From the NCBI GenBank assembly GCA_965230045.1, contig OZ245940.1:5075961-5139960 (forward strand): 64,000 bases of DNA, in the 5' to 3' direction. This stretch comes from Bacteroidales bacterium. Its GTDB lineage: Bacteria; Bacteroidota; Bacteroidia; Bacteroidales; WRLA01. The notes below the pieces were generated by a model. That model saw only the letters and a list, made by a program, of their open reading frames with translations, made no database searches and had not been told where the DNA came from. The position numbers and the translations under genes are program-made. Below, in pieces: positions 1-64,000 of the stretch (positions are counted from its first letter, which is position 1; the number at the start of each line of letters is the position of its first letter).

Positions 1-186
1 CTTTAACTGTTGGGAAAGTAGTGTTTTGATTTTCCATGTGTTTTAAAATTTTTTGAATGTACATGCGAATGTACATAAAATCAGAAAATAAACAAAATAT
101 TTCTAAAATAAAATAATTCTGATTTCACATAAAAACCTGGTTTATAATTTAATATAAGTTTTTATAATTGTAAATAACTATTTAGT

Positions 187-236
187 ATCTGACTGTTAAT
201 CAGAGGGTCGCTGGTTCAAGTCCAGCAGGGGGAGCA
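187..236 (+). pseudogene. 3' half of a tRNA-Asn(GTT) gene (anticodon arm through acceptor 3' strand); 5' half absent
   Basis: Anticodon arm TCTGA/CTGTTAA/TCAGA at 188-204 with anticodon GTT at 195-197. Variable loop GGGTC, T arm GCTGG/TTCAAGT/CCAGC at 210-226, acceptor 3' strand AGGGGGA plus G at 227-234. The upstream 110-186 is AT-rich, with no D arm and no complementary TCCCCCT strand. Confidence 0.7.
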
Positions 237-241
237 GAAAG

Positions 242-267
242 AGCCGGTTTTAGACCGGCTTTTTTTG
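242..267 (+). terminator. Rho-independent terminator after the tRNA fragment
   Basis: Stem AGCCGGT (242-248) pairs with ACCGGCT (254-260), followed by a T run at 260-266. Confidence 0.6.
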
Positions 268-293
268 TACCTTTTAATTCCAACTAAAAAAGC

Positions 294-647
294 ATGTATT
301 ACCTTTATATTTTGCATTCTGTTTCTGCAGACAAATACTATGTTGGCATTACAGATGATTATACACGAAGGCTGAAAGAGCATAACACCACCGACAGAAA
401 CACTTTTACGAAAAAATACCGTCCCTGGGTAATTGCTGCAGTATTCCAGTGTGGAGAAAGCCTTTCCGAAGCTTTAAAAATAGAGCGTTTTGTCAAAAGG
501 CAAAAGAGCAAAAAATTTATTATGCAATTAATTGATAAAGAATGTTTTACTGGCATTTGTAGCGTCCTGATTTTGGTTGACTCTTTTTTCTTCTTTCCGG
601 GGATCCCCGGAAAGAAGAAAAAAGAGTTTGTTCGACAAATATATTAA
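294..647 (+). CDS. GIY-YIG nuclease superfamily protein; C-terminal tail probably aberrant (reads through a palindrome up to the IS3 element)
   Basis: N-terminus MYYLYILHSVSADKYYVGITDDYTRRLKEHN carries the GIY...YVG and R..EHN motifs of small GIY-YIG proteins. The last ~30 aa (SFFFFPGIPGKKKKE...) are translated from the 581-626 palindrome. Confidence 0.7.
   Translation: MYYLYILHSVSADKYYVGITDDYTRRLKEHNTTDRNTFTKKYRPWVIAAVFQCGESLSEALKIERFVKRQKSKKFIMQLIDKECFTGICSVLILVDSFFFFPGIPGKKKKEFVRQIY
581..626. repeat. Perfect 46-bp palindrome (23-bp arms, GGATCC at centre)
   Basis: CTCTTTTTTCTTCTTTCCGGGGA followed directly by TCCCCGGAAAGAAGAAAAAAGAG, its exact reverse complement. The GC core is flanked by T and A runs, so it resembles a bidirectional terminator. 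Confidence 0.9.
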
Positions 648-1594
648 TTCAATTTTTCTAATGCCTCTTCTGGACGCTTTCTGTAATAAGTTTTCCAGCA
701 CCTTTTAAGTTCTCCAGTTTTTTGATGAGCCTTCTCTGGGGTCATCATTTCGACACTTCTGTGTGGGCGCTTTGTATTATAGAAGTTTATAAATTGGGGA
801 AGTTCTTTTTTGGCTTCGGCCAAACTACTGAATGATATGGTTTTGTCATTGGTAAATTCTTCTTTTATTGTTCGGTTAACACGTTCTGCAATAGGGTTTT
901 CCAGTGGATCCCCATTTTCCGTCATGCTAATTGCCATACGGCATTTATTAAGGTGTTTGATGTATTTGTCGCAACAATATTGGACGCCCCGGTCTGAATG
1001 ATGGATACACCCATGTGCATTTAGCCCTCGTGTGGCTTTCTTTAAAGCCCTCAATGCGCCGGTAGCTTCTAATGAGCCACTAACATCAAAACCAACTATT
1101 TTGCGAGAATACATATCTGTAACAAGGGATAGATAAGCAAAACTGTCATTGCCCTTGATCCAAACATAGGTTATATCTGAAACCAATACCTGAGAAGGGC
1201 CATTGGGAATTAAACCTCTTATCAAATTCGGATACTTGTGATAATGATGATAACTGTTTGTTGTATAAGCCCTGCGCTTTGATTTTCTTAACAACAGACC
1301 ATGCCTGCGCAACAAATCATAGAAACGGTCTCGCCCTATGCTGATATTGTGGGCTTTTAAGTCTTCTTGCAAGCTGCAAAGCAAGTTCCTGCCACTCCCT
1401 TTTTTCCATAACCTTCGTTTTGATTTTATCAGTTCAATAATTATGTCTTCCTGGTAAATAGATTCTTCATTATGGCGAATATTCTTGTAATATGCCTGTT
1501 TGCTATAGCCAAGCAGTCCGCAAAGGTCTTTGATTGTTGCCCTCGAACCTTTGTCTGCTTTTAGTTGTTGGACAGCTTGGCTCCATACTTTTTT
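644..1594 (-). CDS. IS3-family transposase OrfB (DDE/rve integrase domain), expressed as an OrfAB fusion by -1 frameshift
   Basis: The track ORF 644..1384 has rve-like content (HSDRGVQYC..., ENPIAERVNRTIKEE). The same frame stays open upstream (KVWSQAVQQLKADKGSRATIKDLCGLLGYSKQAYYKN...) back to the A AAA AAG site at 1588-1594 (plus-strand coordinates). Confidence 0.8.
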   Translation of the reverse strand, partial: KKVWSQAVQQLKADKGSRATIKDLCGLLGYSKQAYYKNIRHNEESIYQEDIIIELIKSKRRLWKKGSGRNLLCSLQEDLKAHNISIGRDRFYDLLRRHGLLLRKSKRRAYTTNSYHHYHKYPNLIRGLIPNGPSQVLVSDITYVWIKGNDSFAYLSLVTDMYSRKIVGFDVSGSLEATGALRALKKATRGLNAHGCIHHSDRGVQYCCDKYIKHLNKCRMAISMTENGDPLENPIAERVNRTIKEEFTNDKTISFSSLAEAKKELPQFINFYNTKRPHRSVEMMTPEKAHQKTGELKRCWKTYYRKRPEEALEKLN

Positions 1595-1938
1595 CTGATA
1601 TCAATTTTTAATTCTTCTTCTGCTACATCCACCATCTTTTGCCACAGGTCGGCCCTGAGCTGCTCCTTCTTTAACTGAGCTTGAAGGTCCCTGATCTCCT
1701 GATCCTTATCTATTTCTTGTTTCTTGTTTTCCATTAGCTCTGGATTTATTTGGGATATGCCCCCTTCTCTGTAATTCGATTGGCCACTAAACTGGCGAAT
1801 CCAGTACAAAATTGCACAATTACTCTGAATACCGTAAATACGCCGCGCCTCTTCTTTGCTGTACTTACCTGATAACACTTCTTTAACTACACGAAGCTTG
1901 AAATCTTCTGGGTAGTTCATCTTTGTTCTTCTCTTCAT
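1561..1938 (-). CDS. IS3-family transposase OrfA (HTH plus leucine-zipper-like coiled coil)
   Basis: 125 aa with an HTH-like N-terminus and a charged coiled-coil C-terminus. The slippery A AAA AAG lies near its 3' end, in codons AGA AAA AAG. Confidence 0.8.
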   Translation of the reverse strand: MKRRTKMNYPEDFKLRVVKEVLSGKYSKEEARRIYGIQSNCAILYWIRQFSGQSNYREGGISQINPELMENKKQEIDKDQEIRDLQAQLKKEQLRADLWQKMVDVAEEELKIDIRKKYGAKLSNN

Positions 1939-2005
1939 TTTAATCCTTGATTTAGTTGACTTCTAATTGTAATTCTGGTCAACCTATATCAGGACTATAC
2001 AATTT

Positions 2006-2086
2006 TAGCTCAGTTGGTCAGAGTCCCGAAGCTTCGGGATTAATCAGAGGGTCGCTTCCCGCATTCCCGGGACAGCAGGGGGAGCG
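2006..2086 (+). other. tRNA-Asn-like relic in which the anticodon-arm 5' side and the T loop are replaced by GC hairpins; no 5' acceptor strand
   Basis: The D arm TAGCTCAGTTGGTCAGAG (2006-2023), TTAATCAGAGGGTCGCT (2040-2056) and CAGCAGGGGGAGC (2073-2085) match the fragment at 187-236. Between them lie TCCCGAAGCTTCGGGA (2024-2039, perfect palindrome) and TCCCGCATTCCCGGGA (2057-2072). Confidence 0.6.
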
Positions 2087-2095
2087 CTAATAATC

Positions 2096-2130
2096 AGCCT
2101 GTTACAATGAAATTTGTAGCAGGCTTTTTT
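2096..2130 (+). terminator. Rho-independent terminator after the tRNA-like relic
   Basis: AGCCTGTTACA pairs with TGTAGCAGGCT (one mismatch), followed by TTTTTT. Confidence 0.55.
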
Positions 2131-2751
2131 GTTGATGGTACACAGAATGGTACACAAAACTCCCGCAAATAAATCCCAATGTACATCCGTGATTTTAATT
2201 CCTGAAAAACATTTTTTGAAATTCTAAAAACTAAAAGGTTGCTTTTCCAATGTTCAGGCCGAAAATTTTTCTCTGGAAATTTTCAAACGGACTGAGCAAT
2301 CTTATCTACAAAAAGCCATCTTGTCAATCATTATTATAATAATGTATCTCCAGGCTTAATGAACGGGCGAAATGTATCCACAATTAAAATTGGATGTTTT
2401 TTGATCGTATAGGTTACATACAGGAATTGCCAAGGAAATAGCATTAGCAAGCTGTTAGATATGCAGACGTGAGCTTCACGGCTTGCATCATATCAAACCA
2501 GGATTCAATGGCCTCCGTGCGGTTATTCACAACTCACTAATACTTTGGTTTATAACCTTGGGCAAAAAGGGATATTCAGTATTTGAATAATATTTTACAC
2601 CCATCCTTTGCTTTTTAAATAAATATGTTGCAATTTTGAAATGTATTTTAAGCCTTGGGCTGTGCTAATGCTACTCTGCCGGGCACAATAAGAGAGCTTA
2701 TTCAACACAAAAATGAAGTAGATTTATAAGCGGACTAAGTGATAAAACTAT

Positions 2752-4305
2752 ATGAGCGAAGACCATAATAGCCCATTAGAACAACAACTCTGGAAAGCGG
2801 CCGATAAGCTTAGAAAAAACATTGATGCTGCTGAGTACAAGCATATCGTACTTGGCCTAATATTTTTAAAATATATTTCTGATGCATTTGATGAGCTTTA
2901 CTGCCGACTAAAGAAAGAAGAGGCTCAGGGTGCGGGTCCGGAGGATCGGGATGAGTATAAAGCCGAAAATGTGTTCTTCGTACCAGAAAAAGCACGTTGG
3001 AATTATTTGCTCTCCCAGGCAAAACAACCCACAATTGGGAAATCGGTGGATGAAGCTATGGACTTCATCGAAAAGGAAAACATTTCGCTGAAAGGTGTTT
3101 TGCCAAAAGTTTATGCAAGACAAAACCTTGATCCAACCAGCTTAGGTGAACTCATTGACCTGATTGGAAACATAGCCCTGGGCGATGCAAAAGCCCGAAG
3201 CGCAGATGTACTCGGTCATGTTTTTGAATACTTCCTTAGTGAATTTGCTTTGGCAGAAGGCAAAAAGGGCGGACAGTTCTACACGCCCAGAAGCGTTGTT
3301 GACCTCTTGGTGGAAATGCTCGAACCCTACAAAGGCCGTGTATTTGACCCATGTTGTGGCTCTGGTGGAATGTTTGTCCAATCAGAGAAATTCATAAACG
3401 AACATCAGGGGAAAATCAACGACATTTCCATTTACGGACAGGAGAGCAACCAAACTACCTGGCGTTTGGCAAAAATGAATTTGGCCATTAGAGGGATAGA
3501 CAGCTCGCAAGTGAAATGGAACAACGAAGGCTCTTTCCTGAATGATGCCCACAAAGACCTCAAAGCCGACTACATCATAGCCAATCCACCCTTTAATGTG
3601 AGCGACTGGAGCGGCGATTTACTGCGCACCGATGGCCGATGGAAATACGGTACACCACCCACAGGAAATGCTAATTACGCTTGGATTCAACATTTCATGT
3701 ACCACTTAGCACCAAGCGGACAGGCGGGCTTTGTGCTGGCAAAAGGTGCTTTGACTTCTAAAAGCGGCGGTGAAGGAGATATCAGGAAAGAATTGGTAGA
3801 AGCCGATTTAATTGACTGCATAGTGAACCTGCCTGCCAAATTGTTTTTGAATACTCAAATTCCTGCTTCGCTATGGTTTATGAGCCGTAACCGTAGCAAC
3901 GGCAAGTTTAGAAACCGTACAGGCGAAATTCTTTTCATTGATGCCCGCAATTTGGGGCATTTGATTAACCGCAGAACCAAAGTACTCTCTGATGGCTCGG
4001 AAAATCCCGAAGACAACGATATAAAGCTCATTGCCGACACCTACCACAACTGGAGGAATCCCAATGGCCAATACGAAGATGTAAAAGGCTTCTGTGCTTC
4101 TGCCTCAAAAAAACGGGTAGCTGAGTTGGACTATGTGCTTACCCCAGGCCGTTATGTTGGCTTGGCCGAAGAAGCAGATGATTTTGACTTTGCCGAACGC
4201 TTTTCCAGCCTGAAAGCGGAATTTGAAGCCCAATTGAAAGAGGAAGCTGAGCTAAATCAGCGCATTAAGCAAAACCTTGCAAAAATTAAGTTGAACGATG
4301 AGTAG
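2752..4305 (+). CDS. hsdM: Type I restriction-modification N6-adenine DNA methyltransferase subunit HsdM
   Basis: N-terminal HsdM domain ([34 protein letters not shown]), SAM motif [12 protein letters not shown] and catalytic NPPF ([12 protein letters not shown]). Confidence 0.9.
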
Positions 4306-5179
4306 GAAAAACGAAATAGTACTTTATCAATCAGAAGAACTGCTTTCACGCATAGAAGTGAGAATTGATGATGAAACTGTTTGGTTGAGCAAAGAACAAA
4401 TGGCAACATTGTTTGGGCGTGATAGGACAGTGATTGGCAGGCATATAAACAACATCTTTAAAGAAAAAGAACTAGAAAAGGAACTGGTATGTGCATTTTT
4501 TGCACTAACCACGCAACACGGCGCTATTAAAGGGAAAACACAAACCACAAATGTCGAGTATTTCAATCTCGATGTAATTATATCGGTAGGTTATAGAGTA
4601 AAATCAAAACAAGGCACACAATTTAGGATTTGGGCAAACAGAGTGCTTAAAGATTATTTGCTAAAAGGATATTCATTAAACAAACGCATGAATAGGATTG
4701 AAGAAAGCGTTCATTCCCTTGTCAAAAAAGTTGATGATATTGATTTGCAAATAAATACCAACTTGCCACCAAAGCAAGGCATTTTTTATGATGGGCAAAT
4801 ATTTGATGCCTATGCCTATGTCTGCGACCTGGTGAAACGGACATCGCAATCTATTATCCTCATTGATAATTATGTGGATGAAACCGTGCTCACGCTGCTA
4901 TCCAAAAGAGCTCAAAATGTTTCCGCCACCATATACACCAAAAACATAGGCAAACAGCTTAAGTTAGATTTGAAAAAGCATAACAGCCAATATCCCGAAA
5001 TACAGATGGTGGAGTTTAAGGCCGCTCATGACCGTTTTTTGATTCTGGATAAAAACGACTGCTACCATTTTGGCGCTTCCCTCAAAGACCTTGGCAAAAA
5101 ATGGTTTGCATTTTCGAAGATGGAGGGAATGGCAGAGATGATCATTACGAACCTGCAAAAAGTAAAAATTGATGAGTGA
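4298..5179 (+). CDS. rhuM: RhuM-family protein embedded between hsdM and hsdS
   Basis: The N-terminus (LYQSEE...[36 protein letters not shown]) and [27 protein letters not shown] match my memory of RhuM family proteins. It overlaps the hsdM stop and the hsdS start. Confidence 0.7.
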
Positions 5180-5423
5180 TACATTGAGCCAGCCGAAATG
5201 CGAGTGGAAGGAGGTAAAATTAGGTGATGTATTATTTAAGATTACTAAGGGAACCACACCACCTAGAGGAAAAGGCTTTGTTGATGTTGGTATAAACTAT
5301 ATCAAGTCTGATGCTATTGGGTATGATGGACGTATTGATGACTCTCTTTTTGTGAAAATTGACGAAGAAACACACGAAAAATTTAAGCGTTCTCAATTAG
5401 AAAAGGGTGACATACTTTTTTGA
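5169..5423 (+). pseudogene. hsdS: Truncated type I specificity subunit HsdS (N-terminal 84 aa only)
   Basis: The start is typical of HsdS (EWKEVKLGDVLFKITKGTTPP...QLEKGDILF) and the ORF then stops. No second target-recognition domain or conserved central and C-terminal helices follow. Confidence 0.75.
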
Positions 5424-6053
5424 ACAGCCTCCCCTTTCAAACTGAGAAGCGGTTTGAAAGGGAAGTACCACGCAATCTGCCACTACTCATACAATTTACC
5501 GTTTTGTGCCACCGATTTCGGAATATCTGTGCCCGATATTTCGGCTCAAAATGTGCCACTAATACCTCTTCTCCTTTCGGCTCGTTTTGATCCGGAGAAA
5601 CGAATAAAACTCAATAAACTAAGGTTTCTTCGATGAATTAAAGGATAAACGGGCTGAGATCAACCGGAATATACATTGGGGAAACTGATCTGAAGCCGAA
5701 AAAACCCTATAAAAGTGTTTTAACTAAAAGCAGAGTTTGAGCGCGGTTGAAATTCAATACTACAATGATTTATTGAAAGATTATAATGGGATGCCCCCCC
5801 AAGCTTCGTAGTACTTTGCCGGAAAAATGAGGTTTTGCACAACGCAATACAATAGCGGAAAACCAAGAATTTGGCTTTCTGCCATAAAAATATTTTAACC
5901 TGTTTAATTCATAAACTCCCAAAAACAGACAAAATTTTTTAACCGAGCAGGGTCAGGCATTGCGAATCAAGATTAACTGCTTGAATTTCTATTTATTTAC
6001 CCTAATCACATGGCTTATGAGCATCATTTTCCTATTTGGGTTTTCCAGTAAAG

Positions 6054-7542
6054 CCCATTGATAATTTTATTTGACATCAAGATGTTGAAGAACATTAGCT
6101 TACCGAATTTTGGCCTAAATCCTTAGGGTTTCAAATTTCTTAAAGCATTTCATAAACACCCGGTCGCTGTAAAATTCTGCAGGCAGCTCTATTTTAATTT
6201 TTGATTTCAGTACTTTGATCCGGGCAGCTACTTTGATCAGCTTCAATTGAAGTGTTTTCATAGTTGCTTTAGCAAACTCTGTCCCTACTAACGCCATGCT
6301 TTGCAAGCTGTGCATCAGGACATAAGCAGCAGAATGCAAAAACAACCTGAACTGATTGGCCTTAAAGCTGTTGCAGGACATCCTGTCCGACTTAAGGTAT
6401 GTTTTATGTTCTTTGATACGCAATTCGGCTGCGCCCCTTGCACAATATCCTTGTTCGTAAAGCGCCTTGGCACGAACATTTTGCAGGCTGCTGACAATAT
6501 ACCTTACATTTGTCCCCATGCTGCTTACTTCTACTTTGACTACCACTCGTTCGGCAAAAGCCCAACTGGATGCCTGATATTGAAAGCTATGATAACGTTT
6601 CACTGGTGTACCCGACTGTTGGAAGTTTTTTTTGGCGCTTTCTATGGTTATTTTGGCCTTTTGGTTTAAAACAGAATTGCCACTGAGCCCTGTGATAAAT
6701 TCAACCCTATGGCTCTCCCTTGCCCACTCCATAAACTCTTTGGAACAAAAATGGCTGTCGCCCCTAAGGATGATCATCGTGTTGGGCCAATGCTGGCGCA
6801 GGTAGCTTATGATGCGTTTGTGGATCGAAAAAACATCAAGGCTTTTGCTGCGGCGGCCAGGTTTGAGGATAGTGGTTACCAGCTTGCCCGAAAAGCCTTC
6901 ATATATGTGCAAAGGCATATAGCAATAGTCCCCGTAGTAATTATTGAACATGGTAAGCTGCTGATTACCATATGTTAAGCTGCTTGTATCGTCAGAATCA
7001 AGTATAATAATTTTTGGTTCGTGGTCATAGGAAGCGATAAATTTATCTACAAAGACCTTGGCCATTTTGTAGTTCTGAGAAGCCGTGATTTGATTCTCAA
7101 AACGACTCATTGTAGGCTGGGCTGAAAGGCTTTCTGTAGTCTCACAGCATACCTTAACTACCTCATCGTCCCTGAGCGCATTGCAGTCATTTGCATCTTC
7201 AAAGCCTGCAGCAATTTGCATAATACGCTGGCTTAGAAGGCGTTTTGTGCTGTGCTTGACATAACTTTGGTTGCGGGGGTCTTCAATGCAGCCTGCAAGG
7301 CTGTCGATTAAACCAAGCTGTTTTTCTACTTCGCGAAGCAATAATAGGCCGCCATCACTTGATGTCTTTTTCAAAGTAAAGTTAACCTCAACCTTTTTGC
7401 CATTTGAACTGGTGAGAGGAAAAAGGCTCTTTTGTGTAATTTCCTGTGGTTTTGTGCCACTGTTTGAAATATTCTTTGTATTTTTAGCCATAGGGATTTT
7501 TGTTTTTGTTTGCCGACATAAAGATACTGAATATCAATGAGG
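6054..7542 (-). mobile_element. IS1380-family insertion sequence (ends tentative)
   Basis: The transposase ORF is flanked by weakly matching ends that both contain CATTGATA: CCCATTGATAAT at 6054, and the reverse complement of 7531-7542 reads CCTCATTGATAT. Confidence 0.5.
6115..7491 (-). CDS. IS1380-family DDE transposase
   Basis: 458 aa. The N-terminal block SSDGGLLLLREVEKQLGLIDSLAGCIEDPRNQSYVKHSTKRLLSQRIMQIAAGFEDANDCNALRDD matches the IS1380 family as I remember it. Confidence 0.8.
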   Translation of the reverse strand: MAKNTKNISNSGTKPQEITQKSLFPLTSSNGKKVEVNFTLKKTSSDGGLLLLREVEKQLGLIDSLAGCIEDPRNQSYVKHSTKRLLSQRIMQIAAGFEDANDCNALRDDEVVKVCCETTESLSAQPTMSRFENQITASQNYKMAKVFVDKFIASYDHEPKIIILDSDDTSSLTYGNQQLTMFNNYYGDYCYMPLHIYEGFSGKLVTTILKPGRRSKSLDVFSIHKRIISYLRQHWPNTMIILRGDSHFCSKEFMEWARESHRVEFITGLSGNSVLNQKAKITIESAKKNFQQSGTPVKRYHSFQYQASSWAFAERVVVKVEVSSMGTNVRYIVSSLQNVRAKALYEQGYCARGAAELRIKEHKTYLKSDRMSCNSFKANQFRLFLHSAAYVLMHSLQSMALVGTEFAKATMKTLQLKLIKVAARIKVLKSKIKIELPAEFYSDRVFMKCFKKFETLRI

Positions 7543-8173
7543 TATCGCACAAATTTCCCTATTTTTTTTTGGTTTATGAATAATTTAGGTTAAAATAAAA
7601 TTGGATGTTTTTTTAAAAAATAATACTTTTACAATTCATTTTTAAAACAATCATGTGAAACAATTAATGGACATGGATAGAGTTTTGCGGATCATCCAGG
7701 AATTGCCTGGATGCACAAGCTTCTGGAGAAGTGAAATTAACATCCATGTGTGTATGAAGATTAAAAATCCGTTGAATCAGTTTGGAGGATTAGCATGAAT
7801 GCGTTTGGAATAAAAACCTTAAAAGGTGAACATATCCTCAAACTGAAGTTTGATATAGATACTAAAGGTGCACACATAAGTAGTTACCAGCAAGGATGAA
7901 AATAAAAAACGAACATAGAATAACTATAAAAATTGACTTGAATAATGAACCGATTAGTGCTTCAAAGAAGATTTTGTTTTGCCAACGCGCTTTTGCCCTA
8001 TGGGGCAATTAGGGAAGCCCACCCACATTGCACACATTTGCAAACTGCACGAGCCAACCTGCAATCCAAAATTTGCAAAAGAGTGCAATCTTGCCCTCGC
8101 ACCGTCATGTTGATAACTACTTCATAAGAATTTTAAAAAGAGATTATGACGTAACAGTGTTTCTTTGTAGATT

Positions 8174-8188
8174 TGACAAATAATGTCA
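8174..8188 (+). promoter_or_regulatory. Candidate C-box-like operator TGACA-N5-TGTCA at the start of the XRE gene
   Basis: Perfect 5-bp inverted repeat TGACAAATAATGTCA overlapping the first ATG (8183). A second in-frame ATG at 8204 (MNKVGEII) may be the real start. Confidence 0.3.
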
Positions 8189-8503
8189 AGAATATCATTT
8201 CAAATGAATAAAGTAGGCGAAATAATACGGAGTAAAAGAGAAGCAAAAGGCATGTTACTTCGACAACTTGCTGCAATGGTGGATGTAGATACCGCTATCC
8301 TCAGTAAAATTGAACGTGGAGAACGCAAAGCAAGACGGGAGCAAATAGAAAAAATTGCTAATGCTTTGGAACTAGACAATGAATATTTATTGATTGAATA
8401 TTTAAGTGAAAACATTGCTTATGAGATTCTTGATGAGAAAAAAGCTCATGATGTTTTAAGAGTGGCAGAAAGTAAAATTGAATATTTGAGAAATAACAGA
8501 TAG
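8183..8503 (+). CDS. XRE-family HTH protein, likely controller (C) protein of the adjacent R-M system
   Basis: Cro/C1-type HTH (GMLLRQLAAMVDVDTAILSKIERGERKA). Its stop codon directly abuts the ATG of the type IIG gene. Confidence 0.75.
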   Translation: MSRISFQMNKVGEIIRSKREAKGMLLRQLAAMVDVDTAILSKIERGERKARREQIEKIANALELDNEYLLIEYLSENIAYEILDEKKAHDVLRVAESKIEYLRNNR

Positions 8504-11488
8504 ATGGGAATCAAAGAGTTAATACAAAAATACGAATCAAATAGAGATTATTACCAGTCTCCAAAATACAATGAAACACAGCTCCGAGCTGACTTCTTAG
8601 ACCCATTTTTCGAAATGCTTGGTTGGGATATTACTAACAAATCAGGTAAATCTAATAATGAACGGGAGGTTCTTTTGGAAGAACCGTTGAAAGAAAATGC
8701 TACTTCAAACACAAAAAAGCCAGACTATACTTTCAGATTGTTTTCAGAAAGAAAGTTTTTTCTTGAAGCAAAGAAGCCAAATGTAAAAATTGAATCGGAC
8801 AACTCCCCTGCAAAACAGACAAGGCGTTACGGCTATACAGCCAAACTTAAAATTTCGGTTCTTTCAAACTTTGAATTCCTTGCAATTTATGATTGTTCTG
8901 AGAAAGTCGAATCAACTGATAATGCCGAAAAATGCAGAATAAAACTTTATCACTTTTCCGAATATGAAGAAAAGTTCGAGGAAATTCATAAACTACTCGG
9001 ACATGAAACAGTCTATTCGGGAGGCTTTGATTTAGAATGGGAACATATTGAAGATAAGCTTAGTTTGCATGGAGTTGATAAACTATTCCTTCAGCAGATA
9101 AACGAATGGAGATTACTACTTGGTGCAGAGATTTTTAAAGTCAAAAACGATATTTCAGAAATTGAACTGAACGACTTGGTTCAAAGCTATTTGAATAGTA
9201 TTATTTTTCTCAGGGTTTGTGAGGACAGAAACATTGAGACTTACCAAACACTTTTGAAATTTGCAGACGAAAAGGATTTTAAATCCTTGATTGCCAAATT
9301 TTATGAAGCTGATAAAAAATACAATTCAGGACTTTTTATTCAAGAGTACAAAGAAGAAATAATTGAAAACAGCCAATCCATTTTCTGGACAATTATCAGA
9401 CAGCTTTATTATCCTGAAAGTCCTTACTCTTTTGCAGTTTTTGCTTCCGATATTCTTGGAAATATTTATGAAATCTTTATTGCCCAAAAACTTGCTATTG
9501 AAGAAAAAGAAATCATTCTAAAAGACAAGCCTGAAAACGTTGACAGAGATGTGGTAACAACGCCAACAAATATAATTCAGGATATTCTTAGGAAAACCGT
9601 CATACCTTACTGCAATGGAAAAACTATTGATGAAATTATAGCCTGCAAATTTGCGGACATTGCATGTGGCTCAGGAGCTTTCTTATTAGAAACATATCAG
9701 TTAATCAACGATATTCTGATTGACTACTTTGTACAGAATGACAAGTCAGCACTTATCCAAACATCCGTAAATTCTTATAAACTTCCATTCAAATTAAAGA
9801 AACAAGTTTTAGAGAATTGCATTTATGGAGTTGACAAAGATTACAATGCCGTTGAAGCTTCAAGGTTTGGGTTATTATTGAAACTTTTGGAAGAAGAAAA
9901 TATCGAATCAATTTCTAATGAACTTCCAATTTTACCTGACCTTTCTAAAAATATTGTTTTTGGTAATAGTTTGGTTCAGCCTCAAAAAGCTACCGTTGGC
10001 AAGGAAGACATTATTAATCCATTTGATTTTGGCGATATAAAGTTTGATGTAATGGTGGGAAACCCACCTTATATGTCCACGGAAGACATGAAAAATATTA
10101 CTCCATTGGAGTTGCCTATTTACAAGAAACAATACAAGACAGCTTATAAACAGTTCGATAAATATTTTGTCTTTATTGAAAGGTGCATTCAATTATTGAA
10201 ACCTGACGGATTCTTGGGATATATTGTTCCAAGTAAATTCACAAAAGTTGGTGCAGCGAAAGAACTAAGAAAACTATTGGCTGAAAAGCGTATTGTTAAC
10301 CAAATTGTTTCATTTGGTGCAAATCAAATCTTCAAAGGAAAGACAACTTATACCTGTTTGTTAATCGTTCAAAACAGTGAACTTGAAAATACTAATTATT
10401 ACGAAGTAAAAGATTATCGTAATTGGGTTGTTCGGGATTACAAAGCAGAAGATTACGATACGATTAAAAGTGATTCAATAACTTCTGAAACATGGAAGCT
10501 TGTACCAGGATATTTAAGACCTGTTTTTAACGAAATTTTGAAACAAAGCAGCTTGTTGGGTGAACTTATTGGAGAAGAGAATATTTACAATGGGATTCAA
10601 ACCAGTGCAAATAGAATTTACATCCATACTCCAACTAAAGAAGATAAAAAGTATTTCTACTTCTCATTCCAAAAAACAGATTGGAAAATTGAAAAAAGAC
10701 TTACAAAACCTTATTATCAAACATCTACAGGGATTGATAATCTGAATACATATCGTCCATTCAACCCAAATTCATTTGTTATTTATCCTTATAAAAAAGT
10801 AAAGGGTAAAATCAGTTTTGTTAAAATTGATGAATTGGAGAAAAGATTTCCAGAAGCATTCAAATTCTTAAATCACTATAAAGCTGTATTAGCCAACCCG
10901 AAAAGAGATATAAAACCAGAACCCGAAACTGCAAACGAATGGTATCGCTACGGGAGACATCAAAGTTTGGACAAATGTGATGTTCCTGCCAAAATTGTAG
11001 TTGGTGTTTTATCGCAAGGGAATAAATACGCAATTGATTATTATGGGACGTTAATTTCATCGGGAGGTACAGCAGGATATTGCATGATAACATTGCCCGA
11101 TGACTGCCAGTATTCGATTTACTACATTCAGGCACTTCTCAATTCAAAATACTTGGAGTGGTTTTCATCAATAAATGGCGAAATCTTTAGAGGAGGCTAT
11201 ATTGCTCGTGGAACAAAAGTCTTGAAACAACTTCCCATTCGGATAATTGACTTTGACAATCAAGAAGAAAAGGCGTTACATGATGATATTGCGGGTACTC
11301 AGAAATCATTAATTGACATTCAGGGAGCAATAGATAAAAACAACGGAAACAAACGAAAACTAACTGTTCTTCAACGTCAATTTGATTCCTTATTGCTAAG
11401 ACAGGAGAATAATCTAATGCAATTGTATAATCTTGGGGGAATGGACAATTCCATTCCGCTAATATCAGAATTATATGGAACTAATTAA
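8504..11488 (+). CDS. Type IIG (Eco57I/MmeI-like) restriction endonuclease-methyltransferase fusion
   Basis: N-terminal PD-(D/E)XK motif (KPDYTF...FFLEAKK), SAM motif FADIACGSGAFL, catalytic GNPPY (VMVGNPPYMS) and a TaqI-like C-terminal specificity region (YIQALLNSKYLEWF...GGYIARGTKVLKQLPI). Confidence 0.8.
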   Translation: MGIKELIQKYESNRDYYQSPKYNETQLRADFLDPFFEMLGWDITNKSGKSNNEREVLLEEPLKENATSNTKKPDYTFRLFSERKFFLEAKKPNVKIESDNSPAKQTRRYGYTAKLKISVLSNFEFLAIYDCSEKVESTDNAEKCRIKLYHFSEYEEKFEEIHKLLGHETVYSGGFDLEWEHIEDKLSLHGVDKLFLQQINEWRLLLGAEIFKVKNDISEIELNDLVQSYLNSIIFLRVCEDRNIETYQTLLKFADEKDFKSLIAKFYEADKKYNSGLFIQEYKEEIIENSQSIFWTIIRQLYYPESPYSFAVFASDILGNIYEIFIAQKLAIEEKEIILKDKPENVDRDVVTTPTNIIQDILRKTVIPYCNGKTIDEIIACKFADIACGSGAFLLETYQLINDILIDYFVQNDKSALIQTSVNSYKLPFKLKKQVLENCIYGVDKDYNAVEASRFGLLLKLLEEENIESISNELPILPDLSKNIVFGNSLVQPQKATVGKEDIINPFDFGDIKFDVMVGNPPYMSTEDMKNITPLELPIYKKQYKTAYKQFDKYFVFIERCIQLLKPDGFLGYIVPSKFTKVGAAKELRKLLAEKRIVNQIVSFGANQIFKGKTTYTCLLIVQNSELENTNYYEVKDYRNWVVRDYKAEDYDTIKSDSITSETWKLVPGYLRPVFNEILKQSSLLGELIGEENIYNGIQTSANRIYIHTPTKEDKKYFYFSFQKTDWKIEKRLTKPYYQTSTGIDNLNTYRPFNPNSFVIYPYKKVKGKISFVKIDELEKRFPEAFKFLNHYKAVLANPKRDIKPEPETANEWYRYGRHQSLDKCDVPAKIVVGVLSQGNKYAIDYYGTLISSGGTAGYCMITLPDDCQYSIYYIQALLNSKYLEWFSSINGEIFRGGYIARGTKVLKQLPIRIIDFDNQEEKALHDDIAGTQKSLIDIQGAIDKNNGNKRKLTVLQRQFDSLLLRQENNLMQLYNLGGMDNSIPLISELYGTN

Positions 11489-13079
11489 AAACGCATCTAA
11501 AGATAAACTTAGGGGCGGTTTTTATACTCCTGCCCCAATTGCCGATTTTATTTTAAAATGGGCTTTCAATGGTACAACCAATTTCGACATACTTGAGCCA
11601 AGTTGTGGGGACGGAATATTTTTGCAGCAAATTAAAGAAGGTGGATTTAAGTACAATTCAATCTTAGCCACTGAATTAGACCCTGATGAAGCTAAAAAAG
11701 CGGAAAGCTTAAAAACAGAAAACTGTAATGTTGAGAACAGGGAATTTCACAGTTTCTGTAATACAACTGATAAGGAATTTGATTTGGTAATTGGAAACCC
11801 CCCATTCATTAGGTATCAGTATTTTGATAAAGAGCAACAAAATGAAGCCAATATAATTTTCAACAGGGCAAACCTTAAATATTCCAAGCTAACTAATTCG
11901 TGGGTTTCTTTTATCGTTGGTTCAAGTCTGTTATTAAAAGAAACCGGAAAAATTGGTTTTGTAGTTCCAGCCGAAATTCTGCAAGTTTCATTTGCAAAAA
12001 CTTTACGCCAGTTTTTAGCACACTTTTACAATAAAATTAGTATCGTTTCATTCGAAAAACTTGTTTTTCCTGACATTCAGCAAGAAGTAGTTTTATTGTT
12101 GTGCGAAAAAGATAAAACACAAAAACACTTCATTGAACACATAGAAGTACCAAATGCAGATGCATTGGAAAAATTGGACGTTGCGAAACTGAAAGCCCCT
12201 AAGAAAAAGATTGACTTTAAATCGAATAAATGGACTTTCTATTTTCTCGACCAAAAGGAAATTGATTTTATTGAGCGAATAAAAGCAGATAAAAAGCTGC
12301 ATACAATGGGACAACTTGCAAAAGTAGAAGTTGGCATTACTACGGGTTCCAATCCATTTTTTACTGTTCCATATTCCACTGTCCAGTTTTATCGAATGCA
12401 AGATTTTGCACGTCCAATGGTGGGAAGGAGCGTTCAAGTTTCAAGTGCGATATTCAACAAAAAAGACTGGCAAAAAAACTTGAATGCCGAAGCACGGGCA
12501 AACCTACTTGTTTTTCCGAAGATGAGTGAATTAAACGGTCAGGATGGAGCGAGAGAATACATAGCATCAGGCGAAGAACAAGGAATAAACAAAGGTTACA
12601 AATGCAGAATCAGGGATGAATGGCAAATTGTACCATCGCTTTGGGTTTCTGATGCACTGTTTGTGAGAAGAAATAATCGTTATCCAAAATTCCTGATTAA
12701 CGAAGTTGGTGCCTATACAACTGACACTATGCACCGAGTAAAAATAAAAGAAGGGGTTAACAAAAATGCTTTAGTAGCAAGTTATTACAATTCACTTTCA
12801 CTGGCATTTACCGAAATTTGCGGAAGAAGTCATGGGGGCGGTGTTCTTGAATTAATGCCAAATGAAGTAGAAAGCGTTGTTATTCCATACAATGAAAAAC
12901 ATGCTGAATTACTATCAGAAATTGATAAGCGATTACGGGAGAAGCAAGACATACAAGAGATTTTGCAATATACTAATCAACGAATACTAAAAGAAACCTT
13001 TGGGTTTTCGGATTCGGATATTGCAATTGCTGATAGTATTTGGAAGAAATTGTCTAATAGAAGGTTAAATAGAGGATAA
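11475..13079 (+). CDS. Stand-alone gamma-class N6-adenine DNA methyltransferase (companion methylase)
   Basis: GGFYTPAPIADFI, EPSCGDGIFL, VIGNPPFIRYQ and a C-terminal TRD-like region (GGGVLELMPNEVESVVIPY). It overlaps the upstream gene by 14 nt. Confidence 0.8.
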   Translation: MELIKNASKDKLRGGFYTPAPIADFILKWAFNGTTNFDILEPSCGDGIFLQQIKEGGFKYNSILATELDPDEAKKAESLKTENCNVENREFHSFCNTTDKEFDLVIGNPPFIRYQYFDKEQQNEANIIFNRANLKYSKLTNSWVSFIVGSSLLLKETGKIGFVVPAEILQVSFAKTLRQFLAHFYNKISIVSFEKLVFPDIQQEVVLLLCEKDKTQKHFIEHIEVPNADALEKLDVAKLKAPKKKIDFKSNKWTFYFLDQKEIDFIERIKADKKLHTMGQLAKVEVGITTGSNPFFTVPYSTVQFYRMQDFARPMVGRSVQVSSAIFNKKDWQKNLNAEARANLLVFPKMSELNGQDGAREYIASGEEQGINKGYKCRIRDEWQIVPSLWVSDALFVRRNNRYPKFLINEVGAYTTDTMHRVKIKEGVNKNALVASYYNSLSLAFTEICGRSHGGGVLELMPNEVESVVIPYNEKHAELLSEIDKRLREKQDIQEILQYTNQRILKETFGFSDSDIAIADSIWKKLSNRRLNRG

Positions 13080-13101
13080 ACGTAAATTCACTTAAATAAT
13101 T

Positions 13102-13468
13102 GGTTCTACACGGAATTTCGTGGAAAGAAAAATTACTTTATTTCAAAACAGATTCCTCCAAAGTTTCCTCATTCTTCGGAAAACTTTGTCGGAATGACGC
13201 GTTTTTATGAAGTCAGGAGGCAAATGCGGCGCACTTCGACTTGGTTCGGCTACGCTCACCACAGGACGCTCAGTGACCAGGCCGCATTTGCCTTAAACAC
13301 CTAATAAACAGCGTCATTCCGACCGGAACAAAGCCAAACGAAATGATTAAGGCTTTGTCCCGATAGTTATCGGGAGGGAGGAATCTGTTAGGAATCAATA
13401 GTTTATTAACAAATATCTCCATATTATTTTCAAACATTATTGTTACCCACGAAATTCCTAGTAGAACC
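13102..13468. mobile_element. MITE-like non-coding element with terminal and nested inverted repeats
   Basis: Terminal inverted repeat GGTTCTACACGGAATTTCGTGG (13102-13123) against the reverse complement of 13447-13468, 20 of 22 matching. Nested arms pair 13148-13159 with 13377-13388, 13188-13200 with 13311-13323, and 13219-13230 with 13281-13292. There is no ORF. Confidence 0.6.
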
Positions 13469-13676
13469 CAAAATATTATAATCAGCCAAAAATTAGGTTT
13501 TAACTAATTTTATATCCTAAAATTGAATTTGTTTGCATTTTACATTGCATTAAACCAGGCCATCTGCTTCCTTGTTAAAGCTTTGAAATAGGCGACTATA
13601 TCTTCAGCTTTAGACACCTCACATCTGACCTGAATTTAAAGCAGGAATTAATCAGGATAGGTTTTCCGGGCATTGT

Positions 13677-14441
13677 TTATTTATCCCCGGAATCATCCGG
13701 ATTGCTCTCATACTCAATAATAAAAGCATAAAAGGTCGCGGCATCTCCTGTCATAAGGTCACCAAAACGGCTTGGAAAATCGCCCCAGTAAGAAACAGGA
13801 GCAGTTATTTCCCCATAGCACATGGCATCCTGGTTACCACCTGTAACATCATTGGGCTGCGTATTATCGCGAGGATCATCGTCGAGCAGGCCGTCATCCA
13901 GGTTTTGACACCAATTAGTATAATCCATAGACTGTCCGCTGAGCCACATCCAACCTGCAGCAGGATCTTCTTCGTCTTCTTCACTATACTCCTGGAAACC
14001 ACCGATTGGAGGACCATTGGTCACATTGGTTTCCGGCCATACATACCATTCTACTTCTTCATCGATAAGACTGAACACAAATTCATTTTCATCTTCGGTT
14101 TCGGGGCAAACCAAATATCCGCCAGACAGTTGCGCCAGATATGCAGCACAAAGCCACTCCACATCCCCTCCAGGAATCTCAACAACTTCATAATAATGTG
14201 TTTCGCCTGATTCATTAGTATAAGCAACTACCTCATTACGTGTATAACTGCCAATCTGATCCCAGCCCCGATAAACATTACCAAAAACCGCTTCCGGATA
14301 ATAATCGGTTATATCTCTGATCAAAGTCTCTGTTTCGTCGGGATCTTCATTTATGATATCATCGGACTCATCATCACTATCACATGCATAAAAAAATGTC
14401 ATTGCAAAAATCAACAGAAATAACATCTTAGGATTCATCAT
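13677..14441 (-). CDS. Acidic lipoprotein with a C-type lectin-like domain
   Basis: Lipoprotein signal MMNPKMLFLLIFAMTFFYAC. CTLD-like landmarks are WLCAAYLAQLSGGYLVCPETEDENEFV, WMWLSGQSMDYTNW, QPND and AMCYGE...WGDF...FIIEY. The start is taken at the internal MMNPKM rather than the ORF-track start at 14510. Confidence 0.6.
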   Translation of the reverse strand: MMNPKMLFLLIFAMTFFYACDSDDESDDIINEDPDETETLIRDITDYYPEAVFGNVYRGWDQIGSYTRNEVVAYTNESGETHYYEVVEIPGGDVEWLCAAYLAQLSGGYLVCPETEDENEFVFSLIDEEVEWYVWPETNVTNGPPIGGFQEYSEEDEEDPAAGWMWLSGQSMDYTNWCQNLDDGLLDDDPRDNTQPNDVTGGNQDAMCYGEITAPVSYWGDFPSRFGDLMTGDAATFYAFIIEYESNPDDSGDK

Positions 14442-14827
14442 TTTTTGTTTTAATTGGTTAATAATGAAGCGAAATAACCGAAAGAAGTCAGAGCATAAAA
14501 ACATAATCAATATATCAGGAAATCACATCAACAAAAGGATAGAATTTCTCAACAGCCTCTTAGCCATGATTTCTACATTTGATGCCTCAGGTACAATTTT
14601 CCAAAAGCAAAAGCGACTCTATCCTGAATAATTCACAAAATATTCTAACACATGTTTCGAGTTGAAATAGCTATGGTTATTCCTGTGCGCCAAAAATCTG
14701 TGCTTCCTTTCTTTTATTGCATATTGCGTGTTGCCTCTGAGCTTGGCGAATATGCTCCTGACGAAATTTTATAAATTAATCAGGTTAAAATACTATTTTT
14801 GTAGAATATACTTAATGCGTTGATAAT

Positions 14828-15607
14828 ATGAGGATTATTCTAATACTTGGATTGGTTATTGTTTCATTGCTTGCTAAAGCACAGGATGATGTGCCTGAAT
14901 TAATTACAGACAGGCCAGACCAAACAGAGTCTTCTTCTGTAGTCCCTCAAAAATCTTTACAAATCGAGACGGGTTTTGTTGTGGAAAATTACGCGACAGA
15001 TTTTATAAAACAGAAGTCATTTTCATACAACACCACTTTGCTGCGCTATGGATTACTTAAAAATTTTGAATTACGTTTGGGCTTAGAATATTTGGGAGAG
15101 AAGGTGTCCATTAAGAACACGGACACGACCAATACTACTTCTGGAATTGGCCCTTTATATACAGGTTTCAAAATTAAAATTGCAGAAGAGGATGGATGGA
15201 AACCTGAAATTGCATTTCTTGGAGGACTTGTTTTGCCTTTTACAGCAGATAAATATTTTAAGCCTGATTATACCGCAGCAAATATTCGGTTTTCCTTTGC
15301 ACACACCTTATCCGATAGATTTTCAATAGGATATAACCTTGGTGCGGAATGGGACGGTGACACGGCTGTACCCGGATACTTTTATTCTCTTGCATTAGGA
15401 ATTGGATTAACAGATAAATTAGGAATGTTTGTTGAAGCTTATGGATTGCTTAAAGAAGAAGGTAATTCAGAAAATTTATTTGATACAGGCTTTACGTATC
15501 TTGTATTACCAAATTTTCAATTAGACGTATCTGGAGGTATTGGTCTTAATGAAAATGCGTTAGATAACTTCCTGAGCTTTGGGTTTACATATAGATTACC
15601 CGATTAA
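14828..15607 (+). CDS. Outer-membrane beta-barrel transporter (MetA-pathway/phenol-degradation-like family)
   Basis: Signal peptide, then the DRPDQTESSSVVP...LQIETGF motif, alternating beta-strand pattern and a C-terminal aromatic region (FGFTYRLPD). Confidence 0.6.
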   Translation: MRIILILGLVIVSLLAKAQDDVPELITDRPDQTESSSVVPQKSLQIETGFVVENYATDFIKQKSFSYNTTLLRYGLLKNFELRLGLEYLGEKVSIKNTDTTNTTSGIGPLYTGFKIKIAEEDGWKPEIAFLGGLVLPFTADKYFKPDYTAANIRFSFAHTLSDRFSIGYNLGAEWDGDTAVPGYFYSLALGIGLTDKLGMFVEAYGLLKEEGNSENLFDTGFTYLVLPNFQLDVSGGIGLNENALDNFLSFGFTYRLPD

Positions 15608-15816
15608 ATGGAGTTTGGAGATTTTAAATCCAAAACAATCATGCTTTCTCCCTGCGCTCTGAGCTATTCCAAACACTGCCCCTAAACTTCACAGAAGCCA
15701 TGCCTGGCTGTTTTGGAAATTAATTTCAAAATAGCCAAAAGGAAAAACCTGGGATAAAGCCCAGCAATATAAATCCTACCCTACTCACCCACCAAATTAC
15801 AACTTCTACCCTCAAT

Positions 15817-18800
15817 TTATTCCGTAAGCTCAAGCAATAAAAACTTGGTTTCAAAATGCTCAAACAGAAGGAAAGAGCTCAGTTCCTTTTGCTTTTCACC
15901 GATTGAATTGATCTCATACACCGCTTTAATGTGCTCATTACTAAGCAGTCTGGCAATATCCAGAACCGCATGGTCGCCTTCTGTTTCGCGTAAGTGAAGA
16001 ATAATTCCATCTTCATCCTTCGATGGCCTTGAGCTGACCAGCAGAAGGTTTTCCAGCTCATTAAACTCAATAAAAGCTTTTGACTCCGGAGCAGGACGAC
16101 CTGAATTTCCCGCATTCGTTCGGCTAATCATCGGAACCTTGTTGCCAAAGCCATATCGGGTCGCCTTCGATATCGAATTATCATCCGTGGAGGTAATTTG
16201 ATACGACCAGGAGAGCGCTCCGGACTGGTCTGCTTTAAAATTGGTTGTCCAGTAATTGTTGAGCACCCAGGAATAAATGTGCGCTCTTTCCGGCTTGTGT
16301 TTGTAGTAATATCTTCCGGTATTAATCGCTCCAAACTGCACCAATGGAATATCATTGCTGCTAAAAATTATTTGTCCGTTTTGGTTGTTGACAGATGCGA
16401 AATTCTGAATAGTATTCCAATCGGATGCTGTGCCTTCGAGCTGGTCAAGCCCGGGCCGTACCACGCCGCCCTGCACGTCAAATAATAGTTCGCCTTTATC
16501 TTCTGAAGAAAAAGGGAAGGCTATATAAATGGCCTCGGGATTTGTATTTGAGCGCTTATTCATTTCATACAACAATTCGATCTGCTTCTCTTGTTTGTAT
16601 AACCTGATTTCCATGTTTACCCCATGATGATCGGCACAAGCGTTAATTTTACCATTGCAATGGATGCTGGTCCAGATCTCGCCATCCTGAATATCTGTGA
16701 TTTTGAAATCATTGAGTTGAATAAACTCCCTGTTGATTGGGCTGTAATTGGTGTCGCGCACCGAATGCGTCAGGCGCTCCAGTTCCCTGCGATCTTCAAT
16801 TGTTTCGTAAATGAAGCTGCCCAATTTGTATTTTGCATTCTGATCGACCAGCTCTTTGCCTGTTTCTTTGTCAATGATGCTGCTGATGCCCCCATGCTGT
16901 TCGTCAATAATAATTTTATAAAACTGATTCTCAATGGTGTCAGCAAGCCGTTTCCGGGATGTTTTAGATTCTATTTGCTTATCCAGGACATTAATTTTAA
17001 GCGTGGTATAACTCATTGCCGGAACATCATTTACCCAAAGCGCCCAATAACTGCCTTCATTCCTGCTTTTCATAATTTGCGTAGGCACTTTATTTCCTTT
17101 CTCGTCAGTTATAATGCATTCTTTATCAAGCGGTAAAAGGTCGTGGTAAATAAATGCCTCAACCAATCCCGAACGATCCCAGTTCAAGGTATTAAAGACT
17201 GTAACAGAGGCTTCCTTTGGTAGGCTAATATAAGGCTGGATCAAGCCAATGGCCTTTTCCCTGAGTAGGTTTGCCTGCTGATTGGCTGTCCACACATAGG
17301 ATGATTTTTGGCTCCATTGGTTTTTTGAATTTTCTGATGTTGGATTAGAAATACTTTCATCTGCCCCAAAGGTATGCTCTGTATAAAACAGCAGATTGTC
17401 ATAACACAGGCTGATATCATTTTTCAGCTGTTCGGGAATCGCAGCTCCCGCTGCCTGAGCCATGGCAAGAAGACCCGTAGTTGCGCTCATTTGAGCACTG
17501 GTGACCCTTGATGTTTTGGTTTCGTTCATGGCTGTTCCAAATCCATCGGTCCACCAATCCGGCCAGGCTTCTTTTTTCACTTCCAAAATTTCCGGATGGT
17601 TCTGGTCAATGTATATCATGAATTCGCTGGCCAGTGCAAGTTTTAGTTTAGGCCATTCATATTTGCTGTTCCATTCCTCCACAATGTCGCATGCCTTGGT
17701 AGATGGAGGAGAGTTATCCGTAACATATCCCGAAAACTGAAAGGATATCCTGTCAAGTGGATAATCTTTATTTTCCAGATCTCCAAGGTAATCCGATAGA
17801 TTATCCCGGAACACATCGATTTTTCCATTTGTCAGGCTCAGTGCATTTCCATGCATATAGTGCTCAGAGCGATAAGCCATTAACCGGTTTCCTGATGGCG
17901 ATTCCCACCAAAAAGAGGTTGGTTTATCAAAAGGAATCCGGGCGCGATGGCCATGTTGCCCCATAGTCACGTATTTTACCCCGGTATTGTGGTACAGATC
18001 AATCATGCACCAGCCAATTCCGTTTACATCGTTCTGCATGGCTGTTTTCACATCAATTCCCTGTTCTTTAAATTTCTTTAAGGATTGCAACTGCATGGCC
18101 AAGGCTGTTTCATCTACAATTTCAGAAAAATTAAAAAACATTCCGGTAACTTCAATCCGCCCTTCTTTCACTCTTTGCAAAAAGCGATCGACTTGCTCCT
18201 TTGGGCGGTTGTTCAAGTATTCCCGTACCGCCCAGCTCGCTTCACAGGTCCACCGAAACTGTGCGTCTTTGGAGTATTGATCGGTTTGGTCGCAATAATC
18301 CAAAGCGTAGTCAATGTAGCGCAGGTGTTCCGCCAAAATCTCCGATTGCGCCCGTGTATAGCCGATGTCGGTATGGCTGTGCTGCACCAGATAAACGGTC
18401 CATTCTTTAACGGGATTTACTGCCACTTCCTGCTCCTGCTTATTCGTCCCCACAACGAAAGATGTTTTTACAAGCCCTGGCTCATCTGCTTTTGGAATCA
18501 GGAAATCAATCTCATTTAATCCGGTGGCCAGCATGATTGTTTTCACTTCATCATCAACACGCAAAACAGCTTCTTCCGGCGCTCCGAGATGCACATAATT
18601 GAAGCGGATGGTGTGGTAGAGTTTATCATTTTCTTTGGTCACTGTTTTCAGTTGTTCTGCTGAGAATTTATTATCAAGCGGCACCTCAAAAGTCATATAC
18701 CAGGCGTCGCTTTTATTGTCAATTCCGTCAACCTTAATTTTCACAGGCTGGCCTTTAGTAACTAAAACGGTGGGCATTGTCAGCACTGCATAGCCCATTT

Positions 18801-19233
18801 GGTCGCCATGCTTATCCACCATGGCCTGTTTGAAGCTGATGCTGATGCCTTTTTGCCCTTCCACCTTCCAGGTTTTTTGATCCGTGCTTGTCGGACTGGA
18901 GAATTTCAGCACTTTGCTGTCGTTTACACACAGCTCAAAATCCTGACTTTGAGGCAAGACATCGATACCATAAAGCCAGATAAACGAAAGCGTTTCTTTG
19001 TTATATGATTTTGGAACGACCTGTGTTTCCCACTCAATGGGTTTGAAATACTTGTTTGCCCTGACCAGCAATGATTTTTCAGAATTTGAATAGGGTGAAT
19101 GATAAACAAATTTATTGCCTGCAAGATCTTTCTGATAACCAACCAGATAGTCGTTTTGTGAAAATACAGGAGCGACAATTCCCATCAGGATTATCCCGAT
19201 AAAAAGTATAAGCTTAAGATCTTTGTAGTTCAT
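15817..19233 (-). CDS. Glycoside hydrolase family 38 (alpha-mannosidase-like), secreted
   Basis: 1138 aa with a signal peptide and a GH38 N-terminal metal/catalytic motif context (VYLVQHSHTDIGYT). Confidence 0.7.
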   Translation of the reverse strand: MNYKDLKLILFIGIILMGIVAPVFSQNDYLVGYQKDLAGNKFVYHSPYSNSEKSLLVRANKYFKPIEWETQVVPKSYNKETLSFIWLYGIDVLPQSQDFELCVNDSKVLKFSSPTSTDQKTWKVEGQKGISISFKQAMVDKHGDQMGYAVLTMPTVLVTKGQPVKIKVDGIDNKSDAWYMTFEVPLDNKFSAEQLKTVTKENDKLYHTIRFNYVHLGAPEEAVLRVDDEVKTIMLATGLNEIDFLIPKADEPGLVKTSFVVGTNKQEQEVAVNPVKEWTVYLVQHSHTDIGYTRAQSEILAEHLRYIDYALDYCDQTDQYSKDAQFRWTCEASWAVREYLNNRPKEQVDRFLQRVKEGRIEVTGMFFNFSEIVDETALAMQLQSLKKFKEQGIDVKTAMQNDVNGIGWCMIDLYHNTGVKYVTMGQHGHRARIPFDKPTSFWWESPSGNRLMAYRSEHYMHGNALSLTNGKIDVFRDNLSDYLGDLENKDYPLDRISFQFSGYVTDNSPPSTKACDIVEEWNSKYEWPKLKLALASEFMIYIDQNHPEILEVKKEAWPDWWTDGFGTAMNETKTSRVTSAQMSATTGLLAMAQAAGAAIPEQLKNDISLCYDNLLFYTEHTFGADESISNPTSENSKNQWSQKSSYVWTANQQANLLREKAIGLIQPYISLPKEASVTVFNTLNWDRSGLVEAFIYHDLLPLDKECIITDEKGNKVPTQIMKSRNEGSYWALWVNDVPAMSYTTLKINVLDKQIESKTSRKRLADTIENQFYKIIIDEQHGGISSIIDKETGKELVDQNAKYKLGSFIYETIEDRRELERLTHSVRDTNYSPINREFIQLNDFKITDIQDGEIWTSIHCNGKINACADHHGVNMEIRLYKQEKQIELLYEMNKRSNTNPEAIYIAFPFSSEDKGELLFDVQGGVVRPGLDQLEGTASDWNTIQNFASVNNQNGQIIFSSNDIPLVQFGAINTGRYYYKHKPERAHIYSWVLNNYWTTNFKADQSGALSWSYQITSTDDNSISKATRYGFGNKVPMISRTNAGNSGRPAPESKAFIEFNELENLLLVSSRPSKDEDGIILHLRETEGDHAVLDIARLLSNEHIKAVYEINSIGEKQKELSSFLLFEHFETKFLLLELTE

Positions 19234-19254
19234 ATTTTAAATTTTATCAGTGTG

Positions 19255-19411
19255 CTATTTAGTGTTTGTCTATAATGTCGTGTTTCTGAGCTAGAAAGTT
19301 CGATAACGAGGCTTGCACAGCCCGAAAAAGCAGAGTTTACTGGTGTAAATGACTGTTTCCAGCAAAAGAAATAACGCTGAGATCGGACATTATGGACAAG
19401 CACTATTTTAG
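19255..19411. repeat. Inverted repeat of ~36 nt flanking ~85 nt between the MFS and GH38 genes
   Basis: Left arm 19255-19291 (CTATTTAGTGTTTGTCTATAATGTCGTGTTTCTGAGC) against the reverse complement of 19376-19411 (CTAAAATAGTGCTTGTCCATAATGTCCGATCTCAGC). The core TTGTCYATAATGTC is shared. Confidence 0.6.
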
Positions 19412-20731
19412 TTGATTTTCAATTTCTTCAAGACTCATCTCCCGCGTTTCCGGGACAAATCTTTTCACAAAAAAGAAGGCTACCACAGTAATTCCCGCAA
19501 AAATCAGAAATGTACCCCCATTTGACCATGCCTGAATTCTTGGGAAAAACTGTGCTACCAAAACATTGGTAAGCCAAAGGGCCAATGTTGCAATAGACAT
19601 GGCTGTACCCCGTACTTTTGTTGGATAAATTTCTGAAATAATGATCCATGTTACCGGGCCGTACGAAAAAGCAAAACAGGCAATAAAGAGCGTGATAAAA
19701 ATGATAATCAGGAAAGGGGTTTCCAGGTCCAGCAAGAAGTATGAGCTACACATAATCAAAGCAATAAATACGCCGATAATGCCTGAAAGCAGCAATGGCT
19801 TTCTTCCCCAGGAGTCAATTTTCCAAATGGCCAGAAGCGTAAAAAGAACGTTTACAATCCCAATACTTACCTGTCCTCCAAGCGAATCGCTCAGCGTTAA
19901 TCCGGCATTGTTCAGGATATCCGGACCAAAATAAATGATGGCATTTATTCCGCTCAATTGCGATAAAGCGGCCAGAGCTGCACCAATAAAGAGCAAATTC
20001 ACCAGGGACTTTTGCTTCAAAATATCCCAGAATCCTGTTTCATCATTTTTTTGACTCTTCGAATATTCCATCTGATTGTCCGCTTCTGCTTTAGGGATAT
20101 ATTTTTGAAGGATGTTCCGTGCTTCATCAAGCCTGTCTTTAGACAGCAACCACCTGGGACTTTCTGGAATGAAAAACAACATCACAAAAAACAAAAATGC
20201 CGGAGCTGTTTCGGTGGCAAACATCCAGCGCCATGCATCCGGATTTTCACTGCCTAACAAGTTTAGGATGTAAGAATTTGATAAATAGGCAGATAAGATT
20301 CCTACTGTAATTGCTAATTGATAAAGGGCCACCAGTCGTCCCCGCATCTTTGCCGGCGACAGCTCAGCAATATACATGGGCGAAATAATGGATGCCAGGC
20401 CAATCCCGGCTCCGCCAATTAAACGGAATATTATAAGCGATGCCATGGAGCTGGCCAGGGCACATCCCAGAGCAGAAACAGTAAAGAAAACAGCCGATGC
20501 CAGCAATACTTTCTTTCTGCCCAGCACATCGCTGATCAACCCGGCAGATGCAACGCCCAGCACGCAACCTACAATGGCAGAACTGACAAACCACCCCTGA
20601 AGGTCAACCCCCAGAGCAAATTCACCGGTGACCATTTTAATGGTTCCTGAAATCACAGCCGTGTCGAAACCAAACAACAAGCCACCGAGCGCGGAAATAA
20701 AACTGATCAGTATCACCTTCTTTTTACTCAT
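19403..20731 (-). CDS. MFS sugar porter family transporter
   Basis: 12-TM profile with sugar-porter signatures GRKKVLL, PESPRWL and PETREMSLEEIE. Confidence 0.85.
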   Translation of the reverse strand: MSKKKVILISFISALGGLLFGFDTAVISGTIKMVTGEFALGVDLQGWFVSSAIVGCVLGVASAGLISDVLGRKKVLLASAVFFTVSALGCALASSMASLIIFRLIGGAGIGLASIISPMYIAELSPAKMRGRLVALYQLAITVGILSAYLSNSYILNLLGSENPDAWRWMFATETAPAFLFFVMLFFIPESPRWLLSKDRLDEARNILQKYIPKAEADNQMEYSKSQKNDETGFWDILKQKSLVNLLFIGAALAALSQLSGINAIIYFGPDILNNAGLTLSDSLGGQVSIGIVNVLFTLLAIWKIDSWGRKPLLLSGIIGVFIALIMCSSYFLLDLETPFLIIIFITLFIACFAFSYGPVTWIIISEIYPTKVRGTAMSIATLALWLTNVLVAQFFPRIQAWSNGGTFLIFAGITVVAFFFVKRFVPETREMSLEEIENQLK

Positions 20732-22512
20732 GCTTCGTTTTTTTCAGATTTTACAAAAGCCTTAACCACTTTACAGGGCGAGCTGCTTTCATTTAATAAA
20801 GTATATTTTTTGCATGCGGCCGGAATGACAAAGGTTTCCGCGAAATTAAACCGCTGCTTTAAACCCTGCGCTGTCTCCAAAATCAATGATGTTCCCTCAA
20901 CCAGCATCATTACATGGCACTGATTGTTCGTTTCTACCTCCACAGATGATGCAAATTCAAAGCGGTGTACATCATAAAAATGCGCCCTGTGTGTAGGTAA
21001 GTGAATCAGCCTCCAATCATCACCCTGATCTATTAAAGCCGGTTTTGAAATATGCTCCCGCGGCACAAGACTGCCCTTTCTGCTGAAATCAAGGTTTTTA
21101 AATCCACGTTCGATATTTAAAGGCCTTGGATTTCCTTCCAGATCAAGACGAAGCCAGTCATAAAGCTTAAAGGTAAAAATATAAGGGGTTGAGCTAATCT
21201 CCAGTACCAGATTGTTTTTACCGGATCCGTGGATCGTTCCACTTGGAATAAGGAACAAATCGTGTTTGCTTGCTTTTTCGGAATGCACGAATTTATCAAT
21301 TTCCACCTTGGCCGAATCAGCATAACTATCTTCCAGTTCCGAACGGAATTTTTCCGGATCAACATCCTCCCTGAAGCCCAGATAAACATCTGCATCCTCT
21401 TTGGTGTCCAGGATGTAATAACATTCGTCCTGGGTAAAAGATTCCCCGAATTCGTTCTCAAAATACTCCTGCTGAGGATGCACCTGAACCGAAAGATTGC
21501 CCCCATCAAAGGTGTCGAGGAAATCGAAGCGAATGGGAAAATCGTAACCAAAACGCCCGGCGGCCTCGCCCAACACATTTTGATATTCCCGATACATCAG
21601 AAAATCGAATGATACTTCCAGCATTTTTTCCTGATCGTTGAGCATTAGTCCGTTCTCAGGTACGATCAACTCAAAAGACCATGCATAATTCGGAACATCG
21701 GGATTGAGCTTTTTGATGTTTTCTTTCATCCACTGACCGCCCCACGGACCGGGCTCAAACCAAGGCCGAACCCTGAAAAAATTCCGGCTCATCTCTTTCA
21801 GGCTGTTTCTTAAGCAATTACCCGATGTCCAATATGGATTTTCTGTCCTTTGATCGTCCATGATTATGTCGATATCCGGGAGGATCTGCTGCTTGTGTTT
21901 ATTCAAAACCACCCAATCCACAAAATAAAACCGCTTATACATTTTCTTTGGAGCGAATGTTGTAGTCGCACCAAGGTTTGTGATGGAAGCTGCCCGCATT
22001 CGGAACTGAAGCTCGTTTTTGGGGAGATCAACATAAAGCAATGGTCCGTCCCAATTGCAGAGCGATGCCCCACTTCCGTAGAGTATATTCAATGCTGCCT
22101 TTGAATCCGGCCTCAGCTGTTTAAGATTTTCCTTGACAAAGAAATCCTCCAGATCAAGATTCGTCTTTTTGCCGAAAAGAGGATCATCGCCGCCCAGGAA
22201 AGGCTCAATGAGTCTGTCAATTGCTTTGCTTTCCTTTAAAGCCACGGAAACATCAAAGCATAATACTTTAATGCCTTTTTTGCTGAGCGCGTCACTAAGA
22301 TTTGCAATCAAAGCCTCCCATTGCACGCCAATATAGCCATCGATAACGGCCGTTTTTTGCATTGCCAGATAATCGGCAAGCGCATTGTAACCACTTTTAA
22401 TCGAAGCTGTTGGCACTTCAAAGCCCGGATAAATATCATAATCACCAGCTTGGGTTTTTTGAACCAGCTCCGGGAGCAAAAACTGTGTTGTCTTTCTAAT
22501 ATCTGGATTCAT
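20728..22512 (-). CDS. Cupin-type sugar isomerase, class I mannose-6-phosphate isomerase-like (long form)
   Basis: PWGGQWMKE, LSVQVHP and FLIPSGTIHGSGKNNLVLEIS resemble PMI type I metal-binding motifs. It overlaps both neighbouring genes. Confidence 0.55.
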   Translation of the reverse strand: MNPDIRKTTQFLLPELVQKTQAGDYDIYPGFEVPTASIKSGYNALADYLAMQKTAVIDGYIGVQWEALIANLSDALSKKGIKVLCFDVSVALKESKAIDRLIEPFLGGDDPLFGKKTNLDLEDFFVKENLKQLRPDSKAALNILYGSGASLCNWDGPLLYVDLPKNELQFRMRAASITNLGATTTFAPKKMYKRFYFVDWVVLNKHKQQILPDIDIIMDDQRTENPYWTSGNCLRNSLKEMSRNFFRVRPWFEPGPWGGQWMKENIKKLNPDVPNYAWSFELIVPENGLMLNDQEKMLEVSFDFLMYREYQNVLGEAAGRFGYDFPIRFDFLDTFDGGNLSVQVHPQQEYFENEFGESFTQDECYYILDTKEDADVYLGFREDVDPEKFRSELEDSYADSAKVEIDKFVHSEKASKHDLFLIPSGTIHGSGKNNLVLEISSTPYIFTFKLYDWLRLDLEGNPRPLNIERGFKNLDFSRKGSLVPREHISKPALIDQGDDWRLIHLPTHRAHFYDVHRFEFASSVEVETNNQCHVMMLVEGTSLILETAQGLKQRFNFAETFVIPAACKKYTLLNESSSPCKVVKAFVKSEKNEA

Positions 22513-23377
22513 TTATATTCAATTTTGTACTTAAGGCTGCACCTGCTATGGCAGAATAATTGTTGTCTTTGGCCTTGATCACAGGGCATCCGGTTTTTTG
22601 AAGCAAATGCGGTGCAAAATAGGCCCAGGCTTTGCTGATATTGCCACCAATCACACAACATTCAGCCCGATTATTAACGACAAATTGGTGCAGGAATTTA
22701 CCCAAATCATTCCCAAACCCTTCAAACAATTCAATGGCTACTGCATCCCCTGATTCAGCCAATTCTGTTAGGTCTTTTACATTGGTGATTTGATTCCTGC
22801 TCCACGCATTATAGGTTTTTACAAACCAACGGGTAGAGAAATAATCATCCGCTATGGATTCCTTATAGGGAAAATGATAAAGCATCTCAGATTGAGGTAG
22901 GCCATCGTGAATAAAAGTGCTGCCAAAACCGGTTCCCAGGGTAATGGCCAATATCCGGCTGAACTTATCAGATATATTGGAATATTCGCCAAGGGCAAAT
23001 GCAGAAGCATCATTGATGAAACTTAGATCTGATAAAGCTACCTTAAGATTCGTGCTAAGGTATTGCCCGACATTTATCCCAAAAAGATGATCAAATTTCC
23101 CAACATTCAGGATTTTCGAGATTCCTTTTTCATAATCAAAGGGACCGGGAACAGCAATCCCAATGCCGGAAACAGCAGTTGTTGAGCAGGCAAACAATAC
23201 TTGTTGCATCAGCTCAGACCAAGCTTCCAGGATATGAGAGGCAGGAGCTTGTGCATCTGTTTTTCGCTCACGATATGATTCAGCAACAACAGCCTTTTTA
23301 CCCATATCAACCAGCGCAGCAGAAATATGTGAACCGCCGATATCGACACCAATGCTATATTTTATTTTTTGTGTCAT
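22496..23377 (-). CDS. ROK-family sugar kinase
   Basis: N-terminal ATPase motif IGVDIGGSHISAALVD and the ROK-like motif TLGTGFGS. Confidence 0.8.
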   Translation of the reverse strand: MTQKIKYSIGVDIGGSHISAALVDMGKKAVVAESYRERKTDAQAPASHILEAWSELMQQVLFACSTTAVSGIGIAVPGPFDYEKGISKILNVGKFDHLFGINVGQYLSTNLKVALSDLSFINDASAFALGEYSNISDKFSRILAITLGTGFGSTFIHDGLPQSEMLYHFPYKESIADDYFSTRWFVKTYNAWSRNQITNVKDLTELAESGDAVAIELFEGFGNDLGKFLHQFVVNNRAECCVIGGNISKAWAYFAPHLLQKTGCPVIKAKDNNYSAIAGAALSTKLNINESRY

Positions 23378-24108
23378 GCGTTCCGCTTGATATCAATGGT
23401 GTAGGTAAATTTATCGCTGCGGTAGTAGCACAGATTGTACTCAATGATTCGCTCTCCCGGATCAAGCACCAGCCTCTTCCGGAACAGGATTGGCGCACCC
23501 TTTTTCACTTTCAGCAATGATGCTATTTCATTATCTGCTTCTATGGCCTGTATTTCCTCTCTGGATGTCACAGCACGCGTGGAGTAACGGTTCTCAAGGA
23601 TTTCGTACAATGGTTGGGAGAAATCCTCGCTTTCCTTTAGTTCAATACGAGGGTGAAAATAGGATTTGAAATAAACAAAAGGCCCATCTTTATCACCGCG
23701 CAGGCGCCTCAGCTCAAGGATTTCCCTGCCTTTGTTTATGTGTAGTTTTTTCGCGATATGCCCGTCTGCCTGAATAAGGGCCGTTTCTATGCTGAGGTTC
23801 TCAAAATGTATGCCCATACGGCTCATTTCTTCCGTAAAACTCGACCAATTGTCCAAACGCGTACTCACATTATTGGAACGCACAAAAGTGCCCACGCCTT
23901 TCTTCCGGACAAGCGTTCCTTCATAAACCATTTTGTTTGTGGCCTGACGAATGGTATTCCGTGCGATCCCAAGCAATTTGGAAAGCTCAACTTCCTTGGG
24001 CAAAGGACTTCCATTAATATATTTTTCATCTTTAATCAACTCCCGCAGCAGCTGTTCTACCTGCATGTGCAAAGGCAGCGGACTTGTATGGTCTATGGAT
24101 AAGTTCAT
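23374..24108 (-). CDS. GntR-family (HutC/UTRA-type) transcriptional regulator
   Basis: wHTH region (LPKEVELSKLLGIARNTIRQATNKMVYEGTLVRKKGVGTFV) followed by a UTRA-like C-terminal half. Confidence 0.85.
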   Translation of the reverse strand: MNLSIDHTSPLPLHMQVEQLLRELIKDEKYINGSPLPKEVELSKLLGIARNTIRQATNKMVYEGTLVRKKGVGTFVRSNNVSTRLDNWSSFTEEMSRMGIHFENLSIETALIQADGHIAKKLHINKGREILELRRLRGDKDGPFVYFKSYFHPRIELKESEDFSQPLYEILENRYSTRAVTSREEIQAIEADNEIASLLKVKKGAPILFRKRLVLDPGERIIEYNLCYYRSDKFTYTIDIKRNA

Positions 24109-24470
24109 GTACTATGTTTAAATGTTCAAACATACTACAAATTTTTTAATATCAATGAAAAAGCGAAATAATTTTGAAAATTACGTAATACTCCAACTGA
24201 AATTGCATCAAGTACAAAACACGAAACTGCCCCCCTGTTCACGGGCTTAGCTTGGCGCAATTCGTCTATAAAGTCTCCTGAAATTTCGGGATTGCTCAAG
24301 ATTTAAATTCTCATCCTGCACCTACTGGAATTCGATTTAGATTTTCACACATACTTCGACGGCGCTTAGCATAGCATATGGGATTTGAATTTTATAAAGC
24401 ATACTCCGGACATTATGGACAGAAGCTCATTAGTATTTTTTCTATTTTTGAGCATAATTCAATACGTCAT

Positions 24471-26120
24471 ATGAGAATAACCTTATTACTGTTCCTCTTT
24501 TGTGTTTCCTTTAATTTGCAAGCCGATATTCCAATTGACAGCCTTATCAGTAAGCTCGAAAGCACCATGTTACGAAGAGCTGAATTTGATGCTGTCAAAG
24601 AAAAAAAGATCAAGGAATTAAAAAATTTATTAAATAATAAAGAAATTTCACAGGATCAGGAACTGTTTATCACGAATCAGCTAATCGATGAATATTCCAA
24701 ATACACCTTTGATTCTGTTGTATCGTATTTATTAAGAAATATTCAATTGGCTAAAAAAATTCAAAATATAGAAATGATAAACAAGCTTAATATATCCATG
24801 GCAGATATCATGGCCTCAACAGGGAAATATTTTGAAGCATCAGATTTCTTGAATTGCATTGATCCAAACAGCCTCTCAAAAACATTGAAAATCAAGTATT
24901 TTAAGGCTTTGATCAAAATATATGATGAAATTAGTTTTCATTCCCCTTTTACTGATTTCCATCACAAATTCAGCAATAAAGTCAAGGCTTATACAGACTC
25001 TATCATTCCGTATTTAGATCCCCAATCGGAAGATTATTTAGCCATTCAGGAAAAAAAATACGTAGATGAGCGCAATATTCCGAAAAGCCTGGAGATTAAT
25101 CATCACCGTTTGGCATTATCAAGGATGGGAAGCAAAGCTTATGCACAGATCACCTACGAACGTTCACTTTTATATCGGTTAAACAAAAATAAGGAGGAAG
25201 AAATGAAATTCTTTTGCCTCTCGGCCATCTCTGATATAATAAGTTCGAATAAGGATAATGCATCCTTAACAGAATTGGCATTGCTCTTACACAAAAAAGG
25301 AGATATTGACCGTGCCAATAATTTTATCAAATTTGCATACGAGGATGCCGTTTTTTTTAATTCAGAGTTGAGATTTAAACTTCTTTCTGAAATCTTACCA
25401 ATTATTAAAGACTCTTATCATTCCAAAATAAAAAAACAACAAAACCGACTGAGCATTCTTCTGGTAATAAGCAGCTTACTATTAGTTGCTCTTATCGTTT
25501 CATTAATTCTGATCCTCAAGCAGGTTGCTGAAGTCAGAAATAAAAAGAATGAGCTATCAAACTTAAACAAACAGCTGAAAGACCTCAATAAAAGTCTCGC
25601 TAAAACCAATGATCAGCTTCAATTTGCGAATCTGGAATTATCAGAATCGAATCATGTTAAAGAGCATTACATTGGCAATTTCTTAACGATATGCTCTGAT
25701 TATATTTACAAGCTGGATCAGTTTAATAAAAAAGTTAATAAGCAGCTGGCGAACAGAAACATAGAAGAATTATTTGCTGAGACCAAATCAAAAAAGCTCA
25801 TTGATGCCGAAATCAAAGAGTTTTATGAAAATTTCGATAAGGCCTTTCTGAATATCTTCCCAAACTTTCTAAACGATTTTAACCAACTATTGACAGAGGA
25901 CGAACAAATAGAGCTTAAGAGCGAGGAGCGCTTAAATACGGAATTGAGAATTTTTGCACTCATCAGGTTAGGCATAAAAGAAAGCTCGCAAATTGCAAAG
26001 CTGCTCCGCTATTCTGTAAATACAATTTATAATTATCGTGTGAAGGTCAAAAATAAGGCAAAAGGCGAGCGTGAACTCTTCGAGAGTGAAGTAATGAGAA
26101 TAGATGCAATGGGGAAATAA
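24471..26120 (+). CDS. Membrane-anchored TPR / coiled-coil / C-terminal HTH regulator (DUF6377-like architecture)
   Basis: Signal/TM start MRITLLLFLFCV, helical repeats, a TM segment (LSILLVISSLLLVALIVSLILIL), a coiled coil and a C-terminal HTH-like segment (IAKLLRYSVNTIYNYRVKVKNK). The family name is from memory. Confidence 0.55.
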   Translation: MRITLLLFLFCVSFNLQADIPIDSLISKLESTMLRRAEFDAVKEKKIKELKNLLNNKEISQDQELFITNQLIDEYSKYTFDSVVSYLLRNIQLAKKIQNIEMINKLNISMADIMASTGKYFEASDFLNCIDPNSLSKTLKIKYFKALIKIYDEISFHSPFTDFHHKFSNKVKAYTDSIIPYLDPQSEDYLAIQEKKYVDERNIPKSLEINHHRLALSRMGSKAYAQITYERSLLYRLNKNKEEEMKFFCLSAISDIISSNKDNASLTELALLLHKKGDIDRANNFIKFAYEDAVFFNSELRFKLLSEILPIIKDSYHSKIKKQQNRLSILLVISSLLLVALIVSLILILKQVAEVRNKKNELSNLNKQLKDLNKSLAKTNDQLQFANLELSESNHVKEHYIGNFLTICSDYIYKLDQFNKKVNKQLANRNIEELFAETKSKKLIDAEIKEFYENFDKAFLNIFPNFLNDFNQLLTEDEQIELKSEERLNTELRIFALIRLGIKESSQIAKLLRYSVNTIYNYRVKVKNKAKGERELFESEVMRIDAMGK

Positions 26121-26398
26121 ACCAAACACATCCACTTTTTTCACAAACCGACGACACCGCTATAACCCTGTTATTCATGTCTATAAGCAAATTTTTATAT
26201 ACATAACATCCACTTTTTCGCTACCTGCCCTATGATTCCCATTGAATTTTTATTCATTTTGTGAAAATAATTTTTGGCAGAGCTCAGCCCAGATGTGGCC
26301 AATCTGCTTAAATCAATTCTGTTTATGAAAAATCATATCACGGTGTTTAATAGCATAATTCTTGTTCAATTATTCAATAATCTTAATTCTGCACAATA

Positions 26399-26611
26399 AT
26401 GGAAAAAGTTTGGACTGAAAGAAGGATATGCACCGAAGATCAGCTTATCCGGATAATGCCCAATGAAGATCATGATTGTGTTTTGATACAAATTCATGAA
26501 TTAAACGATGAAAAAAGCAAATGCCAAATATACCTATCCTACGATGAAGCAACTATGCTGGCAAAGCAATTATGTGGTTTTGTAGATGATAACCCAAGCA
26601 GTACCGAATAA
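26399..26611 (+). CDS. Small hypothetical protein (70 aa)
   Basis: ORF in an otherwise empty intergenic gap upstream of the GH3 gene. I recognise no motif. Confidence 0.3.
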   Translation: MEKVWTERRICTEDQLIRIMPNEDHDCVLIQIHELNDEKSKCQIYLSYDEATMLAKQLCGFVDDNPSSTE

Positions 26612-26709
26612 TTTTATCAGATGAAACTACGTTTTATTGAAGTGCATGAAAATTATAGTTTTAATTTCCTTTCGCAGAGCGGTAACCAATAAAAATAAAA
26701 TATTATCAC

Positions 26710-28980
26710 ATGAACAAGCGCATATTACCAACAAACAGTTATTACAATTTTAATTCAGCAAAGGGTCTTTTATTGATCGTTTCCATAATTATCTTTTTAT
26801 CGTTTTCAGCTCAAAGCCAGGATAAAAAACCGATTTACTTAGATGATAACCAACCTATTGAGCAACGTATTGAAGATGCTCTTAGCCGGATGACGCTTGA
26901 CGAAAAAATAGCGATGCTTCATGCCCAATCAAAATTTAGCTCAAAAGGTGTAGCACGATTGGGCATTCCGGAATTATGGACGTCTGATGGTCCCCACGGC
27001 ATTCGCCCGGAAGTATTGTGGGATGAATGGGTACAAGCAGCCTGGACAAATGATTCCTGCACGGTATTTCCTGCTTTAACATGCCTCGCTGCAAGCTGGA
27101 ACGAAGATATGTCATTGCTCTATGGCAGGTCTATCGGTGCGGAAGCCCGATACCGTGACAAGGATATTCTATTGGGCCCTGGGGTAAATATCTACCGCTC
27201 ACCCTTAAATGGTAGAAATTTCGAATATATGGGCGAAGATCCTTTTTTAGCTTCTAAAATGGTTGTTCCCTATATTAAGGGGGTACAGGAATACGGAGTG
27301 GCCACATGTGTTAAGCATTTTGCCCTGAACAACCAAGAGACTAACCGCCATACAACAAATGTTAATCTGGGCGACAGGGCATTGTATGAAATTTATTTGC
27401 CTGCTTTTAAAGCCGCAGTAATTGATGGTGGAAGCTGGTCCATCATGGGCGCATATAATCTGTACAAAGGCCAGCATGCTTGTCACAATGAGTATCTTTT
27501 AAAAGATATTTTACGCGATGAGTGGGGCTTTGATGGCGTTGTTGTTTCTGATTGGGGCGGCACACACGATACCCTTGAAGCCATTTATAACGGACTTGAC
27601 CTTGAATTCGGCACATGGACAGATGGGTTAACACGTGGAGCAAGCAATAGTTACGATAACTACTATCTCGCCAGGCCGTATCGTGAGCTGATCAAATCAG
27701 GGAAAGTGGGCACGGAAGAACTGGATCAGAAAGTCAGGAATATTCTTCGGTTGATTTTTAGAACAGCCATGAACCGCAATAAAAAATGGGGCTCTTTTGG
27801 GTCGGAAGAACACGCTTTGGCAAGCCGGCGGATAGCTGAAGACGGAATCGTATTGCTACAGAATAATGGTGACGTTCTACCCATAAATCCGGATGAAGCT
27901 TTGAAAATCGCCGTGATTGGAGAGAATGCCATTAAAATGATGACTGTTGGAGGAGGCAGCTCCTCACTAAAAGCCAAATATGAAATATCTGTATTGGAAG
28001 GTATCAAAAACAGGATTGAACCAAAAGCTGAAGTTACTTATGCACGCGGCTATGTTGGAGATGCGAGCGGCAACTATAATGGCGTTGTTACCGGACAGGA
28101 TTTATCGGTTTCCAAATCGGCAGAAGAACTCTTCGAAGAAGCAGTAGCATTGGCCAAAAAATCTGATTACGTTATTTTTGTGGGCGGTTTGAATAAAAGC
28201 CCCCATCAGGATTGCGAAGATGCTGACCGGAAAGAACTGGAACTTCCATATATTCAAGACAGCTTAATCATTGCTTTGGCGAAAGTAAATAAAAACCTAA
28301 TAGTGGTTAATATATCAGGTAATGCTGTTGCAATGCCATGGGTAAAAGAGGTTCCTGCCATTGTTCAGGGTTGGTATCTCGGTACTGAAGCAGGAAATGC
28401 CATTGCATCCGTACTCTTCGGAGATGTGAACCCATCAGGGAAATTACCTTTTACTTTCCCTGTAAAACTTGAAGATAACGCAGCACATGCAATGGGAGAA
28501 TTTCCCGGTAAAAACGGGCAAGTAAATTATAATGAAGGAATACTTATTGGTTACCGATGGCATGACACAAAAAAAATTAAGCCCCTGTTTTGCTTTGGCC
28601 ATGGCTTAAGCTATACAGAATTTGAATATAGTGACCTGTCATTAGACAAAAAGAAAATGAATAAAGACGGGCAGATTGTAGTTTCTTTAAAGCTTAAAAA
28701 CACAGGCGACAGAGCAGGAAGTGAAGTGGTGCAACTTTATATTGCAGACAAAAAATCATCATTGCCACGACCTGCAAAAGAATTAAAAGCCTTTAAGAAA
28801 GTAGCATTGAGCCCAGGAGAAGAGCAAACAGTAAAATTCACCATAAATAAAACGGCTTTAAGTTACTTCGACGACAAGCTTCATGAGTGGGTTGCAGAAC
28901 CCGGAAAATTTGAAGCCATAATTGCCGCTTCATCTTCGGATATAAAAGGTAAATTAGGTTTTACGCTTATCAACGATTAA
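26710..28980 (+). CDS. Glycoside hydrolase family 3 (beta-glucosidase-like), secreted
   Basis: GH3 landmarks KHFALNNQE and GFDGVVVSDWGG (nucleophile Asp region), plus a C-terminal Fn3-like domain. Confidence 0.9.
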   Translation: MNKRILPTNSYYNFNSAKGLLLIVSIIIFLSFSAQSQDKKPIYLDDNQPIEQRIEDALSRMTLDEKIAMLHAQSKFSSKGVARLGIPELWTSDGPHGIRPEVLWDEWVQAAWTNDSCTVFPALTCLAASWNEDMSLLYGRSIGAEARYRDKDILLGPGVNIYRSPLNGRNFEYMGEDPFLASKMVVPYIKGVQEYGVATCVKHFALNNQETNRHTTNVNLGDRALYEIYLPAFKAAVIDGGSWSIMGAYNLYKGQHACHNEYLLKDILRDEWGFDGVVVSDWGGTHDTLEAIYNGLDLEFGTWTDGLTRGASNSYDNYYLARPYRELIKSGKVGTEELDQKVRNILRLIFRTAMNRNKKWGSFGSEEHALASRRIAEDGIVLLQNNGDVLPINPDEALKIAVIGENAIKMMTVGGGSSSLKAKYEISVLEGIKNRIEPKAEVTYARGYVGDASGNYNGVVTGQDLSVSKSAEELFEEAVALAKKSDYVIFVGGLNKSPHQDCEDADRKELELPYIQDSLIIALAKVNKNLIVVNISGNAVAMPWVKEVPAIVQGWYLGTEAGNAIASVLFGDVNPSGKLPFTFPVKLEDNAAHAMGEFPGKNGQVNYNEGILIGYRWHDTKKIKPLFCFGHGLSYTEFEYSDLSLDKKKMNKDGQIVVSLKLKNTGDRAGSEVVQLYIADKKSSLPRPAKELKAFKKVALSPGEEQTVKFTINKTALSYFDDKLHEWVAEPGKFEAIIAASSSDIKGKLGFTLIND

Positions 28981-29040
28981 TAGCATAAATTACTTTTTTT
29001 CAATGAGTTGAATAGAGAAGTTTCATCTGAAACGAACAGT

Positions 29041-29457
29041 TTATATTTCTTTCAACATAGCTCTGGTGTCAATAAGCGGCAGAATCGCGCCATGAAGCGA
29101 TGTGCCCCTGAATTGGCTGAACATCATGCCCCGGACAGTTGATATTGTGACCGAATTAAAAGTATTGATCACCGGAGACGGGAGAACCGTTTTTTTCTCT
29201 GCATCCATATGTTCGGACAAGTTGTGGACAGAAAAGATGCAGCCGGCCTTGAAAAACCCAAGGCGGGATTCTTTGTCCTGCGATAAAATCTCAATAGAAC
29301 AAATGACCTGAATAAGATTTTCTTTTATGTTGGTTCTGTGTTCCAGATTAACATTAAAATTAAAACGAACCGGTGCAATTTTTTCGATGATGTGATGATA
29401 AAGTGCAACACCCTGTATTTCAATACCTTTTAATTGGAATTTGATTTCTTTTTCCAT
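29041..29457 (-). CDS. SecB-like chaperone candidate (third gene of a toxin-antitoxin-chaperone module)
   Basis: 138 aa. By eye it is collinear with E. coli SecB as I remember it: FQLKGIEIQ with FQIQRIYTK, GFFKAGCIFSV with FLCEVQQGGIFSI, and GAILPLIDTRAML with QLNLAPVNFDALF. Confidence 0.5.
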   Translation of the reverse strand: MEKEIKFQLKGIEIQGVALYHHIIEKIAPVRFNFNVNLEHRTNIKENLIQVICSIEILSQDKESRLGFFKAGCIFSVHNLSEHMDAEKKTVLPSPVINTFNSVTISTVRGMMFSQFRGTSLHGAILPLIDTRAMLKEI

Positions 29458-29476
29458 GACTAAATGAAGGTGGTTT

Positions 29477-29905
29477 CTAATTTACTTCTAAACGACTTGA
29501 TGTAATAAAAACATTGGACGCCGGCATAATACTGATTTCTTTATTATCCTCCGTATTGACGCAGGATTGATTTTGCGAAAGGGAAATATGAAAAGAAGCA
29601 ACTGTTTGAACCGGACTTTCTTCTGTATTAATTAATTTTATGCCTAGAGTTTCTTCTAAATCAAACAATGTATCAATACTGAAGTTATGCGTTCCGCTAA
29701 GCCATTTGGTAATTACAGATGGCTGCTTCTTCATTGCTTTTGCCAGATCCGTTTTTCGCCAGTTTTTTGCTTGCATACCTTCGGCAATACGTTTGGCAAG
29801 CAGCATACGTTTTTCTGTTTTCTTTAATTCTGATGGGCTTATTTCGTCTAATAGCTCATCAAGAATATCACTATTATAGGTTTCATTTTGCTTCATGTCA
29901 ATCAA
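29477..29905 (-). CDS. XRE-family HTH antitoxin (HigA-like) with a ~50 aa C-terminal extension
   Basis: HTH WRKTDLAKAMKKQPSVITKWLSGTHNFSIDTLFDLEETLGIKLI. The track start is TTG; an ATG at 29896 is 1 nt beyond the toxin stop. Confidence 0.7.
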   Translation of the reverse strand: MIDMKQNETYNSDILDELLDEISPSELKKTEKRMLLAKRIAEGMQAKNWRKTDLAKAMKKQPSVITKWLSGTHNFSIDTLFDLEETLGIKLINTEESPVQTVASFHISLSQNQSCVNTEDNKEISIMPASNVFITSSRLEVN

Positions 29906-30389
29906 AATTAAAATTCATATCTCCTTCAAAATCCATATAATCAGCAGAGAAGCCTAATTCCTTATCACTCATTTTTTGCTTTATGGCATTTGAGAGTTCC
30001 CGTAGGAAATAATTTTCAGCTTTTAGCTTTGGGTTCTCCTGTAAGGCTCTGATTGTTTTGGCTTTTTCTCCGCCACCACCAATCACAATTAAGTCTGATC
30101 CATATCGGATACAATAGAGCCTTAAATTACTGTTTGGTTTATCATATAAGGCGCAAACGCCATCGCCCGGAGAGCCTTCCTTTAGCTTAAAAAAATAATC
30201 CTGCGCCCCGGTTTTATGACCAATGACCTTTAAACGTCCAATTATGTCCTTTAGTTCATTTTTAAATAAATTTTGGTTTTCCTCTAAAAATAAATCAAAA
30301 GAGGTTTTTTGATGTTCTTCTATAAATATTGAATATATAGAAGCCTTGCTACCACTTAGTTGAATTAATTTCTGAAGTTTAAACCTCAT
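29898..30389 (-). CDS. RelE/ParE-superfamily toxin, Gp49/HigB-like
   Basis: The core LRLYCIRYGSDLIVIGGGGEKAKTIRA resembles the Gp49/HigB motif (Rxxyxx...ivllxgfxKk). The ATG at 30389 (MRFKLQ) is preferred to the TTG at 30407. Confidence 0.6.
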   Translation of the reverse strand: MRFKLQKLIQLSGSKASIYSIFIEEHQKTSFDLFLEENQNLFKNELKDIIGRLKVIGHKTGAQDYFFKLKEGSPGDGVCALYDKPNSNLRLYCIRYGSDLIVIGGGGEKAKTIRALQENPKLKAENYFLRELSNAIKQKMSDKELGFSADYMDFEGDMNFNFD

Positions 30390-30404
30390 TTGGTTTCGAT
30401 TATG

Positions 30405-30412
30405 CAAATTTA
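30405..30412 (-). promoter_or_regulatory. Candidate Bacteroidota -7 promoter box (TAAATTTG) for the toxin operon
   Basis: The minus strand reads TAAATTTG, matching the TAnnTTTG consensus, about 16 nt upstream of the ATG at 30389. Confidence 0.3.
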
Positions 30413-30599
30413 ATAAATTTCACTTATACCTAAAATTTTCTACATTATTAATACCGGTTCTAAGCTCGTTTTCATTTGCTCTGCTACTTTAGGCAAGTAG
30501 TATAGCCGGCTCGCTTTTCCTGGTTGCGGTAATGCAGGAGATAAAATTCTGAATTTTTATAGCACAGGAAGTAGGAGGGTTAGTTAATTCTGGAATGAT

Positions 30600-32342
30600 C
30601 TATTGTTTTTTTATAAGATCATTGTTTTTAAGGAATAATATAAAGGTGTCTATAATGTCTTTCTTTCGGCTTATGATATCACATTCAACAAAATCAGATT
30701 TTGCAGACAATATCTTTAGCTCTTCAATAACAGAGCCAGGCTTCTTGACACCCTTTTGGTTTTGATAGCCTTTATAGAATTTCACTTTATCAATAAACCT
30801 ATAGTCTGATGCCCTAATATTAATTTTTTGTTCCAATAACACTTTATTTCCTATTGATTCAAGATTTTTGCTGTTACCTAAAGAGTTATCATTTTCGCAC
30901 CGTTTTTTGGCAAATATGTGTTCAATCTGAAAGTTTGTTCTGTTTAGAGGAAGTTCTTGATTTTTATTTGTAAAAGCCCACCAAGTCAGTAAGGATTTAG
31001 TGATAGGTCTTCCGTTTTTAAAATCAAAGTTCTCTATTGCCGTTATTAGCTTAGCTTCATCAAATTTAAAATCTTTAAAGGTTACAGGTCTATTGTTTAT
31101 AATATTTACCATTTCCGTATAGACAGGTGTTCGAAGTGCATTAACGCCAGGGTTCGTAAATGAATAAGCCCAAACAAATGCAATTGTTTTGGTCAGGAAT
31201 TCCTCTAACTTACTTTCCTCCAAACTCCCATTATTATCTTTGTTTTGAAGAAAATATACTGAGAGGAAATATGTCCACATGCCGTTAGGGGAATAGTCTA
31301 GAACAAATAGCTTTTTTAAGATTGTTTTTGGGAATCGATCTTCATTCTGGTTGGAAATATCATTCCAAAAGTCTAATAGTACTTCCAAATTAGGTAATGT
31401 ATCATTTTGTTTGAGAATGGAGTATTTATCTTTTTCATAGTATTTCCGCAAAGCTTCTGTAGTGCTTGACTTGATGCCTTGTCTGGCTCGAGAAAAATAC
31501 ATATATCTTGTAAAAAGCTCATCCATTGGCGTCCCGTAAATGGGTTTAAAAATATTAGTGCAAATTTCTTCTAGATTTTTCCACCTTTCGATAAACTCTT
31601 CTTTTTTATTTTTGGCCGAATAATTTTTATAAAATTGCGCTTTGAATATATCGGCATCTGAAAGAGGGAGCCCTCGATCATTAAGTGTGGAAAAAATTCT
31701 TAATGCTGTATCTTGAGATTCCGCTTCTACCGGTAGAAGAATACAGTTTCGTAATATTCTAGCAGGTAGATAGGCGAAATATGAAGGGTATTCGTTTAAA
31801 AATGTATCGATTTTTTCTTGAAAGAATATATAATTTTTTGCATAATTATTTTTATAGCTGCTTGATATTGTTCCTGATTTCAGTATATTTTGAAATTCAA
31901 GTTTATCATTATCAGTTGCTACTTCTGAATTTATTTTAAGAGCATCCGTGTCTGCATCTCCAAACTCATCTGTTTTCCATATACATTGAGAAATACTCTT
32001 TTGAATACTTTTTGATTTGTCATCTTGCATGTTTCCAAACTTAGAATAAAATGCACGGAGCAATAACATTAGAGTTGTTAATCGCTGCTGTCCGTCAATA
32101 ACCTCCTTTTTTTTGGATTGGTTTGCAAATGTTACTATGGAGCCTAAGAAATACTCTTCATTGCTATCAAACTTATCACAATTATTATCTGGAAATGCAA
32201 AAGAGAAAATATCATCCCAAAGTGTTTGACATTGATCTTCCTCCCAAGCATAAGGTCTTTGGTAATCTGGTATTAGGAATTCACTGTTTTTGTCTGAAAA
32301 CAGAGACAGTATTGTTTTTTGATCTACATTGAGTTTTGACAT
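30600..32342 (-). CDS. GmrSD-like type IV (modification-dependent) restriction enzyme: DUF262 plus a DUF1524/HNH-like C-terminus
   Basis: DUF262 motifs IPDYQRPYAW and VIDGQQRLTTL. The C-terminal His-Me-like block is QIEHIFAKK...GNKVLLEQKINIRASD. Confidence 0.75.
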   Translation of the reverse strand: MSKLNVDQKTILSLFSDKNSEFLIPDYQRPYAWEEDQCQTLWDDIFSFAFPDNNCDKFDSNEEYFLGSIVTFANQSKKKEVIDGQQRLTTLMLLLRAFYSKFGNMQDDKSKSIQKSISQCIWKTDEFGDADTDALKINSEVATDNDKLEFQNILKSGTISSSYKNNYAKNYIFFQEKIDTFLNEYPSYFAYLPARILRNCILLPVEAESQDTALRIFSTLNDRGLPLSDADIFKAQFYKNYSAKNKKEEFIERWKNLEEICTNIFKPIYGTPMDELFTRYMYFSRARQGIKSSTTEALRKYYEKDKYSILKQNDTLPNLEVLLDFWNDISNQNEDRFPKTILKKLFVLDYSPNGMWTYFLSVYFLQNKDNNGSLEESKLEEFLTKTIAFVWAYSFTNPGVNALRTPVYTEMVNIINNRPVTFKDFKFDEAKLITAIENFDFKNGRPITKSLLTWWAFTNKNQELPLNRTNFQIEHIFAKKRCENDNSLGNSKNLESIGNKVLLEQKINIRASDYRFIDKVKFYKGYQNQKGVKKPGSVIEELKILSAKSDFVECDIISRKKDIIDTFILFLKNNDLIKKQ

Positions 32343-32453
32343 GAGTCTTATTATTAATTGATTATAGCTTTGTCATTTGCATTTAGCTATTGCTTTAAGT
32401 TCTACTTACCCACAAAGTTAGCCATTCCTATCTAACAAACAAAGATATTTTAA

Positions 32454-32840
32454 TTAATTCTGCTGTGCTTTTAATCTTTTCAAATGTTTAAGGGCATCAA
32501 AATAGCTAACCTGAATTATTCTTGAATCTTCGTCATGAGCACATTCGATAAGCTCAGTGACCACATGCAAAACGCAATAAGAGAAAGGGAGCGCAGATTT
32601 TTGGCGCACAGGAATAGCCGCAGCTATTTTGAGCACCAAAAAGATAGCAATCCTTTCTGTTGAAGCGGTTTGTGTGCGCAATAGAATATTTTGTGAATTA
32701 TGCAGGTTATCATCTGTTTTGACACTTTCGTCTATTCGAGTTACCTCCCAATCCTCAGGGATCCAGCCAATTTTGATTTTTTTGAAGCCTTTGCGCCGGT
32801 TCTGCTTATTGTCTTTTATCGTTTTTTGAGCTGCTTCCAT
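32454..32840 (-). CDS. Hypothetical ORF whose first ~35 aa resemble an HsdS N-terminus (possible remnant or chimera)
   Basis: KIGWIPEDWEVTRIDES resembles the typical HsdS start (lPegWe..klge). The remainder has no recognisable HsdS features. Confidence 0.3.
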   Translation of the reverse strand: MEAAQKTIKDNKQNRRKGFKKIKIGWIPEDWEVTRIDESVKTDDNLHNSQNILLRTQTASTERIAIFLVLKIAAAIPVRQKSALPFSYCVLHVVTELIECAHDEDSRIIQVSYFDALKHLKRLKAQQN

Positions 32841-32843
32841 GCT

Positions 32844-33608
32844 TTAATCCAATTTAAAGATTTGTTTGAACTGTGTATAAACCTCCTCAGGGGGTAGGGG
32901 TGCGCCCATACTTTTCAAAATAGCTTTGTCGGGCAATTGCTCTGCGATCAGGTTGGCGGCCATTTGCAGATCAGTTTTTAGACCAACAGACGTTTCCACT
33001 CTTTCGTTTGGTAAGAGCAAAATGGTAAGCCTGAAAATGTCTGCTTTATGCTTTTTAATGTGTTTGTCGCATTCGGAATGGCCGTTTGCCTTGCGTTGGC
33101 TGTAATCCAAAAAGGCTTTTGCTTTGAGTGCAATCAAGGCTATGGGACTTGCTATATGTACATCGTGCTGCAGCCTACTGTGCTCCATGGTGAAGCGGTA
33201 GTAATCTTCGTCCATTAATATGGCCGAAAGGCTGGATAAGTCATCTTCAAGGGGTATGGGCGTTAAATGTGTGCCAACATTCAAATCCAGGATGTCCGGA
33301 TTTTTGGAAAACAGCTCAATCTGATAAGGGAAACTATCTTTTTCGGGCTTGATAAAACGATAGTATTGAGGTTTTCCACCGCCCTTTTCTTTTCTTTCAT
33401 AAGCTCCTTCCTTAATAAAATCCCAAAAAGCTGTTACAAACTCCTTGTTCAGAGCTTCAACTATAAGAATGATATCAATATCCTTTGTGGCTCTTGGCCT
33501 GAACCCGGCATCTTCCATTTGTATATCCAGCGCTGTACCGCCTATAATGATTTAGCTGCCCGCGTGCTGTTTAAAATATTCTCTAAAAGTATCTATTCCC
33601 CTAACCAT
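32844..33608 (-). pseudogene. AbiEii-like nucleotidyltransferase toxin gene interrupted by an in-frame TAA at codon 19
   Basis: The minus strand reads ATG GTT AGG ... GGC AGC TAA ATC ATT ATA GGC GGT ACA GCG, that is MVRGIDTFREYFKQHAGS*IIIGGTALDIQMEDAGFRPRATKDIDI. The stop lies at 33552-33554. The GGTAL...R.T.DIDI motif is NTase-like. The ATG overlaps the upstream stop (ATGGTTAG). Confidence 0.6.
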
Positions 33609-34611
33609 AAATAAATTTCTTTTCAATTTGCTCCAGAGCATTTTCGATCCGTTCATCCTTATCATCTGCAAAGCAGAAATACAAAGACAATGGGTCTGTA
33701 TTGTCATCGAGCCAACTAAATTTGTTGTTTAACAAAGCGGGATTGTATTTCCATATTTCGATAGCAAATTCTCCTTCAGAAGAGTTTTCCTGTGGCCATT
33801 GATTTGTTTTCTTTAGCGTGTGATAATCAGCTTTATCAATTGCTTTAACATGCTGATTATGTCGGTTGATATCCGTGAAAACGCTTAATGCATCCGTGTT
33901 TGTGTTTGTCCATTTGTTATATGGAGGCTTTAGCTCAGTAAAAACCATTTTTAGTACCGGATGAATCCATAGTTGGCGTTTTTTAATGATATTCCAGCTT
34001 TCAATTTTGTTGTGGTTGAAAGTAAGGTGTTTTGGCCTGCCGGGGTGAACAGTGCATATATCAAGCTTCGCCAGATTATCAGCAGCACGGCTTATGGCCA
34101 TGGCATTTGTTTCAAACAGGCCGGCTAATTGATTAAAAGGTACACCTTCGATGAGCTTATCCTCTTTAGTGCTTAATAACCAATAGATTGCCATTAACTG
34201 AGCAATTGGCGTAAAGTGATTTTCTCCCATTCCTTTCTCAAGCTTTTGCTCTGTAAATGTCATCATCAGCTCCGGTATAAATAACTGCTTGAATGGAACG
34301 ATAAAATTAATCCTTTGCTGTACCATTCTCCTGCGCTTGAAGCCTTCTAAGTAATCGAATACCAGCACAAGCGGCATGTTAATTATTTCGCGGATACGAT
34401 CCATTTGCTTTCGGATTTGGCCTACAGTTGGCTGTTCATCCTGATTTTTTAAGCGGATCAAAACAATTTCAGTATCCAATAAGCGGGCTGCATTAATTTG
34501 GTAAACGGCGGTCAGGTAGAGTGGCAGCTTCTTTTCCAAAAGAATTTTGTCCTCATTAATTTGGATTTTAATTCCTATTTCACGCTCAAGATATTCGGTT
34601 AATTTATTCAT
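33601..34611 (-). CDS. Putative DNA-binding partner (AbiEi-like antitoxin/regulator) of the nucleotidyltransferase
   Basis: 336 aa, translationally coupled upstream of the NTase gene. The assignment rests on position only, as I recognise no strong motif. Confidence 0.35.
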   Translation of the reverse strand: MNKLTEYLEREIGIKIQINEDKILLEKKLPLYLTAVYQINAARLLDTEIVLIRLKNQDEQPTVGQIRKQMDRIREIINMPLVLVFDYLEGFKRRRMVQQRINFIVPFKQLFIPELMMTFTEQKLEKGMGENHFTPIAQLMAIYWLLSTKEDKLIEGVPFNQLAGLFETNAMAISRAADNLAKLDICTVHPGRPKHLTFNHNKIESWNIIKKRQLWIHPVLKMVFTELKPPYNKWTNTNTDALSVFTDINRHNQHVKAIDKADYHTLKKTNQWPQENSSEGEFAIEIWKYNPALLNNKFSWLDDNTDPLSLYFCFADDKDERIENALEQIEKKFIYG

Positions 34612-34855
34612 AATAACATTAATTATGCACTCTAATAATTATTGAGTTATTATGCAAATATAGTGTTATAATCCTAAAATACAATCTTTAATATTGGAAG
34701 GACCTTTCCAAGGAACGAGAAGAAGTGCTTTTACACAAGCTTAGGCTCCATGTTCAGAAAGACTTCCGAATCATGGGATTGTCCATGCACTGAAATCATA
34801 TCATCCCGAACTTAGGCGGAAACCAATACAACAAAAATTGAGCAATAAGAATTAG

Positions 34856-35164
34856 GTCATACGCTGCCAAACCGATAAATTAACCGAACATATTGAAGTA
34901 CGCTCAGAAGATGAAACAATGCGGCTTACTCAGACACAAATGACCACTATTTTTGGGCAGACCAAACAAAATGTGAGCATGCACAATAACAACTGCTATC
35001 GAGAGGGCGGATTGGGAAAAAGAGCAACCGTCACAAAATCCTTGACAGTTCAAACAGAAGGGGAAAGACGGGTTCTACGCAAATTGGAGCATTACATTCT
35101 TGACGTCATTATTTCGGTGGGTTCGCACGTCAAATCAAAGCAAGGTACTCGATTCAGGATTTGG
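34856..35164 (+). pseudogene. Decayed, 3'-truncated rhuM homologue
   Basis: The translation ...QTDKLTEHIEVRSEDETMRLTQTQMTTIFGQTKQNVSMH...[23 protein letters not shown] is collinear with the RhuM protein at 4298-5179. The N-terminus is disrupted by a stop, and homology ends at AGGATTTGG (35164). Confidence 0.7.
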
Positions 35165-35435
35165 CAGCTATTTCGTTTCGTTTTGTGCCACTGATTTCGG
35201 AGTATCTATGCCATTTAAAGCAGGTCAATATGCCCAGTATTTACTTGTCTGAAGGGCCTATTTCCTTTGGAAGAGCCAGCATCCGCAGTATTGCCAATTT
35301 TTGATGGCTTTGTTTTCGTTTCTTTCGGCCGGCCGGGTGGGTCAGCTTCGTCGGGAATATCCTGCAGCCTTCCTATTTCAAAAAAATTCATAAAAACTTG
35401 CATATTAGACCGACCGGTCATATATTTGTGGCCAC

Positions 35436-36029
35436 ATGACAAAGAAAGAACTTAAAAAGCTGGAAATCATTGAGACGGGCTTCTTTCTGATGAAATCCAA
35501 AGGCTATAACGGTACCGGAATCAGTGAAATTATCCACACTGTAGGTATTCCAAAAGGTTCTTTCTATTATTATTTTGAAAGCAAAGAAGGTTTTGCCATT
35601 GAAATTTTGAATTATTATGCAGACCGTTTGCTTCAAAATGTTGCCGATGCCCTCACCGACCAAAGCCAACCTCCCCTGCAAAGGATATTGAAACTCTATA
35701 AGCGCCAGATTGAGGATTATCTCGATAATAGTTCTTTTTCTTATGGAGCTTTCGGAACACGTCTGTGCCAGGAAATTGGAAACGGGCATACTTTGGTTAA
35801 GAGTGCCGCTGAAAAAGTGTATAAAGATCTGATCGGTTTGCACAGTCAATGTTTGCTCGAAGCACGTGCCAAGGGGGATATTGGCCACGATATTGACACA
35901 GCAAAACTGTCAGAATTTATCATATACAGCTGGGAAGGAGCTTTGATGCGCCTTAACGGGAGCAAAAATGCCGATTCCCTGCGAACTTTCAACGATATGT
36001 TGAAACGTGTTGTTTTAAAACGGGCTTAA
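35436..36029 (+). CDS. TetR/AcrR-family transcriptional regulator
   Basis: N-terminal HTH (GFFLMKSKGYNGTGISEIIHTVGIPKGSFYYYFESKE) with an alpha-helical C-terminal domain. Confidence 0.85.
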   Translation: MTKKELKKLEIIETGFFLMKSKGYNGTGISEIIHTVGIPKGSFYYYFESKEGFAIEILNYYADRLLQNVADALTDQSQPPLQRILKLYKRQIEDYLDNSSFSYGAFGTRLCQEIGNGHTLVKSAAEKVYKDLIGLHSQCLLEARAKGDIGHDIDTAKLSEFIIYSWEGALMRLNGSKNADSLRTFNDMLKRVVLKRA

Positions 36030-36145
36030 GCAATACATGGTTTTAAATGCCTATTTGTTCTCAAAAACAGACGACGACAGGGAGAAACAGATAAAGGTTA
36101 GGGTAAAATCAGATGAAACGAAATTAAAATTATAGATTACAGCCC

Positions 36146-39100
36146 ATGAAAAAGATTAGCCTGAGTGCTTTCATGATGTTGATCCTCAGCAGTATTTTAA
36201 CTGCCGGAAACATCAAAACGACCTATGAATTCAAAAACTACCGCCTGGAAGATAAAGGGGAATTTATCAGCCTGAACTTAGATGGCTGCCTCAATACGGC
36301 CCTTCCCGGACAACCTGCCCTGCCCTACAAATCGGTTGCGCTGCTGCTTGACGACAATCAGCAGGCGGCTGAAATGGAAATTGTACTGCGCAAGCCTTTG
36401 ACGATTCATATCGATAAGGACATTTTCCCGATGCAGTATTCCCGCCCGCTTTCCGAAGGCCCTTCCGGTGAATTTATTATGGACGAAGCTGTATATCAGA
36501 CACGTTCGGCTTTTCCCGCCAATAAAAAAGGCCATCTGAAAAATGCGTCCATGAACGGCTACGAATTTGCGCTTTCCAGCTTTACTCCAATCGAGTATTT
36601 CCCTGCTGAGGGTAAAATCGTCCTTTATCAGGAAGTGGATGTAATCCTGAACACTTCGGCAATGCGCCATGAAGGGCTCCGGGCTTCCGCAACAGAAAAA
36701 GTACGCAATCGGGTGGCACGTTTTGCCGACAACCCGGAAATGATAAGCTCATACAGCCCCAAGGCCATGCGCTCCGAAGCTTACGACATCCTGATCGTTA
36801 CCAAACAGCAATACCTTGCCGGTTTTGAAGACCTGGTGCAGATGTACCGAAACAGGGGCATGAAGGCCATGGCTGTAAGCCTCGACTCCATCAACACCAC
36901 CATGAACGGCAATGATGTGCAGGCACGCATACGTAATTTCATTATTCAGGAATATCAAACCAAAGACATACAGCATGTTTTGCTGGGCGGCGATATCGAA
37001 GTGGTTCCCTATCGTGGATTCTATTGTGAGGTGCAGTCCTCATCACTTTATACTGACGATGATATCCCTGCCGACCTGTATTATTCAGCTTTGGACGGAA
37101 CATGGAACGATGATGGCGACAACAAATGGGGCGAACCCGGTGAAGATGATCTTTTGCCCGATATTTCCGTTGCCCGTATGACTTTCAGCAATGCTAATGA
37201 ACTGGCTGTTTTTATCCATAAAAGCACACAATATCAAAACAATCCCGTTTTAGGCGAACTGCGCAATCCTTTACTGGCCGGCGAAGACTTGTACGATAAT
37301 CCACAAACCTGGGGCGCACAATATCTTGAACTGCTCGTTGGCTGGCACGATGATAATGGTTATACAACCGATGGCATCCCGACCAATCACAATATTGAAG
37401 AAATGTTTGACCGCGACCTTGGCAACTGGAGCAAAAACGATCTCATCAATAAAATCAATTCCGGGAAACAGTTTGTGCACCACAGTGGACACGCAAACTC
37501 CTCTTCTGTGATGCGGCTTTATACATCCGATATCACCAATTCCAATTTCTCCGGAGCTAATGGTGTGGCCCATAACTATACATTAGTATATACCCACGGC
37601 TGTATTTGCGGTGCTTTTGATGATAACGATTGTATCGCAGAACGCATCGTAGGTATTGATAATTTTGCGGTTGCCGGCGCATTCAACTCACGCTACGGCT
37701 GGTTCAACGAAGGCCAGACTGAAGGGCCTTCGGCACATATGCACCGCGAATTTGTGGATGCACTTTATACTGATAAGGAAAACCATATCGGGGCAGCCCA
37801 CATGATTTCAAAAATTGAGACATCGCCTTGGGTAACCGCTCCCGGTCAGCACGAAGACGGTGCTTTGCGCTGGTGTTTCTACGATTGCAATATCCTTGGC
37901 GATCCTGCACTTGCTGTTTGGACCGACGAACCACTCAACAATATTTCCGCAACTTTCCAGGAAGAAATCCCGGTAGGTTGGGAAACGCTCAATGTTACAG
38001 TAACAAAAGGCAGTCAGCCGCTGGTAAATTACCGCTGCGCCATCCTCAAAGACGGACAATTGCATGGTTATGCCATGACCAATGAAGATGGTGTTGCCGA
38101 AATCGTCATCGAGCCCCTTATTACCGAAATCGGACAAGCTCAGGTTGTTGTAAGTGGCTACAATGCCCTGCCCCAGGAATATCCTCTGGGAATAGTGGCT
38201 TCGGGCACTCCTGTGGTCAATTTCTCCTCTTATACAGTACATGATGAAGCCGGAAATAACGATGGCCAGCCCGATTTTGGCGAAAGCATCACCCTCGATA
38301 TGGAACTGAGCAACATTGGCTATGCCATGGCCGAAAACGTGCATGCGACTTTAAGCTCAACCAATGAATATATAAACATTACCGACGGCGAAGCCGACTT
38401 TGGCAATATTGAAGCACTGGAGAATGGTTTTTGTGCCAATGCCTATGCACTTGATATTTGCGACAGCATTCCCGATCAGCATTGGGTGATGTTGAAACTC
38501 GATATCGTTTCCAATGATTTCAACTGGACAAAAAGCTTTATGATCATGCCCAATGCGCCGCGCATGCAGATAGGCGGGATTACTATCGACGACAGCCAGG
38601 GAAACAACGACCACAGGCTCGATCCGGGCGAAAATGCACAAATCCTTATCCGCTCCTACAATAAAGGCCATGCCGATGCATTCCCAACACGTTTTGCTTT
38701 AAACTGCGATAATGAAATGATCAGCATACAAAATGCTGTTCAGGACCTCGATCTGGAAGGAGGAAAATTCCGCGAACTGGTGTTTGATGTTCAGGTTGAT
38801 GAAAATATCCCGCTTTATTCGCTGGCAAACTTCACCTACAGCATGACTCACGGCTATTATAGCGATGAGATGGACTTTGTGCAGTCTATTGGCTATATTG
38901 ACGAAGATTTTGAAACGGGCGATTACAGCAAATTCGACTGGACATTTGAATCTGCCACAGCTTGGGAAATCTGTGAAACAGAACCTTATGAAGGGAATTA
39001 TTGCTCAATGTCGGGCGAAATAGGCGCCGGCGGTTCCTCCAAAATGAGCCTCAGCCTGCGTGTCGAAAATGCCGACAGCCTTAGTTTTTACCACAGGCTT

Positions 39101-39598
39101 TCTACCGAAGAAGGATATGACAAGCTGCTTTTCTATATCGATGACAATGAAATAGGACAGTGGAGCGGCATCAAAGGCTGGGAACGTTTCAGCACTTTTG
39201 TAAATGAAGGCGTGCATACTTTCACCTGGGAATACAAAAAGGATATGTTTGAAGATGCCGGTGAAGACCGTGTTTGGGTTGATGAAATTATTTTCCCTCC
39301 AGTTTCAACACTTACTTCTATTGAAGAAGCTGCATCGGACGCCCTGCTTACTTTGACCAACATCTACCCCAATCCAATTAAAGATCAACTGAAGCTTGAG
39401 ATGCACAGCCTGGCACAAAAGCAAGCAAATATAAGGATTACAGATGCCTGCGGGGCAACTATTCAATCAAAAGTTGTTTATCTAAATGAAGGCGAAAACC
39501 ACATGACTATTCAAACCGAAGGCTATGCCCCCGGTGTTTACATATTATTCATCGAAACAGAGCGCAAAATAATCAGTAAAAAAATAACAAAATTTTAA
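36146..39598 (+). CDS. Peptidase C25 (gingipain family) multidomain protein with T9SS C-terminal sorting domain
   Basis: Signal peptide. Catalytic His and Cys contexts are FVHHSGHANSS and YTHGCICGAFDD. CARDB-like repeats, a jelly-roll module (DEDFETGDYSKFDW...VWVDEIIFP) and a T9SS CTD (IYPNPIKDQL...GVYILFIE) follow. Confidence 0.8.
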   Translation: MKKISLSAFMMLILSSILTAGNIKTTYEFKNYRLEDKGEFISLNLDGCLNTALPGQPALPYKSVALLLDDNQQAAEMEIVLRKPLTIHIDKDIFPMQYSRPLSEGPSGEFIMDEAVYQTRSAFPANKKGHLKNASMNGYEFALSSFTPIEYFPAEGKIVLYQEVDVILNTSAMRHEGLRASATEKVRNRVARFADNPEMISSYSPKAMRSEAYDILIVTKQQYLAGFEDLVQMYRNRGMKAMAVSLDSINTTMNGNDVQARIRNFIIQEYQTKDIQHVLLGGDIEVVPYRGFYCEVQSSSLYTDDDIPADLYYSALDGTWNDDGDNKWGEPGEDDLLPDISVARMTFSNANELAVFIHKSTQYQNNPVLGELRNPLLAGEDLYDNPQTWGAQYLELLVGWHDDNGYTTDGIPTNHNIEEMFDRDLGNWSKNDLINKINSGKQFVHHSGHANSSSVMRLYTSDITNSNFSGANGVAHNYTLVYTHGCICGAFDDNDCIAERIVGIDNFAVAGAFNSRYGWFNEGQTEGPSAHMHREFVDALYTDKENHIGAAHMISKIETSPWVTAPGQHEDGALRWCFYDCNILGDPALAVWTDEPLNNISATFQEEIPVGWETLNVTVTKGSQPLVNYRCAILKDGQLHGYAMTNEDGVAEIVIEPLITEIGQAQVVVSGYNALPQEYPLGIVASGTPVVNFSSYTVHDEAGNNDGQPDFGESITLDMELSNIGYAMAENVHATLSSTNEYINITDGEADFGNIEALENGFCANAYALDICDSIPDQHWVMLKLDIVSNDFNWTKSFMIMPNAPRMQIGGITIDDSQGNNDHRLDPGENAQILIRSYNKGHADAFPTRFALNCDNEMISIQNAVQDLDLEGGKFRELVFDVQVDENIPLYSLANFTYSMTHGYYSDEMDFVQSIGYIDEDFETGDYSKFDWTFESATAWEICETEPYEGNYCSMSGEIGAGGSSKMSLSLRVENADSLSFYHRLSTEEGYDKLLFYIDDNEIGQWSGIKGWERFSTFVNEGVHTFTWEYKKDMFEDAGEDRVWVDEIIFPPVSTLTSIEEAASDALLTLTNIYPNPIKDQLKLEMHSLAQKQANIRITDACGATIQSKVVYLNEGENHMTIQTEGYAPGVYILFIETERKIISKKITKF

Positions 39599-39647
39599 TT
39601 ATCAAGAGGACACGAATAATTTCTAAACCAAAATTAATTTAACAAAA

Positions 39648-42600
39648 ATGAAATCGAACATGTACAAATTTTTTAGGAACCTGGCTTTTGCAGCTTTAGC
39701 GCTTGTTTTCTTTGCAGGCAGCCTTTCTGCACAGCAATTTGCCTATTCCGATGCCTGGAACGAACAGGGCTATACCGTTCTCCAGCAGGACAATAACACA
39801 ATGAGAGTGAACTTCTCTATCGAGCAATTCAACCTCAGCGCTTTGGATATTAACGGTCAGGAATTCCTGAAAACCGAACTTCCGGGCGTTTTTCTCCCCA
39901 ATGACGAAGGCTATCCGGATCTCGCCGGCATGGGTCGTTTTATTGCATTGCCCAATGGTGCCACAGCACATATCAATATCATCAATCAACGTATTGAAAC
40001 TATTGAAAATGTAGAAATCGCCCCAGCTCCACGTATCCCAAAAGTTACAGAAGATGGCCCACTTCATTATGAAATGAACGAAGAAGTTTATGCTACTAAC
40101 GCTTTTTATCCTGCAGAACCCATCAAACTGAGCGAGCAGACCGAAGTCCGTGGCATCAACTCCGTAGTATTGGGCGTAACTCCTTTCCAGTACAATCCGG
40201 TTACAAAAGAACTGCGCGTTATCCGCGACGTGGAAATTGAAATTACTTTCGAAGGTGGCGACGGCCAGTTTGGTGATATTGCCTACCGCAACCCTATGTG
40301 GGACCATATCCTAACTGATATGTTTATCAATCAGGAGATGCTTCCAACAGTTGATTATGCTGCACGCGCAACCCAAACACGCAATAGCGGTGAATATGAA
40401 TATGTAATCATCATCCCTGACAACCCTGTTTATAAGCAATGGGCCGATTCGCTCAAGCGTTTCCGTAACCAACAGGGTATCCTCACAGGTGTTGTAAAAG
40501 TTACCGACATTGGTGGCAATACTGTTGGCGCAATAGAATCCTATGTAAACGATGCTTACGAAAACTGGGTGACCAAACCTGTAGCATTCCTGCTGATCGG
40601 TGATTACGGCACAAGCGGCGACAACTGTATTGTTTCCCCACTTTGGGACAACTACTGTGTTTCTGATAATATTTATGCCGATGTTAATGCCGATGAACTT
40701 CCTGACGTTGTATTCGCACGTATGACAGCACAAAATGCGGATCACCTCGAAACAATGGTAACAAAAGTATTAAACTACGAACGCAACCCTTCTACAAGCT
40801 CTGATTTCTACAACAACCCAATTACTGCCTGTGGCTGGCAAACAGAACGCTGGTTCCAGATTTGTGCAGAAACTGTTGGCGGATTCTGGAAAAACGAACT
40901 CGGCAAAGAACCTGTACGTATTAATGAAATATATAGCGGAAGCCCCGGCTCTACCTGGTCAACTGCAACTAATACTGCAACAGTAGTTGATTATTTCGGC
41001 CCCAATGGCTTGGGTTATATTCCTGCTTCTCCAAGTACACTGGGCAACTGGTCCGGCGGGAACTCTTCCGATATCAATAATGCAATCAATTCAGGTGCCT
41101 TTATGCTTGTACACCGTGACCACGGTGGTGAAACAGGTTGGGGCGAACCCGCATACAGCAACAGTAACCTTTCCGGCCTGAATAATGACGACCTTCCATT
41201 TGTTTTCTCAATTAACTGTTTGACAGGTAAATACAATTGGAGCAGCGAATGTTTTGCCGAAGCTTTCCACCGTCATGAAAAAGGTTGTGTGGGCATTATG
41301 GCAGCTTCCGAAGTTTCTTACTCCTTTGTAAACGATACTTATGTTTGGGGTATGATGGACAATATGTGGCCTGAATTTGACCCGGGTTATGGTGGAAACG
41401 ATTTTGATATGGATTTTATCCGTCCTGCATTTGCCAATGCTGCCGGTAAAATTTATCTGCACGCTTCCAACTGGCCTTACAACACCAGCAACAAGCCCGT
41501 AACATACCACCTTTTCCACAACCATGGTGATGCATACCTGAGTGTTTATTCTGAAATACCACAAACACTTAATGTACAGCATGCGGGTCTTCTCCCTGCA
41601 GGTGTTAATACTTATCAGGTGCAGGCTCCAAGCGGATCACAAATTTGTCTTTCACTCAATGGAGAAATCATCGGACGTGGCTTTGGTGCAGGCGGCCCTG
41701 TAACCATCAATATTGAACCACAACAGCCTGGTGATAATGTATTGCTTACAGTTACCAAGCAAAACTACTACCGGTATCAGGAAAGCCTGCTCGTTGCCGG
41801 TGCTCCTGCACAAGCCGAAAGCCCACAGCCGGCCAATAATAAAATCGGCGTTGCCCCATTTACTGTTTTCTCTTGGGTTGATGGCTACGGAACCCCATCG
41901 AATACTTATAAATTCTATCTCGGTACTGATAATCCTCCAACCAATATGGTTAATGGTGAAGTAACCACAGAAAATGTTTTCACACTGGATAACGAACTGG
42001 ACTACGAAAGCGAGTATTTCTGGAAAATTGTTTCTACAAACGATTATGGCACAACCGAAGGTGAAGTTTGGAGCTTTACAACAAACCGCGCTCCGGATGA
42101 AGATTTCGAATCAGGCAGCTTCAATAGCTTCCCTTGGGAGCTTGAAGGCGATGCCAACTGGACTGTTGTTCAGGATGAAGTATTCCATGGAACGCATTCA
42201 GCTCAATCGGGAGATGTTGCCGCCGGTCAGGTTTCAAGCCTGAAAATCAGCATGAATATCAACACATTCATGTCAACCATTAATTTCTACAAAATGGTTA
42301 CTTCTGAACCCGGTAGTGTTCTGGAATTCTATATCGACGGAAACCTCAAAGACAGCTGGACAGGACTTTCAGGCTGGAGCGAAGAATCTTTCAACGTAGT
42401 TACAGGTAACCATATATTCGAATGGCGTTTTATCAACAATGGTAAAGGCGGCAGAAGCGAAAATGCTGCATGGATTGATTATATCTATTTCCCAACTAAT
42501 GGCGGAATTATTGCCAGCGCAGGTCAGGACGCAAGCATTTGCGAAGGCAGCACACATCAACTGATGGGCAATGCAACCAATGCCGATGCAATCCTTTGGT

Positions 42601-43568
42601 CAACTGCCGGTGATGGTACGTTCAATGATGCAAGCATTATGGATCCGGTTTATACTCCCGGAACTCAGGACATCGAAGGCGGAAGCGTTGTTCTCACGCT
42701 CACAGCCAGCTCTGCCAAAAATGACGTTTCTGACGATATGACCCTCACAATCAACAAAACCCCTATTGCTGAAACAGGCGAAACAGCAATCGTTTGTGCC
42801 GGCGAAGACCTTCAGGTTGCAGGTAGTTACGAAAACTACGAAAGCCTGTTCTGGTCAACCAATGGTGATGGTACTTTTGATAACGCAACATTCGAATTCC
42901 CTGTTTATACTCCGGGAACCGAAGATATCGCCAACGGTACAGTAACCCTCAGCGTTGAAGCTATGGCATGGGCACCCTGTGAAAATGTTAGCGCTGACCT
43001 TGTTGTAACTATCCATGATGTTCCTGCTGCTCCTGAAGCACCTGCAGGCCCTGAAGTAATTCTTATCAACCTGGCTACAACAAGCGATTATACTGTTACT
43101 GAAGTGGCCGGTGCTGTTTCGTACAGCTGGGAAATAGCTCCTGCAGAAGCAGGCACCATCGAAGGTGAAAGCACTACAGCTACTGTTAACTGGAATACTG
43201 ATTACCAGGGAGATGCTTTTATTGCCGTAAAAGCAATGAACGAATGTGGCGAAAGCGAACGTTCTGTTGAATTTGCTGTTGAAGTATCAAACAGCGTGGG
43301 TATCAATGAGCTGCTCGAAAGTAACGTAGGCATCTTCCCGAACCCAACAAACGGCAGCTTTAGCCTGAACATCAATGCAAACGCTGAAAACCTCCGCATC
43401 CGCATTGTCAATACTGTTGGTGTTGAAGTTTATAACGAAAGCAATATCAAAGTAAACGGTACATTTACCCGTGACTTCGAACTTGAAAATCTCGAAGAAG
43501 GCATGTACCTGATGATTATCGAAAACGGACAAAGCAATATCATCAAAAAAGTTATTGTTGAAAAATAA
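39648..43568 (+). CDS. Peptidase C25 (gingipain family) multidomain protein with T9SS C-terminal sorting domain
   Basis: His and Cys contexts are MLVHRDHGGETGWGEP and FVFSINCLTGKYN. It also has a jelly-roll module (DEDFESGSFNSFPW...), two WST.GDGTF...PVYTPG modules and a CTD (IFPNPTNGSF...GMYLMIIE). Confidence 0.8.
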   Translation: MKSNMYKFFRNLAFAALALVFFAGSLSAQQFAYSDAWNEQGYTVLQQDNNTMRVNFSIEQFNLSALDINGQEFLKTELPGVFLPNDEGYPDLAGMGRFIALPNGATAHINIINQRIETIENVEIAPAPRIPKVTEDGPLHYEMNEEVYATNAFYPAEPIKLSEQTEVRGINSVVLGVTPFQYNPVTKELRVIRDVEIEITFEGGDGQFGDIAYRNPMWDHILTDMFINQEMLPTVDYAARATQTRNSGEYEYVIIIPDNPVYKQWADSLKRFRNQQGILTGVVKVTDIGGNTVGAIESYVNDAYENWVTKPVAFLLIGDYGTSGDNCIVSPLWDNYCVSDNIYADVNADELPDVVFARMTAQNADHLETMVTKVLNYERNPSTSSDFYNNPITACGWQTERWFQICAETVGGFWKNELGKEPVRINEIYSGSPGSTWSTATNTATVVDYFGPNGLGYIPASPSTLGNWSGGNSSDINNAINSGAFMLVHRDHGGETGWGEPAYSNSNLSGLNNDDLPFVFSINCLTGKYNWSSECFAEAFHRHEKGCVGIMAASEVSYSFVNDTYVWGMMDNMWPEFDPGYGGNDFDMDFIRPAFANAAGKIYLHASNWPYNTSNKPVTYHLFHNHGDAYLSVYSEIPQTLNVQHAGLLPAGVNTYQVQAPSGSQICLSLNGEIIGRGFGAGGPVTINIEPQQPGDNVLLTVTKQNYYRYQESLLVAGAPAQAESPQPANNKIGVAPFTVFSWVDGYGTPSNTYKFYLGTDNPPTNMVNGEVTTENVFTLDNELDYESEYFWKIVSTNDYGTTEGEVWSFTTNRAPDEDFESGSFNSFPWELEGDANWTVVQDEVFHGTHSAQSGDVAAGQVSSLKISMNINTFMSTINFYKMVTSEPGSVLEFYIDGNLKDSWTGLSGWSEESFNVVTGNHIFEWRFINNGKGGRSENAAWIDYIYFPTNGGIIASAGQDASICEGSTHQLMGNATNADAILWSTAGDGTFNDASIMDPVYTPGTQDIEGGSVVLTLTASSAKNDVSDDMTLTINKTPIAETGETAIVCAGEDLQVAGSYENYESLFWSTNGDGTFDNATFEFPVYTPGTEDIANGTVTLSVEAMAWAPCENVSADLVVTIHDVPAAPEAPAGPEVILINLATTSDYTVTEVAGAVSYSWEIAPAEAGTIEGESTTATVNWNTDYQGDAFIAVKAMNECGESERSVEFAVEVSNSVGINELLESNVGIFPNPTNGSFSLNINANAENLRIRIVNTVGVEVYNESNIKVNGTFTRDFELENLEEGMYLMIIENGQSNIIKKVIVEK

Positions 43569-43591
43569 GTCCTAAACTAAATAAATATAAA

Positions 43592-43626
43592 GCCTGTCGC
43601 CCCTTACCGCGCGACGGGCTTTTTTA
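43592..43626 (+). terminator. Rho-independent terminator after the second C25 gene
   Basis: GCCTGTCGC pairs with GCGACGGGC (one G:U pair), followed by TTTTTT. Confidence 0.6.
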
Positions 43627-43685
43627 TAATTTCCTGAGGGCAAAGCTGATTTTGCCCCATTTACGAAGCACCAGAAGATATAAGC

Positions 43686-46600
43686 ATGAGAAAAAATTAT
43701 TTACTCCTATTGGCAGTTTTTCTTGGAATGACAATTACTGCCTTTTCCCAAAGCAAACCCACATCTTTTACCAATGAAATTTTAAAGCAGGACCGGCAAA
43801 TACTGGATCTGAAAATTAAAAGCCCTGCATACGAAATAGTCCGGCACAGAGGAAATATACCCGGACAGCAAATTATCTGCTCGGGCATACAATTGCCTGC
43901 ACAATCAGGTTATCCGGATATTCCGGTGTACAGCAAAAGGATACTTGTGCCCAAAGGCGCTGATGTTTCCATCCGCTATGAGATCATAAAACAGCATACG
44001 GTCAGTGATATTGACCTGGCTCCGGCACCACAAATTCCTTTCGATACAGATACGGTGATGGTTTATAAGCGCAATAATGCTGTTTATCAAACAAATGCAT
44101 TTTTCCCGGAAGAAATTGCACGCATTTCCCAAAATCAGGGCATGGGCGGCTATGATACCCGCATTTTAAACTGGGCGCCCTTTCGTTTTAATCCCGTAAC
44201 AGGAGAGTTGCAGGTGATTGATGAAATCCGTATCCAAATAAATTTCGCGGGAGGAAATGGCTCCTACCGTAGCAGCAAACACAGCAGTGCCATTTGGAAC
44301 AACATTTTGGCATCGCAGGTGCTAAACCCCGAAAACCTTGTGAAAAGCAACAAAAACGCAAATCAACGGGCTGAAGGTTATGAGTACCTGCTTGTAATTC
44401 CCAACGATACGGCCTTTCGCGTTTGGGCCGACACACTGGCACGTTTCCGCAACGAACAAGGCATAAAAACCGGTATTGTTACACTTGACGAAATCGGCGG
44501 CAACACCTCATCAGCCATTGAAGCTTATCTTGTTAATGCTGTGAACAACTGGGAAATCCCACCGGCAGCGGTCCTTTTTATGGCCGATTACGGTACAAGC
44601 GCCGACAACCGCATCATTTCACCGGTTTATGATAATTATTGCATCAGCGATAACCTTATGGCCGATTTTGATAATGACGGGCTGCCGGAAATTGCAACGG
44701 CACGCATGACAGCCCGTGATGCCGGACAACTCGCAGAAATGGTGCGCAAAGCCATTAATTATGAGCGCAATCCGGTAATGGATGACTCTTTTTACGATAA
44801 ACCGGTTACAGCATTGGGCTGGCAAACAGAACGCTGGTTCCAGATCTGCAGCGAAGCAATTTCAGGATATTTCAGCAATTCGGGCAAAAATCCCGTGCGC
44901 ATCAATGATGTGTATGAAGGAAACCCAAACAACGATCCCTGGTCAACATCATCCAACACCTGGACGATCTTAAACACTTTTGGCCCTGCAGGTTTAGGCT
45001 ATATTCCTTCGCAGCCTTCAGAACTGGGCGGTTGGTATGGCGGAACGGCCGATAAAGTAAATGAAGCGCTCAATGAAGGGACTTTTATGCTGGTACACCG
45101 TGACCACGGTGGCGTTGATGGCTGGGGCGAACCCAATTACGACCAAACGGATATACGGAGAGGACTGAACGGTAACGAAAAACTGCCCTTTATTTTTTCC
45201 ATCAACTGCCTGACCGGCAAATTCAATGTAGGCGGCGATTGTTTTGCAGAAACCTTCCACCGCGACCCTGCACGTGCCTTAGGAATTATTGCAGCAACAG
45301 AAGTATCCTATTCCTTTGTAAACGACACTTATATGTGGGGCATGATGGATTATATGTTCCCTGATTTCCTTCCCGAAACGGGCGAAAACGGAGCACCCAA
45401 TCTCTATCCCGCATTTGCCAATGTTTCCGGTAAATATTTCCTCGAAGCCTCATCATGGCCCTGGAACGAAAACAATAAGGAAGTCACTTATATGCTGTTC
45501 CATCATCATGGCGATGCGTTCCAGCAATTGTTCTCTGAAGTGCCTGCCCAGATCACCTCAACAGCTCCGGAGCGGATTACCGATACGGCAACACGAATCC
45601 AAATCACGGCACCCGAAGGCTGCCGCATCGGAATCAGCCATAACGGAAACTATATCGCGCATCACATCTCAACAGGTGGCGATCAATGGGTTGTTATTCC
45701 GCAACAAGAGGAAGGAACAGTGCTTACAGCCACAATAAGCGGCCCCAATTACCAGCGCAAGCAGCACAGTATTCAGGTAGTGCCCAATAACGGCCCTTTT
45801 CTTGTTTGTAAAGATTTTGAATGGCCTAATGGTCAATTGGAAGCAGGCAAGAGTAGCTTATGGACCCTGAAACTGGAAAATATCGGCTTTGCTGCTTCCA
45901 GTAATATTACCCTCAATTTCAGTACGGATATGCCGGAAGTAAGCCTGAGCTATGATCCGGTTGAAATCCAAAACCTGGATCAGGACGCTTTTATTGAGCT
46001 TGAAAACATACTGGAATTTACAGCAGATTGCGAAATTACAGACGGCACTTCCGTACCGCTTACCATCAGCATCAGCTCCGATGAGCACAGCCGCGAGCAG
46101 CAAGTTCAGATTACCGTTCATGCGCCATCCATGCAATTTGAACCTTTTGGTGTAAGTGAACTGGACGGAAATACCAACAATTGGCTGGAACCCGGCGAAT
46201 CGGGCATGCTCAGCCTTTTGATTTCCAATGAAGGATCCGCGCCATTGCATTCAGTTGCCGGAACATTTTCTTTTATCCAAAATATTCCATCACTGGAAAT
46301 TACCAGCATTATAGAGCCTTCTGAAAGTGTGCAAGCCGGAACCACCGACACCATTAAGGTATTTTTTGATGTAGCTCCTTTTGTTGCCGAAGGAACGGAA
46401 TTCGGTTTGGAAGTTGTGATTAGCGGTGATTGTGCCTATGAAATGAGAGATACCGTCGCGGTACAGATTGGCCGGAAAAACAGCCTGATTATTGATTTGG
46501 ACCGCAACCATAATTCCGGAGACTCCATCATACAAAGCCTCACACATTTGGGTTATACGGCAGAAATTGTTCGCGAATGGCCCCTGGATCTATCGGAATA

Positions 46601-47873
46601 CCAAAGTGTTTTTGTTTGCATCGGCATGTTTGGCAGCAATGATGTCCTTACACTGAATGAGGGCGCGGAACTGGCAGAGTATGTCGAAAACAACGGGAAC
46701 CTGTATCTGGAGGGCGGCGATTTCTGGGTGTTTAACCCAAAAACGGATGTGCATCCCTTATTCCATATCGAAGGACTGGAAGATGGCTTTGATGACCTGG
46801 GAGAAGTTGCTGCAACCTATGGCGCATTTACCGAAGGTATGGACTTTAATTATACGGGCGATGTCCGCTGCGTGGATCGTATTAAGCCCATCGACGGGGC
46901 AAAAGCAGTCTTCTATAATCCTGAATGGACATATTTTACTACCGTTACCTACGAGTCGGATAAGTACCGGACCATCGGCAGCGTATTTGAATTTGGTGGC
47001 CTCGAAAACGCTGAAGAACCCTCAACCCGCGATGAGCTCATGCGGCGTTATATGACGTTTTTCGGCATCCTGCAACGTCCTGATGCACCGGCAATGCCCG
47101 CTGGCGACACAGATATCTGCGCCGGCCAGCAAAGCGAATACAGCATACCCGAAGTAAACGGAGCAACGGCTTATGAATGGAGAATTGTTCCTGAAGATGC
47201 GGCCACCTTCGAAATGAATGGGAATTCTGTGCAGGCAAGCTGGAACGAGAACTTCTCAGGAACAGCATCTTTATTTGTTTATGCACTGAAAGATGGCGTA
47301 GCCGGAGCGGCTTCCGAACTGCTTGAAATCAATGTAAACCCATTGCCGGAAGCACCCATGCAGCCCATTGGAACGGACAGCCTGATATGGAGAAATGATG
47401 TTTTGCAGGCAAAATATTTCCTGCCGCAGGCCAATGATCTAATTTGGAAAATCGAACCGGAAAATGCTGCAACCTACGAAATGACCGGGGACAGTCTCTT
47501 GCTTACGATTGCAGACAGCTATACAGGCGAACTGTTCCTGTCCGCAGCAGCCAGCAATGAATGCGGCCAAAGTGCCTTCGGAGAAAGCCTCAAAGTAACG
47601 ATACTTTCGAGCCTTGGCGTGTTTGCACCCGAAAAAACGGACTGGAACATATATCCTAATCCGGCCACAAAAGTTGTTTACCTCAAATCATCCAACGCTA
47701 CAAATGCTGTAATAAAGATCTATTCGATGAACGGAAGCCTACAGGCACAGTTTGAAATGCAGGCACAACAAGAAATACCACTGGATGTCAGCAATTTAAA
47801 TTCCGGATTATACTTGCTTGAAATTATTACAGATTCCGGTGTACTTAATAAACGACTGATCATCAACAGGTAA
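43686..47873 (+). CDS. Peptidase C25 (gingipain family) multidomain protein with T9SS C-terminal sorting domain; paralogue of 39648..43568
   Basis: His and Cys contexts are MLVHRDHGGVDGWGEP and FIFSINCLTGKFN. It is collinear with the preceding protein (for example FRNEQGIKTGIVTLDEIGGNT against FRNQQGILTGVVKVTDIGGNT). CTD is IYPNPATKVVYL...GLYLLEII. Confidence 0.8.
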   Translation: MRKNYLLLLAVFLGMTITAFSQSKPTSFTNEILKQDRQILDLKIKSPAYEIVRHRGNIPGQQIICSGIQLPAQSGYPDIPVYSKRILVPKGADVSIRYEIIKQHTVSDIDLAPAPQIPFDTDTVMVYKRNNAVYQTNAFFPEEIARISQNQGMGGYDTRILNWAPFRFNPVTGELQVIDEIRIQINFAGGNGSYRSSKHSSAIWNNILASQVLNPENLVKSNKNANQRAEGYEYLLVIPNDTAFRVWADTLARFRNEQGIKTGIVTLDEIGGNTSSAIEAYLVNAVNNWEIPPAAVLFMADYGTSADNRIISPVYDNYCISDNLMADFDNDGLPEIATARMTARDAGQLAEMVRKAINYERNPVMDDSFYDKPVTALGWQTERWFQICSEAISGYFSNSGKNPVRINDVYEGNPNNDPWSTSSNTWTILNTFGPAGLGYIPSQPSELGGWYGGTADKVNEALNEGTFMLVHRDHGGVDGWGEPNYDQTDIRRGLNGNEKLPFIFSINCLTGKFNVGGDCFAETFHRDPARALGIIAATEVSYSFVNDTYMWGMMDYMFPDFLPETGENGAPNLYPAFANVSGKYFLEASSWPWNENNKEVTYMLFHHHGDAFQQLFSEVPAQITSTAPERITDTATRIQITAPEGCRIGISHNGNYIAHHISTGGDQWVVIPQQEEGTVLTATISGPNYQRKQHSIQVVPNNGPFLVCKDFEWPNGQLEAGKSSLWTLKLENIGFAASSNITLNFSTDMPEVSLSYDPVEIQNLDQDAFIELENILEFTADCEITDGTSVPLTISISSDEHSREQQVQITVHAPSMQFEPFGVSELDGNTNNWLEPGESGMLSLLISNEGSAPLHSVAGTFSFIQNIPSLEITSIIEPSESVQAGTTDTIKVFFDVAPFVAEGTEFGLEVVISGDCAYEMRDTVAVQIGRKNSLIIDLDRNHNSGDSIIQSLTHLGYTAEIVREWPLDLSEYQSVFVCIGMFGSNDVLTLNEGAELAEYVENNGNLYLEGGDFWVFNPKTDVHPLFHIEGLEDGFDDLGEVAATYGAFTEGMDFNYTGDVRCVDRIKPIDGAKAVFYNPEWTYFTTVTYESDKYRTIGSVFEFGGLENAEEPSTRDELMRRYMTFFGILQRPDAPAMPAGDTDICAGQQSEYSIPEVNGATAYEWRIVPEDAATFEMNGNSVQASWNENFSGTASLFVYALKDGVAGAASELLEINVNPLPEAPMQPIGTDSLIWRNDVLQAKYFLPQANDLIWKIEPENAATYEMTGDSLLLTIADSYTGELFLSAAASNECGQSAFGESLKVTILSSLGVFAPEKTDWNIYPNPATKVVYLKSSNATNAVIKIYSMNGSLQAQFEMQAQQEIPLDVSNLNSGLYLLEIITDSGVLNKRLIINR

Positions 47874-47874
47874 G

Positions 47875-47987
47875 AAAGTGACAAGTGCGAAAGTGACAAG
47901 TGCGAAAGTGCGAAAGTTTAAAGTGCAAAGTCCACTTTCCCACTTTCACACTTTCCCACTTTCACACTTTCAATCTCTCACCTTTCC
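47875..47987. repeat. Hexamer-repeat hairpin unit R1, flanking the 3' end of the four-helix-bundle gene
   Basis: (GTGACAAGTGCGAAAGT)n, then the core GTTTAAAGTGCAAAGTCC (47916-47933), then (CACTTTCMCA)n. The left and right arms are imperfectly complementary. Confidence 0.85.
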
Positions 47988-48320
47988 TATAAGCCCCGCG
48001 ATAATTTTCGATGTTTCTTCGGCCAGGGCAAAAAGCTTGTCGAAGTCCTTTTCTGTAATTTTGTTTAATTCTTTCGCCAGATAGAGCATTGAACGTACTT
48101 CGCCGCATGAACCTTTAGCTACGGACAAAAAATAGCGGAATTCTTTGGTGCTTTTTCGTTCAAAACCTTCGGCTATATTGTTCATCACGGTAACCGAAGC
48201 CCGCTGTATCTGATCCTTAAAGCCAAAATCCCTGCTTTCCTCAAATAAATGATATACCAAAACCGCAAGTTCTTTAGATTTCTGCCAGGCGATAATATCC
48301 TCAAATCTGTTTATAAGCAT
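47970..48320 (-). CDS. Four-helix-bundle protein (23S rRNA intervening-sequence protein / Avd-like family)
   Basis: 116 aa. The motifs IIAWQKSKELAVLVYHL...FKDQIQRASVTVMNNIAEGFERKSTKEFRYFLSVAKGSCGEVRSMLYLA match this family as I remember it. Confidence 0.8.
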   Translation of the reverse strand: MLINRFEDIIAWQKSKELAVLVYHLFEESRDFGFKDQIQRASVTVMNNIAEGFERKSTKEFRYFLSVAKGSCGEVRSMLYLAKELNKITEKDFDKLFALAEETSKIIAGLIGKVRD

Positions 48321-48338
48321 CGTTTTTATTTTTTATGG

Positions 48339-48503
48339 CAAGTGCGAAAGTGACAAGTGCGAAAGTGACAAGTGACAAGTACGAAAGTGACAAGTGCGAA
48401 AGTGCGAAAGTTTAAAGTGCAAAGTCCACTTTCACAGTTTCACACTTTCCCACTTTCATACTTTCATACTTTCCCACTTTCAAACTTTCCCACTTTCACA
48501 TTC
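48339..48503. repeat. Hexamer-repeat hairpin unit R2, 5' flank of the four-helix-bundle gene, overlapping the rnr 3' end
   Basis: Same architecture and core as R1 (GTTTAAAGTGCAAAGTCC at ~48409-48427), with longer arms. Confidence 0.85.
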
Positions 48504-50660
48504 ATCCCCAACCAAAGCCAGGTCAATTTTGCGTGCATTGACATCCACATTTTTTACCTGCACATTCACCTCATCGCCGATTTTGTAGGATTTATGATGA
48601 TGGTGGCCTGTTACCTGATAGTTGTCTTCATCAAGATAATAGTAATCGTCATCAAGGTCCTGCATGCGGATCATACCTTCGCAGAAGCTTTCTTTCAGTT
48701 CCACAAAAACGCCCCATTTGCTTACGCCACTAATTATGCCGCAATATTTTTGCCCGACTTTATCGGCAAGATATTCGGCCTGTTTGTATTTCACGGAGGC
48801 GCGTTCGGCATCGGTGGCGGCGCGTTCCATATCGGAGCTGTGGTCGCACATTTCTTCCAGGCTGGATCGGTCGAGGTATTTGCCTTTATGGAGATAAGCC
48901 CATACCAATCGGTGCACCAAAAGGTCGGGATACCGCCTGATGGGCGATGTAAAATGTGTATAATGCTTGAAACCCAGGCCGTAATGGCCAATATTTTCGG
49001 TAGAATAAACCGCTTTGGCCATCGCACGCAAAGTCATGGTTTCGATCAGGTTTTGTTCCCCGCGGCCTTTTACGCTGGTCAGTAGCTTATTCAAACTTTG
49101 ATTGAGTGCTTCCTGACCAAAGAAATCAATTTTATAACCAAACTTGCCACATAATTTGCTCAGGCTGGCCAGTTTTTCGCCATTGGGCTCATCGTGGATA
49201 CGGAAAACAAAAGGCTTGGGCTTGTTTCCGCGTGCCACCCCAAACATCTGTGCAATGGTTTTATTGGCCAGCAGCATAAATTCTTCTACCAACTCGTGCG
49301 ATTCGTTATGCTCGCGAACATACACATCCACGGGTTTTTTATCATCATCAAGGATAAAGCGCACTTCATTGGATTCCATATTGATGGAGCCTTTTTCAAA
49401 ACGCATTTTCCGCAGTTTTTGCGCCAGGCCATGCAGTAGCAAGAGTTCCTCTTTAAAAGTATCGTTTTCGTCATTTCCGTTGATGACCTCCTGCACTTCC
49501 TCATAGGTATATCTCCGGTCAGAATGAATCACCGAGCGGCAAACCCATTTGTTTCTGACTTTCATTTCTTCGTCCAGCTCCAGCATCACCGACATGGCAA
49601 AACGATCTTCTTTGGGGACCAGCGAACACAAGCCATTCGAAAGCACTTCGGGCAGCATGGGCACAACGCGATCGACCAGATAAACGGATGTAGCACGGTG
49701 ATAGGCTTCTTTGTCGATGGCGGTTCCCGGCTGCACAAAATGCGACACATCGGCAATATGCACGCCCACAACTACATTTCCGTTGGGCAGCTTTTCGATG
49801 GACAAGGCATCGTCAAAGTCTTTTGCATCTTTTGGGTCGATGGTAAATGTGGTCAGGCGCTGAAACTTCTCCCGGCTTTCGTAGGCATCCATAGGGATTG
49901 TGGACGGAAGATTTGCTGCTTCATCCAGTACTTCCTGAGGGAACTCGATGGGCAAGTCATATTCCATCAAAATACTTTGCATTTCCACATTATTATCGCC
50001 CGGTTTACCCAACACTTTCACCACTTTTGCAAATGGATTGCGGGCGTGATCGGGCCAGTCGGTAATTTCCGCAATGACTTTATCCCCGTTTTTTGCATCG
50101 AGCAAATCCTGCTGATGCACAAAAAGATCAAACGGCATGCTTTGCTGATCGGGAATCATGAAGGAATAATTATGCTTGATGTCCATAATCCCCACAAACT
50201 GTGTTTTATTGCGTTTGATCACCTCAATAATCTGTCCTTCGTGCTTTCGGTTGCGCCTTTTAGGAAACAGGAAAACCTTGACCCAATCTCCGTGCAGTGC
50301 CTTTCCCGTATTGCCTTGCGCAATAAAAATATCTTCATCGAAACTGTCGGAAACAACATAAGCTTTTCCGGTTTGCTTCATATCAACTTTGCCTTCCACA
50401 TAAGTTTTCGGGCTATATTTTGTGATATACTTTGCATGCAGTTTGTATTTGCCGCGCTTTTCTTCCACTAGGATATTCCCAATAAGCAGTTCATCCAAAA
50501 TATCCCGCACAAGCTGTCGTGCGTCTTTATCCATGATGCCCAACTGTTTGCTTATTTGCCTGTAATTCATCCCTTTAAAAGGACTGCGCGCCATCATGCC
50601 AATGATTTGCTCTTTAAGGCTTACTCCTCTGGATTCCGATTTGCGGCGTTTTTTTCTCAT
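48480..50660 (-). CDS. rnr: Ribonuclease R
   Basis: 726 aa with an RNB catalytic domain (FTIDPKDAKDFDDALS, HYGLGFKHYTHFTSPIRRYPDLLVHR) and a C-terminal S1 domain. Confidence 0.9.
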   Translation of the reverse strand: MRKKRRKSESRGVSLKEQIIGMMARSPFKGMNYRQISKQLGIMDKDARQLVRDILDELLIGNILVEEKRGKYKLHAKYITKYSPKTYVEGKVDMKQTGKAYVVSDSFDEDIFIAQGNTGKALHGDWVKVFLFPKRRNRKHEGQIIEVIKRNKTQFVGIMDIKHNYSFMIPDQQSMPFDLFVHQQDLLDAKNGDKVIAEITDWPDHARNPFAKVVKVLGKPGDNNVEMQSILMEYDLPIEFPQEVLDEAANLPSTIPMDAYESREKFQRLTTFTIDPKDAKDFDDALSIEKLPNGNVVVGVHIADVSHFVQPGTAIDKEAYHRATSVYLVDRVVPMLPEVLSNGLCSLVPKEDRFAMSVMLELDEEMKVRNKWVCRSVIHSDRRYTYEEVQEVINGNDENDTFKEELLLLHGLAQKLRKMRFEKGSINMESNEVRFILDDDKKPVDVYVREHNESHELVEEFMLLANKTIAQMFGVARGNKPKPFVFRIHDEPNGEKLASLSKLCGKFGYKIDFFGQEALNQSLNKLLTSVKGRGEQNLIETMTLRAMAKAVYSTENIGHYGLGFKHYTHFTSPIRRYPDLLVHRLVWAYLHKGKYLDRSSLEEMCDHSSDMERAATDAERASVKYKQAEYLADKVGQKYCGIISGVSKWGVFVELKESFCEGMIRMQDLDDDYYYLDEDNYQVTGHHHHKSYKIGDEVNVQVKNVDVNARKIDLALVGDECESGKV

Positions 50661-50788
50661 GATTTCATTTTTTCCTGCGCATTTATTAAAATACAGCAGA
50701 TATTTGTAACAAAGCTAACAAAAATAAGCACGCAACCGGCCTTTGCCCGATGCAAGCATAAACGAAGCGGTTTAGACCGGCATTATGC

Positions 50789-50825
50789 AAAAAAAAGCCA
50801 CATCCCGATAAAACCGGAATATGGC
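50789..50825 (-). terminator. Rho-independent terminator downstream of the ABC-efflux operon
   Basis: The minus strand reads GCCATATTCCGG-TTTTA-TCGGGATGTGGC followed by TTTTTTTT. The stem includes G:U pairs. Confidence 0.5.
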
Positions 50826-50866
50826 ACGAATCAAAACCTCTAAAATAATTATAAGCTAAAAAAAAC

Positions 50867-51979
50867 TTATCCTTCCTGAACGCCCATCGGTTTGCCCGAA
50901 TTAGGCACTTTCACTTTATCGTCTTTAGAAATACCTTCCAGGACTTCGATCTGGATACCATCAGAGAGCCCGGTTGTTAAATATCGTTTTTCGTATTGCT
51001 GCGGACCGATTTCCACCTCCACAAAAGCGGAATCTTTATCATCAAACTGCAAGAGGCTTTCTTTGATGCTCAGAACTTTATCATGGCGCTCGAGCACGAT
51101 ATCGGCATTGGCCGAATAATTTGCACGCACAAAAACGCTGTCGCGCAGGCTGACATCCGCCCTGATTTTAAACTGAATGGCTCCGTTTTCTTCGACTCCT
51201 TTTGGCGAGATATGCTCCAGAACTGCTTCAAAAGTCTGATCTTCCAGCGCGCCAATGGTGAGGATAAGCGGCATACCCTCCCTAATCTTGCCCACTTCGG
51301 ATTCATCAATATTTCCTTCAAAAATCATGTCGTTCATATCGGCCACGGTGGCGATGGTTGTGCCATCATTAAAGGTATTGCTTTCGATTACGGAATTACC
51401 GATTTTGACAGGAATTTCGAGCACCATTCCGTCAATTGTGGAGCGAATCAGGGTATTGCTTACTTCGCCGGCATCGCGTTTCTGGCCTTCGCGGATCAGC
51501 TCCAGATTGCCTTTGGCTGCTGCAACTTCCTGTACTGCATTGTTGTAGGTCACCTCAAAATCTTCAAAATTGCTAATGGAAATTACATCCTTTTCGAGCA
51601 GTTCCTTATTGCGCTGATAATCCTTTTCCGCATCTTTCAGCTGGATTTTTGCCCGTTCCAGACGCGATTCAGCTTCGTTGAGCTGCACCATGTTCGGAAT
51701 AATCTTCACCCGCGCAATCAGGTCCCCTTTTCGCAACTGGTCGCCTTCTTCTACAAAAAGCGCATCAATAATTCCGGAAACCTGAGGTTTGATCTGGATT
51801 TCCTGACGGGGAATTACCGAACCGGTTGCTGTGGTTTTCTTAACGATATCGGTAACTTCAGGAGTCAGCGATTCAAAAACAAGCGGTTTGTCCTGCGATT
51901 TTTGAAACAGGTAGTAAATTGTGTAGGCAAATACCCCAACCAGTACGAGGGCAAAGAAAATCTTCAGAAACTTTTTCAT
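50867..51979 (-). CDS. Efflux transporter periplasmic adaptor subunit (HlyD/MacA-like)
   Basis: N-terminal TM segment, biotinyl/lipoyl-like hairpin and a coiled coil (LNEAESRLERAKIQLKDAEKDYQRNKELLE), with beta-barrel domains. Confidence 0.8.
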   Translation of the reverse strand: MKKFLKIFFALVLVGVFAYTIYYLFQKSQDKPLVFESLTPEVTDIVKKTTATGSVIPRQEIQIKPQVSGIIDALFVEEGDQLRKGDLIARVKIIPNMVQLNEAESRLERAKIQLKDAEKDYQRNKELLEKDVISISNFEDFEVTYNNAVQEVAAAKGNLELIREGQKRDAGEVSNTLIRSTIDGMVLEIPVKIGNSVIESNTFNDGTTIATVADMNDMIFEGNIDESEVGKIREGMPLILTIGALEDQTFEAVLEHISPKGVEENGAIQFKIRADVSLRDSVFVRANYSANADIVLERHDKVLSIKESLLQFDDKDSAFVEVEIGPQQYEKRYLTTGLSDGIQIEVLEGISKDDKVKVPNSGKPMGVQEG

Positions 51980-52009
51980 AATGTGCTGTCTTGATATTGT
52001 TTTTGACTT

Positions 52010-53275
52010 TTATTCATCGCGTAAAGCATCAATGGGTTTTATGCTCACCGCCCTTCGGGCAGGAATCAGTCCGGCGATCATTCCCGAAAAGATCAGGACA
52101 ATCAATGCCGTCATTGCTTTTTGGAAATCCACTTCCGGGTTCAGGAACATACCGGATTCGCCGCCCGATTGCAGAATCATCATATTCACTCCTTCCAGGG
52201 CTGCCACTCCAAGCACTAAACCTGTGTAACCTGCAATTGTAGTCAGCATAACCGATTCTGTGATAATCTGGCTAATGACCATCCAGGGCGTTGCGCCAAT
52301 AGCCCGTTGAACGCCAATTTCTTTAGTTCGTTCTTTTACAACAATAAGCATGATATTGCTCACACCGATGACGCCGGCCAGAAGCGTTCCAATGCCCACA
52401 ATCCATATCAGGCCATTGATACCCATAAAAAGCGTGGTCATTTTTTTGTATTGATTTTCCAGGTTAAACGATCCTACAGCCCTTTCATCATCGGGATGAA
52501 TGCTGTGCCTTTGGCGCATTAAAGCCTTAACTTTTGGCTCCACCTCCGAAACCGTGGCTCCTTTAACCGTTATTGAATACCAGCCAACAATATTGCCATA
52601 ATTATAGGTTTTCTGCAATGTTGTAAATGGTATAAAAATCTGTTGGTTATCATTATCGGCCTGATGGCCCGATTTCTTGGATTTAAACAAACCCACTATT
52701 TTAAAATATACACCATTTATCCGCATGCTTGTCCCGATGGGATCTTCATCCGGTTCATACATTTCGTTATAAACACGCTGGCCGATCACGGCAACTTTTC
52801 TTTTATCCTGAATATCAAACTCATTAATGAAGCGGCCTTTGACCATATCCACCGGATCGATCTTATAGAAATCGGGATAATCGCCCTGAATCCGGAAAGC
52901 GCCGGTACGTTCGTTGCGCACAACATTATTATTACCTTCGCTGCTCCAGCCCTGCAAGCGCGGCGCGATATACTCTACCTCAGGAATATTATCGATAATG
53001 GCCTGAGTATCATCATTATCAAAATTATAATGCCGTCCACGCTTAAAACCCTTATAGGGCATGGTAGTGTTCTGCGTCCACATAAAAAAGGAATTGGTTG
53101 CCATATCGCCCATTTCCTGTGTAACGCCATTGTTCAGCCCCTTGCCGGAACCCAGCATGATGATCAGCATAAAAATCCCCCAAAACACGCCAAAAGCCGT
53201 GAAGAAAGTCCGCCACTTGTTTTTGCTCAGTGCGTTAAAAATTTCCTGCCATGAATCTGTATCAAATATTCTCAT
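52010..53275 (-). CDS. ABC transporter permease, FtsX/MacB-like
   Basis: MacB_PCD-like periplasmic domain between TM1 and TM2, and a C-terminal FtsX domain (VKERTKEIGVQRAIGATP). Confidence 0.85.
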   Translation of the reverse strand: MRIFDTDSWQEIFNALSKNKWRTFFTAFGVFWGIFMLIIMLGSGKGLNNGVTQEMGDMATNSFFMWTQNTTMPYKGFKRGRHYNFDNDDTQAIIDNIPEVEYIAPRLQGWSSEGNNNVVRNERTGAFRIQGDYPDFYKIDPVDMVKGRFINEFDIQDKRKVAVIGQRVYNEMYEPDEDPIGTSMRINGVYFKIVGLFKSKKSGHQADNDNQQIFIPFTTLQKTYNYGNIVGWYSITVKGATVSEVEPKVKALMRQRHSIHPDDERAVGSFNLENQYKKMTTLFMGINGLIWIVGIGTLLAGVIGVSNIMLIVVKERTKEIGVQRAIGATPWMVISQIITESVMLTTIAGYTGLVLGVAALEGVNMMILQSGGESGMFLNPEVDFQKAMTALIVLIFSGMIAGLIPARRAVSIKPIDALRDE

Positions 53276-53287
53276 TTTGTTGGGGCT

Positions 53288-54520
53288 TTATTCTTCTTTT
53301 AATGCTTCAACAGGACGGATGGATGCGGCACGGCGCGCGGGAACAAAGCCGGCCAGTGCCCCGGCAAAAACCAGGATAGCCGTTGCTCCCAGCGCAACAT
53401 TTATATTGATTTCGGGATTTGCAAAATAGTCGATGTCGGGCAGTATTTTTCCAATAAACTCCAACAATACTACCCCCAGAACAAGTCCGATATAGCCTGC
53501 AAAAGCTGTGATCAGAACCGATTCCTGCAATACCAGCCCGATAATGGAGCCCGGCGTTGCGCCCATGCTTTTGCGTATGCCTATTTCACGGGTACGTTCT
53601 TTTACCACAATCATCATGATATTGCTCACGCCCACAATTCCGGCAATGATGGTTCCTATCCCAATAATCCAGATAAAGAAGCGAATGCTGGCAAACAGGC
53701 TCATAAACTGCTGAAAATTCTCCACATTATTCCAGATATGCACCGCGCGCTGGTCTTCCGGAGCAAAATGATGGCGCCGGGACATTTTATCGCGTATTTC
53801 GGTGACCATTTCCTGCGAACGTTCCACACTGGCATCGCCGGTAGTCATGGAGATATTATTTACATAATTTCCTCCGTTAAAAACCATTTGTGCAGTGCTT
53901 ACAGGGATATAAATCCTACTCATGTCGCGGTCGCCGCCCGGATCTTCATAGACGCCTACGACCTGAAAAGGCACGCCACTAACACGAATATATTTGCCAA
54001 TGGGATCTTCTCCGTTTTTGAAAAGGGATTCGGCTACGATGCGCCCAATGGAAGTAACTTTTCGGTTTTTATCGACATCAATATTATTCAGGAAACGGCC
54101 ATTTTTGACTTCAACGGTTTCTACTTCAGCATAATCGGGCAGGCAGGCAAAAATATCAAAGCTGCCATACTCCTTACCATACGACAAAGTATTATTGCGC
54201 CAGATGCGGAAACGGGAGGAAATAAACCCGACACCTTTTACCTTGCTTATTTCTTCGTAATCTTTATTGGTAAAACGGATAAAACGGCCGGGTTTATAAC
54301 CTTCATGAGCCATGGAAGTAATCCCCTGATTTACCCAAATGGTGTTTTCCGCATCGCCCTCAAAATCCTTGCGCACGCCATTTTCCAGTCCGTAGCCGGA
54401 ACCGAGAAGGATCACCAGCATAAAAATGCCCCATGCAACGCTGAATCCCGTGAGGAAAGTCCTCAGTTTATTCTTGTTGATGGTTTCAAAAATCTCCTGC
54501 CATTTATCCAGATCAAACAT
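53288..54520 (-). CDS. ABC transporter permease, FtsX/MacB-like (paralogue of the previous gene)
   Basis: Same architecture as the previous permease (VKERTREIGIRKSMGATP). Confidence 0.85.
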   Translation of the reverse strand: MFDLDKWQEIFETINKNKLRTFLTGFSVAWGIFMLVILLGSGYGLENGVRKDFEGDAENTIWVNQGITSMAHEGYKPGRFIRFTNKDYEEISKVKGVGFISSRFRIWRNNTLSYGKEYGSFDIFACLPDYAEVETVEVKNGRFLNNIDVDKNRKVTSIGRIVAESLFKNGEDPIGKYIRVSGVPFQVVGVYEDPGGDRDMSRIYIPVSTAQMVFNGGNYVNNISMTTGDASVERSQEMVTEIRDKMSRRHHFAPEDQRAVHIWNNVENFQQFMSLFASIRFFIWIIGIGTIIAGIVGVSNIMMIVVKERTREIGIRKSMGATPGSIIGLVLQESVLITAFAGYIGLVLGVVLLEFIGKILPDIDYFANPEININVALGATAILVFAGALAGFVPARRAASIRPVEALKEE

Positions 54521-54531
54521 AGGCTTGGGGT

Positions 54532-55260
54532 TTAAGCTACAGCAAATTCGTTGGCCAAAGCTTTATCTTTAAATTTCTTCAGTTCACCATTGATGATGTT
54601 TTCGCTGATCAGGCCGTCGCGTAGCTTGATGATGCGTTCGGTGCGTGCCGCGATATCCGCTTCGTGCGTTACAATGATGATGGTAATTCCTTGTTGATGA
54701 ACCTTTTGAAGCACATCCATGACTTCGTAACTGGTAGTAGTATCCAGCGCACCGGTTGGCTCATCAGCCAGAATTACTTTAGGCTTGCTGATCAGGGAAC
54801 GTGCAATGGCGAGGCGCTGTTTCTGCCCACCGGAAAGTTCATTGGGCAAGTGATGTGCCCATTCGCGCAATCCCATCATTTCAAGATATTCCAGGGCAAT
54901 GCGGTTGCGCTTTTTACGGCTGACTTTCTGATAATAAAGCGGAAGCGCCACATTTTCCATGGCGTTTTTAAAGGAAATCAAATTAAACGACTGGAAAATA
55001 AAGCCCAGCATTTCGTTGCGGTATAGGGCAGCTTTCTTCTCGCTCATATTACGGATCAGCTTACCGTCGAGGTGATAGCTTCCGGTATCGTAATTATCGA
55101 GAATTCCGAGGATATTGAGCAGAGTGGATTTCCCTGAGCCGGAGGAGCCCATAATACTGACCATTTCTCCCTTTTCAATTTCGAGGTCAATTCCCTTCAG
55201 CACGTGGAGAGAATTTTTTCCTGTACGGTAGGATTTGTTAATATCCTGAAGTTTTATCAT
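54532..55260 (-). CDS. ABC transporter ATP-binding protein (MacB/LolD-like)
   Basis: Walker [10 protein letters not shown], signature LSGGQKQR and Walker B ILADEPT. The start is taken at MIKLQD. Confidence 0.9.
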
Positions 55261-55419
55261 AATGCACACCTTAATCTGGGCATGCTGAATGCCATGTTCG
55301 TGCCATACTTACAACTTATTGATTAAAAAACACTTAAGATTTTCCAGCTGCACGTTTATGGACAAAAGGTGTTCGCAGCTTAACAGGTGAGTGTACGGTT
55401 TTGAACAGGGGTGAGCGTG

Positions 55420-55553
55420 GGAGTGATGAGTGTGAAAGTGACAAGTAGGAAAGTGACAAGTGCGAAAGTTTAAAGTGCAAAGTCCACTTTCAACTTTCAT
55501 ACTTTCCCACTTTCCCACTTTCCCACTTTCCCTCTTTCAATCTCTCAACTTTC
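55420..55553. repeat. Hexamer-repeat hairpin unit R3
   Basis: Same architecture as R1, with the core AGTTTAAAGTGCAAAGTCCACTTTC. Confidence 0.85.
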
Positions 55554-55886
55554 CTATAAGCCCCGCGATAATTTTCGATGTTTCTTCGGCCAGGGCAAAA
55601 AGCTTGTTGAAATCCTTTTCTGTTATTTTGTTAAGTTCTTTCGCCAGGTAGAGCATTGAACGCACTTCGCCGCATGAGCCTTTAGCCACGGATAAAAAAT
55701 AGCGGAATTCTTTGGTGCTTTTTCGTTCAAAACCTTCGGCTATATTGTTCATCACGGAAACCGAAGCTCGTTGTATCTGATCTTTAAAGCCAAAGTCCCT
55801 GCTTCCTCAAACAGATGATATACCAAAACCGCAAGTTCTTTGGATTTCTGCCAGGCGATAATATCTTCAAATCTGTTTATTAGCAT
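55537..55886 (-). pseudogene. Four-helix-bundle protein gene, frameshifted copy
   Basis: Near-identical to 47970..48320. The C-terminal 72 aa differ at 2 positions. One T is missing from a T run (CCCTGCTTCCTC at ~55800-55806 against CCCTGCTTTCCTC in copy 1), which breaks the frame after MLINRFEDIIAWQKSKELAVLVYHLFEE. Confidence 0.8.
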
Positions 55887-55903
55887 CGTTTTTATTTTTT
55901 ATG

Positions 55904-56033
55904 GCAAGTGCGAAAGTGACAAGTAGGAAAGTGACAAGTAGGAAAGTTTAAAGTGCAAAGTCAACTTTCAACTTTCCCACTTTCACACTTTCATACTTTC
56001 ACACTTTCACACTTCCCCACTTTCCCACTTCCT
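55904..56033. repeat. Hexamer-repeat hairpin unit R4
   Basis: Same architecture as R1. The 5' junction CGTTTTTATTTTTTATGGCAAGTGCGAAAGTGAC is identical to the one at R2. Confidence 0.85.
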
Positions 56034-56756
56034 TTAATCCTTAATACAGCGGACAGAGCGCGCGCTTATACGAGAATAATCTGTAATACCGGTATGATAT
56101 TTATTAAAATGCAGGCCCCACGCCTTTGTTCCTGCTACCGTACTTGACCAATAAGAACCATCAGATCCACCAAAATCGAAATAGTCTCTATAGCTGCGGC
56201 TCCCGGCCAATGGCAGTTTGAGCGGCGTGGCAAATTGGTCGGTTATGCCATGGCTGAACCAGCTTAAGCGCTCAGCCTCCCACTCTGCTATGGTTGGTAA
56301 CCGGTAGCCGCTTGGGCATGGATTGTTCTTTCCATTAACACCCTGCCATAAATCGTCGTTTTTCGGGCTACGCCAGTCGTAATATTGCACCTCATAATCA
56401 AAAGATATAAATTTTCCATGGCCGGGTGTATCACTATTACTTAACTCCATTGTAAAACCGGAAGTATGCTTTTCATGTCCATCGGCAACCCGCCCCCACT
56501 GGTATAAATCACCATAAGCTGCTTCATCAGTAAAATTTGTTGCATCTTGTGAAGCTCCCAGATTTCGATCCATCCAGGTTTTGCCTGTTGCATAGTTGGT
56601 AACATCGGAAAAGACCTCAATATCTGGTTCTGATGGAGGCTTAATATTTGCATCATCCGTATCATCGTCATTGCATGAAGCTAATACAAAGCTCACCGCA
56701 ACAATAATAACCAAAATCCAAACCAGCTTTTTTTTATTCATTTCCGAAATTTTCAT
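56034..56756 (-). CDS. FISUMP-domain lipoprotein (Fibrobacter succinogenes major paralogous domain)
   Basis: Lipoprotein signal ending in ASC. Motifs TWMDRNLGA, YGDLYQWGR and NPCPSGYRLPTIAEWE. Confidence 0.75.
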   Translation of the reverse strand: MKISEMNKKKLVWILVIIVAVSFVLASCNDDDTDDANIKPPSEPDIEVFSDVTNYATGKTWMDRNLGASQDATNFTDEAAYGDLYQWGRVADGHEKHTSGFTMELSNSDTPGHGKFISFDYEVQYYDWRSPKNDDLWQGVNGKNNPCPSGYRLPTIAEWEAERLSWFSHGITDQFATPLKLPLAGSRSYRDYFDFGGSDGSYWSSTVAGTKAWGLHFNKYHTGITDYSRISARSVRCIKD

Positions 56757-56826
56757 TCAAATATATTACAAAAGTAAAAAAATACCAGAACACATTTGTA
56801 TAGAATAATTATTTTTAATAACAAGC

Positions 56827-56945
56827 CCGAAAGCTAAAAGTGCAAAGTCCACTCTCAAACTTTCGCACTTTCAACTTTCATACTTTCAACTTTCCCACTT
56901 TCACACTTTCCCACTTTCCCACTTTCACACTCCCCCACTCTCTCA
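56827..56945. repeat. Solo partial hairpin unit R5 (core plus pyrimidine arm only), with no four-helix-bundle gene
   Basis: AAAGTGCAAAGTCCAC followed by CTTTC-type hexamer repeats. The purine-rich left arm is missing. Confidence 0.8.
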
Positions 56946-59900
56946 AAGAACCAATATTTTAACCGACCCAACAGATTCATCGGATTCCAGTTTCAATAAA
57001 TAAATACCTGTTCCCAAAGCCTGCAGACCATCCAACGAAATGTAATTTTCTCCTATCCGGAAATCCTGCTCCACGATTTTTGCGAGAAACCGACCCGTAA
57101 AGTCAAAAACGGAAAGCCTGTATTTTGCGGGAATTTCGGAATAAAAACGAAGTCTGGAGTTTTCATCTATTGGATTTGGCGAAACCCTTACTTCCAGAGC
57201 CGATTTAATTTCTTTCTCATTGATACTTGTTTCGATTTTAATAGCACGGCTTCCAATACGCACATCATCAATATAAACGCCTTCGGTTGGCCGTTGCCAG
57301 GTACTGACAAAAGTCAGGCGCAGACGGATACTATCAGTAGGTTGATAAAATGGCGACAAATCGTATTTGTAAGGCATCCAGTCATTACCCGTACTCAAAA
57401 CGGGCAGGGCTCCCCCGCTCCCAAAATAATCATGTTTGATCCAGTTTTTATTGTCTTTTGAGGTTTCCACAATCAACCCATTTGTACCATAATTTGGCAA
57501 AAGATACCAGGCGTAAAATTCCAGCTCGGGATTCAATCCTGCCAGAAATGGGGGCGAATCGAGCTTGGCCCACATGCCTTTTTCGTAATGCAGCGAATCG
57601 GGATAACCGCAATACCAACTGTGTGTGCCCGAATGCGCCCGATTTGTGCTTATGTGCCAATGATCCAGCCAACCGTGTGGATACCAGCCGTTTTGGCCGT
57701 TTTCCATATTGTCAAAAAAGCCGCTTTTGCCGATGGCCATCTTGAATTTCAAGGGTTCAGTTGTTTTACATGGATGCGTATAGTTGACGTCCACTTCCGG
57801 GAAATCCGGGCTTTGGCCTTCTGATGCTTCCGCGACAAAATAGAGCGTATCGGCCGAATGCGCCGAAATATCTACTGCCTCAAAAAGAGAGGGACGGAAC
57901 TCCAAACGAGCTGAAGGGCAATCAAGTTCAACATCCATGGCCTGCGCATCGGCACTACCGGCATTGGTAAGTACCAGACCAAAGGAATGGGCGCTTCCGG
58001 ATTCCAGGATTTCTGCTCCATCGGCCGTAAAATATCCCGCCAAACGTATATCGGGCTGTACCAAACGGAAATTGACCGGAAAACTGTAATAATGCTCATC
58101 GCCCCAACGCAGATGCATACGGAATGCCAGGATTTTATTGTTTTCCACAGGCTCAATTTGTTTTAATGTAAAAGCATCCTTCAGAAAAGCAGAATCCTTA
58201 AAACCAGCAAGTTCAAGTACACTGTCCTGAACGGCCCAGCGGTCGTTTTCACTGGTGATGCTCAGGCGCACATTTGGGATGCTGTCATTGCTGCTGCTTT
58301 TGAGCCACAGGTTGATGCGGCCATCTTCATAACAATGCAAATCATGTGTATAAAACTGCGTAAAATATTTACTGATCCAGGGTTTGGCTTCATCCGCTTT
58401 TACAGGCAATTCCTTTTGAAAGGGAATAAAATCTTTGGCTGTGATCGTAATCAAAACGGGTTCCGGATTTTCCATATTCGGGATATCGAGTTGAAACAAA
58501 CCCGAAGCATCGCTATTTGCTGTATAATAAATTCCATTTTGCTGCATCAGGCAGAGGCGGGCTGAGATAAAATCAGTATGTGGATTTGTGATGCGAAACC
58601 TTAACGAACCTCCACCGGAAGGAATGGAATCGGGAAGGCCATCGAGCGCAAATTCGCGCACAGGGTTCGCATAAACCGGCATCTCAGGATCGCCCATCAG
58701 GTTGACTTCGTACATGCACCAGCGATACACATTTTCCTGCTGCGCATAGGGAATAAATTCGGATTTGGCATGAGCCAGGATTTCCCCGGCATGATTGAAG
58801 CCTTCATCGAAAATCTGGCGGTAAAAAGCCTGATTGAGCAAATCGCTATAACCGTATTCCGGATTTCCCGGGCTGCCCCAACCGTAGCGGCTGTTGCCGA
58901 AGAATGCCACAGCACCTCCATTGGGATTCGCCAGCCAGTTTTCAGCAATACATTCATAATCAAAGGCTGCCGGCCAGCAACCAATCGAAAAAACAGTGCT
59001 GTTGCGCGGACCGTTATCCAATTGATCCACATATTCCTGACTGATGCTGAAATCGCCGGCGCCCATGCTGGTGTACCATGCGTGCCCATTGTGATTGATG
59101 AAATGGTAGCCTTCGCTTAAAGCCTGTGTTACTGTTTCTTCATTTTCATTTTCATCGGCTTCGTAAAGTTTGGTAATCGGGTCATAATATTCCGGAATAT
59201 ACAGACTGTCAATAAGATTCAGCCCCAAACCGCTGTTTGTATAGGGATCGTCCCAAAGTATTTCTGCGAGAAAAAGCATTTTATCAAGAAATCCCGATTG
59301 TGGGGGATTCTTCTCAAAAGCGATTATTTTGCGTGCCATTGCCCCGGCCTGAAGCGCATCATCGGCGGGCAGCCTACCCACAAAAACCTCATAATCAAGA
59401 GAAACATCATCCGATACTTCACCGTAAATTCCATTGCCATTGGCGTCCCAGCTGCCATCCAGATCGGCAAAATACATATCGCACGGAATATTGTTCTGAT
59501 CTTCAGGTCCCCATTGATATTCACAGTCCATAGCCCAAACGTGGCGGATGGGCATTTGCAGGCTGTCGCCCACCAGCAAAACATATTTCAACCCACCTTG
59601 CTCATATTTTTGTTTGATAAAATTCCTGATTTTGGCCGCTTCATCCTCACCTTCGGTTGCAGGATAAATCTCTTCCGTAGTATAAAGCGCCGGATTCAGC
59701 CCTTTTTGTTTTTTCCAAAGCAGCAGGCTGTCCATGGAAGGCGCAAGTTCTGCAGAAGTAATGATGATGTATTCCTGATTTCCTTCCGGAGAAGATTTCA
59801 AATCAGTATCCTGAATTTTTATACTTCCCGGCAAATAAATTTTGGGGTTGATATTCGATTGGACAATCTGCGGTTTTCCTTTTAAAATCAATCGGATTTT

Positions 59901-60356
59901 GGAATGAAAAAGCATGATGTTTTCAGCAGGCCGGTATTGCAGGGGATAAATCTTTAACAACCGACCCGCGCCTTGCTGCACGATCGTTGCCGGATAAAGA
60001 TCAGCAGAATTATAAACCGCTTCCTCCTTCAGGATTTTTTCCTGTTGTTGACGAACGGACAGGGGCAATGGTTTTTGTGCCGGCCAAATGGGATAATCCA
60101 GATGAATCTGCTCTGTTTCCAAAATACGAATATCCGTTAACTCCATTCCTTCAGGGATTAAATACTGTTTTACAGGCAATTGCGGATGTCCCGGCAGGTC
60201 GTGCAAATAAAAACCGGAAAGCATAATGTGCGCATAATGATCGCGCTGTTCGATTTTTAGTTCGTCCTTTTGAAAATTCAGCTTTACTTCGGTTTGCGCC
60301 AAGCAAAAGAATGGCTGAGCCAATACTATGAGAATGATTAAAATTCTGTTCATCAT
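56943..60356 (-). CDS. Peptidase C25 (gingipain family) multidomain protein with T9SS C-terminal sorting domain
   Basis: His and Cys contexts are FINHNGHAWYTS and VFSIGCWPAAFD. It resembles the 36146..39598 protein (IPCDMYFADLDGSWDANGNG against IPADLYYSALDGTWNDDGDN). CTD is VSPNPIDENS...GIYLLKLE. Confidence 0.8.
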   Translation of the reverse strand: MMNRILIILIVLAQPFFCLAQTEVKLNFQKDELKIEQRDHYAHIMLSGFYLHDLPGHPQLPVKQYLIPEGMELTDIRILETEQIHLDYPIWPAQKPLPLSVRQQQEKILKEEAVYNSADLYPATIVQQGAGRLLKIYPLQYRPAENIMLFHSKIRLILKGKPQIVQSNINPKIYLPGSIKIQDTDLKSSPEGNQEYIIITSAELAPSMDSLLLWKKQKGLNPALYTTEEIYPATEGEDEAAKIRNFIKQKYEQGGLKYVLLVGDSLQMPIRHVWAMDCEYQWGPEDQNNIPCDMYFADLDGSWDANGNGIYGEVSDDVSLDYEVFVGRLPADDALQAGAMARKIIAFEKNPPQSGFLDKMLFLAEILWDDPYTNSGLGLNLIDSLYIPEYYDPITKLYEADENENEETVTQALSEGYHFINHNGHAWYTSMGAGDFSISQEYVDQLDNGPRNSTVFSIGCWPAAFDYECIAENWLANPNGGAVAFFGNSRYGWGSPGNPEYGYSDLLNQAFYRQIFDEGFNHAGEILAHAKSEFIPYAQQENVYRWCMYEVNLMGDPEMPVYANPVREFALDGLPDSIPSGGGSLRFRITNPHTDFISARLCLMQQNGIYYTANSDASGLFQLDIPNMENPEPVLITITAKDFIPFQKELPVKADEAKPWISKYFTQFYTHDLHCYEDGRINLWLKSSSNDSIPNVRLSITSENDRWAVQDSVLELAGFKDSAFLKDAFTLKQIEPVENNKILAFRMHLRWGDEHYYSFPVNFRLVQPDIRLAGYFTADGAEILESGSAHSFGLVLTNAGSADAQAMDVELDCPSARLEFRPSLFEAVDISAHSADTLYFVAEASEGQSPDFPEVDVNYTHPCKTTEPLKFKMAIGKSGFFDNMENGQNGWYPHGWLDHWHISTNRAHSGTHSWYCGYPDSLHYEKGMWAKLDSPPFLAGLNPELEFYAWYLLPNYGTNGLIVETSKDNKNWIKHDYFGSGGALPVLSTGNDWMPYKYDLSPFYQPTDSIRLRLTFVSTWQRPTEGVYIDDVRIGSRAIKIETSINEKEIKSALEVRVSPNPIDENSRLRFYSEIPAKYRLSVFDFTGRFLAKIVEQDFRIGENYISLDGLQALGTGIYLLKLESDESVGSVKILVL

Positions 60357-60561
60357 ATTTAGGTTTAACGATCACATCTATAACAATCTCAAAGATAATA
60401 GAATTCGGACTGCCCGTCAAAATGCAGATTGGGATTATCAGGACTTTAACAAAATAAAGTGTCATTTCCTGTTTAATCCTTCAAAAAACGATACGAACAA
60501 CAAACATCTCACCCGAATCACGAAATATTATAAAAGTCTGTTTTAAAGATTATTACCCATT

Positions 60562-60600
60562 TACAAACAAGTACAAACAACTACAAACACAAGCAAATCA
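60562..60600 (+). repeat. 10-bp-period direct repeats TACAAACAA x3 (plus a degenerate fourth) upstream of ssb
   Basis: TACAAACAAG TACAAACAAC TACAAACACA AGCAAATCA. Confidence 0.8.
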
Positions 60601-60680
60601 GTAAAAACCGACTTCTTTCCATCACTGCTTATAGTTTTGCCTCAGAACAAACCGATTACAAATTTTAAAATTCAATTTTT

Positions 60681-61022
60681 ATGAAAACACTGGTTAACAA
60701 AGTTCAGCTGATTGGCCGTTTGGGGCGTGACCCGCAGGTACTTACATTTAATGATCATCAGAAGGCGGCACGTTTTGCTATTGCCACCGAGGAGCGTTTT
60801 AAAAACAAAAATGGCGAAAACCTGCGCCGCACCGAGTGGCATCAGGTGGTTGCCCGTGGCACTTTGGCCGGATTGGTGGAGAAATTCCTGAGTTCGGGAC
60901 AGGAAGTTTTTGTGGAAGGCCGCCTCATCAACCGAAGCTGGAAAGACAAATTCGGGAAAGTGCGTTTCGCCAGCGAAATTGCTTTGGAGGAGTTCTATTT
61001 GACACGCAGGCAGGCAAGCTGA
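60681..61022 (+). CDS. ssb: Single-stranded DNA-binding protein, short form without an acidic C-terminal tail
   Basis: OB-fold SSB pattern (VNKVQLIGRLGRDPQV...TEWHQVVARG...GQEVFVEGRLINRSW). It ends in ...FYLTRRQAS with no D-D-I/L-P-F type tip. Confidence 0.85.
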   Translation: MKTLVNKVQLIGRLGRDPQVLTFNDHQKAARFAIATEERFKNKNGENLRRTEWHQVVARGTLAGLVEKFLSSGQEVFVEGRLINRSWKDKFGKVRFASEIALEEFYLTRRQAS

Positions 61023-61040
61023 TCTGTCAAGGTGGCTTTG

Positions 61041-61083
61041 GTTATAAACTTTTCCAGAGTTCAAAATTGGAAAAGTTTATAAC
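61041..61083 (+). terminator. Perfect 15-bp stem / 13-nt loop hairpin after ssb (terminator candidate, weak T tract)
   Basis: GTTATAAACTTTTCC (61041-61055) is the exact reverse complement of GGAAAAGTTTATAAC (61069-61083). Confidence 0.45.
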
Positions 61084-61095
61084 TTAGCTGCTTTA

Positions 61096-61608
61096 GTGAA
61101 ATCCGATATGTCTTCAAAAGCTCAATCTTCCGCACATAATATCCCACTGATCATAGGTGCGGGCTTGCTGGTTTTGTGTTTTGCTTTGCACCTGATTCTC
61201 AGTCCGGAGCCGCTTTTTCCGCAATACACAAAAATCGGGGCAGGATTTTGGTTTTTGGCTGTAAGTTTCTGGATAACAGGAATGTTGCACCTGAAGCGTT
61301 ATGGTTTGCCCGAAGGGAAAAACTATATGCAAACACAAAAGCTAGTGCGCAAAGGGATTTTCTCCGTCATCCGTCATCCGCAATATTTTGGATTCCTGCT
61401 TTTTTCTATTGGATTTATCTTTATCGGTCAAAGCATTTATGTGCTGGTTCCTGCCGTCATTGCCATGATATTTGTAATTTTAGGATGCCGCAGGGAAGAC
61501 CAAATAATGCAGGAAAAATTTGGAGATGAATGGACAAGCTATTGCCGAAAAGTCCCTGCTTTGAATATTATTATTGGAATTTGGCGAAAAAACGCTTCAT
61601 CTTCTTAA
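61096..61608 (+). CDS. Isoprenylcysteine carboxyl methyltransferase (ICMT/PEMT-like) family membrane protein
   Basis: Multi-TM protein with GIFSVIRHPQYFGFLLF and EDQIMQEKFGDEW motifs. The start may be the ATG at 61108. Confidence 0.7.
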   Translation: MKSDMSSKAQSSAHNIPLIIGAGLLVLCFALHLILSPEPLFPQYTKIGAGFWFLAVSFWITGMLHLKRYGLPEGKNYMQTQKLVRKGIFSVIRHPQYFGFLLFSIGFIFIGQSIYVLVPAVIAMIFVILGCRREDQIMQEKFGDEWTSYCRKVPALNIIIGIWRKNASSS

Positions 61609-61614
61609 TGAAGG

Positions 61615-62571
61615 TTACATCAAAATATAAACCATATACCCCGCATAAAGCAGCACTAAAATTGTTCCTTCCCAGCGTTCGAGGCGGCGGCCTTTGCCCG
61701 TAAAAAGAAAAATAAACAGCAGGAAAGAAGCCAGCAGGTTAAGCAAAATATCTGTAAAGGCATTATCGGCTATGGCTGCCGGTGCGATGATGGTAGAAAT
61801 ACCCAAAATCAAAAAGACATTAAATAGATTGGACCCCACCACATTACCGATGGCCAGGTCGACTTTTCCGCGTGATACAGCTACAATTGAGGTTGCCAGC
61901 TCGGGCAGGGAAGTGCCCAAAGCCACTACGGTAAGTGAAATAATCCTTTGCGAAACGCCAATCGATGAGGCGATATCCACGGCACTGTTTACAATCAGAC
62001 GTCCGCCAAAAACCAGTCCGGCCAGTCCAATCAAAACAAATAAAATGGCCCGGCCTGTGCCATGTGTTTTTTCGGGCAGTTCATCATAATCATGATGATG
62101 CGCTTTGGCCACAAAAAGGTTATAAACCATAAAAACCACAAAAAATAAAAGCAGGACAATTCCTTCAGAACGCCCTATAATATTGGTCGCTGCTCCATCG
62201 ATCCAGAAATCAGCTGCGATGATAAGCAGCAAAAGGGCAGATAAAAAACTCAGCGGAATTTCAATCCAGGTAGTATTGTATTTCACTGTAAGCGGATGAA
62301 TCATGGAAGTAATTCCGAGAATCACCAACACATTTATAATATTGCTTCCCAAAATATTACCCAGAACCATATCGGTATTTCCCTGAGCGGCAGCCATAAC
62401 GTTTACTACCATTTCCGGTGCGGAAGTTCCCAGCGCCACAATGGTGAGGCCAATGACAATATCAGGAATGCGCAACAAGCGAGCCAGCGAAGAAGCACCG
62501 TTTACGAGACGGTCGGCACCGGCAATCAACAAAGCAAACCCCAGAATCAGAAGCAGTATTTGTACAAGCAT
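61615..62571 (-). CDS. Ca2+/Na+ antiporter (CaCA family, YrbG-like)
   Basis: Two alpha-repeat motifs (GTSAPEMVVN and GTSLPELATS) in a ~10-TM protein. Confidence 0.85.
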   Translation of the reverse strand: MLVQILLLILGFALLIAGADRLVNGASSLARLLRIPDIVIGLTIVALGTSAPEMVVNVMAAAQGNTDMVLGNILGSNIINVLVILGITSMIHPLTVKYNTTWIEIPLSFLSALLLLIIAADFWIDGAATNIIGRSEGIVLLLFFVVFMVYNLFVAKAHHHDYDELPEKTHGTGRAILFVLIGLAGLVFGGRLIVNSAVDIASSIGVSQRIISLTVVALGTSLPELATSIVAVSRGKVDLAIGNVVGSNLFNVFLILGISTIIAPAAIADNAFTDILLNLLASFLLFIFLFTGKGRRLERWEGTILVLLYAGYMVYILM

Positions 62572-62657
62572 AATAACCAGAATTGATACAGCAAAATTAA
62601 GCTTTTCATTCTAGTAGCCTGTCTTTTTTGTACTTTTGATTTTTAAAGGATTTAGGA

Positions 62658-63473
62658 TTGAAAACAAGCATTCATATAAAAGCCCGCGGAAAAGCCCGCA
62701 AGCTCTATTTTTCATCAGATCAGCACTTTGGCGTTCCCGATCGTGTTTCAAGCCGCAAACGGGAAGACCTTTTTGTGCAATGGCTCGACCGGATATCCGA
62801 AGATGCTGCCGCGATTTTCCTGATGGGCGACCTTTTCGATTTTTGGTTTGAGTACGGAACTGTGGTGCAAAAAGGATACGTTCGCCTGCTGGGCAAACTG
62901 GCCGAAATGACCGATGCCGGAATTCCCGTTTACTTTTTTCGGGGCAACCACGATATCTGGGCCTTCCGTTATCTTGAAGACGAAATTGGATTGAAGCTTT
63001 TCCGCAGGGAAGAGATCATGGAATTTGAAGGAAAAAAGTTTTTTCTCGCACATGGCGATGGCCTGGGCCCCGGCGATCACGGCTATAAATTCCTGAAAGC
63101 TGTTTTTGAAAATAAAATCAACCAGGCTTTGTTCCGCTGGGTACATCCCGATATCGCGACAAGCATGGGTTTATTCTGGTCGCGCAGAAGCCGTTACGCC
63201 CACGAAGCCAAAGAACAAAAAAAACCACGTCTGCCCAAAGAGCCTAATCTGGAAGCCATTAAAAAACAAAGGCTGCCTGTTTTTGCAGCAGAGAAACTCA
63301 AGGAAATGCCCGATATCAACTATTTTGTTTTTGGGCATTGGCATTATCCCGTACTATTTCCTCTAAATGAAAGTTGTAACTATGTGAACCTCGGCGACTG
63401 GATTACGTTTTTTAGTTATGCCGAATTCGACGGACTAGAAATGAAACTCAAGTATTTTAAATCAAATAAATAA
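62658..63473 (+). CDS. lpxH: UDP-2,3-diacylglucosamine diphosphatase (LpxH-type metallophosphoesterase)
   Basis: YFSSDQHFG, FLMGDLFDFWFEY, RGNHD and AHGDG motifs. The apparent start codon is TTG. Confidence 0.75.
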   Translation: MKTSIHIKARGKARKLYFSSDQHFGVPDRVSSRKREDLFVQWLDRISEDAAAIFLMGDLFDFWFEYGTVVQKGYVRLLGKLAEMTDAGIPVYFFRGNHDIWAFRYLEDEIGLKLFRREEIMEFEGKKFFLAHGDGLGPGDHGYKFLKAVFENKINQALFRWVHPDIATSMGLFWSRRSRYAHEAKEQKKPRLPKEPNLEAIKKQRLPVFAAEKLKEMPDINYFVFGHWHYPVLFPLNESCNYVNLGDWITFFSYAEFDGLEMKLKYFKSNK

Positions 63474-63478
63474 GTATT

Positions 63479-64000
63479 ATGGATTACATCAAAACCTATA
63501 TCGAAGAAAACAAAGAACGTTTCCTCGACGAACTTTTCGGGCTGATCCGCATCCCTTCCATCAGCTCCATCGCAGACCACAAACCTGATATGTACAAAGC
63601 TGCCGAATACTGGAAAAAACTCATCCTGGATGCAGGTGCCGACAAAGCAGAAGTATTCGAAACCGACGGAAATCCAGTTACATACGGCGAAAAAATTATC
63701 GATCCTGCCAAACCAACCGTTTTGGTTTATGGCCATATGGACGTGATGCCGGTCGATCCAATCGAAAAATGGGATACCAAACCTTTTGAGCCGGTAATCA
63801 AAGATGGCAAAATCTGGGCACGCGGTGCAGATGACGATAAAGGACAGGCATTTATGCATGCAAAAGCTTTTGAACTTCTGGTGAAGCACGGCAAACTTCC
63901 GGTAAATGTTAAATTCATGATTGAAGGAGAGGAAGAAATCGGATCGCCAAACTTAGGCAAATGGTGTGCTGAACACAAAGAAATGCTCAAAGCTGACGTT
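63479..64000 (+). CDS. M20-family dipeptidase (5' part; continues beyond the window)
   Basis: My own translation from the ATG at 63479 is MDYIKTYIEENKERFLDELFGLIRIPSISS...VLVYGHMDVMPVDP...KIWARGADDDKGQ. The frame is open to the window end. Confidence 0.8.
   Translation, partial: MDYIKTYIEENKERFLDELFGLIRIPSISSIADHKPDMYKAAEYWKKLILDAGADKAEVFETDGNPVTYGEKIIDPAKPTVLVYGHMDVMPVDPIEKWDTKPFEPVIKDGKIWARGADDDKGQAFMHAKAFELLVKHGKLPVNVKFMIEGEEEIGSPNLGKWCAEHKEMLKADV

Follow-up and report, generated by a model that had tools for sequence, protein, structure and literature searches.

A four-helix-bundle gene bracketed by tandem-repeat hairpins between protein-coding genes of a Bacteroidales bacterium, in a layout akin to ORF-bearing 23S rRNA intervening sequences

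Introduction

The closest described systems to the locus analyzed here are the intervening sequences (IVS) of 23S rRNA that carry an open reading frame (ORF), as in Coxiella burnetii, Leptospira and Xanthomonas. The Coxiella burnetii IVS is excised by RNase III and has a 28-bp stem, with heptamer repeats beside its ORF (Warrier et al., 2016, PMC4990558). This ORF, S23p, is decaying and probably not translated, and it has a poor Shine-Dalgarno sequence (PMC4990558). Short tandem words are also described in intergenic arrays, namely GGGAATC in Xanthomonas and Nostoc (Rehm et al., 2015, PMC4692102) and TAACTGA in Beggiatoaceae, Cyanobacteria and Bacteroidetes (MacGregor, 2015, PMC4679880). Neither of the two array papers links its arrays to PF05635 genes.

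PF05635 is a very large family that, to our knowledge, has entered print in two settings alone, namely in rRNA intervening sequences and, as the accessory protein Avd, in DGRs. Our literature search found no description of repeat-flanked PF05635 copies outside rRNA, in line with an earlier note on this DNA that knew of no account of such a cassette, and the repeat words of the present locus were found in no paper.

Here we describe, in a 64,000-nt stretch of DNA from a Bacteroidales bacterium (the window), a PF05635 gene that appears embedded in inverted arrays of short tandem repeats, each flank being predicted to fold as a complete hairpin (unit-gene-unit). The locus is a little-described, extra-ribosomal variant of the ORF-bearing IVS layout. 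We give about an even chance to the explanation that the cassette is an extra-ribosomal relative of the ORF-bearing 23S rRNA IVS, expressed by read-through, with hairpins that act as RNA and with losses that occur by recombination between repeats.

Results

Architecture of the locus

We compared four genomes, denoted W (the window), F (CAXXFD01), O (OY781097.1) and X (CAXXOX01). Repeat units occupy three sites: site A is the junction of a C25 gene and rnr, site B lies between a Fib_succ ORF and an ABC ATPase, and site C lies between a C25 paralogue and the Fib_succ ORF. The features of the window are as follows.

43686..47873, plus strand: C25 (gingipain-family) T9SS protease gene (Pfam Peptidase_C25, Propeptide_C25, Por_Secre_tail)
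47874..47931, unstranded: unit A-left purine-rich arm, period 15 (GTGACAA+GTGCGAAA), running into the apex words AGTTTAAAGTGCAAAGTCC (TRF; core match 47915-47939)
47933..47986, unstranded: unit A-left pyrimidine-rich arm (CACTTTCN, period 8) (TRF; hairpin fold)
47970..48320, minus strand: intact PF05635 four-helix-bundle gene, copy A, 116 aa (Pfam; PDB; dN/dS)
48338..48425, unstranded: unit A-right purine-rich arm and apex (core 48409-48433) (TRF, 48339-48425; core search)
48426..48503, unstranded: unit A-right CACTTTCN arm (TRF, 48426-48500; ORF list)
48480..50660, minus strand: RNase R (rnr), same strand as the cassette A gene and upstream of cassette A (Pfam RNB, CSD2, OB_RNB, S1)
55425..55554, unstranded: unit B-left, with purine arm, apex (55467-55491) and pyrimidine arm (TRF; core search; fold)
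55537..55887, minus strand: four-helix-bundle gene copy B, pseudogene (alignment)
55904..56033, unstranded: unit B-right, with purine arm, apex (55945-55969, one mismatch) and pyrimidine arm (TRF; core search; fold)
56034..56756, minus strand: Fib_succ_major-domain lipoprotein-like ORF, 240 aa, same strand as and upstream of cassette B (Pfam PF09603)
56832..56942, unstranded: site C gene-less half-unit, with apex (3 mismatches), an 11-word CACTTTCN arm and a vestigial purine arm (core search; array arms)
56943..60356, minus strand: C25 paralogue, at whose stop the site C half-unit ends (ORF)

From 60356 down to 47874, every gene lies on the minus strand and all five units are oriented alike. 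The units are tightly fitted to the ends of host genes. The TAA stop of the C25 gene at 47873 abuts the first repeat word, the left unit beginning at the next base, while the last 8 codons and the stop of rnr (48480-48503) are encoded inside the unit A-right array and unit B-right terminates at the stop of the 240-aa Fib_succ_major ORF. The earlier note had placed the C25 stop at 47873 and the rnr stop at 48480 against or within the units, and both positions match the ORF coordinates. The array-supplied C-terminus of RNase R varies: the proteins of W and F end in ...GDECESGKV* (726 aa) and that of X has 720 aa, while outgroup RNase R, which has no array, ends a few residues past the common ...KIDL(A/Q)LV motif. 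An Rfam scan of 47300-57200 returned no rRNA or other family, the only hits being sub-threshold plant miRNA-precursor hairpins.

An intact and a frameshifted copy of the four-helix-bundle gene

The protein of copy A matches PF05635 (23S rRNA intervening-sequence protein) over residues 7-108 of 116 with 114.8 bits (E 2.7e-33; Pfam gathering cut-off 33.8 bits), and it resembles solved four-helix-bundle pentamers (PDB 2gsc, XCC0516, E 4.6e-13; PDB 2rld, E 8.5e-4). With TRF arrays on either side, the locus is thus, as first described, a 116-aa four-helix-bundle gene bracketed on both sides. The last codons and stop of copy A sit in the decayed end of the unit A-left pyrimidine arm. An A-rich leader of Bacteroidota type, CCATAAAAAATAAAAACG, precedes the gene and is conserved in all copies.

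The reported recurrence of the ~630-bp cassette was also confirmed, with a second copy at about 55425-56033 whose gene part is 94% identical to that of copy A (20 differences in 337 nt). Copy B has lost one T in a 1-nt deletion (CTTTCC to CTTCC) that breaks the frame and leaves a 72-aa ORF; the same deletion is seen in source-run contigs at single-copy depth. Among the five intact copies, orthologues and paralogues together, dN/dS is 0.00-0.07 at dS values of 0.10-0.52, which indicates that the four-helix-bundle protein is functional and kept by strong purifying selection. Close relatives of the copy A protein number more than 8000; beyond the clade, the nearest ones are 70-81% identical and are spread over Bacteroidota.

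Repeat units consist of 8- and 15-nt words and fold into long hairpins

On the plus strand, each unit runs from a purine-rich array (period 15) through the apex to the CACTTTCN array (period 8). The purine period is itself composite (7+8), and the TRF periods replace the hexamer repeats that had been proposed. The proposed 25-nt core recurs five times in the window (three times exactly, once with one mismatch and once with three) and is absent from 100/100 shuffles, but it is not a separate module: it consists only of the last two or three degenerate 7-nt words (GAAAGTT TAAAGTG CAAAGTC), at the point where the polarity of the array switches. In relatives, the apex varies by a 7-nt indel, in which one word is lost, and by point changes.

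Folding agreed with the prediction that each unit can form a long hairpin. The predicted hairpins are long and interrupted, their z-scores lie between -4.7 and -9.5 relative to dinucleotide shuffles, and the energy of unit A-left is -43 kcal/mol on the plus strand and -63.5 kcal/mol on the minus strand. Arm lengths at the same site range from 44 to 269 nt across the four genomes, which indicates that the arrays expand and contract freely by slippage. The two arms of a unit are often very unequal, as in 251 versus 94 nt or 269 versus 70 nt. The latter is the solo unit at site A of genome O (L007, 357-625), where ~17 near-perfect 15-mers GTGGCAAGTGCGAAA make up a 269-nt array facing a 70-nt pyrimidine arm, a large one-sided expansion.

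The source run also contains signs of the array word beyond these sites. The k-mer depth of CACTTTCN (window 48465-48499) reaches up to ~49-fold the single-copy value, and source-run contigs show CACTTTCN arrays joined to two other single-copy flanks (…GAGCGTAGCCGAA…). Together, these two observations make it probable that the W genome holds more CACTTTCN arrays outside the window.

Most hairpins are predicted to be more stable in the gene-sense RNA

We compared the folds of the two strands over the 17 units of the four genomes. The minus-strand RNA, which is the gene-sense strand, folds more stably in 15 of them, and its fold contains more G:U pairs than the plus-strand fold in 15/17 units, with A-C mismatches on the other strand. 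Because the units are orthologous or paralogous, these are not 15 independent events; the strand asymmetry is suggestive of an RNA-level role of the repeat hairpins and does not amount to a formal test. Complementary arrays stand on both sides of the gene, so that inner or outer arms could pair across it, but the minimum-energy fold pairs the units locally: the 661-nt cassette sense RNA is predicted to form two local hairpins flanking the gene (z = -10.9).

A scan for promoters and terminators at the cassette gave no promoter-like or terminator-like site of note, and the Bacteroidota TAnnTTTG motif was not found by eye upstream of the four-helix-bundle ATG. Nor do the hairpins look like intrinsic terminators, the stems being A/U/G-rich and followed by no U tract. 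These results and the conserved A-rich leader point to expression by read-through, in which transcripts of the upstream host gene would extend into the cassette gene, from rnr into copy A and from the Fib_succ ORF into copy B. The better folding of the gene-sense RNA further suggests that the hairpins may serve as long double-stranded processing, insulating or stabilizing elements. They would resemble the RNase III substrates found in rRNA intervening sequences. The very unequal arms are hard to square with a tightly selected hairpin, and site C has no real purine arm.

Three polymorphic sites in a small clade

We scanned one genome per species across 185,579 species with the pattern AAAGTGCAAAGTCMACTYTC and obtained nine loci. 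Four of these are genuine and belong to three related Bacteroidales MAGs; the remaining five are chance matches in coding sequence. A looser apex pattern had 5 matches among 241 million metagenome records, all by chance. Within the three related genomes, the scan places the pattern at sites A, B and C alone. This restriction of the apex to three sites in close genomes is unlike a spreading element.

The three relatives are collinear with the window and are 95% (F), 92% (O) and 91% (X) identical to W, while the identity between X and O is 93.2%; these identities support the tree ((W,F),(X,O)). The state of each site is as follows.

Site A: filled in W, F and X; one unit without the gene in O
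Site B: filled in W (frameshifted), F and O; one unit without the gene in X
Site C: gene-less in W, F, X and O

The one-unit form at site A is also seen in a contig from another sample. Presence/absence polymorphism in relatives, whose lack would have spoken against the cassette, is thus found at two sites, A being reduced to one unit in O and B in X. The units also occur without the gene, site C being gene-less in all four genomes.

In genome F, an IS256-family element (Transposase_mut) sits in the apex or loop of the C25-side unit of site A (L028, 14006-15395), where it separates GTGGACT from TTTGCACTTTAAAC; IS elements are known to target REP-like hairpins.

The nearest outgroup RNase R proteins are 77% and 70% identical. 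In both outgroups, rnr ends without an array and is followed by a Na/Ca exchanger gene, and in the 70% outgroup (a 20-kb locus) the 3' end of the C25 paralogue also has no array. This indicates that the units arose or arrived in the ancestor of W, F, X and O. The outgroups (L042, L043) have the order rnr, Na/Ca exchanger, SSB and C25 paralogue, while in the W clade rnr lies behind an ABC/MacB/HlyD operon instead. The three repeat sites (window 47874-60356) coincide with all three synteny breakpoints relative to the nearest outgroups.

Solo units are chimeras of the two flanking units

The solo units of O at site A and X at site B reveal how the one-unit form is built. Each has the rnr-side or Fib-side outer end together with the apex type of the other unit, and is therefore a chimera of the outer end of the upstream unit (in the sense direction) and the apex type of the downstream unit. 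This places both crossovers inside the regular CACTTTCN array and not at the apex, as predicted by homologous recombination or slippage between direct repeats and not by a site-specific event at the apex. Since the units are direct repeats, they recombine, which homogenizes copies within a genome and also deletes the gene and one unit, leaving a solo unit. On the simplest reading of these alleles, the common ancestor carried both cassettes, and a single loss by recombination between flanking units removed each of them; that they were lost rather than gained rests on parsimony with four genomes.

Signs of exchange between copies are also present in the genes. Between the six gene copies, 9-32 of 339 sites differ. 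The two copies of genome F differ at 9 sites and orthologous pairs at 13-14, informative sites among the copies are mosaic, and apex forms are shared inside a cassette or a genome and not between orthologous units. Altogether, this indicates gene conversion among cassette copies. A four-sequence comparison had suggested that copy A was derived from copy B once O had split off, but this scenario was dropped, since F and X carry copy A.

The earlier note viewed the locus as an insertable intergenic cassette. The block does recur and is polymorphic as one unit, but no insertion step was seen: the cassette ends have no visible target duplication, no integrase or transposase lies within 10 kb in the four genomes except the unrelated IS in F, and no site in these genomes is filled in one and unit-free in a close relative. 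The C25-rnr junction that comes nearest to the "empty" site the note had asked for, the O allele, retains one chimeric unit, again with no target duplication. On the timescale sampled, the cassette is not autonomously mobile.

An integron-like alternative would have a circular gene-plus-unit integrate and excise at the apex, with solo units as empty attachment sites. It would account for a filled state that differs from the solo state by exactly one added gene and one added unit, for the solo units at site C in all four genomes, for the same design at two sites, which implies at least one copying event, and for copies that are more alike than expected of an old duplication. We nevertheless find it improbable, given that both deletion crossovers lie in the CACTTTCN array, that the apex, with its indel variation, is itself composed of repeat words, that site C is never filled, and that parsimony favors losses; the absence of a linked recombinase and the confinement of the apex to three sites in the three related genomes scanned weigh in the same direction. 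A non-autonomous cassette system, in which solo units are landing pads and the gene and a unit are moved or copied by homology-driven exchange, also seems unlikely to us. Were it true, the protein might assist by binding its own words, and the units would drive local genome rearrangement.

Relatives of the gene are also bracketed by complementary arrays

We read five relatives of the gene in context, all with 70-77% identity and in unrelated gene contexts. All five are bracketed by complementary arrays, with the words AAAGTTNN upstream and AACTTTNN downstream, and their layouts are Pu-gene-Py, [hairpin]-gene-Py or Pu-gene-[hairpin]. At a SecA / ArgS junction, in an amidohydrolase operon and in a Segatella hominis DGR, where it lies between bAvd and the reverse transcriptase, the gene has a single arm on either side. 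The relative that lies downstream of a Fib_succ_major gene has a complete hairpin on its upstream side, and the one downstream of tyrS has a complete hairpin on its downstream side.

The unit-gene-unit layout of the window appears to be the fullest form of this spectrum. The possibility raised beforehand, that the flanks are ordinary spacers unrelated to four-helix-bundle genes elsewhere, does not fit these five array-bracketed relatives.

They bear equally on the view that the units are ordinary simple-sequence arrays or hairpins at gene 3' ends (terminators or slippage-prone spacers) with no functional link between gene and repeat. Such a view would sit well with the gene-less unit at site C in all four genomes, the hypervariable array lengths and the apparent CACTTTCN arrays elsewhere in the genome (the ~49-fold k-mer depth and the two other single-copy flanks), and gene-free tandem heptamer/octamer arrays are described in other bacteria (PMC4692102, PMC4679880). 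We consider it rather doubtful all the same: beside the relatives, all five bracketed by complementary related words, the array encodes the gene's own stop and C-terminus, the gene is lost along with a unit, and the units lack the U tract of a terminator.

The Segatella locus calls for a comparison with DGRs. In Segatella hominis and gut metagenomes (L010-L019, gene 3001-3345), a 77%-identical gene with AAAGTTNN/AACTTTNN arms lies inside a DGR, where it stands downstream of a Fib_succ_major target, with the true bAvd on one side and the template/reverse-transcriptase gene on the other. After a further 100 nt comes a gene-less hairpin, and in L012 an IS66 stands in place of the reverse transcriptase. 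Because Segatella has a separate bAvd (PF22296), the PF05635 gene there looks like an inserted cassette. That the window holds a DGR remnant, with the four-helix-bundle gene as Avd and the Fib_succ_major ORF as former target, could be read from this DGR-embedded relative and from the position of cassette B behind a Fib_succ_major ORF. The idea is highly improbable, and we reject it: a reverse transcriptase (RVT) gene is absent from the surrounding ~10 kb in W, F and X, the window contains no template repeat of the Fib_succ ORF, copy A follows rnr and not a DGR target, and Segatella keeps Avd as a distinct gene. The cassette lies directly downstream of a Fib_succ_major gene in three unrelated contexts (window 56034-56756; L030, 10-1428; L010, 1688-2512), and this neighborhood may be due to chance or preferred.

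A further possibility is that protein and repeats form a module in which an oligomer recognizes the words that flank its gene, in RNA or DNA form, and controls neighboring transcripts or DNA. We hold this only tentatively, as having a small but real chance. Strong selection on the protein would be expected under it, periodic words of 8 and 15 nt suit an oligomeric binder, and the words of the closest protein relatives share an AAAGT/ACTTT centre; Avd, a homologue, is a reported nucleic-acid-binding partner of the DGR reverse transcriptase. The binding is nonetheless putative, and the shared words may reflect common descent of the whole cassette. That such a binding-site module controls stability, translation or recombination has a similarly small chance in our view, and it would be compatible with our favored explanation, an extra-ribosomal IVS relative expressed by read-through.

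Discussion

The locus makes a very large protein family more tractable. Two of its sites have naturally occurring filled and solo alleles whose crossovers are mapped, and it presents a PF05635 protein that appears to be under strong selection outside rRNA. It also carries a caution, as such cassettes can look mobile while the polymorphism reflects loss by repeat recombination.

Several known classes of element share features with the cassette. Like REP/BIME elements and the RNase III sites among phage T7 early genes, it places extragenic hairpins in co-directional units, a likeness that is a functional analogy only. REP/BIME hairpins and T7 RNase III sites stabilize or separate mRNAs. Unlike REP/BIME, it has a low apex copy number, no RAYT transposase and far longer stems made of tandem words. 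It also differs from MITE/REP elements in general, having no dispersed copies in our scans, no end duplication and no cognate transposase. Integron attC sites are set apart by the flanks, which encode no integrase, and by crossovers that lie in the array and not at the apex, while a DGR Avd gene would be at odds with the lack of an RVT gene within ~10 kb in W, F and X and of a Fib_succ repeat in the window.

The allelic states recall solo LTRs, since the filled form is repeat-cargo-repeat and the derived form is one chimeric repeat with the crossover inside the repeat. Unlike LTRs, the repeats are 110-350-nt tandem-array hairpins and not retroelement terminal repeats, and there is no sign of an insertion step. 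With the heptamer/octamer arrays (PMC4692102, PMC4679880), the units share short tandem words near stop or start codons and a variable copy number; convergent pairs of those arrays, most of which are transcribed, can form stem-loops as in the window. The words differ, however, and the window arrays bracket one particular gene and disappear along with it.

The ORF-bearing 23S rRNA IVS remain the nearest counterpart. The window locus differs from them in lying between protein-coding genes (C25, rnr, ABC ATPase, Fib_succ) and not in an rRNA helix, and in that each flank is a complete hairpin whereas each IVS flank is one arm of a single stem. Its arms are 40-270 nt of 8/15-nt repeats, compared with the 28-bp stem of Coxiella, and its ORF is under strong purifying selection, in contrast to the decaying Coxiella ORF. 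RNase III processing is established for the Coxiella IVS, whereas for the window cassette we only infer it. These differences are set beside a shared plan. Both the IVS and the window locus carry a PF05635 ORF bracketed by complementary short-tandem-repeat sequences that form long stems in the sense RNA, neither encodes a mobility enzyme, and neither gives its ORF a strong signal of its own, the window gene having no recognizable promoter and the Coxiella ORF a poor Shine-Dalgarno sequence.
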